Origin: an uncultured Clostridium sp.
GTDB taxonomy: Bacteria > Bacillota > Clostridia > TANB77 > CAG-508
Assembly: GCA_947647595.1 (NCBI GenBank)
Contig: CANSKZ010000007.1
Location: 1,229 to 65,228 of the forward strand
DNA length: 64,000 bases
Direction of reading: 5' to 3'
Part shown: one piece after another, positions 1-64,000 of the stretch
Numbering within the stretch: the stretch's first letter is position 1
How the letters are laid out: every line of letters starts with the position of its first letter
The notes under the pieces: generated by a model
What the model saw: the letters and a program-made list of their open reading frames with translations, nothing else
Databases searched by the model: none
What the model was told of the DNA's origin: nothing
Program-made: the position numbers and the translations under genes

Positions 1-9396: not shown

Positions 9397-9995
9397 TACA
9401 TATCCTCCAACTATTTAATTATGTGTCAATTATATCAATAATATTGACTTTTTTCAATTGAATTTTTGGATTTTATTGACATTTACATAAAAAGATGATA
9501 TTTTATATGTGTATTGAGAAATACACTGAAAAATTAAATAATAATGACATTACACATAATGAGCTACTCGGGAGAATCCATTAAGTTGGGTTCGCAGTCT
9601 GGGTTTAACTCGTTCCGCCAAGCCAAACAGAGCTGGTTTTAGAAAATATATAATGTGTCCAGTAAAAAATATTATGGCAGGAAATGTGCAAATAAAATTA
9701 GTGTAAACTTGTTTTTAAGCTAGTTTTATTTGTCATTCCTGTCTTTTTGTTATGCTAAAAAAGACGGTATAGATATTCTCACGAAGCATATCAAAAAGAT
9801 GCTGAAAAAATTTTATGCTAGGTAGCAAAAAATTTTTCAGTATGCAAAATAATATTTGAATGAAAATAAAAAATATTATTTTGATTTGGCGAAGCCAAAC
9901 ATAAATTATCTATCGCAAGATTAGATAATTTATGAGCTCTCCGCTAGGAGCCCACGACACCTTTCCAAAACGATAGTTTTGAAAGTGTCATAGGG

Positions 9996-11619
<1,624 letters not shown>

Positions 11620-11710
11620 GAATCACTTGAAGTATAAAAACGAATATGATATTATGTGAACACTACAAATTAAAACTTTGTAATACTTTATATCTTATTC
11701 GGCTGTCTAA

Positions 11711-13393
<1,683 letters not shown>

Positions 13394-13404
13394 TCTGTAC
13401 TATT

Positions 13405-13982
13405 TTAAAGTAATGGAGCACATACCAAAAATTGTCCTTGTTGGTAGTGCTCCTTGTATAAACCTTTATACCCAGCATTATGAAATTTATCAAAATTCTT
13501 AACTCCTGCATTTTTAGCTGTTTGATTAAGTGAATAATTACCTTTTCTAGTTAAGTTTCTTTGATAAAATCTCTTTTCATCTTCTGTTAATGAACTATAT
13601 TCCTTTTCACTAATTTCTTGTTTTCTAGTTTGAATTGCAAAATATGTTTGTGCAAGAGCAATAACTTTTTTTCTTGTATCTCCATTTTGTGCTATTAAAT
13701 AACAAGCATAACGTGTTAATTTATAATCTTTTTGTTTTCTTTCTGCTCCTGAACCTATTTGCACCATTTTGTCGACATCGACAAAATGGTCAAAAACAGT
13801 AATATCACTGTTTTTACAAGATTCTTTTGCTTTATTTATTACATTTTCAAATTTTCGCCATTCTTTATAATTTAAAACTGATTGTAATTCTCTAGCATAC
13901 CAAAATTCAATTTCATTTTCGTCAATATGTTTTATATCTTAAAAAGTTTTAATATAATTTTCTTTATTATCTAGTTTATTCA
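13405..13982 (-). pseudogene. DinD-like (DNA-damage-inducible protein D family) gene, N-terminal part; in-frame TAA at codon 15 and 3' end replaced by element-A end sequence
   Basis: MNKLDNKENYIKTF*DIKHIDENEIEFWYARELQSVLNYKEWRKFENVINKA...KMVQIGSGAERK... read in one frame with an internal TAA (13938-13940); C-terminal 16 aa are encoded by the element A terminus; continuation found at 5018..5280. Confidence 0.55.
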
Positions 13983-14028
13983 TTTGCAATCATCTCCATT
14001 TCTTAATCATTCTGCCATAATATTTACA

Positions 14029-14637
14029 TCATACTTCTTTCATTTTTCCATTTATCATAAATTTGTTGCCTGTAATATGATAAATATTTGGTATATTATT
14101 TCTTAATGTAACTTTATCTTCTGAATATTTATCCTCATTAATATCACAAGCCACTACTTTTCCAACTATGATGTTATGATTTCCTGTTTCTATTTCGTTT
14201 TCAAAAATACAATCAATATTTACAATACATTCTTCTATTCTTTTACATTCTAGTTCTTTGGAATTATAAGGTGTTAAATTAGTCAATTCAAATTCACTTA
14301 TATTTCTATCTACTTTTTCTCCTGCCTTATATAATTTTTCTAACATATTCTCTTGCGGAATACCAATTACAAATTGCTTTGTTTCTTTTATATTCTTGTA
14401 AGTATCTGTTTTAGGAGAAATAGCTACTGCTACCATACTATATGGCTTGGTAGAACAATTCATAAACATTCCAAAAGGTGCTACATTTTCTATATAATCT
14501 TTACTTATTGTAGATACTAATATAACTGGTGATGGTTGTGTTACATACACAACTTTCTCTATCTTATCTAATATTTCTATTTTTTTCATATTTTGGTATT
14601 GCTCCTTTAAATATTTTTCTTTTATATTACTTGCCAA
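14029..14637 (-). CDS. flavin reductase-like (FMN-binding split-barrel) protein
   Basis: 202 aa; VVYVTQPSPVILVSTISKDYIENVAPFGMFMNCSTKPYSMVAVAISP resembles flavin reductase domain. Confidence 0.55.
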   Translation of the reverse strand: MASNIKEKYLKEQYQNMKKIEILDKIEKVVYVTQPSPVILVSTISKDYIENVAPFGMFMNCSTKPYSMVAVAISPKTDTYKNIKETKQFVIGIPQENMLEKLYKAGEKVDRNISEFELTNLTPYNSKELECKRIEECIVNIDCIFENEIETGNHNIIVGKVVACDINEDKYSEDKVTLRNNIPNIYHITGNKFMINGKMKEV

Positions 14638-14672
14638 CTCAACATCCGTTCTTTTTATAGCTTTTTTAGTGT

Positions 14673-15224
14673 CTAATTTATATATTCTATAATCTCCTTA
14701 AATTCTTTATATCCATATTTCTCATTAAAGTGTCCTGCATTATTTACTAAAACACTTTTGCCTTTTACAGTATTTGCAAATAATTCTGCCTTTTCTTTTG
14801 AAATATATGGGTCATTATCAGAGTAAAAACATATTATTTCATTGCATAATTCACATATTTTAGTCAGTTGTTCATCTTCCATATAAAATGAGTCATATAA
14901 ACTATTATCCTTATCAAACTGTATATTATTAAATCCTGCAACTGTAATATTCTTCTTTACTTTTATTTTATTATCTATTAAAAATTTCATTATAAAAATC
15001 CCACCCAAACTGTGTGTAATAAAAGTAGTATGTTCTGTAATATATCCAACTTTTACATAGGACATAAGTATAGTACTCCAGCTCTGATAATCTTGTTTAT
15101 ATGGTGTTGTAAAACTTGGCACTACACAACTTAGTCTTCTCTTTCTAAGTTGAGAGCTTAATGATGGAATCCAATTTTTATATGGATTGCCATAAGATCC
15201 ATGTATAATAAAATAACTTTCCAA
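14673..15224 (-). CDS. alpha/beta hydrolase, YdeN/RBBP9-like serine hydrolase
   Basis: 183 aa; nucleophile elbow HSLGG, size and layout of RBBP9/YdeN family. Confidence 0.55.
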   Translation of the reverse strand: MESYFIIHGSYGNPYKNWIPSLSSQLRKRRLSCVVPSFTTPYKQDYQSWSTILMSYVKVGYITEHTTFITHSLGGIFIMKFLIDNKIKVKKNITVAGFNNIQFDKDNSLYDSFYMEDEQLTKICELCNEIICFYSDNDPYISKEKAELFANTVKGKSVLVNNAGHFNEKYGYKEFKEIIEYIN

Positions 15225-15236
15225 CTTAAATTCCTC

Positions 15237-15992
15237 CTACAATTCTAAAATCATATCATCTTCTGCTGATATTATCTCTATACCATACTTTCTACTTAGT
15301 TCATTAGCAATGCTAACAGGGTTACTATTTAAGATATTACAATTAAAATGAGTTAGAATTACTTTACTAGGCTTTATCACTTTTATAAATTCTTCTACAT
15401 TAGCTATATCTAAATGTTTAGGCTTTGGTTTATCTTGTATATAATATGGTACATTTATTATTAAAATATCACAGCCTTTATAAGAATTTAAAAGTTCTGG
15501 AAAATATGCTGTATCAGTTACCAATCCTATGATATGCTCTTTACTTTTTATTTTAAACCCATAATTCTCAACACCATGTTTATGTTCTATTGATGATGTA
15601 ATTCCTATGTTTTTTATGGTATATTTACTATTTGGCTTTACAATATCTAAATATTCTGGGAAATTTTTTACATATGGAAATAATACTCTTTCTTCTATTG
15701 CTTGATTTGGTAATAATAAACTTCCTTGTTTTTCTTCTCCTCCATTTGTCATAAGTTCTACTAATATATTCAAATCATTTGAATGGTCTATATGTATATG
15801 AGATAAGATTATCCCATCAATTTTATTTTCATAAGTATTTATATATTTATAAAATGTATTTGGTCCTGGATCTATAATTATGTTTGTACTATCTACACTA
15901 AAATATAATCCACCTGATGACCTAATTTTCTTAAAAAATATATCTTTATTTCCTGTTGTTCCAAAAAAGTGTATAAAATCTTTTGACATCAT
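15237..15992 (-). CDS. MBL-fold metallo-hydrolase
   Basis: 251 aa; HIHIDH (HxHxDH) zinc-binding motif. Confidence 0.7.
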   Translation of the reverse strand: MMSKDFIHFFGTTGNKDIFFKKIRSSGGLYFSVDSTNIIIDPGPNTFYKYINTYENKIDGIILSHIHIDHSNDLNILVELMTNGGEEKQGSLLLPNQAIEERVLFPYVKNFPEYLDIVKPNSKYTIKNIGITSSIEHKHGVENYGFKIKSKEHIIGLVTDTAYFPELLNSYKGCDILIINVPYYIQDKPKPKHLDIANVEEFIKVIKPSKVILTHFNCNILNSNPVSIANELSRKYGIEIISAEDDMILEL

Positions 15993-16073
15993 TTTTCTCC
16001 TTACAAATCTCTATTTTACTTATTTATATCATTAAATGATTATAAAAACAATTATTTCTAGAAATTAATACAA

Positions 16074-16106
16074 AAGAGATTGCTACTGTTTATATAACAA
16101 TCTCTT
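16074..16106. terminator. terminator hairpin (AAGAGATTG-loop-CAATCTCTT) downstream of relaxase gene
   Basis: Perfect 9-bp stem just after the minus-strand stop at 16113. Confidence 0.45.
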
Positions 16107-16112
16107 CGCATA

Positions 16113-17486
16113 TTATCTGTTTAAATCTCTATCTTTTTTCTTTGTTTTAGTAATATCTTCTTGACCGTTTTTTATCTGCATTTCAATTTTTATTACTTCT
16201 TTAACTTTTGGTGTATCTTCTAAAATATAGTTTGCTATTTTCACATTTTTTCTGTACTTATTTAGTATTGTAGTGCATTCATTTCGTTTTTCTTTGTATT
16301 CTTTTATTAGATTATCTTCTGTGCAATTTCTTAGCTTATTTCTGTATTTTTGCCTTAAATCAGTAACATTTTCAATATTGTTTTCAGTTTGTGAAATATA
16401 GCTTTTTACATCTTCTGTTGTTTTTAGTTTTACTGTTACTATAAGTCTAATTTCATTAGAATATCGTTCCATTTTTCTTACTTCTTGTTTCATTTCTGGA
16501 GATAGTGGCTGATAGTTTTCTCGTTTTGGTAGTAATCCTAATAAATGAAACAGTAATAGAAAAAGTACATCAATTCCACTCATTTTGCTAATAGCTTTGA
16601 ATTTACCTTTATATTTATAAACTTTATATTTTTGTTTTTTCTTTTTAGGGTGTATAAATTCCATATATCTATTTTGATAATAATATGGATTGTGTTCAAC
16701 TTTGTTTGCAATGTTCTTTGGCAAATATTCTTCTCCTAAATGATACATTCTTACTGCTTTTTTATCATTTATTGAACGAATTGTTGGGTATTTCCTATTA
16801 TAATCATCATTGATTATATAACCTTTTTTGAGCATTATCTTTTTAAACTGTCCGTAATTTATACACATTTCCATTGCTTCATCAATAGCTTGTCTTATTA
16901 CATTATACTTTGTTGGCTCTCCTCGTTTTTCTGCAAAATATATACTTCTTGGTGTTTTTCCTGCTGGCTTTTCAATAACTGTTAGTCCATATTCTTTGCA
17001 TAGATTATCTGATAACTCTCTAAAATGATAATATGCTCCTTTGTTACAATTAAACTTTTTTCCTGTAAACATATTAACTGAATTTACTACAAAATGATTA
17101 TGATATGTGCCAGTATTAAAATGTGTGGCAACTACAACTTGGTATTCACTCCACATCTTTTCTGCAAGTTTTACTCCAATTTTATGTGCCAATTCTGGTG
17201 AAACTTCTCCTGTTTTAAAACTTTGATATGCGTGATATGCAACATTTCCTGTGGTCTTATCAAATCTATTTTGTACTGTTACCATTTCTTCATAGGCTGT
17301 TTGTGCATTACAATTTACTCCTGTTACATACATAGTTTTTTCATCTTTATCTATAGTTTTCTCATCATCTTCTGCATATTTTAATACTTGTTTTAAATCT
17401 GAAAATGTTGTCTTTTCTGGATTTTTCGCATAGCTTATTACTCGAGATATACTATCTTTAATTGCCCATATTTTCGTTGTTGCCAC
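16113..17486 (-). CDS. relaxase/mobilisation nuclease (MobA/VirD2-type, PF03432-like)
   Basis: 457 aa; N-terminal relaxase domain with His-rich motif VVATHFNTGTYHNHFVVNSV; long charged C-terminus. Confidence 0.7.
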   Translation of the reverse strand: MATTKIWAIKDSISRVISYAKNPEKTTFSDLKQVLKYAEDDEKTIDKDEKTMYVTGVNCNAQTAYEEMVTVQNRFDKTTGNVAYHAYQSFKTGEVSPELAHKIGVKLAEKMWSEYQVVVATHFNTGTYHNHFVVNSVNMFTGKKFNCNKGAYYHFRELSDNLCKEYGLTVIEKPAGKTPRSIYFAEKRGEPTKYNVIRQAIDEAMEMCINYGQFKKIMLKKGYIINDDYNRKYPTIRSINDKKAVRMYHLGEEYLPKNIANKVEHNPYYYQNRYMEFIHPKKKKQKYKVYKYKGKFKAISKMSGIDVLFLLLFHLLGLLPKRENYQPLSPEMKQEVRKMERYSNEIRLIVTVKLKTTEDVKSYISQTENNIENVTDLRQKYRNKLRNCTEDNLIKEYKEKRNECTTILNKYRKNVKIANYILEDTPKVKEVIKIEMQIKNGQEDITKTKKKDRDLNR

Positions 17487-17778
17487 TCACATCATCTCCG
17501 TTTTTATAATTATAAATATCAAGAAAATCACTTTGCATTTTTGTTATTTTCTCTTTTATTTCTTCATCACTCATATAAGAAAACTCATTTTTTAATTCAA
17601 CAATTCCATTATAAATTTTACGAAGTTCTTCATCTGGTATTGAATAAATTTCTTTTTGTAATCCTGCTTTTCTCAAATAAGATGACAAGTTTAAGTTGCT
17701 CTTTTTAGCATTCCTTTGTAGTTTTTTCTTTTCATTTTCACTTACTCTAACATTAATTCCTATTGTTCTATTTCTCAT
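17458..17778 (-). CDS. mobC: MobC-like relaxosome accessory protein
   Basis: 106 aa, RHH-like N-terminus (RTIGINVRVSENEKKKLQRNAKKSNLNLSSYLRKAG) overlapping the start of the relaxase gene. Confidence 0.6.
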   Translation of the reverse strand: MRNRTIGINVRVSENEKKKLQRNAKKSNLNLSSYLRKAGLQKEIYSIPDEELRKIYNGIVELKNEFSYMSDEEIKEKITKMQSDFLDIYNYKNGDDVSGNNENMGN

Positions 17779-17898
17779 AATTTTTCACTTCCTCTTTTTT
17801 GATAAATTTTCGCTCTGTTTTTTATAAAAACTTTCTTAAAAATTTTTAATCTCTTATATAATTTTAAATCTGTTCTTCTAATTTTTTCGTTTCTAAGG

Positions 17899-17926
17899 TA
17901 GGGGTTATAGGGGAAGATTTTTCCCC
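17899..17926. promoter_or_regulatory. TAGGGGTTA motif plus GGGGAAGATTTTTCCCC hairpin upstream of mobC (candidate oriT of element B)
   Basis: Shared 9-mer with the region upstream of MobV (9991-9999); adjacent perfect 6-bp GC hairpin. Confidence 0.35.
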
Positions 17927-18034
17927 TTTCAGCGTAAGCTGTCGGTTTTGTGGCAATACAAAACCTATGCTCGCTACACTTATAGACATTAAATTTGGCT
18001 ATACATTTGTCTGTTTGCTCCTACCTGCAATTTT

Positions 18035-18439
18035 TTATACATATATTAGTTCATTTAGTACAATTTCTTCTGATATATTTTTAAAATTATTCATCATACT
18101 AACCCAATAAAGTTGATCTGTATTTTTCATTCCTTCTGTTAGGTTATTTTGTTCTTTTAATTGCTCTATAATTAAATCAATTCTTTCTTGTGCTGTTTCC
18201 TGAATCTCTTTTAAATGTTTATTCAATGTTCCATTTATAAACATTATTGTATATTCTGCTTTTCTATTTTCTTTTAAGAAATTTAATCTCATTCTTCCAT
18301 ATTTATTTAGTACAATTTTTTCTTTTTCTAAAACTAAATTTGGTAGATAGTAATCTCCAACCTTTGTGTATTCAATTCCATATTTATTTTCCATATTATT
18401 TGTTTTTACTTCTTTATTTTCCATTTTCAATTCCTCCAT
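18035..18439 (-). CDS. tnpV: TnpV-family transposon protein (second copy)
   Basis: 134 aa; GDYYLPNL...YGRMRLNFLKENRKAEYTIMFINGTLNKHL conserved with 5387..5764 ORF and with TnpV. Confidence 0.65.
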   Translation of the reverse strand: MEELKMENKEVKTNNMENKYGIEYTKVGDYYLPNLVLEKEKIVLNKYGRMRLNFLKENRKAEYTIMFINGTLNKHLKEIQETAQERIDLIIEQLKEQNNLTEGMKNTDQLYWVSMMNNFKNISEEIVLNELIYV

Positions 18440-18451
18440 TTATTAAATTTT

Positions 18452-20294
<1,843 letters not shown>

Positions 20295-20468
20295 TCAATG
20301 AATTAGAAAGACACTAAAAAAGTGCCACATAGCATAGATTGACTATATTGACACTCTAAAGTTTTTATTTATTGTTTTAACTATCTCTATTTTCTTATTT
20401 TTAAATACAATTAATAAATCAATATAGTACAATTTTTAAAAACTCTAAAATATCAATGCTTTGACTTG

Positions 20469-20771
<303 letters not shown>

Positions 20772-20887
20772 TCAAAAAAAGACCGCTTCATTTTTTGAAA
20801 CGGTTTAAGTTTTTGTGTTGTCAAATTCTTATAATCTTGTAATCAAGTTATATCAAGTATTATAGAGAGTTCGACAAAAACTCGTCT

Positions 20888-20973
20888 TGGTGGGCAGGGT
20901 TGGATTCGAACCAACGTAGACTCTCGTCGCCAGATTTACAGTCTGGTGCCATTAACCACTCGACCACCTACCC
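20888..20973 (-). tRNA. tRNA-Tyr (anticodon GTA), class II long variable arm, CCA encoded
   Basis: Reverse complement GGGTAGGTGGTCGAGTGGTTAATGGCACCAGACTGTAAATCTGG...GGTTCGAATCCAACCCTGCCCACCA folds as cloverleaf with GTA anticodon. Confidence 0.85.
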
Positions 20974-20985
20974 ATGTATTATATA

Positions 20986-21062
20986 TGGTGCACCATCAAG
21001 GATTCGAACCTTGGACCCACCGGTTATGAGCCGGTTGCTCTGACCAACTGAGCTAATGGTGC
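20986..21062 (-). tRNA. tRNA-Met (anticodon CAT; elongator-type acceptor stem), CCA encoded
   Basis: Reverse complement GCACCATTAGCTCAGTTGGTCAGAGCAACCGGCTCATAACCGGTGGGTCCAAGGTTCGAATCCTTGATGGTGCACCA; 7-bp acceptor stem, CAT anticodon. Confidence 0.8.
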
Positions 21063-21145
21063 GTTTGCTTAACGCAAGATTTATTATAAACGATTCGCTT
21101 TAAGATGTCAAGAGAAAAATCTAAATTTTTTCATTTTTTTATAAA

Positions 21146-21712
21146 TCACTTTATCCAGCTTTTATACCTTTTCTCAAATTGATTCAAAAATTTTACAATA
21201 ATCTCTTCTCTTGTAATTTCTAATTTCGTTACTCTTTTTAAAGAAGTGGCAATATCTGATAAATTTCCTGGAAACTTGTCCTGATTTACATTAATTCCAA
21301 TTCCAATATAAATTTTTCTTACATTTTCCCCTTTGCAAACAGTTTCTGTCAAAATTCCTGCCACTTTCTTTCCTTGATAAAAGATATCATTTGGCTCTTT
21401 AATTTCGAATTCAAATTTTGTTATATTTTTCAACACATCAACAAGACATTCCGCAATTTGAATTGTAATACTTTCTATTTTCTTTATATTGCAATTCGGA
21501 AATAGCACAAATGACATCGCAATATTTTTGCCACTTCCTGTATACCATTTTCGATCATGTGTACCAACTGCAGCTATTTGATTATCTGCAATAATTATTG
21601 TTCCATTTTCAGGTGTTTTAAGTGATTTTATCTTTTTTTGAGTTGAATCAATTGATTGAAAAAATATCAGATTTTTACCTAAAAATTCAGTTTTTAGTCC
21701 TTTTAATTCCAT
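21146..21712 (-). CDS. birA: biotin--protein ligase family protein (BPL catalytic domain, no HTH)
   Basis: 188 aa; GTHDRKWYTGSGKNIAMSFVL (GRxGRxW-like), IKEPNDIFYQGKKVAGIL, IGIGINV. Confidence 0.55.
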   Translation of the reverse strand: MELKGLKTEFLGKNLIFFQSIDSTQKKIKSLKTPENGTIIIADNQIAAVGTHDRKWYTGSGKNIAMSFVLFPNCNIKKIESITIQIAECLVDVLKNITKFEFEIKEPNDIFYQGKKVAGILTETVCKGENVRKIYIGIGINVNQDKFPGNLSDIATSLKRVTKLEITREEIIVKFLNQFEKRYKSWIK

Positions 21713-21717
21713 ACTTT

Positions 21718-22419
21718 CTACATCCTATTTATATAATCTAATTTCATTTCTCTTTGATATTGATTAATTCGTATATTTTCTTCCACAACATAATGAATTG
21801 TTTTTTCATTTGCCTTTATTTCATCCAAATAACCACCTTTTATAGTAATTGCACTTTCCAAATATTTCATATCTCCAATGGCTTTTACAACATATGGTCC
21901 AGAAATTCTGTTCCCATTAACTAAAATAATTCGATTATTAATTAAGGCAATATCTGTACTAGAAACCACTCTTTCATCATTAATTGAAATAGCTTCTGCT
22001 CCTGCCAATTTTAATTCATTCACAAGACTAATTAGATCAAAACTTTCAATATTTTTAAAACTATTATCTTCTAATGTAATTACAATCCCTTCTCCTTGAA
22101 CATCTGTATATCCCAAAAATTTATGCGCATCGTTTACTTCTTGTTTCAGCAATTCCGCAGCATCCTTCTCTGAAGTCATTTGCGTTTGATATTCTTCGAT
22201 TTTATGATTCGTATCTTCCAACTTTGTTTGAACTTCTTCGTATTTTGCTTTCCACTCTGCTAATTCTGTCCTTAATTCCGTTTCACGCATAGTTTCAATT
22301 GCTACAATATCTGTTTGTTCAATTGTTTTAAATTGCGTAAACATAACCATGGTAAGAATGAATGCAACACAGCCAATTGATATACTTAAAATTATTTTTT
22401 CTTTCTTCATCTTCTTCAC
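21718..22419 (-). CDS. DUF881 (YlxW/YlxX-like) division-cluster protein
   Basis: 233 aa, N-terminal TM, coiled coil, C-terminal ...EAISINDERV.S......L.V.G....PY.I.AIGD; tandem paralog of 22422..23141. Confidence 0.55.
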   Translation of the reverse strand: MKKMKKEKIILSISIGCVAFILTMVMFTQFKTIEQTDIVAIETMRETELRTELAEWKAKYEEVQTKLEDTNHKIEEYQTQMTSEKDAAELLKQEVNDAHKFLGYTDVQGEGIVITLEDNSFKNIESFDLISLVNELKLAGAEAISINDERVVSSTDIALINNRIILVNGNRISGPYVVKAIGDMKYLESAITIKGGYLDEIKANEKTIHYVVEENIRINQYQREMKLDYINRM

Positions 22420-22421
22420 CT

Positions 22422-23141
22422 CTATTCTACATTTTCTGCATATTGAAAATGATAAATCCCATTGTATTTAGGAATGGTAATTTTATCTGATTTTTCAACC
22501 TTTACTTGCACACTCGCATCTTCTAACAATTCCAAATAACCACCTGGCATCGTCAAAGCCCCATACAACTTTTCTGTAAGTCCAATTGCCTTTATTTTAA
22601 ACGGTGAACCAATCTTTTCACCATTTATTTTTATAATATTCCCAGCACAACTAATTTCAGTTGGATTCACAATTCTTTGTTCATTAATCGAAATAGCTTC
22701 TGCTCCTGCCGTTTTCAAAGCATTTACAACTTCTAACAAATCCCCATCATGCACAACAAAATTAGTAGCATTTCCAACAGTACTTGCCTCCGCATCTTTT
22801 AATGTAATGATAATTCCTTGACCTGAAACATCATGAAATCCCAATAAAGTATTTGCCTTTTGCAATTCTCCACTTAAATTGACTGCATCCGTATCTTGAT
22901 TAGAAGCTTGTTCTCTTAACTTTTCCAACTGTTCTTCTTGTTTTGCTTCTTCGCGATACAAATCCTCATATTTTTCCTTCCAACGCAAAACACTATCTCT
23001 TAATTCATTTTCTGTTTTTGTTTTTCCCACACCTGTTGACGAATCATTCACCGTTTTTATTTGAACTGCTATTCCAATTGTAAGTAACATACACATGATT
23101 CCCAACAAAACTCCAATTTTTAATTTGTTCATATTTTCCAC
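22422..23141 (-). CDS. DUF881 (YlxW/YlxX-like) division-cluster protein
   Basis: 239 aa; same architecture and motifs as 21718..22419. Confidence 0.55.
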   Translation of the reverse strand: MENMNKLKIGVLLGIMCMLLTIGIAVQIKTVNDSSTGVGKTKTENELRDSVLRWKEKYEDLYREEAKQEEQLEKLREQASNQDTDAVNLSGELQKANTLLGFHDVSGQGIIITLKDAEASTVGNATNFVVHDGDLLEVVNALKTAGAEAISINEQRIVNPTEISCAGNIIKINGEKIGSPFKIKAIGLTEKLYGALTMPGGYLELLEDASVQVKVEKSDKITIPKYNGIYHFQYAENVE

Positions 23142-23150
23142 CTTTCTATC

Positions 23151-24008
23151 TTATATTGATTCCTCCGAAAAATATACCCATTCTGCATTTAAATCTACAT
23201 TTGCAAAAATTTTTCCTGTTTTTCCCTGTTGTTCTTTTAAAATTGCTTTAATATATAAAAATCTTGTATTCAATTCCATTCCTTCTCCTAAATAAGCAAT
23301 TTTTCCCTCTGTTTCAAAATAGATTGCATAATCCTTCTCATTCGAAATATCGATTTTACTAATCAAATCTTGTATCTTATAGTGTATCGCTGTTTGCATG
23401 ATTTTTTCTACACACCTCATTTTATCTAAATCCACTTGTTCTAATTGTTGATTCTCTTTTAAATTTGTTAAATCAGTAGAAAATCCTATTATCTGTGGAA
23501 CCTGTGATAATTCATTGGAAATTCTCAAAACATACCCCTCTCGATTAACATAAATATAACTATTGGCTAACGGTAAAGCATATTCTATTTTTCTCTCTTT
23601 TACCACCAATTTTATTTTATTCGGCAAACATCTTCTTATCTCAACCGAATCGATATAAGGATTCTCTTTCATTTTGCTCACAACATTTTCTTTCGATATT
23701 GCAAAAAGATTTGTTCCTTTCTCAATGCCAGAAAAACTAATCATCTGTTCTTTCGATATCGCATCATTTCCTTCCACAATAATTTCTGAAACACTAAATG
23801 CTCCTGACATACAAACAAGCACAATTGCCACCAAAAATAATACCAACATAAAAATTGTTTTTATTACATGATTTCTCGAATCTTTCTTTTCCTGTTTTAG
23901 ATTCTGATTTTTCAACTGCTTGTACGCTTTTTGAGAGGCTGTAGAATTTACAGCCATTCTAGATTTCTTTGATTTTTTTGATGTTTTTTTATCCATCGTA
24001 TTTTTCAA
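23151..24008 (-). CDS. divIB: cell division protein DivIB/FtsQ (POTRA domain)
   Basis: 285 aa; N-terminal basic region and TM, then POTRA-like VSEIIVEGNDAISKEQM...YIDSVEIRRCLPNKIKLVVKER. Confidence 0.7.
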   Translation of the reverse strand: MKNTMDKKTSKKSKKSRMAVNSTASQKAYKQLKNQNLKQEKKDSRNHVIKTIFMLVLFLVAIVLVCMSGAFSVSEIIVEGNDAISKEQMISFSGIEKGTNLFAISKENVVSKMKENPYIDSVEIRRCLPNKIKLVVKERKIEYALPLANSYIYVNREGYVLRISNELSQVPQIIGFSTDLTNLKENQQLEQVDLDKMRCVEKIMQTAIHYKIQDLISKIDISNEKDYAIYFETEGKIAYLGEGMELNTRFLYIKAILKEQQGKTGKIFANVDLNAEWVYFSEESI

Positions 24009-24012
24009 ATTA

Positions 24013-25291
24013 CTATTCCTTCCCTTCTTCTCTAGTAATATTTGCGCCTAAAAAATTCAACTTATAGTCCAAATTTTCATATCCTCGTAAGATATATTCT
24101 ACTTTTTTTACACGGGTTATTCCCTTTGCCGCAATACCTGCTATCATCAAGGAAGCTCCACCTCTTAAATCTGTACTTTCAACATTTGCTCCATGAAGTC
24201 TTTTTACCCCTTTTATAATCGCTGTTTTTCCTTCCACATTAACTTTTGCTCCCATTCGTTTCAATTCTTGTAAAAATTTATAGCGATTCTCAAAAATATT
24301 TTCAGTAATAATCGAAGTTCCTTTACATGTTGTCAAAAGTGTTGTAAAAAGTGGTTGTAAATCTGTTGGAAAACCTGGATAAGGCATTGTTTTTATTTCA
24401 GTACCACTTAATTTATTATTTGCTTTTAGATAAATCGTATTTTTTACAACTTCAACTCTGCATCCACATTCTTGTAATTTATGTAAGATTGGACTAATAT
24501 GCTCAGCACAAACTTTATTTAACCTAATGTCACCACCTGTTATAGCAGTAGCTAATAATAACGTTCCTGCTTCAATTCTGTCTGGCATAATTGTATACGA
24601 AACTTCACGAAGTTCTTTGGTTCCTCGTATTTTGATAAGATTTGTTCCAGCACCTGTAATCTTCGCTCCCATTCGATTCAGAAAAGCAACCAAATCAACA
24701 ATCTCTGGTTCCATAGCAGCATTTTTAATCACCACTTCATGCGTTCCAATAACCGATGCCAAAATTAAATTTTCTGTTGCTCCAACACTTGGAAAATCCA
24801 ATTGAATTTCTGTATTTTCTATTTTATCACATTTACATTGAATATTGCTAGTATTTTCGTCAATTTTTATTCCTAATTTTTTAAATCCTTTCAAATGCAA
24901 GTCAATTGGTCTACTTCCAATATCACATCCACCTGGATATGAAAAACAGGCTTCCCCAAATCTCGAAATAATTGCACCAACAATAATCACCGAAGAACGC
25001 AATTTGCGCATTAATTCTTCGGGAATACAAGTTCCTGTCATATTTCTACTATCAATCACCAATTTCTTTTTGTCTCTTTTCACTTTGCATCCGAAGACTT
25101 TCCAGAATTTTTATCGTTATTTTCACATCCGAAATATCTGGTACATTATACAATTTCGAAACTTTTCCATTCAAAATGGTTGCCGCTAAAATTGGCAATG
25201 TTGCATTTTTAGAACCAGCCACATCAACCTCTCCCGATAGTTTCGTACCACCTTTAATTATGTAGTTATACATTTCACTCACCTTCTTCAT
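24013..25291 (-). CDS. murA: UDP-N-acetylglucosamine 1-carboxyvinyltransferase MurA, split by +1 frameshift near 25091-25096
   Basis: N-part MYNYIIKGGTKLSGEVDVAGSKNATLPILAATIL..., C-part ...PGGCDIGSRPIDLHLKGFKKLG...; frames join (ILESL-GCKV) if C is removed from cttCgga. Confidence 0.8.
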
Positions 25292-25358
25292 AATATTTTA
25301 TGTTACATATTATGAAAAGTTTACGTAAGTTGTTACTGTGGCACTCAAATTTCGCTGA

Positions 25359-25961
25359 TTATTTAGCTCCTAAGTCTGGCTTTTCTCCTTTCGAATTCGT
25401 TGTTTTATCTTTCCATTTTTCAGCCATTTTCTTTTGTTCCTCCTGAGATGGTATTCCTTTACTTTTCAATCTTTTATCAAATTCTTTCTCTTCCGAAATA
25501 CGATTTTGTTTCTGATGAGTATCTAGCATCTCTCGATAATGATTTAGCTTTTCTTCTCGCAATTTTCTTAAATTCTCCTCTGGAATTCCAGGTGCTTTAT
25601 CAATTACATCTCTTTTAAACGCTACTCTCATTTGATGAATTCTTTGCCTAATCCATTGTAATGGCGTTAACTTGCTAATATCTACTAAACTCGTTTCTTC
25701 TGTTTTTGTATCCTCTGTAACTTGTTGCTTAGAATGATTAGCAATCTTTTCCTTCACTGCATTTATTTCCTTCTCACGCTCTAAAATCTCTTGTGCCCAA
25801 TCAGCTAATATACTTTTATCGCGCATTTCAAGATTTTCCCAATATGCATTTTCCGTCTCATTTTGCACTTTGTTCAAAACTCGCAATTGTTCTTTCAATT
25901 CTTCCAATGACAATTCTTCCTTCATCCTTTTCCCTCGTTCTCCAAAACTCTTTCGCATCAC
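25359..25961 (-). CDS. hypothetical coiled-coil protein
   Basis: 200-aa charged ORF; no family recognised. Confidence 0.35.
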   Translation of the reverse strand: MMRKSFGERGKRMKEELSLEELKEQLRVLNKVQNETENAYWENLEMRDKSILADWAQEILEREKEINAVKEKIANHSKQQVTEDTKTEETSLVDISKLTPLQWIRQRIHQMRVAFKRDVIDKAPGIPEENLRKLREEKLNHYREMLDTHQKQNRISEEKEFDKRLKSKGIPSQEEQKKMAEKWKDKTTNSKGEKPDLGAK

Positions 25962-26030
25962 TTTTATCGATACTATTATTATAAACCCTATTCCTTAAAA
26001 TTACAACATCTTTTGCTTAATTCTACACCT

Positions 26031-27933
26031 TTAATACTTTACCACCATTCTTTCAAACTTTCCCTTAATATACTTCTCCAATTTCCCCATAAAAATTTCT
26101 GGTTCTATTTCTTTTTTCGCAACCATATCCAAACCTTTTTCCCAACTTGCCGTCAATTCTGGATTCAGCATATCTGGCATTGCCTTTTCTACCACATCAT
26201 AAATTGCCTCTCCCTTTACCGTTGGCGTAATAATTTGCGTTTTCGGGTTAATCGCTAAATACTGAATTCTTTCCAATTTTTCAATAATTGCCGCCCTTGT
26301 CGCACTCGTACCAATGCCTGCTCCCTTGATTTGTTCTCTCAAAAGCTCATCTTCAATTAATTTTCCCGCATTTTCCATTGCCAAAATCATCGAACCCGAA
26401 TTATAACGGCTTGGTGGTGATGTCTCCGCCTCTTTTGTTTCAAAGGCAAGCACAGCAATTTCCTGATTTTTCCTCAAATTTGCCAAAATCTCCAAATTCG
26501 AAGAATCTTCATTTTTTGTCTTATTCTTCAAAACCTCCAAAAATCCCTGTTTTGTACAAACTTTTCCACTAGCAGTAAATATTTCATTTTCAATCGAAAG
26601 TGTAGCCGATACTTTGTTATATTCCGCAGGCGGATAAAAAATGGCAATAAATCGTTTCACAATCAATTTATATACACTTTTCTTCAAATCCGACAATTTC
26701 TCATAATTTTCCAATCCTTGTCCTGTTGGAATAATCGCATAATGGTCTGTAATTTTGCTATCATTTACATATTTCGTTTTCACCAAATTAGTGCTATATT
26801 TCTCATCAATCATTTTTTTAATATATTGACTAACTTCTTCCTCTTTAAAATTTTTATACAGCCCATTCAAATTTTTTCCAATTTCCTTTGCAACCGCTGT
26901 TGATAATACTCTTGCATCTGTTCTAGGATACGTCACAAGCTTTTTTTCATACAATTCTTGAATGATTTCCAACGTTTCATCAGGCTTAATCTTAAAATTT
27001 TTCGTACACTCATTTTGAATTTCCGCCAAATTAAATAAAAGTGGCGCATTTTCCTTTTGCTTCGATTTTTTAAGCTCTGTTACAGTTGCTTTTTTGCCTT
27101 CCAAACTAGCAATTAATTTCTTCGCCTCTTCTTCTGTTTTAAAACCAGAATCATTATATAACAAACGACTCTCAAAATACGGAGATTTTTCATTCACTTT
27201 CCATTCTGCCTTAAACGATGATTCCTCTTCTCCAAAATTTCCAATTACTTTATAATATTTCGTTTTCACAAAATTTCGAATTTCTCTTTCACGCGAAACC
27301 ACCATTCCCAAAACACAAGTCATCACTCTACCAACCGACACAGAAACACGGTCTTCGCCAATATCTTTTGCAATACGTCTTCCAAAAATAATTGACAACA
27401 ATCTCGAAAAATTAATTCCAATCAAATAATCTTCCTTTGCCCTCAAATACGCTGAATCCGATAAACTGTCATATTCGTGCATATTTTTCGCTTCCCCGAA
27501 TTCCACGCAAAATTTCCTCTTCCGTTTGTGAATCAATCCAAACACGCTTCATTTCTGCTTTTGGATTTGGATTTGCCATTCTAAAAACAAGTCTTTGGAT
27601 ATATTCTCCTTCACGTCCCGAGTCACCTGCATTGTAAATTTCGGTCACATCTTCTCTTTGCAATAAACCTTGTACAATATGAAACTGTTTTTCCACCGCT
27701 GGAATAATCTCATATTTATACTCTTCTGGCAAAAAAGGCAATGTTTCCAAACGCCATTTTTTTAAATTTTCATCATATTTTTCTGGATACGACATCGTCA
27801 CCAAATGACCAACACACCAAGTAATAATCCATTCTGCACCTTCCAAATAGCCATTTTTTCGCGTTGTATTCACTTTCAATGCCTTCGCAAATTCCATCGC
27901 AACAGACGGTTTTTCTGTAATGATTAATTTCAT
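26031..27933 (-). CDS. topB: DNA topoisomerase III, split by frameshift near 27494-27502
   Basis: N-part TOPRIM (MKLIITEKPSVA...WCVGHL...KKWRLETLPFLP); C-part ...AYLRAKEDYLIGINFSRLLS... and C-terminal domains; frames join (ILRGI-GEAKNMHEYD) after removing one C/G in aattCgggga. Confidence 0.75.
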
Positions 27934-27948
27934 TTTTTCTACACATCC

Positions 27949-29457
27949 TTATCCTAATTCTTCGCCAAGTGCTAACTTAACCTCAAAATAAAACTCCACA
28001 CCATCTTTTTTATTTTGCACGCCGAAATCACTTCCATATTGATTCATAATCGCTTTTACCAAAGCCAAACCAATTCCTGTTCCACCACGATTTCGATTTC
28101 TCGATTGATCCACTTTGTAAAATCGTGTCCAAATTCGATTCAAATTTTCTTCTGAAATTGGTTCTCCTGAATTAAATACAGAAACTCTTACAATATTTTT
28201 CTCTCTATTTCGAATCGAAATTTTAATCCTTTTTTGTCCCTTCACCTTTTTGACATTTTTCATCGCGTTTGTAAAATAGTTACGAATCACTTGTTCAATA
28301 TAAAAACTATCCGCCAAAACATAGATTGGCCCTTTTGCTTTAAACTCTACTTTAACCTTTTGTTCTTCAAGCATCACTTTTGAATTACGAATCATCTCGT
28401 GGATTAACTCCACCATATCAAATTTCGCATCATTAAATTCTCTTTCTCCATATTCTAGCTTCATCAGTTCTAACAATTTTTTTACCAAAATATCCATCTT
28501 ATTTGCCTCATCTAAGATGACATCTGCATAAAATTTACGGCTTTCTTCATCTGAATTAATATTTTCAATCAAGCCTTCCGAATAGCCTTGAATTAAAGCA
28601 ATTGGCGTTTTTAATTCGTGGGAAACATCGGAAATAAATTGTTTTCGCATTTCATCAATTTTAGACTTTTCTTCAATGTCACGCTCCAACTCCATATTAT
28701 TTCGTTTCAATTGCTGAATCGTATCTTCTAACTTAATCGACATCGTATTAATACTTTTTCCCAACGCATCAATTTCATCATTATTATCATGAATACGATA
28801 TTTTTTGGTAAAATCTAGGTTTGCCATTTTATTTGCAATATCGTTCAATTCCTCAATTGGCTTGGTAAACTTTTCTGTTATCCAAGTAATCGCAATTCCT
28901 CCCAAAACAACTGCAATCAATGCAATCAAATACAACAATTTATTTGAAATTTCAACACTTTCTTTAATTAACGTAATCGGCATACGAATAAAAAGCGTAT
29001 TACCATTCTCCAAAGTTCCAACAAGCAATATAAAATTGACACCATTTTTCTTATCCTGGATTTTTCGAATTGTTACATTTTGGTCAGAATACATAATATC
29101 ATCTTGCCTAAAAACATTATATTCCACATCATATTTCACTTCTGGAATCTCGCCAAAATCTTCCGAAAAATCTTTATTCGTCGCATAAATTTCATTTTCT
29201 TGCTGTTTAATAATAATATCAAAATGATTCGCCAAAGAAAGCTTTTCCAATTCTATCGAAAAATCAGCAAATTCAGTATCATTCATCTTTTCATTAATAT
29301 AATCAAAAGCCTCCAAAGAAGCATTTTTTTTCGAATAATAGTAAAAACTCTCCAACACCACATTGTTAATAATTACCAAAAATGCAATAATCATGATAAT
29401 CACAATACAAAGCGTCAAAAATAATTTCGTTCGAACCGACTGAAACATTTTTTTCAT
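27949..29457 (-). CDS. sensor histidine kinase (TM-HAMP-HisKA-HATPase)
   Basis: 502 aa; HisKA FISDVSHELKTPIALIQGY; HATPase G-boxes (GGTGIGLALVKAI). Confidence 0.8.
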   Translation of the reverse strand: MKKMFQSVRTKLFLTLCIVIIMIIAFLVIINNVVLESFYYYSKKNASLEAFDYINEKMNDTEFADFSIELEKLSLANHFDIIIKQQENEIYATNKDFSEDFGEIPEVKYDVEYNVFRQDDIMYSDQNVTIRKIQDKKNGVNFILLVGTLENGNTLFIRMPITLIKESVEISNKLLYLIALIAVVLGGIAITWITEKFTKPIEELNDIANKMANLDFTKKYRIHDNNDEIDALGKSINTMSIKLEDTIQQLKRNNMELERDIEEKSKIDEMRKQFISDVSHELKTPIALIQGYSEGLIENINSDEESRKFYADVILDEANKMDILVKKLLELMKLEYGEREFNDAKFDMVELIHEMIRNSKVMLEEQKVKVEFKAKGPIYVLADSFYIEQVIRNYFTNAMKNVKKVKGQKRIKISIRNREKNIVRVSVFNSGEPISEENLNRIWTRFYKVDQSRNRNRGGTGIGLALVKAIMNQYGSDFGVQNKKDGVEFYFEVKLALGEELG

Positions 29458-29466
29458 CTAAAACCT

Positions 29467-30144
29467 CTATTTCATCTCAAATTTATAACCAATTCCACGA
29501 ATGGTTTGAATATATTTTCCTTTTTTACCAAGCTTATGACGAATTTTCTTGATGTGACTATCAATCGTCCTCGAATCACCATAATAATCATAATTCCATA
29601 CCGTATTTAAAATTTTGTCACGTGACAACGCAATATTTTCATTGTCCACTAAATATTTCAAAAGTTCATATTCACGAAAACTAAGTTCAACATTTTTTCC
29701 ATCTACTGTCACGGTTCTAGCATCATTATCAATCTTAATTCCGCCATAACTTTTTAATTCTTTTTTAACTGGATTCGTTCGTTTCAAAATCGCTTCCACA
29801 CGAGCCACCAATATTTTAGGGCTAAATGGTTTTGTAATATATTCATCCACCCCCAATTCAAACCCAAATAATTCATCCTGTTCTTCCGCTCTTGCGGTTA
29901 GCATAATAATCGGTACATTTTTATCCATTTGCCTAATTTGCCTCAAAACCGACCAACCATCCAATTTGGGCATCATAACATCTAAAATAACCAAATTAAT
30001 TTTATTTTGATTTTCACCAAATTTATGTAACGCCTGTTCCCCATCCTCAGCCTCAATAATGTGATAATTTTTTTGTTTCAAAAAATCCTTCACCAATTTT
30101 CTCATTCTTAATTCATCATCTGCTACTAATATACTTGCTTCCAT
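29467..30144 (-). CDS. OmpR-family response regulator
   Basis: 225 aa; receiver domain (ILVADDE...LDVMMPKLDGW) and winged-helix output domain (...YLVDNENIALSRDKILNTVW...). Confidence 0.85.
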   Translation of the reverse strand: MEASILVADDELRMRKLVKDFLKQKNYHIIEAEDGEQALHKFGENQNKINLVILDVMMPKLDGWSVLRQIRQMDKNVPIIMLTARAEEQDELFGFELGVDEYITKPFSPKILVARVEAILKRTNPVKKELKSYGGIKIDNDARTVTVDGKNVELSFREYELLKYLVDNENIALSRDKILNTVWNYDYYGDSRTIDSHIKKIRHKLGKKGKYIQTIRGIGYKFEMK

Positions 30145-30173
30145 TTATTTCCTCCCAAGCTTCCTATCTTCTA

Positions 30174-30896
30174 CTACTTTATTTGATACGCTGATTCCAA
30201 CGCCAATTTTATCATATCTTGTAACGACTTTTCTCTAGCCTCTGCTGAAAGCACTTCCTTTTTACAATTTGAATCAACAACCGTCAGCAAACAAGCTGCT
30301 TTTTTATGAAGCATCTTTGCCGTATAAAATAACGCAAAAGCTTCCATTTCTGAACACGAAATCTGCTTTTCTTTAGGCAAATTTTTCACATAATCTTCTG
30401 GATGTATCATATAGCTATCAAAACACTCTGTGCAAGCAACATTTGTTTCAATACACGGAATATTTTGTTGTTTCGCAACTTCCTTTATCATTCTATTAAT
30501 TGAGGTAGAAGCTTTTACCGTATCACATTTTTCACCACTCATATTTTCTGCAAAATTGCCAGTTGTATAACTTTCATGCACTAATACAATATCCAATAAA
30601 TTCAAATTTTCTACATAAGAACCACACGAACCAATTCGAATAATCGTCTCCACCTCATAAAATTGATACAACTCATACGCATAAATTCCCATACTCGGCA
30701 TTCCCATTCCAGATGCCATAACCGTCACTTCTTTTCCGTGATACGTTCCTGTAAACCCAAACATATTTCTCGTTTGATTAACTAATTTAGCATCCTCTAA
30801 ATAATGCTCTGCAATATATTTTGCTCGTAATGGGTCACCTGGCATTAAAACAATTTTCGCAATCTCTCCTTTTTTAGCTTCATTATGAATTGCCAT
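30174..30896 (-). CDS. deoD: purine nucleoside phosphorylase DeoD-type
   Basis: Start at internal ATG 30896 with AGGAGG RBS; IVLMPGDPLRAKYIAEHYLEDAKLVNQTRNMFGFTGTYHGKEVTVMASGMGMPS matches DeoD. Confidence 0.8.
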   Translation of the reverse strand: MAIHNEAKKGEIAKIVLMPGDPLRAKYIAEHYLEDAKLVNQTRNMFGFTGTYHGKEVTVMASGMGMPSMGIYAYELYQFYEVETIIRIGSCGSYVENLNLLDIVLVHESYTTGNFAENMSGEKCDTVKASTSINRMIKEVAKQQNIPCIETNVACTECFDSYMIHPEDYVKNLPKEKQISCSEMEAFALFYTAKMLHKKAACLLTVVDSNCKKEVLSAEAREKSLQDMIKLALESAYQIK

Positions 30897-31206
30897 ATTC
30901 TCCTCCTTGAAAATAGTATTTTGTGTTTTTATTATCTTATCATAAAGTAAAGAAAGAATCAATCCAGAAAAAAATTTTTTCATTTTTTACCCAATCATAT
31001 GTTACATCAGTAAATAACAGCTATAGTGTCTATTTCACTGTCTTGCTGTATTTTATATTCTTCCAAACTGTCGCTTTTTGTCGTAAAACGGCTTACGATT
31101 TTTCATTTTCTTTCAAAAATCACTTGCATATTTCGAAAAAAAATAATATACTTACAGTCGTAATTCGTTTACAATATTACAAATCAAAAATAAGGAGGGA
31201 TTTATT

Positions 31207-32007
31207 TTGAGCAACAAAATTAAAATATTTATAGCAGACGATAATGCAGAATTTGTTTCAACACTTGTTACATATCTTGATTCTCAAGAAGATATGGAGG
31301 TAATTGCAACCGCAAGAGATGGTTTGGAGGCAGTAGATAAACTTAGTAAAATCGATACAGATATTGCTATTTTAGATATCATTATGCCTCAATTAGATGG
31401 TTTAGGAGTTTTAGAAGCCATGCATGAAAAATTGGAAACTTTACCAATTTGTATCATGTTATCAGCTGTTGGACAAGACAAAGTAACTACAAAAGCAATG
31501 TGTTTGGGAGCTCAATATTATGTGGTAAAACCCTTCGAAATGGAAGTACTAGTGAAAAGAATTAAAGAATTAGTAAAAAACCAACCAATCGAATCATTAT
31601 CACCTGTATTAAAAGATGTAAAAACTACTTATATCGAAGTAGACAAGAACAACTTAAATCTAGAAGCAAAAGTAACTAATATTATTCATGACGTTGGAGT
31701 TCCTGCTCACATCAAAGGATATCAATATTTGCGTGATGGAATTATTATGGCTGTCAATAATGTTGATATCATCAATCAAATTACCAAACAACTTTATCCA
31801 GATTTAGCTCAAAAATACAAAACAACACCATCAAGAGTAGAACGTGCCATCAGGCATGCCATAGAAGTCGCTTGGAATCGTGGTCAAATTGAATATATGG
31901 AAAGCATTTTTGGCTATACAGTCAATTCCAATCGAGGAAAACCTACTAATTCTGAATTTATTGCAATGATTTCTGATAAACTTCGCTTAGAATTAAAAAC
32001 AGCTTAA
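31207..32007 (+). CDS. spo0A: stage 0 sporulation protein A
   Basis: 266 aa; receiver domain plus Spo0A_C ([16 protein letters not shown]...[21 protein letters not shown]...[19 protein letters not shown]). Confidence 0.9.
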
Positions 32008-32018
32008 TAAAAATAAAC

Positions 32019-32055
32019 AAAACTTCTTCATAAATCCATATGAAGAAGTTTTATT
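32019..32055. terminator. bidirectional terminator hairpin (AACTTCTTCAT-loop-ATGAAGAAGTT)
   Basis: Perfect 11-bp inverted repeat followed by T-run, right after spo0A stop. Confidence 0.55.
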
Positions 32056-32056
32056 T

Positions 32057-32879
32057 TTATAAATATCTTGGTTCATAATTTCTTTTACGTCCATTTTTAT
32101 AAGTTACACAATGATTTTCTTTACTGTAATTTTCCATATTTCTTAATGCTTTTGCAAAATCACTTTCAACCGTATTCTTTTTAACTTCCGTCGTTTTTTG
32201 AGAATATCGCGTTGGTTTTGGAGCAACTTTTACGCTAGCTATGGTTGGCTTTGGTGCAACATCTTGAACACTTTTATCATTTCGAAACCAATCCAAAATT
32301 CTTCGGAAAAATCCTTTCTTTGTATTTTTCATTGCTGTCTTTTTGGCCATTTCTGCTTCAAACTTTCTCTCATTTTCTGCTATTTTTCTAGCATTTTCTG
32401 CTCTTCTTATCGCAGACATTCTTTGTGTTTTTTCGAAAGAACCAATTGTTGTATAAGCAACTTGAGACTCATAAGCAGACATCGTTCTTTTCCTTACATA
32501 AGCCGTTGATGTTCTCTTACCTGTTCCTTGACATTTAGCAGAAGAAGTTTTTTGCAATTTTTGATATACTGGATTGCAACCGAAGTTCTTGTCTTTGTTT
32601 TACATAAGCTTTTACTCTTTCATCTTGACTATTTTGTAAACTACTTCTCAATTCTTCTTTCAAAACAATGGTTTCACTCTTTCCATGTTGTTTTTCATAT
32701 TCTTTTATCAAATTTTCTAATCTTTTATAAGCTTTTCTTCGTACCCATTCTGAATAAGACTCATTTCTCAAAGCCAACAATTCTTGTTTAAAAAAATCTC
32801 TTAATTCTTCTTTTGTATATTGACATTCCGTTCCCTTTTCTGACTTTATTTTATTTTTTCTACGCTCTGCTCGATTCAT
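32057..32879 (-). CDS. hypothetical basic protein, two ORFs joined by a frameshift near 32578-32585
   Basis: 114-aa and 166-aa ORFs overlap; removing C in cttCggt gives ...QRQEL-GCNPVYQKLQKTSSAKCQGTG... continuous reading. Confidence 0.4.
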
Positions 32880-32947
32880 TTATTTCTCCTTTCCGAAATT
32901 TCCTTTTATTTATTATAACATATTTTACCATAATTTTCAAGCCCAAA

Positions 32948-33670
32948 TTACTTTAAAACAATAATCGCATGCAAATTTTTCTCATCCTCACTTTTGATTG
33001 CCACAATATGCTCATCATTTTGCTCCTGATACAATACTTTTACTGTATCTCCCAATTTTATCTCTTTTTTATACATCATTTGAATATCATTTAAATCAGC
33101 ATTTCGATAGACTTCTATTGGCAAAATCTCATTAGCAATATCCATAAAGTAAATATTATGCAAATGATTGTTCACATCAATCAAACTGCGATTAATCGTG
33201 AAAAAAGTAGATTTTGAAAAAGTATCTGGTTCACTTAATTTTTCCAAATCTGGTTCTTCAAATACTTTTGCATTTTCTATGGTATAGGCATCTTGCACAT
33301 CTTGCGTAATTTTCGTAATTTTCAATTTTTCAACATCCAACAAAACCCATTTTGAAGTAGCAATTCCTATGACATTTCGCATTTCATCTAAAATCTCAAA
33401 ATCTCGATACGCATATAATTTATTAATTCCTCTTGACCAAGTTTTAATCATAATTTTTTCTCCATAAATTGGCCTTTTCAAAATTTTTAATTTCCACCCC
33501 AAAAGCACCCAACTTCTTTTCACCGTCGGAATATCTTTCAAACCAAATCCCACTAAATTAGAATGCACTCCACCTGCATCTTCTAAATACGACAACAAAG
33601 CTGTATTCGTTACTTTATTATTCACAGCAACATCACGTAGTCCAATAAAAACTTCATGTTCAACAAACAT
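32948..33670 (-). CDS. acyl-ACP thioesterase
   Basis: 240 aa; double hot-dog pattern of acyl-ACP thioesterase family; start 4 nt after the stop of the upstream nucleotidyltransferase gene. Confidence 0.65.
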   Translation of the reverse strand: MFVEHEVFIGLRDVAVNNKVTNTALLSYLEDAGGVHSNLVGFGLKDIPTVKRSWVLLGWKLKILKRPIYGEKIMIKTWSRGINKLYAYRDFEILDEMRNVIGIATSKWVLLDVEKLKITKITQDVQDAYTIENAKVFEEPDLEKLSEPDTFSKSTFFTINRSLIDVNNHLHNIYFMDIANEILPIEVYRNADLNDIQMMYKKEIKLGDTVKVLYQEQNDEHIVAIKSEDEKNLHAIIVLK

Positions 33671-33673
33671 TTT

Positions 33674-34816
33674 TTATTCCTTTCTGATAATTCCTAATTT
33701 TTTATAAATATTTTCAATATATTCTACTTCCTCTTGATTCGTATCTTGAATCATTTTTATTGTATTAATTCTCGTTTTTACCGTTGTTTCCTTTGAAAAA
33801 ATATCTTTAAAAATCCTTGCCACCCAAGTAAACGGTAAAAAAATAGGCGCTTTTTTCAAAATCGGATATTTCTCCCTCATAATCTTAAATTCTGGAAAAA
33901 CAAGTCGCAATGCATATTGTGATTTTCCTTCGTTTTTACCAACTTCATAATCAATTCGATTTCTCTCACTTGCTCCTTTTAAAATAAAACGTTCCACTTC
34001 ATCAAAATCTTCTATTTTTTCTGTCCCAAACCATCGATAAGCTATTTTTCGAATATTTCGTTCAAATTCCTCTGCCTTAAATTCTTCTAGCTTTTTATTT
34101 ATTTTGTTAAAATCAAAAAACTCTTTATATTTTTCATAAAACAAATACACATCCAAAACATCTCGAATCTGAATTCCAGCATACTTAAAATGACGAATCA
34201 AATGAATGATACAAAACAGATAACTATCTTCAAGGGTCATTTGAACAATATTTTTATAATCTCTAAAAGAAATGCAAAGTGGCCAAATTTCGTTAAAATA
34301 TTCATGTGAAACATCCGCTCCAGGAATTAACTTTCGGTGCATCTCCACAATCATAAATGGCATTTTTTCAAAAACTAAATGCTTTTCATGGTCATAATAT
34401 TCCTCATATCCCAAACCCTTCATAATTTTAGAAGCCTTTTTAAAATCATCACCATGTATCATAATATCCATATCACACATCTGGCGCATATACGATTGTG
34501 GATATACTGCCTTCATGATAACACCCTTTACCACCAATGTTTTAATCTCAGCCTCTTCAAATTCATTTAACATTTGCTCTAATTCGATTGTTTCATTTGT
34601 ATCTTTCATAATCTGCCTATGATAATCAGACAAAATAAGCTGTTTTATCTCATCCGATTTAGCATATTTTTTAGCCCACTCCACCAAAAAATTACTCACC
34701 TTATGACACACTGCCAATTGATATAATTTTTTCTCATCAATCTCTTGTCCTACAATACATTCTCTATTTTCAATAAAACATCGAATGATTTCTAATAATA
34801 CTTTTGCCTCATTCAT
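33674..34816 (-). CDS. nucleotidyltransferase-family protein (PF14907/NTP_transf_5-like) of the RiPP-like operon
   Basis: 380 aa; overlaps ABC transporter stop by 4 nt; size and conserved acidic pair in DMDIMIHGDD consistent with the uncharacterised nucleotidyltransferase family that co-occurs with PqqD/HprK-like genes. Confidence 0.5.
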   Translation of the reverse strand: MNEAKVLLEIIRCFIENRECIVGQEIDEKKLYQLAVCHKVSNFLVEWAKKYAKSDEIKQLILSDYHRQIMKDTNETIELEQMLNEFEEAEIKTLVVKGVIMKAVYPQSYMRQMCDMDIMIHGDDFKKASKIMKGLGYEEYYDHEKHLVFEKMPFMIVEMHRKLIPGADVSHEYFNEIWPLCISFRDYKNIVQMTLEDSYLFCIIHLIRHFKYAGIQIRDVLDVYLFYEKYKEFFDFNKINKKLEEFKAEEFERNIRKIAYRWFGTEKIEDFDEVERFILKGASERNRIDYEVGKNEGKSQYALRLVFPEFKIMREKYPILKKAPIFLPFTWVARIFKDIFSKETTVKTRINTIKMIQDTNQEEVEYIENIYKKLGIIRKE

Positions 34817-36576
34817 TCGTTTCTTTCCTTTTCTCTTATACTTTGATTTTCCACCACAAATTCTTTATCGCAAATCTCCGAAATACTATTTCTATGTGTC
34901 ACAATCAAACACGTTCGATTCTGTAGATTCTTAATATGGCTCAAAACTTTTTCTTCTGTCTTACGATCCAAACTTGAAGTAATCTCGTCCAAAATTAAAA
35001 TCGGAGCTTGACTTACAATCGCTCTTGCCAATGCCAATCGTTGCAATTGTCCTTCCGACAAGCCACTTCCTCTTTCCCCAATTCTAGTTTCCAAACCATC
35101 TGGCAATTCTTTCATAAATTTCTGACAATCACTTACTATTAACGCCTCTTCCAAATCTTTTTCTGAAACCTTTGGATTTACGAATGTTACATTCTCACGA
35201 ATAGTACCACTCAAAATAAATTTTCCTTGAGGCACATACGCAAACATATTTCTTGTATCCGTTCCAATCAATTGCTGTTTTCCATCCTCCAGCTCAAAAT
35301 AAATCTGTCCACCATCTTTTTCAATAATCCCCAAAATGAGTTTCAAAAGTGTGCTTTTTCCAATTCCAGATTCTCCATAAATAGCAACAATTTCGCCCTT
35401 TTTAACACATAAATTCGCCTCTTTAAAAATCTTCTTGTTCTTATAAGTAAACTCTATATTTTTCACAATTATACTTTTTAAATTCTCATATAAAACATCT
35501 CGCTCAATTTCTTTTTCCACTTTATCTTCTTCCATATTTTCAAGCTCTATGATTCTTTCAGCTGACCCAATCATACCAAATATATTCTGAAAAGTCCTTG
35601 AAAGTCCAATAATCGGAGCCTGAATCTGGCTAATTAACTGAACAATCGATGTCAATCCACCAACCGTAATATTCTTCAAATACAAATGATAAGAGCTCCA
35701 AATTAACGTATACAAATAACTCACCTGAAAAATAATATTAAATCCTGTTCCAGATGCAATCGATAAACTTCTACGTTTCATTTGAATATTATATCTTTTT
35801 TCTTGCAATTCTGTGGATTTTCTTAAAATCACATCTTCTGCTCCAAAAATTTTTATTACAATTAAATTTTCAAACACTTCATGAAAAAACAAACGAACAT
35901 TTCCACTTGCTTCTTGCATTTTCTGATGAACCTTTTTCAAATATGGTTTAAACAAATTTACCACCACAAACAAAATCACTCCACCAATCAACAAAATCCA
36001 CACAAATTCTTTACTGATTCGAAACAATAATACCACCGCACAAATCAATCTAGCTACCATAGATAACATATCTGGAATCAAAGAAACCAAAGTTTCAATC
36101 ACAATATTTACATCAGAAACCACTCTTGTCATCAATTCTCCGCTATGAAACTTTACTATTTTTTCATAATTTCTCTTTAAAATTGTTTGTAATACATCTT
36201 GCTTAAAATTCAGCTCTAATTTTGCACGTGTCACTGCATCCACTGAAGCAATCATTGCTCTCAATCCAACTTCCGTTAATGATATCGTAATTAACTGAAA
36301 AATATATTTTCTTAATTCTGAAATTGACCCCGAAACCGCTGCATCAATTACATGTTTAGAAACAAAAATCAAATATACACTTAACATCGAATAAATAATA
36401 TTAAAGAAATTTAGCAATATAAAATTAAAATTTTGAGATTTTGTTTTTTTAAAAATCCATTTTATTGTTTTTACATCTTTCAATTTTTCTTCTGTTCCTT
36501 TCTTTTTTCGTCGTCCCCTTACCTTTATGCTATTGTAATCTTTTATTTTTATATCATATTCCCTAAAAAAAATCAA
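34813..36576 (-). CDS. ABC transporter permease/ATP-binding protein (exporter type, TMD-NBD fusion)
   Basis: 587 aa; 6-TM domain then Walker A GESGIGKST, signature LSEGQLQRLALARA, Walker B ILILDE; no C39 peptidase domain. Confidence 0.8.
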   Translation of the reverse strand: MIFFREYDIKIKDYNSIKVRGRRKKKGTEEKLKDVKTIKWIFKKTKSQNFNFILLNFFNIIYSMLSVYLIFVSKHVIDAAVSGSISELRKYIFQLITISLTEVGLRAMIASVDAVTRAKLELNFKQDVLQTILKRNYEKIVKFHSGELMTRVVSDVNIVIETLVSLIPDMLSMVARLICAVVLLFRISKEFVWILLIGGVILFVVVNLFKPYLKKVHQKMQEASGNVRLFFHEVFENLIVIKIFGAEDVILRKSTELQEKRYNIQMKRRSLSIASGTGFNIIFQVSYLYTLIWSSYHLYLKNITVGGLTSIVQLISQIQAPIIGLSRTFQNIFGMIGSAERIIELENMEEDKVEKEIERDVLYENLKSIIVKNIEFTYKNKKIFKEANLCVKKGEIVAIYGESGIGKSTLLKLILGIIEKDGGQIYFELEDGKQQLIGTDTRNMFAYVPQGKFILSGTIRENVTFVNPKVSEKDLEEALIVSDCQKFMKELPDGLETRIGERGSGLSEGQLQRLALARAIVSQAPILILDEITSSLDRKTEEKVLSHIKNLQNRTCLIVTHRNSISEICDKEFVVENQSIREKERNE

Positions 36577-36616
36577 CTAAAAAATAAGGCACGTTTTCAC
36601 ACGTGCCTTACACTCT

Positions 36617-36892
36617 CTATATTTCAAGAACATTAGCATCTTTTAATTTTTGAACAAACTTCTCTGTACTTTGCATTGCTCTTTCTCTATCAAATTCCGC
36701 TCCATATTCCTTCATCAATCGATTTGCGATTTCTTCTATTGTCAAATCCTCTTTTTCCAACAATTCCCAAATAAATTTTCCCGTAATATTCAAATGAATC
36801 ATGCCCTTCATTTCATTAATTAATTCACCTGTTGGTACCACGACAATCGTATCTGCAATCTCTCTTAAAACAAATCCCTTTCTAATTTTCAT
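36617..36892 (-). CDS. PqqD-family protein (RiPP recognition element)
   Basis: 91 aa; VLREIADTIVVVPTGE...LNITGKFIWELLEKEDLTIEEIANRLMKEYGAEFDRERAMQSTEKFVQKL is the canonical PqqD/RRE pattern. Confidence 0.7.
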   Translation of the reverse strand: MKIRKGFVLREIADTIVVVPTGELINEMKGMIHLNITGKFIWELLEKEDLTIEEIANRLMKEYGAEFDRERAMQSTEKFVQKLKDANVLEI

Positions 36893-37601
36893 TTGTTCGT
36901 TCCCCTTTCATCGTTCGATAAGATAATTGTACTGCTTCTTCACTCATATCACACCCCAATTGATAAATTGGAATTTGTTTTAATATCTCTTCTAATATAT
37001 CAAAAAACTTCAACATTTCATCTTTTTCCAAATTCCTAAAAGTCTGTTCAAAAAACAACTTAATGGCATCTTTAGAATCCAATTTTCGAATCCAATTATC
37101 CTTTGACTGCTCAATAAAACAAATTGCTTTTAATTTAACCTTTGTATTTCGGCTTATATCATGTTTCCCAGAAAACGGTGTTCCATAAGCATAAATACCA
37201 TCTTCCAAAATACGAATCGCAGGTTTATCATCATTTAAAATATATGGCTTTTTATCTGCTAAATAGTTTAACCAAAGAGATGTATGGGTCGATTTTCCTG
37301 TTCCGCAATTAGCCGAAAAAAAATAAGCCTCATCTTCTACAACTACAGCAGATGCATGTAATAGACATCCCTGATAATTTAGCAATCCTCGATAAAATGT
37401 ATTTCCTACCAACATATACTCTGCCAACTCTTCGCTAAATCCTGGATTATCTCTCATTTCTTTTTGGATATGTTCATCATATACAATTATTTTAAAGTCT
37501 CTTTTGGTTTCTTCTGCTACTTTATATTTCTCAGCTCTTGTCTTCAGCATTTTATATCTTGGTTCAAACTCAACAATCACCTCAGCAATTTCACACTTCA
37601 T
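36882..37601 (-). CDS. HPr-kinase-C-terminal-domain-like protein (putative peptide Ser/Thr/Tyr kinase)
   Basis: 239 aa; P-loop SANCGTGKSTHTSLW and overall size similar to HprK-like kinases found in RiPP (lasso) clusters. Confidence 0.55.
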   Translation of the reverse strand: MKCEIAEVIVEFEPRYKMLKTRAEKYKVAEETKRDFKIIVYDEHIQKEMRDNPGFSEELAEYMLVGNTFYRGLLNYQGCLLHASAVVVEDEAYFFSANCGTGKSTHTSLWLNYLADKKPYILNDDKPAIRILEDGIYAYGTPFSGKHDISRNTKVKLKAICFIEQSKDNWIRKLDSKDAIKLFFEQTFRNLEKDEMLKFFDILEEILKQIPIYQLGCDMSEEAVQLSYRTMKGERTNEN

Positions 37602-37632
37602 ATCCTTACCTCATTTGTCTATTTTCATTGCA

Positions 37633-37666
37633 AAAAATCGAGGAAGATTTTCCGCCTCGATTTTTT
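37633..37666. terminator. hairpin (TCGAGG-loop-CCTCGA plus T-run on minus strand) between peptide ORF and modification genes; partial terminator/attenuator
   Basis: Stem-loop immediately 3' of the 44-aa ORF stop, typical precursor-then-hairpin RiPP layout. Confidence 0.45.
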
Positions 37667-37801
37667 CTAATAATCTCCAGTATTATCAACTATTGTTGAG
37701 TTTTGTGTATTTTCACTACCACGTGCACGTACTTTATCTGATATTGTACTATCTACCTCTGAGAATGGTTGCATTCCCATATCTGGATCTGGAACTGACA
37801 T
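37667..37801 (-). CDS. candidate 44-aa precursor peptide MSVPDPDMGMQPFSEVDSTISDKVRARGSENTQNSTIVDNTGDY
   Basis: Not in the ORF track (<60 aa); strong RBS GAGGAGG 8 nt upstream of ATG 37801; Ser/Thr/Asp/Asn-rich, C-terminal Tyr; heads the operon. Confidence 0.4.
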   Translation of the reverse strand: MSVPDPDMGMQPFSEVDSTISDKVRARGSENTQNSTIVDNTGDY

Positions 37802-37977
37802 ATAATTTTCCTCCTCTTACTTCATTTAAAATTTAATTATCTAATATTATTATACTATAAACAAACTCTTTTGTCAAGAACTTTATGTAAATTTTTTGTC
37901 ATTATTTTATAAAAGAAAGCAGTGGAAGCCCACTGCCTTCGATTTATATGAATTTTTAACGTCTTACGGCTGACGTG

Positions 37978-40900
37978 CTACTGCAAATACTGATTGAAAT
38001 CGATTGACACAACTTCATCGCTGTATCTCTCTTCCGTTTCTCCAGTATTTGTATTTTCGATTCGGCAGTAAATCCGACTCCTCAAGAGTTTGTCTCTCAC
38101 AAATAATGCTGGGTTGACTAATGTCAGTTCCCACCGTGCATTATTGGGGTAGATTTCGCTCCCTTCAGGTTTCGGAGCAACTTTAGCCGAACCTGTTGTC
38201 AATGTAATGTCCTCATCAGCCAAAACATCGACAGGTTTTGTGGAAAGTATTATCCCCCATTCCTTTACTTCATAATTAGATGGAATATCCACCTTCGGAG
38301 TAAAGAAAATGGTATTTTGGGACGCATCTACCTCAAACTTCTGCCCAGTCCATAACAGTCTCGGCATCGGTTTTCCAGGTGTTCCAGACCAGATTGTCTG
38401 AAGAAAAACATCTTCGGCCCCCATAGTGAAATCGTACTCCGCATAGTCGCATACAATCTCACCTTTTTCGTTTGCCCAACCGTTGAAATACAACGGTTCT
38501 TCGCTTTCTGGTGCTTCACCAGCAACCAGATAAAAATGGGTTCCTTCTGCATAAAGCCCTTCTTCATTCATCAAGCCTTTATACATATCAATTTCTCCTC
38601 CCACAATATTCAATGCAGAATATCTAAGAGGATTTTCCTGGTACATTCCAGTGACCAAAACAGCCTGCTTAGCAGCTGTCCTTGCTTTGATTGCATCCGA
38701 CAATCTTTCTCCTGACTCTGAATAATATTCTTCGTCAGAATCTGAAGTCTTCGAGTACAAAACCTCGTTTTCTTCATCATCTTTCAGCATCCAGCCCAAG
38801 AACGTTGAGCCAAATTTCGGATACGTAGGAATTTCCGAAACAGATTCTCCAAAAGGAACTGCCTCTTTTAAAACCTCCTCACCGTATTGAGTAACAAATG
38901 TCACCTCTACGGTTTTATCCGATTCCCGGAAATTAACTATAATTTCCACATCCCTTGCAGGCATGGAAAAGTTAATTTTGGGGCTTGTTTCTGGAGTATT
39001 GGAAGAATTAACTCCCATGTAACTTACAAACGTATAGTCATCATTGCTGATAGACTCTAACGGAATATTACCAGGAACTACATATTCCTCATAGACATTA
39101 TCCTCAAACAAAAGATTCTGCCCATTCATCAATATTCTTCCTTTGCCGCCAACCCGACGTAGTGTCAGTTTGTAAACAGTGTTAAACACTGCTGTTACTG
39201 TCATGTTGGATTTTATTCTAAAGGTTGCTGTTGGTGGTAACTTTTCCTCTCCATTCGTCCAACCTACACATTGCAGATTGTTCGGATTGGATTCTTTCAA
39301 AGTAATTTCTGTATTATACTCAAAGGTAAGTAACTCACCTGGTTGTACAGTTGTGCCATTGACTTTAAGAACAACACCCTCAACGTCTTTGGCATTTTCA
39401 GTAACCCCAAGTGTAAGATTACACTCTATTTTCTTGAGATTACAGGTAACCGTTTTATTCTTGTCAAGCTGGATATCTATTTCCAGTCCTGAGCCAAGCT
39501 CATTTCCTTCTTCATCAATCCAATTCTCGACTTCATATCCTTCATCTGGTTCAACAACCAAATGATGGGTCCCTTTTGGAAGCTCTCTCGTATCGGAAAG
39601 AACTTCGTCGCCAAGTTTGATTACGCCATTTTCAACCCGTGTAGTAAGTTGATAGACCTCAATAAAAGTAGCTTCAAAATGATACTCTCTCTCCTCAGAT
39701 ACAATAAAACTGTATTCCCTCGAAGAAATTTTGTTACCTGCATCATCTGTCCACTCAAAGAATTTGAAGTGTTCAGTATCTTCGGCTGTAACCATAGATG
39801 CTGTTCCTACAGGAACAGGCTTCATGGCAATTTCCTTTTTGTCAATTTTGACTATTCCACCATTACTACTTACTGACACTTTTCCAGCTAATTGACGAAA
39901 AATTGGGGTAATGGTAATCGGACCATCAACCTCCCAATTAAGGGTTGGTTCTTCTCCAAGAGTGTTCCCCTCAGAGTCTACCCATTTGACAAATGCATAT
40001 CCGTCATCTGGAACCGCATCCATGTTAAGCAAATACCCTTTGCAAAATTCCTGATCTGGTAGCCAATTTGTGTTTTCCACATGACCGCCAATGGGGTTTT
40101 CGTTGACATTGATAAAATACCATTCACTGAAAAAAGCTTCTACAGTGATATTTTCTTCCATCTTGAAGGAAATACCATTTCCTTCGAGATTAGATGACAT
40201 TATTTCATTATTTACCATCCAGTAAGCAAACCTGTATGGTTCAACTTCCAGTGGTAACAATTCAATATCTGTACCAATTTCAAAGTCGAAATTGGCCATG
40301 TCATCCTCAAACTCTACCTCTTCGCCGTTCAGCATTAACAAACTGTTCGACTTTAAGGTAAGGTGACCCATTGGTATTTTTTCGAATACAGCTTTTACGT
40401 CTGTATCCTTGTCAATGGTTTCCGTCAGAGGATTTTCCTCTTTCTTCATTCCATTAACCAGCCAGTGCAAAAATCTCCAACCTTCCGCTGCTTCTGGCAC
40501 AAAATCAAATTCGGTACCTAGAACAACTTCTTTGTTGTCAAATTCTTCGCCATTGGCGAAAACTTTGCCTTCACCTTCTATACTAACGCTAAGCGTTGCA
40601 TATTCCGGTTCTGGCGGTGTAACCTGTTTTTCTGTGAATATTGCTTCCACAACTGTATTTTGGTTAATGGTTTCCTTCAGCGGATTTCCCTCTTTCTTCT
40701 TCCCATTAACCAGCCAATGAGACAATTCAGAATTTTCTCCTGGCTTTGCCTTAAAATTTACCACTGAACCAGCAGTAACTTTTTTGGTGCTCGCAGTGCT
40801 TCCGTTCATTAGTACAGAACCAAAACCCTGTACTTTTACAGTCACATCGTACTCCTTTTTTACAGGAACTGGATTGGGATTGGGATCTGGATTTGGTGCT

Positions 40901-41793
40901 GGTGGCTGTGGGGTAGGCTTTGCAGGCTCGTCAACTTTTAACGAAACGCTGTCCGTAAAAGTCTTTTTCTTACCTTTTTGGGTCCGTCCTACATACTTAA
41001 CTTTTATAGGGAATTTTTCCCCAGTAACAGTTTTGGCCGCTGATACCGAATAAGTTTTCAGTACCTTTTTTTTGCCATCCGTATATTTTGCTCTTACAGT
41101 TGAAACTGATTTAAAAGCACTTTCTACGAATTGCTGACCTTTGGTCAACCGCAAATTGGCCTTCGTTATCTGTATCTTTTTGATAGGGATAACTTTTACC
41201 CACACAGAAGCCTTACAGCTGCCAATAGAAAAGTTTAATTTCATTAATCCTTTCTTATTAGCTTTTACTGTTTTCCCAACTTCCTTACAAACTGCTCCTT
41301 TAAAATTGGAACGTTTTTTTCCATCGCTGAACTCCGCCGTCCGTTTTGTTGCTTTTAATGCATCCGAATTTGTAAGAATTTGCCCCTCATAAAGTGGAGT
41401 TTTTGTTGCTTTTACTGTGAGTTTTTTGGCTTCAATGCCAATCTTCACAGTTTCCACTTTTGTCAAGTTACCATAGAAAAATGTCAACTTGACAGTGCCA
41501 TTTTTATTGGCATGCAAGTATTTTCCTTTTTCTTGGATTTTGACTGGTACGTTAAAACCTTCACCCACTTGCGGATGGGCTAAAACTGTAGCCGACAGCT
41601 GGTCAATTTTCTGCTGTGACAATAACATGCCGTCATACCAGCCGTTCTTTTTGGGAGCATCTTCGTTGAAGTCTACCGAAATCCATGTAGCCTCACCGTT
41701 TGCTGCGTTTGCCGTCAAGTTGCTCATTGGTATTGCGGTAATCACCGTTACTAATACCAATACTGTTGCCATTAATTTCCGTAATGTTTTCAT
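37978..41793 (-). CDS. large secreted surface protein with signal peptide, Ig-like and multiple InlB B-repeat (Listeria-Bacteroides repeat) domains
   Basis: 1271 aa; signal peptide MKTLRKLMATVLVLVTVITAIPMSNLTANA; repeated F.GW/HW/YW ... AVF/AIF modules about 70-80 aa apart; Pro-rich linker PTPQPPAPNPDPNPNPVP. Confidence 0.7.
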   Translation of the reverse strand: MKTLRKLMATVLVLVTVITAIPMSNLTANAANGEATWISVDFNEDAPKKNGWYDGMLLSQQKIDQLSATVLAHPQVGEGFNVPVKIQEKGKYLHANKNGTVKLTFFYGNLTKVETVKIGIEAKKLTVKATKTPLYEGQILTNSDALKATKRTAEFSDGKKRSNFKGAVCKEVGKTVKANKKGLMKLNFSIGSCKASVWVKVIPIKKIQITKANLRLTKGQQFVESAFKSVSTVRAKYTDGKKKVLKTYSVSAAKTVTGEKFPIKVKYVGRTQKGKKKTFTDSVSLKVDEPAKPTPQPPAPNPDPNPNPVPVKKEYDVTVKVQGFGSVLMNGSTASTKKVTAGSVVNFKAKPGENSELSHWLVNGKKKEGNPLKETINQNTVVEAIFTEKQVTPPEPEYATLSVSIEGEGKVFANGEEFDNKEVVLGTEFDFVPEAAEGWRFLHWLVNGMKKEENPLTETIDKDTDVKAVFEKIPMGHLTLKSNSLLMLNGEEVEFEDDMANFDFEIGTDIELLPLEVEPYRFAYWMVNNEIMSSNLEGNGISFKMEENITVEAFFSEWYFINVNENPIGGHVENTNWLPDQEFCKGYLLNMDAVPDDGYAFVKWVDSEGNTLGEEPTLNWEVDGPITITPIFRQLAGKVSVSSNGGIVKIDKKEIAMKPVPVGTASMVTAEDTEHFKFFEWTDDAGNKISSREYSFIVSEEREYHFEATFIEVYQLTTRVENGVIKLGDEVLSDTRELPKGTHHLVVEPDEGYEVENWIDEEGNELGSGLEIDIQLDKNKTVTCNLKKIECNLTLGVTENAKDVEGVVLKVNGTTVQPGELLTFEYNTEITLKESNPNNLQCVGWTNGEEKLPPTATFRIKSNMTVTAVFNTVYKLTLRRVGGKGRILMNGQNLLFEDNVYEEYVVPGNIPLESISNDDYTFVSYMGVNSSNTPETSPKINFSMPARDVEIIVNFRESDKTVEVTFVTQYGEEVLKEAVPFGESVSEIPTYPKFGSTFLGWMLKDDEENEVLYSKTSDSDEEYYSESGERLSDAIKARTAAKQAVLVTGMYQENPLRYSALNIVGGEIDMYKGLMNEEGLYAEGTHFYLVAGEAPESEEPLYFNGWANEKGEIVCDYAEYDFTMGAEDVFLQTIWSGTPGKPMPRLLWTGQKFEVDASQNTIFFTPKVDIPSNYEVKEWGIILSTKPVDVLADEDITLTTGSAKVAPKPEGSEIYPNNARWELTLVNPALFVRDKLLRSRIYCRIENTNTGETEERYSDEVVSIDFNQYLQ

Positions 41794-42061
41794 ATAAATT
41801 CCTCCTTTTCATTTTTATTTTAACCTACGAAAATATATATATAATACAGCTACCTAATGGTAGCATTCTATAATAATTATACTAAATTTTAACAATCTTG
41901 TCAATTATTTTTGTGTGAATTCTTGATGAATTTTTTAACTTTTTATCGATATTTTTTTAAAAATTTTTTAATTTTTTTGCATTTAGGTATTGTATTTTTG
42001 AAAAAACTGTGTTAGACTATTAAATAGTCGGTTTAAAAAAAGTAATGGAGGTGCTAAAAAA

Positions 42062-42262
42062 ATGGCAAAATGTATCGTTTGTAATAAAGAAACAACTTGG
42101 GGAAATGACCTTAGTATTACACGTTCACATATTAGTAAAAGAAATAGCAGAACTGTAAAACCTAACTTAAGAAGAGTAAAAGCACTTATTAATGGTGAAG
42201 CTAAAAGAGTCTTTGTTTGTGCAAAATGTTTACGTTCTGGAAAAATAAAAAGAGCTAATTAA
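42062..42262 (+). CDS. rpmB: 50S ribosomal protein L28
   Basis: 66 aa; MAKCIVCNKETTWGNDLSITRSHISKRNSRTVKPNLRRVKALINGEAKRVFVCAKCLRSGKIKR matches L28. Confidence 0.85.
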   Translation: MAKCIVCNKETTWGNDLSITRSHISKRNSRTVKPNLRRVKALINGEAKRVFVCAKCLRSGKIKRAN

Positions 42263-42287
42263 TCGTGAAATATACTATTTAAATAGA

Positions 42288-42328
42288 AAAAAATACTTAA
42301 AAAAGCTAACCTTTTTTAAGTATTTTTT
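42288..42328. terminator. rho-independent terminator after rpmB
   Basis: AAATACTTAAAAAAG-loop-CTTTTTTAAGTATTT perfect stem followed by T-run. Confidence 0.55.
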
Positions 42329-42424
42329 ATGCATTTTATGTATTTTTAATACCAAAAATAAATTTTACAAGTCCTCTCAAATGTTTGGGAACTTTTTTTA
42401 CAACAATTGTCATTTTCCTTCCTC

Positions 42425-42580
42425 CTATCTTCCTAAGATTTTTTTAATTCCTGTTATGATTAGTCCAATCGAAATAATACATAACCATGCAGTCGGAGGC
42501 AAAATGAGTATCAAAAGCATCCCAATTCCAGCTCCTAAAATACATCCAGCTATAATTTTTCTACATTTTTTAAAAAACAT
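42425..42580 (-). CDS. hypothetical small membrane protein (51 aa)
   Basis: MFFKKCRKIIAGCILGAGIGMLLILILPPTAWLCIISIGLIITGIKKILGR with AAGGAGG RBS; below ORF-track size cutoff. Confidence 0.3.
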   Translation of the reverse strand: MFFKKCRKIIAGCILGAGIGMLLILILPPTAWLCIISIGLIITGIKKILGR

Positions 42581-42699
42581 CTCTTTTCCTCCTTAGTATA
42601 TTTTATTGAATTTATACGAATTATGTGAACAAAAAAGATTGATAATTTTTTCAATCTATGATAAAATTAAATAAATTTTTTAAGAAAGGATTCTATTTC

Positions 42700-43149
42700 A
42701 TGGAAAAAATCATCGCAAAAAATCCTACTGCAAGGCATAATTATACGATTAACAGTACCTTTGAAGCTGGTATTGTTTTGACAGGAACGGAAATTAAATC
42801 CATTCGAAATGGTAAAATAAATTTAAAAGATACGTATGTAAATATAAAAAATGGAGAAATTTTTATTTATGGTATGCATATTTCCCCTTATGAATTTGGA
42901 AATCGCTTTAATCCAGACCCACTTCGTAATCGTAAATTACTACTTCATAAGAAAGAAATTTTTAAATTGCAAGGTATGATAAAAGAAAAAAGTGTTTCTT
43001 TAGTTCCAATTTCTATGTATTTTCGCAGAAACAAAGTAAAGCTTGAAATTGGTATCGGAAAAGGCAAAAAATTATATGACAAACGCCAAGACATGGCAAA
43101 AAAAGATGCTGAAAGAAAAATTGAACGTGCTTTAAAAGGTGAATTTTAA
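42700..43149 (+). CDS. smpB: SsrA-binding protein SmpB
   Basis: Start at internal ATG 42700; ...[32 protein letters not shown]...LLLHKKEI... typical SmpB. Confidence 0.85.
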
Positions 43150-43169
43150 AATCCACCTTTTGTTTATTT

Positions 43170-43466
43170 TTATACTAATTCTGTAACTCCTTCTGTTTCG
43201 TTTGCTTTTCCCATTGCTGCTAGTGCTTTTTCTTCGATGCAAACCCCTTTGAATTCATCATACCCTAAAAATCTGGTTAAATTTTTATTTGTAATTCCAG
43301 TTGCTATAGCTAATTCTCCTTGGGTTAATTCTTCATATCCTTGGTTTTCAATAAATCCTTTTAGTCTTTGTAAATCTGCTCCATCTTTGGTTTGACATTT
43401 GCTACATACTTCTGTATCAGCAATATACATACAACCACAACGTACACATTTTTTTGCTTCTATCAT
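43170..43466 (-). CDS. small zinc-ribbon/HTH protein (YvyF-like?)
   Basis: 98 aa; CVRCGC...CSKCQ zinc ribbon followed by helix-turn-helix-like segment. Confidence 0.3.
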   Translation of the reverse strand: MIEAKKCVRCGCMYIADTEVCSKCQTKDGADLQRLKGFIENQGYEELTQGELAIATGITNKNLTRFLGYDEFKGVCIEEKALAAMGKANETEGVTELV

Positions 43467-43560
43467 TTTTTATCCTCCTTCGTTCCTATTTACTTTCAAA
43501 GTTATTGTATCATAAAAAAAACAAAAAGCAAGATAAAATTACAAATTTCATCAATTTTTT

Positions 43561-43950
43561 CTATTTGGTAATTTGCTCAAAAATTTCTTGAGGCTCTTTC
43601 AGCCCATTTTTATTGATTTCTAAATGAAAATTGTCATTTTCGTATCTTGGAATTAAATGCATATGATAATGCTTTACTTCTTGTCCATATTCATTATTTT
43701 GCACTCTTGTAATACCTTGACAATTCAATTTTTCTTTCAATAATTTGCCTATTTTCTGACTTGCTATTTCGATACTTTTCAACGTTTCTGCATCCATTTC
43801 ATATAAGTTTTCAAAATGCTTTTTAGGGATAATCAAAGTATGCCCATTACTTTCTGGACTAATATCTAAAAATGCTTTGACGATTTCATTTTCATATATT
43901 GTGTAACTTGGAATTTCTCCTTTTATAATTTGACAAAAAATACAATTCAC
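43561..43950 (-). CDS. HIT-family protein
   Basis: 129 aa; CIFCQI...HxHMHLIP histidine triad. Confidence 0.8.
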   Translation of the reverse strand: MNCIFCQIIKGEIPSYTIYENEIVKAFLDISPESNGHTLIIPKKHFENLYEMDAETLKSIEIASQKIGKLLKEKLNCQGITRVQNNEYGQEVKHYHMHLIPRYENDNFHLEINKNGLKEPQEIFEQITK

Positions 43951-44032
43951 GTTTTTTCTCCTTTTCTTTTTTACCTGATATTTTACCTTTTATAAAAGCG
44001 AGCGAAATTTACGAATCGTAAATTTCTCACGC

Positions 44033-44541
44033 TTGTTAAGTAAATCTGTAAGCCGGGTTCTGTCGTGAATAGTCATTTATCTAGGATATACATTGCTGTA
44101 TACCTCAAGCCACTCAATTAGAATCATAGAAGTCTTAAAAGAGCAAAGTTCTTCTTTCTAAAAGGTGTTGCTCCAGATGGGGTTTACACGGACGCACTAT
44201 ATCACTATAGTGCCGGTGAGCTCTTACCTCGCCTTTTCACCATTGCCATAATTATCGTGCAAATTTTTGAAAAAATTCTTTTAAACATTTTAAAACCCCT
44301 CTAAAATTTTCCCAAATTTCCTCTCTATTCATCGAGTAAATTTTTTTCAAAAATCCTCTCTTTTTCATCGAGTAAATTTTTTTCAAAAATTTCCACGATA
44401 ACTATGGCTGTTCTTTTCTGTTGCACTTTCCCTAAGGTTACCCTCGCTTGACGTTATCAAGCATCCTGCTCTTTGAGAGCCCGGACTTTCCTCTCATGAA
44501 GCCTTTCGACTTTCATCAGCGACTATTCAATTTACTTGAGA
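44033..44541 (-). ncRNA. rnpB: RNase P RNA (bacterial type B), unusually long (about 510 nt) with an AT-rich expansion
   Basis: Minus strand contains GAGAGGAAAGUCCGGGCUC (P4 5' half), GUAAACCCCAUC, and 3' ACAGAACCCGGCUUACAG (P4 3' half); P1 pairing AAGUAAAU/AUUUACUU; followed by terminator hairpin 43997-44031. Confidence 0.7.
44329..44390. repeat. tandem duplication (2 x about 26 nt core, 36-nt period) TCATCGAGTAAATTTTTTTCAAAAAT inside the RNase P RNA gene
   Basis: Two direct copies at 44329-44354 and 44365-44390. Confidence 0.5.
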
Positions 44542-44626
44542 TTAGTTTATCATATTTTCAAAAAATAGTCAAATTTTTAAACGCCAAAAAGGCAAGCCTT
44601 AAATTTCAAGCTTGCCTCTGACCTTT

Positions 44627-45115
44627 TCATAACCTAGCACAAACGCCAGTTAACACGTCACTAGCTTTGGTCGTGGCTGAAAGATTCCTCAAGTAGTTAA
44701 TCACGCCGTCGTTTGGAATGATTTTCATTTTTGCATCTGGTGTTTCTATTTCACTGTATCCATTCCCCAAAAATACGACTATTTTTTCTTCACCAGTCGT
44801 AACTTCAACGGATTGCAACTCCGCCTTCTGCTGTGGCAAAAAACACTGATACACTTTCTCCACATTTTCCTTTTTTACAGTGACGATTGCAATATAATCT
44901 TCAATATCGTCACTTAACCTAATTTCTTCACCGGTTGCCGTGAAAAATGTCGTTTTTTTATTAAAGTCTTTCAATTTAGTTGGCATGGGAATTCCCATTT
45001 GCTGTAATAAAGCCGCCAAATCCGCGATTGTACCCTGATAAGCGGTACAATACCGTTTCAGAAATTTTTTCAATTCCTTGTCAGCAGTGCTTAAATTTGT
45101 TGCCTTATTATTCAT
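44627..45115 (-). CDS. hypothetical protein
   Basis: 162-aa ORF, no family recognised. Confidence 0.35.
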   Translation of the reverse strand: MNNKATNLSTADKELKKFLKRYCTAYQGTIADLAALLQQMGIPMPTKLKDFNKKTTFFTATGEEIRLSDDIEDYIAIVTVKKENVEKVYQCFLPQQKAELQSVEVTTGEEKIVVFLGNGYSEIETPDAKMKIIPNDGVINYLRNLSATTKASDVLTGVCARL

Positions 45116-45250
45116 ATTGTTCCTCCTTAATTGTTTATTTTCTAATCTTGCAATATAGCAAAATTTAATTATATTATACTATAAATTTACATAATTTTCA
45201 AGTCCTTTATTCATAAAAGAATAATTAAATGTTTCTAACTTAAAACATGT

Positions 45251-47297
45251 TTAAATTTCAATTCGATTTTTAAAATTCTTCTCCACCAACAATCGAAACT
45301 CTTTATTTTCTTGTTTTTCTAACAATGGGTCTTGACTCATAATTTCCATACTAATAGCTTGAATTTGTTTTAGCATTTCAATATCTTCAAATAAATTCGC
45401 AATTTTGAATTCAGGAAGTCCATGTTGTTTTGTTCCAAAAAATTCACCAGAACCACGCAGTTCTAAATCTTTTTCCGATATCACAAATCCATCATTTGTA
45501 CTTGAAATGACTTTCATTCTTTCCTGAATCATCTTTGAATTTCCTTGATATTTCAAAATACAATACGACTGATATTCCCCTCTTCCTACTCGCCCACGCA
45601 ACTGATGAAGCTGTGCTAAACCAAATCGTTCTGCATTTTCAATAACCATGATATTACTATTGGGCACATTCACACCAACTTCAATCACGGTGGTTGAAAT
45701 TAAAATATCAATTTCGCCATTTTTAAAACGTTCCATGATTTCGTCTTTTTCTTTAGGACGCATCTTTCCATGCAAATATTCAACAGTAAATTGGGTAAAA
45801 ATCTGATTTTTGTAAATTTCTACAAGCTCCATGACAGATTTTGCATTGATTTCTTCGTTTTCTTCAACCAACGGACAGACGATATAACATTGTCTGCCTT
45901 CCTCAACATTTTTAGCAATAAAAGCATTTACACGTGCTTCCATATTTTTTTGAACGGCATACGTTTCAATTTTTTTACGATTTGGTGGTAATTCATCGAT
46001 AATCGAAATATCTAAATCGCCATACAAAATCAAAGCAAGCGTTCTTGGAATTGGCGTTGCGGTCATGACTAAAACATCTGGATTTTCGCCTTTTTCTGCA
46101 ATGATACTTCTTTGTCGTACACCAAAGCGATGTTGTTCATCGGTTACAACGAAACCAAGTTTGGAAAAAACAACATTTTCTTCTAAAACAGCATGTGTTC
46201 CAATTAAAATATCAATTTCGCCTTTGGCAAGTCGTTCTAAAATGTCTTCTTTTTTCTTTTTGGAAATCCCACTTACTAATAATTCACAAGTGATTCCTGT
46301 ATCTTTTAGAATTTCTGTAAAGGATTCTAAATGCTGTGTTGCCAAAATAGCAGTTGGCGCCATAACAACAGCTTGATACCCCGATTTTACGGCTTTATAG
46401 CTACTGATTAAGGCTACAATTGTTTTTCCTGAGCCAACATCACCTTGTAACAATCGATTCATGGGTTTTGAACTTTCCATATCACCATCGATTTCTTCTA
46501 ATACGCGAAGTTGGGCTTTGGTTAATGAAAATGGTAATTGATTGATGATATCTGACATTTTAACATTTTTATCAAAGCAAATACCTTGTTTTCGGACTTC
46601 ATATTTATTTTTCAAACTTAGTAAAGCCAATTGCATTGACAACAATTCCTCAAAAACCAAACGTTTTCTAGCTAACTTGAAATTTTCGAAATTGTCTGGA
46701 AAATGAATTTGATGCGTAGCTGTATTGATATCGTACAATTGATATTTTTGGATAAAATATTCTGGCATCGTTTCTGGAAGTTTATTTTCCACTTCTTGAA
46801 TCGCATTTTCGATGATTTTTCGAATAGTATTTTGCGATAAACTATACGTGAGTGGATAAATGGGAATAATTTTTCCTGTATTTCGATTGGATTCTTCTGC
46901 TTCATATACAGGCGATTGCATTTCAATTTTTCCAGCAGAATTTTTGATTTTGCCAAAAAATTTGTATCTTTGGTTTTGCTGAAAGACATTTTTTAAATAT
47001 GGCTGATTATACCACGTAATTTGACAAGCTCCTGTTTCATCTCTTACCATTAATTTACACAAAGTAAGATTGCCACGAATTCGAATTTCGTTCATACGCC
47101 CGAATTGGAAAACCAGAAATTAAACATTCTTCGCCATGAATTGTCTCTGAAATGTTTTTGGGTTTGCTCCTATCTTCGTATTCGCGTGGATAATAGGTAA
47201 TTAAATCTTCTAAGGTAAAAATCCCAAGTTTATTAAGTAATTTAACACGTGATGGTCCAACACCTTTGATAAATTGAACTTCTTTTTTTAAATCCAT
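45251..47297 (-). CDS. recG: ATP-dependent DNA helicase RecG, split by frameshift near 47099-47106
   Basis: N-part [38 protein letters not shown]; C-part wedge and helicase domains ([25 protein letters not shown]); frames join after removing C in aattCgggc. Confidence 0.8.
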
Positions 47298-47387
47298 TTT
47301 CGATTCCCCCGATTTTTGTTTATTATATCGAAAAAATCAATTTTTGGCAAGCAAAAACATCTACTAAAACAGTAGATGTTTTCCTTT

Positions 47388-47933
47388 TTATTCATCTTCT
47401 AAATATTCACCTGGTGTCACGTTTACGTCATAATCGATTTCGACATTGGTTGTTTTTTCTGGTTTGGGTGCTTGCGTTTTATCTTGTTGCTTTTCTTGCA
47501 TTTTTAAATCCATACTTTTATCAACAACATGATTAATTCGTTGCATTAAATCTGGAACATAATCGATTAATTTGTCGATGGCTGAAGTGTGTTCAATTGG
47601 TAATACTTTAATCGAATCTTGCATCACCACAATAAAAGCAACGGGACTAATGCTAACGCCTGCTCCACTTCCACCACCGAAAGGTAATCTATATTTGGCT
47701 TCTTCTTCTTTGTCTTTTTTCTTATATTCATTGACGGTTTCGCTATGGAATTCACTTCCTCCTGCTGCAAAACCAAAACACACTTTTGAAATGGGAATAA
47801 TGACCATATTATTGCTTGTTTCAATTGGTTCTCCAATAATTGTATTGACATCAACCATATCTTTGATACTATTCATTGCACTTTTCATTAATCCATCAAT
47901 TGGATGTGATTCATTCATATTTTCCACGCTCAC
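47388..47933 (-). CDS. ytfJ: sporulation protein YtfJ/GerW family
   Basis: 181 aa; VIIPISKVCFGFAAGGSEF...LPFGGGSGAGVSISPVAFIVV is the YtfJ/GerW signature. Confidence 0.7.
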   Translation of the reverse strand: MSVENMNESHPIDGLMKSAMNSIKDMVDVNTIIGEPIETSNNMVIIPISKVCFGFAAGGSEFHSETVNEYKKKDKEEEAKYRLPFGGGSGAGVSISPVAFIVVMQDSIKVLPIEHTSAIDKLIDYVPDLMQRINHVVDKSMDLKMQEKQQDKTQAPKPEKTTNVEIDYDVNVTPGEYLEDE

Positions 47934-47988
47934 TTTCTTTTAATTTTAAGGTTATTATTTGTCAAAAAATGAATTTTATGCAAAATAC

Positions 47989-49161
47989 TTAAATTTTGAG
48001 TGGGATTTTTTTAATGGTTGGAGAATTGATTTTCTTTTTCTTATTTTTCTTTATATAACTAATGGTTTTTATCAAATCTACCATTTTAACGGAAACTTTG
48101 GAAGCAATTTGAAAACTTAGTTGGTTTTTATTGTAAACAGGATTAATCTGATAAGAATATTGTTTGGAATTAATTTGTTTTCGATTTTTGGCTCCTACAA
48201 TGCTTAAAAAAGTAGAACTGATAAAAACCAAAACTGCTGTTAAAATGACATCTTCTGTTCCGATGGTTAGTTTTAAATTTAGTTTTTCTAATTTAGGATG
48301 CAAATATTTCAATAATTGAAATACAGAAAATTCTTTAAAAATTTCTAAACTATCTTTTTCTAGTTTTATTTTGGAATAGGAAAAATGAATTCCTAAACAG
48401 TCAATTCCATCTTCTTGTAAAGAAATCCCCAGTATTTTGATTATACCAAATAAATAAAAACCAAAATTGATGTTAAATTTGATTTTCAGGTCGTTTTTTT
48501 CTTTTTCAATCGATTGCACATTGATTTTTAATTTTGAGGTTAGAAAACCTAATATTAAAATAAAAAAAATAGTGATTAATATGTTCATCCGCTTTCTCCT
48601 AAATATAATCCTATTTTTTTCCAATTTTTGATTATTTATGCAAAAAACTCCCACAGCGTTTCCGCTATGAGAGCCTTTTTTTACTCGCCGATAATTTTTC
48701 ATTTTTTCTAAATCTGTAGCTTTTATATCCAATTTCTTCTTTTGAAAATCAAGAAAATGGAAATACGGACTCTTTCCTTCCTGTTTCAATATTGATATTG
48801 GAATGTGAAATGTTAAACCAGAATATGCTTTCCATATGGGATTATTTGAATCTAATTCCGTACCACAACAATCCTCGATTGCATAAGCAATCTCGATGAT
48901 ATATTCACATTTCTTTTGCGCATCAATTTCGCCTTCTTCGATTGCCAAAATCCTCATTTCTGCTTTTTGCAAGTGAGATGGCTCGCCGAAAATTTCTTTT
49001 ACAACCTCTGCGCCCCACATTTTTTCAATACTAAACCGTTCTTCTGCAGTAAGCGCATTTTCCTTCAAATTTTCCAAAGAAATTTCTTGTCCAGGTATTC
49101 GTTTGGCATTAATGAAAGCTAAAATATTCCGTTTTGTAACTCCTTCAGACATTGACAACAT
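47989..49161 (-). CDS. continuous 390-aa ORF: N-terminal 191 aa unknown domain fused in-frame to YtfI-like (DUF2953) membrane protein
   Basis: Internal ATG 48588 with RBS AGGAGAAAGCGG starts MNILITIFFILILGFLTSKLKINV... (YtfI-like, normally a separate gene upstream of ytfJ); no stop separates it from the upstream 191 codons. Confidence 0.45.
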   Translation of the reverse strand: MLSMSEGVTKRNILAFINAKRIPGQEISLENLKENALTAEERFSIEKMWGAEVVKEIFGEPSHLQKAEMRILAIEEGEIDAQKKCEYIIEIAYAIEDCCGTELDSNNPIWKAYSGLTFHIPISILKQEGKSPYFHFLDFQKKKLDIKATDLEKMKNYRRVKKGSHSGNAVGVFCINNQKLEKNRIIFRRKRMNILITIFFILILGFLTSKLKINVQSIEKEKNDLKIKFNINFGFYLFGIIKILGISLQEDGIDCLGIHFSYSKIKLEKDSLEIFKEFSVFQLLKYLHPKLEKLNLKLTIGTEDVILTAVLVFISSTFLSIVGAKNRKQINSKQYSYQINPVYNKNQLSFQIASKVSVKMVDLIKTISYIKKNKKKKINSPTIKKIPLKI

Positions 49162-49293
49162 CCTTTCTTTTCTACAAATTATTGTTTTTTAGTTACCTAA
49201 TTTATATTGTACTAATGAATGGATTGTAGCATATTTTTGATAAAAAGTCAAGAATCTCCGCTTGTTCTTCAACAGTTGGAGACTCTGACTTAT

Positions 49294-50049
49294 TTAGTTT
49301 TCATTCTTTCTTTTCGATATCACAATATCGCCAAAAAGTTCTTCTTGCATGGTATTTATTTTATTTCTTCTGCTTAATTCTAAAACACCAGAAAATGCTG
49401 TTACGACTTCTGCTTTTGGTTTTTCTTTTAAAGAAAACAATTTGTTAAATACAAATCTTGGTTTTCTGACCAATTCTTTAAAAATTTCTTTTACTTTATC
49501 AGAAACAGAATAAACATCATGCACTGCTATTTTTTCGATATTTTGTGCATTTTCATTTTTCTTGTTTTCTTCTCTTTCCACAAGTTTGGTGTAAGCATTT
49601 ATAATATTTTCTATGGTATATTTTTTCTCGATGACTTGTTTGGGAAGCTCTATGTTTTCAGGAAATTTATGTACTCTATTCGAATAAATTGCAATTCTTT
49701 CTTTAAACACTTTGCTGATTTCTTTGAATTTTTTATATTCGATAATTCTGTTTAACAATTCCTCTTCTGTGAGTTCTGCTTCATCTTCATTTTCCTTTGG
49801 AAGTAAGCCTTTTGACTTGATTAATATTAAGGTAGATGCCATAACTAAAAATTCGCTAGCTACTTCTAAATTTAGTTTTTCTTGTTCCTTTAAATATTGA
49901 ATATATTGGTCAGCGACTTGAGAAATTTCGATTTGGTAAATATCCATTTTGTTTTTGTCGATTAAGTAACAAAGTAAATCAAGTGGACCTTCAAAATTAT
50001 CGAGTCTTAATTCGTATTTTTTTGTTTCTAGTGATAAGATTTTGTTCAT
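49294..50049 (-). CDS. scpA: segregation and condensation protein A
   Basis: 251 aa; LRLDNFEGPLDLLCYLIDKNKMDIYQIEISQVADQYIQYL matches ScpA. Confidence 0.75.
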   Translation of the reverse strand: MNKILSLETKKYELRLDNFEGPLDLLCYLIDKNKMDIYQIEISQVADQYIQYLKEQEKLNLEVASEFLVMASTLILIKSKGLLPKENEDEAELTEEELLNRIIEYKKFKEISKVFKERIAIYSNRVHKFPENIELPKQVIEKKYTIENIINAYTKLVEREENKKNENAQNIEKIAVHDVYSVSDKVKEIFKELVRKPRFVFNKLFSLKEKPKAEVVTAFSGVLELSRRNKINTMQEELFGDIVISKRKNEN

Positions 50050-50104
50050 TGGTTTCTCCTTTTTAGTAATTTGGTTATATCATATTGGAAAAAAGATTGC
50101 AAGG

Positions 50105-51881
50105 TTAAGTATTTATTTCTTTTACTATATTAGGATTTATTTTATAATTTCTATTTTCATCCATTAAGCCATTTATTTCTTGTTGTACATCGGTTAATTG
50201 TGTATAACAATAACCTGATAGATAAGGTATATTTTTAACTGTGTTTGTAAGGTTTGTAAATCTTTCTATTAATTCTTTTTCATCTTGTACTTGTTTTCCA
50301 TATCCCCAACCTTTGTCAGAATCAATTGCAATTCCGCCATACTCGCTCATAATGATTGGTTGTCCTTCGTATTTATATCCATTAGCAAATAATCGATGGT
50401 TACCATTGTATGGTTTTAAATTGTTTAAAACTTTTCTCTCTTGGTCTGTGTATTCTTGTAAAAGTAGCATAGAGTCCTGTTTATAATCATGTATTGTAAT
50501 GATATCTGATATAGTATGCTCCCAACCATCGTTTGAAATAACAGGTCGTGTGTTGTCTATTGCCTTGGTTAAATAATAAATGCTATTTGCAAAATCTTGT
50601 TGCTTTTTGCAATCACTTATTTCAGGACCCCCCCAAGATTCATTAATTGGAACCCAAGTTATAATGGAAGGATGATTATAATTTTGTTTTACAACTTTTA
50701 TCCATTCGTTTGTAAAATTCTGTAATGATTCATCATTAAAACAATAAGCATTCGCCATTTCACTCCAAACTAGTACGCCTTTTACATCACACCAGTATAA
50801 AAATCGTTCATCTTCTATTTTTTGATGCTTTCTAATTCCATTATAACCAAAATCTAAAACAGCTTGAATATCTTTTAAAATGGTTTCTTCATCTGTTGGC
50901 GTTAAATGTGATTCTTTCCAATAACCTTGGTCTAAAATCATTTTTAAATAGAGTGGCTCTTCATTTAAAAATATCTTATCTCCTTTGATTGAAATTTCTC
51001 TTATTCCAAAATAAGATTCTACTTCATCTATTTTTTGATTATGACAGTATAGGCGATAAGTAATATCATATAAGTTAGGATGTTCTGTTGACCATTTTTG
51101 AACAATATACTTATTTCCTTCTTGTGCTATTGGTATTTTCAGTGTTTGATAATTATTATCGATTGCTCCCTTAACTGTATTTAAAATTTTTCCATGAAAT
51201 GAAATTTCTGTTTCTAAAAAGTAATTTTGTGTTTCAAAATCTTGCTCTGATAAATTCGTTTCAATTTGTAATTGCACTTCTTCTGTTTTTGGAGTTATTT
51301 TTACACTTTTCAAGTATTTTTTAGCTACCCATTCTAACCAAACTGTTTTCCAGATTCCTGTTGTTTGAATGTACCAACATTGCCAGCTTTCTTTTTTTGT
51401 ATCTTTGTTTTCCTCTGGGTTGATCTTGTGATAAGGAATCTTCAACTCTAACAGTAATGTCATTTTCACCTTCGATTACATATTTTTCTATATCAAATGA
51501 AAATCTTGTATAACCTCCTTTATTGTCTCCTATATAATTTCCGTTCACCCAAACTTTGGTGTGATAATCACTTCCTTCAAAGTGTAAGATTGTTTTTTGC
51601 TTTTGTATTTGTTGCTTTGAAATATTTATTTTTCTGTTATACCAAATAATGTAATGTATGGTTTCATCTTCTATTCCACTCAATTTTGTTTCATAAGTAA
51701 ATGGCACCATAATTTTCTCATTTATTGGAAATTCTCTAAAATACTCCTTTTTTTCTCCTTCATCTTTATCATCAAATATAAAATTCCATTCTCCATTCAA
51801 ATTTTCCCAATCTTTTCTGACAAATTGCGGTCTTGGATAATTTTTTCTATTATTTTTCATTTTTCCTCCTACTATCATCAT
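50105..51881 (-). CDS. glycoside hydrolase family 2 protein, split by homopolymer (A7) frameshift at 51392-51398
   Basis: N-part YPRPQFVRKDWENLNGEWNF... sugar-binding domain; C-part Ig-like plus TIM barrel (catalytic Glu motif WVPINESWG region); frames join (QPRGKQRYKK-ESWQCWYIQTTGIW) if run is A6. Confidence 0.65.
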
Positions 51882-51882
51882 T

Positions 51883-52864
51883 TTACAACAAATCTTTATA
51901 ATGAACCATATAAGTTTTTATATGGCTTGTATCCTTTTCATCAATTTCAAATATTCTTCCGCCTCTTAATTCGTCTGTTCCATAAGGACTGTAGCCACTA
52001 CATGCATCTAAGCACATTTTGATTCCGCAAAAATCGCCTTCAAAACAGTCGTTGTGGCTATGCCCGCAGGCAATGCATTTAATTTCATTTCTTTGTAATA
52101 ACATTGAAAAAACACCAGAATTGAACATTCCGATTTTCATGATTTCTTTCATACTTCCGTTTTGCTTTTGTAATTTCTGGATTTTCTACTATGTACTGAA
52201 ATTCCCAAGGCGGAATATGCATAAATAACATGCCATTGATTTTTTGATGACAATAATCTTCGATTTCTTTTGAACTATTCCAATACCACATAAGTTGGTC
52301 AAAATGCAAAATATCCCATTCGCCTGATATGATTGGTCTTTTCATGCATTCTATATTTTTATCGATTTCTAAATTAGTATTTTTGATTAAATTATTCGTA
52401 TCGAAGCACCAAATATTAAAGGCAATTTCGTCTTTGCTTGAAGCTTTGATGGGTAAAACATAATTGGTCGTGCCATAAATAGTTTCCGTATGTTTGGAAA
52501 GACAATAATCGTGTTTTTCATATAATTTGGTTTTTTGAACATCATCTATTTCTACATCATGGTCATGATTTCCAAAAACGTGTGCCCAAGGAATTTTTCT
52601 GGATTCCATAGGAGCAGAAAAAATATTTAGATATTCTTTTAGTTCTTCTTCCGTTTTTAAAATGGTTCCATCGCAATTATCTCCACCTAAGAGAACAAAA
52701 TCGGGTTTTTGGGTTTCAATTAGTTGATTGATTCCTGCTAATGTTCTTTTGTCGTAATCTAGCGTTTCTTGAATGTCGGATAACATTAAAATTTTGAATT
52801 TGCCATTTGGGTTAAATTTTAGTTCTTGTTTTAGCGTTAGATTGTTTTTTAAATTGGTATTCAT
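51883..52864 (-). CDS. calcineurin-like metallophosphoesterase, split by frameshift near 52156-52163
   Basis: N-part FKILMLSDIQ...GGDN...GNHDHD; C-part ACGHSHND; frames join (ITKAK-GSMKEIMKIG) after removing C in aaaCgga. Confidence 0.6.
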
Positions 52865-52879
52865 GATTTTTCTCCTTTA

Positions 52880-54226
52880 TTAACTATTTGTGCAATACAT
52901 TCCACATGTCCGCGTCCAAGCAAACATATCACAAATCGCAATTTTCCTCACTTCATATTTGGACTCCAGAAGTTTCAAATCCCTTCCTAAAGTTGCTGGA
53001 TTGCAACTCACATAAACAATTTTCTTTGGCTCAATCTGCAACAATGTTTCAATTGTCATTTTATCGCAACCTTTTCTTGGCGGGTCAACAAACACACAAT
53101 CTGCTGAAATGTTTTTTTCTTTCAACAATCGTGGAAGCGTTTTCTCTACATCTCCCACAAAAAACTCACTATTTTTTACATCATTTAGTTTTGCATTTTC
53201 TTTGGCATCTTCAATCGCTTCTGGAATGGTTTCAATCCCAATTAATTTTTGCACTTTATCTGATGCACAAATGCCAATTGTGCCTATTCCGCAATATAAA
53301 TCCAATACCGTTTCTTTTCCCGTCAATTCTGCATACTCAATCGCTTTGGCATACAATTTTTCCGTCTGCACAGGATTTACTTGATAAAACGAAAGATTGG
53401 AAATTTTAAATTGCTTCCCCATTAAAATATCTGTCATATAACCATCTCCAAAAATCACTTCATTTTGCTTTCCTAAAATTACATTCGTATCACGGTTATT
53501 CAAATTCTTGACAATGGTTTTTATTGACGCATATCGATTTGTCAAAAAAGCAACCAATTCATTTTCCTTTGGAAGGTTCCACTGATTAACCACCAAAGTA
53601 ACCATCACTTCATTTGTTTTTACTCCCACACGAATCACAATATGACGTAACAATCCTGTTTGATTTTTTTCTTGATAGCCAGTAATCCCATTTTCTTTCG
53701 CAAATTCAAAAATATCCTTCGCTATTTTTTGTGCCAATTCATTTTGAATCATACAATGTTCTGTCTCTAAAATACGGTGACTTCTTTCTGCAAAAACCCC
53801 CATCACCATTTGACCATTTTCATTTACGCCCACTGGATATTGCAACTTATTTCGATAAAAAAACGGTGATTCCATTTTCATCACTTCATCTACCGCAAGC
53901 TTTCTTCCCAATGCTTTTTTTAACGTATTTTCTACCGCTTCTTTTTTGATTTGCATCGTATAATCATAATTGACATGGCGTAAACTACAACCACCACATT
54001 TTCCATACGTTTCACAATTTTCCTTTATACGATATTTTGATTTTTCTAAAATCTCTAAAACTTTCGCATAACAGCTATTTTCTGTCACTTTCAAAATCTT
54101 GATTTTCACTTTTTCGCCTTTTATCGTTTGAGGCACAAAAATAACTTGTCCTTCCCATTTAGCAATTCCTTCGCCTTGAAAGCCATGGTCGATGATTTCT
54201 ACGATATATTCTTCATTTTTCTTCAT
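52880..54226 (-). CDS. rlmD: 23S rRNA (uracil-C5)-methyltransferase RlmD/RumA family
   Basis: 448 aa; TRAM domain, Fe-S Cys cluster (CETYGKCGGCSLRH), SAM-MTase motifs (VLDLYCGIGTIG, DPPRKGC). Confidence 0.75.
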   Translation of the reverse strand: MKKNEEYIVEIIDHGFQGEGIAKWEGQVIFVPQTIKGEKVKIKILKVTENSCYAKVLEILEKSKYRIKENCETYGKCGGCSLRHVNYDYTMQIKKEAVENTLKKALGRKLAVDEVMKMESPFFYRNKLQYPVGVNENGQMVMGVFAERSHRILETEHCMIQNELAQKIAKDIFEFAKENGITGYQEKNQTGLLRHIVIRVGVKTNEVMVTLVVNQWNLPKENELVAFLTNRYASIKTIVKNLNNRDTNVILGKQNEVIFGDGYMTDILMGKQFKISNLSFYQVNPVQTEKLYAKAIEYAELTGKETVLDLYCGIGTIGICASDKVQKLIGIETIPEAIEDAKENAKLNDVKNSEFFVGDVEKTLPRLLKEKNISADCVFVDPPRKGCDKMTIETLLQIEPKKIVYVSCNPATLGRDLKLLESKYEVRKIAICDMFAWTRTCGMYCTNS

Positions 54227-54256
54227 TTTAATTAATTTCGTTCACCTTTCTTTGAC

Positions 54257-54649
54257 TTATCTTACTTCATTCTTATCTTTTCTTCTATTTCCACCAATCG
54301 TTCTTTCGTCTCGATCGCGTTTTAATTCTTCATCTTTTTGGTGTCTTGCTTGTTCTTTAAATTGTTTTCCAACCAAAATGGTTTGATTAATAATCGCCAA
54401 ATTGCATCTTACTCGTTCTTCAAATCTTTCTTTTTCTGATTTTCTTTTTTTCTTGCTTTTCTTCTTTTTTAATCTTTCCAATTCCGCTTTATCAATCAAT
54501 CCAATGGCAATCAGTTCTTCTTCTAAAGCATCTAAATCTTCCATTGTCTTCATCTGTTTTATTTGCTTTTTTATGGCTTTTAATTTTTTGATTTCTTCCG
54601 AATCTTTCTTCAGCATTCTTTTGAATATCGAACCTATTTTTTTCTCCAT
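54257..54649 (-). CDS. hypothetical Lys/Glu-rich protein
   Basis: 130-aa ORF. Confidence 0.3.
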   Translation of the reverse strand: MEKKIGSIFKRMLKKDSEEIKKLKAIKKQIKQMKTMEDLDALEEELIAIGLIDKAELERLKKKKSKKKRKSEKERFEERVRCNLAIINQTILVGKQFKEQARHQKDEELKRDRDERTIGGNRRKDKNEVR

Positions 54650-54677
54650 TTTATCACTTCATTTCCTACCCAAATTT

Positions 54678-55232
54678 CTACTCTTTTACGCCACAACCTC
54701 TCACACCAACTTCTCTATTTCCTGCAAAATACTTTTTCCCCGCAAAAGTCAAAAGATTCGCTTTGCCAAAATCCACTTCTTTTTTTTCATTCAAAATGCT
54801 TTCATCACAATGCGTGTTCACAACTTCTGCAACAAACATTTCATGTGAATCAAATGTTTGAATATCGATTACTTTGCACTCCAAATTAATCGGACATTCT
54901 TCAATGTAAGGACTTTTAATTTTTACACTTTGTCTTTTTGTCAATTTGCAAGTTTCAAATTTATCAACCTCTCTTCCTGATTTTGTTCCACAAAAATCAG
55001 CTTGCTTTACTAGATTTTCGTCTGGCAAATTAATCACAAATTCTCTGGTTTGTTTGATAATTTCATTCGAAAAACGAGAAGGTCTAATCGAAACATAAAC
55101 AATCATTGGCTCCGAATTAATAATTCCTGTCCATGCAATGGTTGCAATATTGCTATTTTCCATATCACCTGATGAAATCATCGCCACTGGATTTGGCGCT
55201 AATCCTAATTGATTTTGTAAATTTATTTTCAT
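54678..55232 (-). CDS. flavin reductase-like domain protein
   Basis: 184 aa; PVAMISSGDMENSNIATIAWTGIINSEPMIVYVSIRPSRFS typical FMN-binding split barrel. Confidence 0.55.
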   Translation of the reverse strand: MKINLQNQLGLAPNPVAMISSGDMENSNIATIAWTGIINSEPMIVYVSIRPSRFSNEIIKQTREFVINLPDENLVKQADFCGTKSGREVDKFETCKLTKRQSVKIKSPYIEECPINLECKVIDIQTFDSHEMFVAEVVNTHCDESILNEKKEVDFGKANLLTFAGKKYFAGNREVGVRGCGVKE

Positions 55233-55281
55233 TTTATCACTCCTTTTTCTGTTCTACTATTCTATGTTTACAAATATTGCT

Positions 55282-56337
55282 TTATTCCAAATTAAAGTCC
55301 AAATAAGCAAATTTGTTTGTCTTAAAATGCAACGCGCTTTCGATATCTCGTTTCGCTTTTTCGGAAATTTCACTTGCTCTTTTAGTTTTATTGTCAATCT
55401 TTACTAGAGGATTTATGTATCGGATTTTCAGATTTTCAATTTTGACACAATACTTCCCTTCTATTTTTTCCTCACTTTCCTTTATCGCAGTCGCATTTCT
55501 CCATATTTTAAAACATTCAGCAATATTGTCATCTTGACAATTTTCGATTTTTTCTATCATTTCTTTTTCCGACAATTGGTATAAATCTTCCATTGTGATT
55601 CTATTTTTGTCATACATTTTCTTGACAATATCCGCTAGAAATTGCATAGAAAATATCGTTTCATTCGCATTATAAAGCAAAGATAACTTGCTAGCAACTT
55701 CTATAAATCTTTCTGCCATTTCAAGATTTCGAAATCCAATTTCTGGCATTCCTTGTTCATTTTCCAACACTTCGATATTTTCATAAACTTCTTTTATTTC
55801 CGCTAAATTCCACAAATTAGCAATTGCTCCAAATCCATCTGAAAAAATATATTCCAATCGGTCGCTTGCCAATTGAGGCCTGTCATTATCGGCAATTGGA
55901 TATTGATGATAATCATCCACTTCCTCTATTTTTATGCCATCTTTATTTAAGTATTGCATAATTTCTTTGGATTTTCTTATGATTTCATTTGTTAACCCTT
56001 CCGTAAATTCTTGTTTTTCATAATCTCCATTCATAAAATCAATCGTATGTTTAAAAACTGGTGTGCTAATATCATGAAAAAGCCCAGCCAACGTTTGTTT
56101 TTTATCTTTCGTAAAATGCCAAATAATCAAAGCCACACCAACACTATGATCTAAACTCGAATACCAATCTCGTTGAAACATCTTTGAATACACCGTTCCA
56201 CAAGACACACTAATTTGATTTTGTTTTTGCATTTCTGGAGTTTCCACATAATCATATAAAAAATCTGGAATTTCCTCTGACAAAATATGAAAATATTGTT
56301 TCGTTTTTTCTTCTAAATTCTGAAAATATTGACTCAT
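55282..56337 (-). CDS. HD-domain phosphohydrolase
   Basis: 351 aa; LDHSVGVALIIWHF...LAGLFHDISTPVFKH (H...HD...D). Confidence 0.6.
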   Translation of the reverse strand: MSQYFQNLEEKTKQYFHILSEEIPDFLYDYVETPEMQKQNQISVSCGTVYSKMFQRDWYSSLDHSVGVALIIWHFTKDKKQTLAGLFHDISTPVFKHTIDFMNGDYEKQEFTEGLTNEIIRKSKEIMQYLNKDGIKIEEVDDYHQYPIADNDRPQLASDRLEYIFSDGFGAIANLWNLAEIKEVYENIEVLENEQGMPEIGFRNLEMAERFIEVASKLSLLYNANETIFSMQFLADIVKKMYDKNRITMEDLYQLSEKEMIEKIENCQDDNIAECFKIWRNATAIKESEEKIEGKYCVKIENLKIRYINPLVKIDNKTKRASEISEKAKRDIESALHFKTNKFAYLDFNLE

Positions 56338-56340
56338 TTT

Positions 56341-58296
56341 TTACTCCTTCTCTCCTTCTTCCACTAATTCAAAATCAATGCGTCTCAATAATTTGCTTGC
56401 TTCCATGACTCGAATTTTCACTGGATCACCAATTTTAAAAACTCGATTGGTATGCTCTCCCATAAGTTGTTTTTTGTTTTCATCATAAATATAATATTCT
56501 TTGCCCATATTTTCAAAGCGAATCAAGCCTTCTACTGTATTTTCAAGTTCTGCAAACATGCCAAAAGGCGTAATCGAAGAAATAATGGCTTCATATTCCT
56601 CGCCAATTTTATCTTCCATAAATTCTGCCTTTTTGATGCTTTCTGCTTCTCGTTCCGCCTTTGTTGCAATCGTTTCACATTCCGATGAACTTTTAGCATA
56701 TTTTTCGCTATCTGCTTCAAATTGTGCTTTTAAGTTTTCGTCTGCTTCGCTATATTCCGAAATCATTCTGTGAATGAACAAATCTGGATACCTTCGAATT
56801 GGAGACGTAAAATGACAATAAAACTTGCTTGCAATCCCAAAATGTCCTTGATTTTGATTCTCGTATTTTGCCAGTTTTAAAGTTCTCAATAGCAAATTCG
56901 AAACAACTTTTTCTTCTGGTTTTCCTTTAACTTCTGCCAAAACTTTTGCAAATTCCGTTGGATGAACGGTTTCTTGATTGATATGAATTTTCAAGCCAAA
57001 ATTCCACAAAAATTTATTTAATTCCTTCACTTTATCCAAATCTGGTTCTTCATGCACACGATAAATAAACGGAAAATCCAACCAATAAAACTTTTCCGCA
57101 ATGGTTTCATTCGCTGTCAACATAAATTGTTCAATTATTTCGTGAGCAAATGTCGTCTCATACTTTTGAATTTGGATAGCTCGTCCTTTTTCATCCAATG
57201 TAATTTTGCTTTCTGGAATATCTAAATTCAAATACCCATCTTTCATACGTCGGTTTTTCAAAACATGTGCCAATTCTTCCATCAATTTAAAATCGGAAAC
57301 ATATTTCTCATATTTTTTCACAATTTTCTCGTCCGAATTGGTGATGATTTTATTAACATCCGTGTAACTCATTCTTTCTGTTACACGAATCACGGACTTA
57401 TAAACATCAGAAGCAATGACTTTTCCTTTCTCGTCGATTTCCATCAAACAAGAAAGCGCAAATCGGTCTTGCCCAGCATTTAAACTACAAATTCCATTGG
57501 AAAGTTCAAAAGGAAGCATCGGAATCACACGGTCAAACATATAAACACTTGTCCCTCTAAAAACTGCTTCATTGTCCAAATTAGAACCTTTTTTGACATA
57601 ATAACTAACATCCGCAATATGGACATCCAATAAATAATTTCCACTTTTGTTTTTACCAATCCAAACCGCATCATCTAAATCCTTGGCATCTTCGCCATCA
57701 ATGGTAAAAATATTCATCTCTTTTTGACGCAAATCCACACGATTTTTGATATCTTTCTCCAAAATCGTTTGTGGAATTTTTCTAGCTTCTTTCAAAACTG
57801 GTTCTGGAAATTCATTCGGTAAATCAAATTCTTTTATCACAGACAACATATCAATTCCCGCCTGATTCACATTTCCCAAAACCTCTACAATTTTACCTTC
57901 TGCATTTTTTCCTTTTTCAGGATATTTTAATATTTCTACTACTACTTTATCTTGATTTTTTGCTTTTTGGCAATTGCTTTTTGAGATAAAAATATCCGTA
58001 TTAAACTTTTTGTCATCTGGAACCACAAATCCAAAATTTTTGCTTTTTTGAAACGTTCCTACTACCGATTCTTTTTCACGTTTTAATACTTTTAGAATTT
58101 TGCCTTCTGCTCTTTTCTCAGCCTTTTTTGCCACAATTATTTTTATTTCAACCGTATCCCCATTTAGCGCTGTTCCCACGAAATGAGAAGGAATAAAAAT
58201 ATCTTCTTTTTCCTTCTCTTCTAATTCTACAAATCCAAATCCTTTTTCATTGGCTCGAAAAATTCCAATGATTTTTTGCTTTTTCTTTTTTCCCAT
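56341..58296 (-). CDS. rnr: ribonuclease R
   Basis: Start at ATG 58296 (MGKKKKQKIIG...); cold-shock/OB N-domains, RNB catalytic domain, C-terminal S1 (GMFAELEN...GLIRF); secG just upstream as in Bacillus. Confidence 0.85.
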   Translation of the reverse strand: MGKKKKQKIIGIFRANEKGFGFVELEEKEKEDIFIPSHFVGTALNGDTVEIKIIVAKKAEKRAEGKILKVLKREKESVVGTFQKSKNFGFVVPDDKKFNTDIFISKSNCQKAKNQDKVVVEILKYPEKGKNAEGKIVEVLGNVNQAGIDMLSVIKEFDLPNEFPEPVLKEARKIPQTILEKDIKNRVDLRQKEMNIFTIDGEDAKDLDDAVWIGKNKSGNYLLDVHIADVSYYVKKGSNLDNEAVFRGTSVYMFDRVIPMLPFELSNGICSLNAGQDRFALSCLMEIDEKGKVIASDVYKSVIRVTERMSYTDVNKIITNSDEKIVKKYEKYVSDFKLMEELAHVLKNRRMKDGYLNLDIPESKITLDEKGRAIQIQKYETTFAHEIIEQFMLTANETIAEKFYWLDFPFIYRVHEEPDLDKVKELNKFLWNFGLKIHINQETVHPTEFAKVLAEVKGKPEEKVVSNLLLRTLKLAKYENQNQGHFGIASKFYCHFTSPIRRYPDLFIHRMISEYSEADENLKAQFEADSEKYAKSSSECETIATKAEREAESIKKAEFMEDKIGEEYEAIISSITPFGMFAELENTVEGLIRFENMGKEYYIYDENKKQLMGEHTNRVFKIGDPVKIRVMEASKLLRRIDFELVEEGEKE

Positions 58297-58358
58297 GTTC
58301 TTTTCCTTTTCTATAAATAAAGCTAAGGACACGATAAATCGTGTCCTTTGTCTTTTTA

Positions 58359-58607
58359 TTACATAACATATAAAATATCTAAAACAAGTGTTAATACAAC
58401 AAAAACAATCATTAGTCCAATTGTCGTTCTTTTCATCTTTCCTTCGGTTGTTCTGCCTTTGTTTTTTTCATAAAAATTATTTGCTCCAGCTCCCATAACG
58501 GTTCCAGATGCTCCATTATCTTCTTTTGATTGCTTTAAGATTAACACAATTAAGACAATACACACAATAAAATAGATTCCTGTTATGATATTTTTGGCTA
58601 TTTCCAT
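58359..58607 (-). CDS. secG: preprotein translocase subunit SecG
   Basis: 82 aa; two TM helices with Gly-rich loop (GASGTVMGAGANNF). Confidence 0.65.
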   Translation of the reverse strand: MEIAKNIITGIYFIVCIVLIVLILKQSKEDNGASGTVMGAGANNFYEKNKGRTTEGKMKRTTIGLMIVFVVLTLVLDILYVM

Positions 58608-58693
58608 TTAATTTAATCCTCCATTTTCTTCCATTTCATCAATTGTTTTCTATTATAACATGTTTTTTATAAAAAAGCAAGCCTTTTTATTCA

Positions 58694-59698
58694 TTATGGT
58701 AATAATGAACATTCGATATTTGTTTTACCACTTAATTCTCCGTTTTTATATTTAATTAAACTAATGGATGGCTCTCCTTCATATTTGGGTATTTCTAGTA
58801 AAATTTCCATCACACCATCATTATCTACATCTAATATGTTCACATTTTCCAAACTTAAATAATATTCTGCATTGGTCGTTTGGTTCCATTTGGATTTTTC
58901 AATATAGGCTAAATTATCCATTAATTTTCCCATGCTATCATATAACGATATTTTTGAATATCCTGTCGCTTTATTGGCTAGAATGATAATATATTCATCC
59001 GTTCCATTTTTATCTAAATCAGTTGTAATTGTCTTTATTGTGTCATATTCTTCTTGCAATTTTGGATTATTTTCTGAGACAATGACTGGTAAATAACTTT
59101 TGGTATCAATCATGCCTGTAATGGCTTCATATTTTTCTGAAATAGCAACTTTTCCAACATTTCCAATTTTGACTAAATTTTCATAATTAGAATTAGAAAG
59201 TAACCCTAATGTATAATCGCGAAATGCAAAATTTTCATAATTATAATAAGTAATTACATATTTATCTTTATCATTGCTTGCATTATCAATATATTTTAGT
59301 TCAACTTCACCCATTTGGCTTGTATCTAAAATAAGTCCATTATATAAAACAATTAGATTTTCATTTGATATTTTTCTTGTATTCGCATCTGTCGCATTAA
59401 TGGTTGGATTATTGGTTACATTAGCATTTGAAACAACACTATCTATAAGATTTGCAAGCGTTTCTCTTTCTGTTTCATTGACAACTTCATTCTTGACATC
59501 TTTTCCATATTCCGATAAATTCATCATATAATAAATTAATATTGCATTTCCAATAATTAAAACAACAATAATCATCAAACACACATTGCCAAGCTTTTGA
59601 AAATCAATTTTGTCTTCTGCTTCGTGTTCTTGTTTTTTATCCTCTTTTGTATCTTTCATTACTTCCTCCATAAAATTTCTCTTTTTATTGTAGCACAA
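58694..59698 (-). CDS. hypothetical membrane-anchored protein
   Basis: 334 aa; single N-terminal TM (VCLMIIVVLIIGNAILIYYMM) then extracytoplasmic domain. Confidence 0.4.
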   Translation of the reverse strand: MCYNKKRNFMEEVMKDTKEDKKQEHEAEDKIDFQKLGNVCLMIIVVLIIGNAILIYYMMNLSEYGKDVKNEVVNETERETLANLIDSVVSNANVTNNPTINATDANTRKISNENLIVLYNGLILDTSQMGEVELKYIDNASNDKDKYVITYYNYENFAFRDYTLGLLSNSNYENLVKIGNVGKVAISEKYEAITGMIDTKSYLPVIVSENNPKLQEEYDTIKTITTDLDKNGTDEYIIILANKATGYSKISLYDSMGKLMDNLAYIEKSKWNQTTNAEYYLSLENVNILDVDNDGVMEILLEIPKYEGEPSISLIKYKNGELSGKTNIECSLLP

Positions 59699-59738
59699 TG
59701 TTCTTAAAAATAAAACACTTTTTTAAAAAAATTTATAT

Positions 59739-60317
59739 TCACAACAAAATTGGTCCGATTTGCTCCCCTTCTAATGCATATTCCAATGTTTTCACAATAT
59801 ACTTGAAATCGCATACAATCGAACGTGGCTTCGTAATCGGATTATCTTGTTTAAATGGAACAAAATAATAATTTCTTCGGTTCAACAATCTTCCAATATT
59901 TTCAGCCGCACCACTTAATCCATTATTGGTACTAATTCCAATCACAACTGGTCGATCCACTCTTAGCTGTGATTTGACTGCCATTGTAACAGGCGTATCA
60001 ATAATATCATAACTAAGTTTTGCAATCGTATTTCCAGAACATGGCGCAACAATTAAAACATCAAACATTTTTTTCGGACCAATCGGTTCTGCTGCTTGAA
60101 TTGTATGAATGATTTTATTTCCCGTCAAATCCTCGATTTCTTGAATAAAATCTTCTGCTTTTCCAAATTTTGTATCCAACTGATAGCTGTTAAAAGATAG
60201 AATTGGAAAAACATTTGCACCCATTTTTACTAAATTTTCCATTTCATTAATGGTGGTACGAAACGTACAAAATGAACCTGTTAATGCATAGCCAATATTT
60301 TTTCCTGCTAAATCCAA
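59739..60317 (-). CDS. dpaB: dipicolinate synthase subunit B (SpoVFB/DpaB)
   Basis: 192 aa; GKNIGYALTGSFCTF, EIEDLTG, EPIGPK, DVLIVAPCSGNTIAKLS, RPVVIGISTNN align closely with B. subtilis SpoVFB. Confidence 0.75.
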   Translation of the reverse strand: MDLAGKNIGYALTGSFCTFRTTINEMENLVKMGANVFPILSFNSYQLDTKFGKAEDFIQEIEDLTGNKIIHTIQAAEPIGPKKMFDVLIVAPCSGNTIAKLSYDIIDTPVTMAVKSQLRVDRPVVIGISTNNGLSGAAENIGRLLNRRNYYFVPFKQDNPITKPRSIVCDFKYIVKTLEYALEGEQIGPILL

Positions 60318-60441
60318 AACATAACCTCCTTTTCTATTTTAAAGAATTTTTTTGCCTAAGTATGACAAAATTTTCCTTATTATATTTTATGAGATTATGT
60401 CAATTTCGTTTCGATTTTTGGGGAAAAATTAAAATCTCCTT

Positions 60442-60867
60442 TTAAACCGTTTCTTTTTTACGAGCTTTACTTGTTTGCACGCATGCTATGTACAATAAAA
60501 TAAAGTTTCCAAATAAGAACACAAAATAAGCCTTCGCAACAGGTGTCGCAGTTTTTACACCTTCAACATTAGCATATAATTTTTCATTAAACAAATAGGC
60601 TTTTACCTTTTTTCCTTTTGGATAAGCACTTGCACTATGTGCATTTCCTAATTCATAATTTTGACCATTGTATTCTACTTCTACTTTATAAAAATTTGTC
60701 CTTGATTTTGTTTTCTTATTAACGACTTGTTCTACTTTCGAACTTAAAACCGTTGCTTCCACTTCTTCATATTGTAATTCCACTTCATTCATCTTAAACC
60801 ATAACACTACAGTTGCCACAATACAAGCAATAAATGCAATCCATAAAATAATAACTCTTTTTTTCAT
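60442..60867 (-). CDS. hypothetical membrane protein
   Basis: 141 aa; N- and C-terminal TM helices. Confidence 0.35.
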   Translation of the reverse strand: MKKRVIILWIAFIACIVATVVLWFKMNEVELQYEEVEATVLSSKVEQVVNKKTKSRTNFYKVEVEYNGQNYELGNAHSASAYPKGKKVKAYLFNEKLYANVEGVKTATPVAKAYFVFLFGNFILLYIACVQTSKARKKETV

Positions 60868-61057
60868 ATTTCTTCTCCTTTAAAAAAATTCTTTCTATTT
60901 TTTTATTATATCATATTTCTCTTTTTTTTGACAATAGCCGAAAAACAATTTTACTGCCTTACACTTTAAGTTTTTCAAAAAGTAAAAATCAAATTCAAAT
61001 TTTGCTTGCCTTTTTTTCAAAAATCCGATATAATTTTATGGCAAGGGAGGTTATAAT

Positions 61058-61620
61058 ATGGAAAAAATCGTGATTGCTACACGAAATGATGGAAAACTTG
61101 CTATGATTAAAGAACTTTTACCAAATTTTCGTATTCTTTCTTTAAACGATTTAGAATATTTTGTAGAACCTGAAGAAACTGGCGAAACTTTTGAAGAAAA
61201 TGCGATTTTAAAAGCCAAATTTTATCATGAAAATTTAAATGAAATTTGTATTGCTGATGATGCTGGCATCTGTGTCCCCGTTTTAAATAATTTTCCAGGC
61301 GTTCGCACAAAACGCTGGTTCAAACGGAAGTGACCGTGAACGAAACCTAGCACTTATTGATAAATTAAAAGATTTTGAAAAAACAGACCGCAAAGTTAAT
61401 TTTATCACAGCCATTGCTATTGCTATCAATGGCACTGTTATTGTGGAAACAGAGATTCTTTCTGGTTATATTACTGATAAACCTCGTGGAGATAATGGAT
61501 TTGGCTTTGACGAGATTTTTGAATTAGAAAATGGAAAAACCTTAGCAGAACTTACTTTTGAAGAAAAATTAGAAATCAGTGCTCGAAGAAAAGCTTTGGA
61601 AAAAATAAAGAAATATTTAT
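61058..61620 (+). CDS. rdgB: non-canonical purine NTP pyrophosphatase (RdgB/HAM1 family), split by frameshift near 61311-61317
   Basis: N-part MEKIVIATRNDGKLAMIKELL...TFEENAILKAKFYHE...ADDAGICVPVLNNFPGV; second frame continues ...SNGSDRERNLALIDKL...RKVNFITAIAIA...PRGDNGFGFDEIF...EEKLEISARRKALEKIKKYL. Confidence 0.7.
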
Positions 61621-61638
61621 AAAAATTATGGGGAAAGG

Positions 61639-61920
61639 TTAACTCTTTCCCCATAATTTTTTCTTTTTCGCCACCTTATCGACCTCTATTAGTTCTTTGT
61701 AGAATTGAATTTTCTTCTCTTCCATTTGAACATATTTTTTTAGTTCTTCCAAAGAATTCGCGTTACGAATTTGCGAAAAAGTTACAATTTCTTTTGGTCT
61801 TTCCAGCCACTCTAAAATGACTGCTGGTTTTCTGTCAGAAAGTTCAGCAATTATTGCTTCGCCGTCTTCTCTTCCTGCAAAAAACAATTTTAAACCTTCT
61901 TCGAGCCGTTCTTTTTCCAT
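61639..61920 (-). CDS. hypothetical protein
   Basis: 93-aa ORF. Confidence 0.3.
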   Translation of the reverse strand: MEKERLEEGLKLFFAGREDGEAIIAELSDRKPAVILEWLERPKEIVTFSQIRNANSLEELKKYVQMEEKKIQFYKELIEVDKVAKKKKLWGKS

Positions 61921-61991
61921 ATTTTTTTCCTCCAGATTTCTATTTTTTTATATTTTCATTATACCATATTATGTTAATTTTGTCAATATTT

Positions 61992-63808
61992 TTAGAAAAA
62001 CCTCTCAAATTCTTCACTCGAAATTTTTTCTTTCTCTAACAAAACATTCGCCACTTTGTCTAAAATATCCATATTATCACGTAAAATTCGTTGTGCTGTG
62101 ACATAAGCATTTTCAATTAAAACTTGGATTTGATTGCCGACTTCATCAATAACTTTTTCTCCAAAAATCTGAAGCTCGTATGGGTCATCTACTTTTAAAG
62201 AAATTGGTCCTAATTTATCATCCATACCATAAATCGTTAGCATATCTTTGGCAATTCCTGTAGCTACTTCAATATCGTTGCTCGCTCCTGTTGAAATTTC
62301 ATTTAAAGCAATCTTTTCAGCAGCTCTTCCGCCCATTAATGCCACCATTTTTTCCAGTAATTCTGTTTTAGAAATATAAAATTTATCTTCATTGGTTTTA
62401 TACATTGTATAACCACCTGCTGCACCTCTTGGAATAATGGAAACTTCTTTGACATCTGTTTGCGTTTCTAAAAATTTGCTCACAACTGCATGTCCCGCTT
62501 CGTGATAAGCTGTTAATTTTTATCTTTATCTGAAATCACACGATTCGTCTTTTCTAAACCAACTGTGACTTTTTTCACGGCATTTTCCACATCGTCATTC
62601 GTAATAGCATTGTGATTTTCTCGTGTTGCAATAATGGCCGCTTCATTTAAAATATTGGCTAATTCTGCTCCTGTAAATCCTGCTGTATCTCCTGCAATGG
62701 AACGAAAATCAACATCATCTGCAAACTTTTTATTTTCACTGTGCAATTTTAATATGGCTTCTCTTCCGTTTAAATCTGGTGTTGGAATGGTAATTTGTCT
62801 GTCAAATCGTCCTGGACGAAGCAATGCTTTATCTAGCATTTCTGGTCGGTTGGTAGCAGCAAGAACAATGATGGTTTCTTCTGTTTCAAATCCATCCATT
62901 TCTACTAATAATTGATTTAACGTTTGATTATTTTCTGTTTCCGCCCCACTACTACTCGTTCTTCTAGCACCAATCGCATCAATTTCATCAATAAAAATAA
63001 TCGCTGGTGACATTTTTTTTGCTTTATCAAATAACTTTCGAACCCTAGATGCACCAAGTCCTGCAAACATTTCAATAAATTCAGAACCACTCATCGAAAT
63101 AAACGGAACGCCAGCTTCTCCCGCAATGGCTTTGGCAATTAAAGTTTTACCCGTTCCTGGTTTTCCATATAATAAAATTCCTCTTGGAATCTTCGCTCCC
63201 ATATCCAAATAAGCTTGTGGTTTTTTTAGAAAATCAACAATTTCAATTAATTCGCCTTTTTCCTCATCCAAGCCTGCAATGTCTTTAAATCTGACATCTG
63301 TTTTTTTATTGCTTTCTCCACCATAAACTTTGTCTTTATCACCACCAAATCCTTGCATTTTGAAAATCATAAGCATTAAGGCAACTAATAAAATGGTTGG
63401 TAAAAGTGAAAATAATGTTTCTGCAATTTTCAAAAATTGATTGGTACTTTCTTGGATTAATTCAATTTCTAATCCTTTTTCATCTACTTTGGTTTGTACT
63501 AATTCGATAAATGCTTGGGTACTTGGAACAATCACTCTTTTTTGTCTGTCTTTTTCATTTTCCTCAGTCCCTTCTTGTCCGTCTAAAGTTTTGTACGTAA
63601 CCGTTACGGTTGTACTTCCTGTTGTCATTTTAATTTTTTCGATTTCTCCTTCATTGATATCTTTGATTAATTCTGTATAAGCCAGCTCTTTATCTTCTTG
63701 TTTTTGCTTTCCAAAATAAACCATTCCCACAATGGCAACAATTACTAATATCGAACTTATGATATAAAATATCATTTTGCTTTTTTTGTTTTCTTTATTT
63801 TCTTTCAT
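61992..63808 (-). CDS. ftsH: ATP-dependent zinc metalloprotease FtsH, split by homopolymer frameshift at 62517-62521
   Basis: N-part TM plus AAA (GILLYGKPGTGKT, IIFIDEIDA); the HEAGHA zinc motif (KLTAYHEAGHAVVSKFL) is readable only in a third frame across the junction; C-part peptidase M41. Confidence 0.85.
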
Positions 63809-63822
63809 ATTGACTCCTTTCG

Positions 63823-64000
63823 TTATATTTCTGAACCGTCTGGTTCGTCCTTACTGACGCTTCCTTCTGGCTTTTCCTCTTTTGGTTTATCTTCTTTTTC
63901 TGGCTTTTTATTTTCCTTTTTATCTTCTTCTTCAGAATCTTTTAATTCTTCATGAACTTGTTTTTGAACTTCTACAATTTTAGTAAGCTCGATTTGTTGT
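63823..64000 (-). CDS. hypothetical protein, C-terminal acidic/Lys-rich tail (gene continues beyond window end)
   Basis: Open frame ...QKQVHEELKDSEEEDKKENKKPEKEDKPKEEKPEGSVSKDEPDGSEI* ending at 63823. Confidence 0.3.
   Translation of the reverse strand, partial: QQIELTKIVEVQKQVHEELKDSEEEDKKENKKPEKEDKPKEEKPEGSVSKDEPDGSEI

Follow-up and report, generated by a model that had tools for sequence, protein, structure and literature searches.

We found a 44-codon open reading frame (ORF) at the head of a run of co-oriented genes in the window, the 64-kb stretch of DNA that was analyzed here. The ORF is on the minus strand. It begins with an ATG at 37801 and ends with a TAG stop codon at 37669..37667, and its translation is MSVPDPDMGMQPFSEVDSTISDKVRARGSENTQNSTIVDNTGDY. 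Five genes lie 3' of it on the same strand and encode a kinase-like protein, an RRE, an exporter, an NTP_transf_5 (NT) enzyme, and a thioesterase. The features of the locus are listed below in the direction of transcription. Lpp names refer to the linear polyphosphorylated peptide (LPP) cluster described further on, and K, B, D and N stand for the kinase-like protein, RRE, exporter and NT enzyme.

37849..37877, minus strand: sigma-70-type promoter, TTGACA-17-TATAAT, 12/12 match to the consensus
37810..37816, minus strand: Shine-Dalgarno sequence GAGGAGG, 8 nt before the peptide ATG
37667..37801, minus strand: putative precursor peptide gene, 44 aa, lppA-like, with a conserved N-terminal block and a hypervariable C-terminal half
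Residues 5-15 of the 44-aa peptide: candidate recognition block, DPDMGMQPFSE
37632..37666, minus strand: intrinsic-terminator-like hairpin, A6-TCGAGG/CCTCGA-T6 plus T-run, directly after the peptide stop codon
36882..37601, minus strand: ScmC/HprK-like P-loop protein, 239 aa, LppK-like putative peptide Ser kinase (PF27840, TIGR04249)
36617..36892, minus strand: discrete PqqD-type RRE, LppB/B1-like, 91 aa (PF05402, 8.6e-15)
36584..36611, minus strand: another terminator-like hairpin with T-run, in the gap between the RRE gene and the exporter gene; 11-bp stem with 5 GC pairs
34813..36576, minus strand: MsbA-like ABC exporter, LppD-like by homology, no peptidase domain
33674..34816, minus strand: NTP_transf_5 nucleotidyltransferase-fold enzyme, PsmN/LppN-like, 380 aa (PF14907, 7e-45)
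32948..33670, minus strand: acyl-ACP thioesterase, 3 nt after the NTP_transf_5 gene

Much of this anatomy had been recognized in an earlier note on this DNA. The ORF and its translation (an exact match on the minus strand at 37801..37667), its GAGGAGG ribosome binding site (37816..37810), and its position as a small gene directly 5' of modification genes were all as the note had described. So was the precursor-then-terminator arrangement: a hairpin with a T-run comes straight after the ORF, and related loci have the same layout. Two points needed correction. The peptide had been described as 36% Ser, Thr, Asp and Asn; our recount gave 43% (19/44). It had also been called unannotated. The ORF does have neither a name nor a function, but it has already been called as a gene on two public MAG contigs (GCA_948793665.1 and GCA_949927425.1).

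The C-terminal half of the peptide is acidic and rich in Ser, Thr and Asn as well as hypervariable. A word-indexed search and an exhaustive phmmer search against 1.8 billion representatives recovered the peptide itself and no homologue; the only other matches were two compositional ones, to proteins of >1500 aa. Homology of the peptide is therefore positional rather than detectable by sequence. There were no other small ORF candidates in the cluster, and no known RNA family was found in Rfam at the locus.

The peptide gene has its own promoter and is followed by a strong hairpin. The promoter, which was absent from the earlier note, is 47 nt upstream of the ATG and is the single perfect (12/12) sigma-70 match in a scan of positions 32000-38100. 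The arms of the hairpin (TCGAGG, 37660..37655, and CCTCGA, 37643..37638) are separated by an 11-nt loop and followed by a T-run (TTTTTT, 37637..37632), and the flanking A6 and T6 allow the stem to reach 12 bp. The predicted folding energy is -19.8 kcal/mol (z = -3.4), and 0/200 dinucleotide shuffles were as stable. A scan for consensus terminators missed this hairpin because its loop exceeds 8 nt, the maximum that the scanner allows. Nevertheless, it has the stable stem-loop and U-run of a Rho-independent terminator, in a position that is kept among relatives. Between its T-run and the ATG of the kinase gene there are only 30 nt, and these contain no promoter match. In the window, therefore, expression of the kinase would require read-through of the hairpin. 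Judging from this arrangement, the hairpin is presumably a partial terminator that sets the ratio of precursor to enzymes. The second hairpin, between the RRE and exporter genes, is clear in the window. It has a weaker T-run in L007, is replaced by a different hairpin with a T-run in L028, and is not conserved in most relatives.

The first of the five downstream genes encodes a protein of 239 aa with a predicted HprK-like fold. The protein had no classical Pfam match in our local library and is recorded as PF27840 (ScmC). Its best NCBIfam model was TIGR04249 (E 1.9e-6), with a score of 27.5 that is far under that model's cutoff of 125. The Walker A motif is CGTGKST, and in an alignment of 12 family members the motifs G-x-GKST-H and NDDKP were invariant. 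There was no sequence-level match to Pfam Hpr_kinase_C, and a profile of the kinase family had no match among PDB sequences. An AlphaFold (AF2) model of the protein (pLDDT 93.2, pTM 0.89) was compared to the PDB with Foldseek, and the top matches were HprK/P (HPr kinase/phosphorylase) and PEPCK (PEP carboxykinase), with probability 1.0. In this model, the protein has a P-loop within an HprK/PEPCK-type fold.

The remaining genes are tightly packed. The RRE gene overlaps the kinase gene by 11 nt. Its product gave weak matches to lasso PqqD models and, among PDB sequences, a marginal match to lasso TbiB1 (E ~1); LppB (9X8Z) was not recovered. The true start of the exporter is likely the TTG at 36483, giving a protein of 556 aa, and the NTP_transf_5 gene overlaps the exporter gene by 4 nt. 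A domain scan of the cluster ORFs found no Asn_synthase lasso cyclase, no Transglut_core3 B2 peptidase, and no radical-SAM domain. Likewise, no lasso cyclase, B2 peptidase or radical-SAM enzyme was found among 10 further large ORFs of the window.

We found that the arrangement at this locus is conserved. The protein collection contained >3,600 relatives of the kinase, and we took 80 loci from species-representative genomes together with the closest relative. The window locus belongs to a close clade of 19 distinct loci, whose other members are the closest relative and 17 loci of the genome collection (L006-L021 and L028); the kinases of these relatives are 56-79% identical to that of the window. 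All hosts are known as uncultured Clostridia or as Clostridium MAGs, and mouse-gut catalogues are the source of several. The gene order K-B-D-N is kept at all close-clade loci, and a short ORF of 36-60 aa lies upstream of the kinase gene in 19/19. Every one of these ORFs (19/19) has a perfect TTGACA-17-TATAAT promoter 34-47 nt 5' of its ATG and a strong Shine-Dalgarno sequence (GGAGG-type in 18/19, AAGGAG in L012). A stem-loop and T-rich tract follow the peptide stop codon in 16/16 loci that were folded, with stems of differing sequence, and a hairpin is also visible by sequence in L014, L017 and the closest relative. The relatives differ in the distance from stop codon to hairpin, which spans about 0 to 95 nt. 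The thioesterase gene is less constant. It is found behind N in 10/17 of the genome-collection loci and is absent from 6 (L015 ends earlier), and it is also present in L086/L087. Where present, it is 69-81% conserved, above K, B and N. The thioesterase is probably a co-transcribed conserved neighbour and not a member of the pathway.

The peptides themselves have a conserved N-terminal part and a hypervariable remainder, which is a signature of RiPP precursors. All are acidic (net charge -3 to -12) and Cys-free. In the subclade that includes the window, the N-terminal motif is (E)DP[DNE][MA]..[IMV]Q[PL]F[STA][DE], and the block shared by the nearest relatives is DPDM.[IM]QPFS[DE]. The sister subclade has a different motif, NYDxLDxxI.PM[ST]. 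The contrast between the two parts of the peptide is clear in the closest relative, which shows full synteny with the window on both sides, from recG to spo0A. There, the promoter, Shine-Dalgarno sequence, DPDM.IQPFS block and hairpin are nearly identical to those of the window at the DNA level, but the remaining part of the peptide (MATYDETTYAEDPDMEIQPFSDTIGARATTNPNGSTQTTNSSTTENKWEFD) is divergent and contains indels. The earlier note had suggested looking for homologous peptides at equivalent loci, and positional homologues are present at every related locus. The leader that it put forward, MSVPDPDMG.QPF, held in part: the DPDM..QPF portion is kept in the nearest relatives, but not in the sister subclade.

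The window locus is syntenic within a housekeeping region, with recG, smpB and rpmB on one side and spo0A on the other. It adjoins a gene for a large surface protein.

The invariant consensus promoter suggests that transcription of the peptide gene may rank with the strongest in these organisms. The small ORF might be an independent, highly expressed, unmodified acidic protein or a secreted signal peptide, with K-B-D-N acting on some other substrate or on nothing. It does have its own consensus promoter and terminator, and it resembles no known leader. In addition, seven relatives have a longer spacer between hairpin and kinase gene that contains a promoter-like element (TAGACA-N17/18-TA.AAT), indicating that dependence on read-through is not universal in the clade. 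On the other hand, the ORF co-occurs and is co-oriented with K-B in 19/19 loci despite the extreme divergence of the peptides, and the cluster has no other small ORF that could be the substrate. The presence of an RRE points to a peptide as substrate, which in LPP clusters is the product of the gene at exactly this position. We therefore regard an independent protein as quite unlikely.

The hairpin brings up a different possibility, that the ORF is a regulatory leader peptide for classical attenuation and that the peptide itself has no function. In the window, the 5' arm of the hairpin starts right after the stop codon, where a terminating ribosome could mask it, and the downstream genes depend on read-through. 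However, no alternative anti-terminator pairing is evident and the ORF has no run of regulatory codons. The variable spacing between stop codon and hairpin in the relatives does not fit such a mechanism, nor would one expect an attenuation leader to be 36-60 codons long, to have a conserved motif, or to be biased in composition. Attenuation of this kind is very improbable. The data fit better with a precursor peptide whose gene is separated from those of its putative modification enzymes by a presumably leaky terminator.

The most informative comparison is with the LPPs described by Popov et al., Nat Commun 2026 (PMC13381572). [quoted passage not shown] In a heterologous host, LppK added up to 4 phosphates to Ser3 of the core, and S3T and S3Y variants were not phosphorylated (PMC13381572). 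LppS cut the leader only when it was presented by LppB, so that the RRE was required for processing, and LppN had no detectable activity in the heterologous system (PMC13381572). We retrieved the characterized lpp cluster of Paenibacillus alginolyticus DSM5050 and compared it to the window locus. The two are alike in having the order A-K-B-(S)-D-N on one strand, a discrete PqqD RRE, an MsbA-like exporter and an NTP_transf_5 enzyme, and in having no macrolactam cyclase. In both, the precursor is conserved at its N-terminus and hypervariable at its C-terminus, and a strong hairpin comes after lppA in P. alginolyticus, too.

The K, D and N proteins are homologous to their Lpp counterparts. The exporter is 28% identical to LppD over 518 aa (E 3e-61), and the NTP_transf_5 enzyme is 23% identical to LppN (E 9e-7). 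LppK belongs to PF27840, as does the window kinase, and the kinase of the adjacent P. alginolyticus lasso cluster belongs to Hpr_kinase_C. By blastp, the window kinase is ~24% identical to LppK (E 2e-11; 4e-5 to the lasso kinase PbaK). Aligned with LppK by hhalign, the kinase family profile gave a probability of 97.8% (E 7e-13) over residues 77-215, the catalytic core. The 'HprK kinase' class of Popov et al. consists largely of matches to TIGR04249, which is also the best NCBIfam model of the window kinase.

From its predicted fold and its 24% identity to LppK, we infer that the window protein acts as a kinase. It is conceivable that the peptide is the substrate of the cluster but that the ScmC-like protein, instead of acting as a Ser kinase, carries out some other ATP-using modification (for example adenylylation or other phosphotransfer-derived chemistry), with no phosphopeptide formed. 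The low identity to LppK leaves room for this, as do the missing Hpr_kinase_C match, the residence of ScmC proper in radical-SAM cassettes (TIGR04249), and an RRE and leader unlike those of LPPs. Against it, the Walker A and acidic motifs align with those of LppK across the whole catalytic core, HprK/P gave the best structural matches, and the only known role of the partner NTP_transf_5 type is to decorate phospho-Ser. We consider a different chemistry unlikely and favor a Ser kinase.

The locus differs from the LPP clusters in its leader and in two of the parts that act on it. First, we found no leader peptidase. A tblastn search with five SpI sequences (from SSN clusters 1, 4 and 9) found no SpI/SipW-type leader peptidase in the 64-kb window and none in 21 close-clade contigs (0/21), a set that covers two more copies of the locus of this strain and the two copies of the closest relative. 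The same five queries had matches in 45 distant loci, always beside K or B. Second, the window peptide contains neither of the LPP leader motifs (YxxPxVLxHQxIxFET and Px9Fx[T/A]), and in local alignments controlled by shuffling, no score of window-clade peptides against 8 LPP leaders was above z = 2.5. Third, the window RRE had no blastp match to LppB or to five LPP-clade RREs. Its best matches were 'RRE others' of Popov et al. from Dehalobacter and Anaerocolumna (38-41%), followed by lasso B1. It thus falls outside the LPP clade and resembles uncharacterized Clostridia 'RRE others' from SpI clusters.

One apparent similarity between leaders was discarded. By eye, YAEDPDMEIQPFSDT of the closest relative had been likened to YARPMVLSQQPVRFET of LppA, but shuffle-controlled local alignment gave no support for this.

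There are also differences in the cores and in setting. Window-clade cores are acidic and Ser/Thr-rich, whereas LPP cores are basic and rich in Gly, Asn and Pro. The window clade occurs in uncultured gut Clostridia and the LPP clusters in Bacilli, and the window locus is in a housekeeping region whereas LPP clusters are in capsule loci. On these sequence comparisons, the locus is a divergent relative of the LPP clusters and not a strict member of the family: it has no SpI peptidase, it has no LPP leader motif, and its RRE lies outside the clade.

The residue that would be modified is probably not the one first proposed. The earlier note had singled out the C-terminal Tyr as phosphate acceptor. 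However, the C-terminal residue is different in almost all homologues (Y, D, L, M, P, I, T, F, V or G) and is never Ser (0/19), and LppK uses an internal Ser and rejects Thr or Tyr in its place (PMC13381572). These results do not support the C-terminal Tyr; Ser14 and Ser18 are the best candidates.

Based on these results we suggest the following pathway. The consensus promoter and strong Shine-Dalgarno sequence would give a short, abundant peptide mRNA that mostly stops at the hairpin and T-run. A fraction of transcripts would read through to the genes for kinase and RRE, whose translation is coupled, and then to the exporter and NT genes. The PqqD-type RRE would bind the N-terminal block DPDM.MQPFSE and present the peptide to the kinase. 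Since the peptide has neither an LPP leader motif nor similarity to LPP leaders, it is position and motif conservation that point to this recognition. The ScmC/HprK-like kinase would then act on an internal Ser just past the block, possibly several times. The NTP_transf_5 enzyme may modify the phosphate, for example with a hexose as does PsmN, and the MsbA-like pump would carry the product out. Because the cluster has no dedicated leader peptidase, the peptide would be exported uncleaved or trimmed by a protease from outside the cluster.

Our results are best explained if the ORF encodes the precursor of a compact RiPP operon that is a divergent relative of the LPP clusters without a leader peptidase, and we put the probability of this at roughly three in four. 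The observations beneath it are the anatomy of the locus, the conservation of that anatomy in relatives, and the homology of K, D and N to experimentally characterized enzymes. The earlier note had arrived at a precursor with modification genes, and that much stands; it had missed the LPP family, published in 2026, of which the locus is a divergent variant. A more specific version is tentative, with the odds somewhat against it. This would be a peptidase-free, chromosomally fixed, very highly expressed LPP-like pathway of gut Clostridia, in which the RRE reads a new, non-YxxP motif (DPxM..QPF[ST] or YDxLDxxIxPM[ST]) and the full-length acidic peptide is phosphorylated, perhaps glycosylated, on a Ser adjacent to the motif and exported uncleaved. 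If true, phosphorylated linear RiPPs would include a route of leaderless processing and an RRE with a new recognition code, and the conserved large surface protein next to the locus might indicate a link to the cell envelope.

The core of kinase, RRE, exporter and NT enzyme also exists without the SpI peptidase, in gut Clostridia MAGs, and this widens the LPP family. The search for LPPs used the SpI leader peptidase as seed and concentrated on SSN cluster 1, in which Bacilli predominate (PMC13381572). A search seeded in this way misses clusters of the window type because the seed gene is absent from them. The window clade is a natural test of two questions of the LPP paper, the role of an RRE with no peptidase to receive the leader and the divergence of RRE specificity. 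With its 19 peptides, diversified in nature, it also supplies a set of putative substrates for a compact system of five genes that lends itself to reconstitution.

Similar enzymes are found in lasso peptide clusters of the paeninodin/pseudomycoidin type, which have an HprK-fold kinase (PadeK/PsmK), a B1-type RRE, an ABC exporter and an NTP_transf_5 enzyme (PsmN), and in which PsmN adds hexoses onto phospho-Ser (PMC6993621). The window cluster differs in having neither the cyclase (C) nor the B2 peptidase. Its kinase, unlike lasso kinases, does not match Pfam Hpr_kinase_C, and the lasso acceptor is a C-terminal Ser, with which no window-clade peptide ends. That the ORF is a lasso precursor, served by a cyclase and a B2 peptidase from another part of the genome, is exceedingly unlikely. 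K, the B1-like RRE, D and N do make up the tailoring and export set of paeninodin-type clusters, and the lasso proteins PbaB1 (28%, 5e-4) and PbaN (25%, E 2e-12) resemble the window RRE and N slightly more than LppB and LppN do. Yet neither the cluster nor the large ORFs scanned in the window include an Asn-synthase-like or transglutaminase-like gene. The window peptide has no [Y/W]xxPx[L/V] leader, no Thr at position -2, no ring-forming Asp/Glu at 7-9 and no C-terminal Ser, and features of this kind (YxxP leader, Thr -2, ring-forming geometry, C-terminal Ser) are missing from all 19 peptides. The earlier note had also concluded that this was not a lasso precursor, in agreement with a cluster that lacks an Asn-synthase-type cyclase and a B2 peptidase.

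Two other systems are more distant. SynChlorMet (SCM) cassettes hold two radical-SAM/SPASM enzymes, and the window cluster has no radical-SAM domain. The likeness is to ScmC, through TIGR04249 as best NCBIfam model of the window kinase and through the pairing with a PqqD homologue. We found no further characterized systems in the literature on ScmC and PF14907. Phospeptin is phosphorylated by a lanthipeptide-synthetase-type kinase. It is a linear poly-phosphorylated RiPP end product of Ca. Eudoremicrobium, and in the available part of its published account there is no HprK-like protein or NT enzyme (PMC9259500). To the extent of that account, we rejected phospeptin as a relative and consider it an analogue only.

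Closer to the window are clusters of Clostridia and Oscillospirales with the arrangement peptide-K-(D)-B-SpI (L022-L085; SpI SSN clusters 4 and 9). Their kinases are 40-50% identical to that of the window and their PqqD RREs, where detected, 30-52%; an exporter is often present, and many have a short upstream peptide gene. Unlike the window, these clusters have kept the SpI peptidase (45 loci), have a YxKPx[LV]..KF leader, and have no NTP_transf_5 gene. These distant kinase relatives adjoin peptides with lasso/LPP-type YxKPx[LV] leaders and SpI, which ties the kinase family to RRE-dependent peptide modification. What is new at the window locus is the missing leader peptidase together with the different leader and RRE; the chemistry itself has most likely been described before. 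Three architectures are thus present: A-K-B-S-D-N in the LPP clusters of Bacilli, A-K-(D)-B-S without N in Oscillospirales/Clostridia, and A-K-B-D-N without S in the window clade.

We found that the large repeat protein encoded 5' of the peptide gene is a conserved neighbour of the peptide-K-B-D-N cluster (peptide, kinase, RRE, exporter and NT genes). Features of the window on either side of the peptide gene and within its operon are as follows.

37978..41793, minus strand: 1271-aa repeat protein with a signal peptide and a faint Flg_new_2 match
36584..36611, minus strand: second terminator-like hairpin with a T-run, 3' of the RRE gene and 5' of the exporter gene
36484..36616, minus strand: RRE-exporter spacer holding this hairpin
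32940..32912, minus strand: 11/12 promoter with extended TG, 5' of the Lys/Glu-rich ORFs
32057..32879, minus strand: two Lys/Glu-rich ORFs, 114 aa and 166 aa

The repeat protein gene has its own terminator, just 5' of the promoter that precedes the peptide gene. At this position, 12 of the 17 genome-collection loci in the close clade encode weak homologues (26-41% identity), and both copies of the closest relative (L086 and L087) have 1087-aa Flg_new-type proteins there. The 1271-aa protein is therefore a conserved cluster neighbour.

Transcription of the enzyme genes may differ among relatives. In seven clade loci (L009, L010, L013, L014, L016, L017 and L018), a spacer of 150-280 nt separates the peptide hairpin from the kinase gene. 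Because this spacer carries a promoter-like element, TAGACA-N17/18-TA.AAT, 5' of the kinase gene, its sequence suggests that the enzymes are transcribed separately in this subclade. A remnant, ATAGACAA, also occurs in the window at ~37612..37619.

The second hairpin is clear in the window only; L007 and L028 have weaker or different versions, and in most relatives the exporter starts immediately 3' of the RRE gene. A possible extended -10 promoter, TTGATT-17-TGaTATAAA, lies 3' of this hairpin within the same spacer. The 587-aa exporter call (start 36576, minus strand) is probably too long at its N-terminus. The start conserved in relatives corresponds to an in-frame TTG at 36483 (minus strand), preceded by AAAGGAA, and gives 556 aa, as called in L086.

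The Lys/Glu-rich ORF pair lies directly 3' of the thioesterase gene. Neither ORF matched Pfam or NCBIfam, and the longer is 141 aa in the public contig's gene call.

Other features were found elsewhere in the window.

~10035..19753: apparent integrated mobilisable element
20891..21062, minus strand: two tRNA genes adjoining this element
26031..27933, minus strand: topoisomerase, apparently two overlapping ORFs
44033..44538, minus strand: RNase P RNA, bacterial class A (Rfam, 241.6 bits)

The first region appears to be a mobilisable element integrated beside the tRNA genes; it encodes a Mob_Pre protein, a MobA/VirD2 relaxase and large serine recombinases (Resolvase, Recombinase and DUF4368). 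The topoisomerase ORFs are 154 aa (the public contig's Toprim-annotated gene) and 504 aa (the Topoisom_bac part), and the gene could be truly split, or a frameshift or assembly error could account for the two ORFs. The RNase P RNA gene lies between recG and smpB, within a housekeeping stretch.

Among the more distant loci (L022-L085), Oscillospirales/Acutalibacteraceae MAGs have the order peptide-K-exporter-RRE-SpI (leader peptidase) and no NT gene, as in these examples.

L036:5751-9097: peptide-K-exporter-RRE-SpI cluster
L062:5712-9150: peptide-K-exporter-RRE-SpI cluster

Their precursors, which resemble MKKYTKPAVEIEKFTVADIIT...DEF or MTYNKPELDVKKFDIIEEIT...GSDLIIG, have a YxKP leader and are conserved at their C-terminal ends. 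These clusters seem to form a sister family, so far uncharacterised, of the linear polyphosphorylated peptides. A 12-bp hairpin also lies 3' of lppA in the lpp cluster characterised from P. alginolyticus (L088:9146..9215, z = -3.0); it lacks a clear U-run, whereas the Clostridia loci have one.
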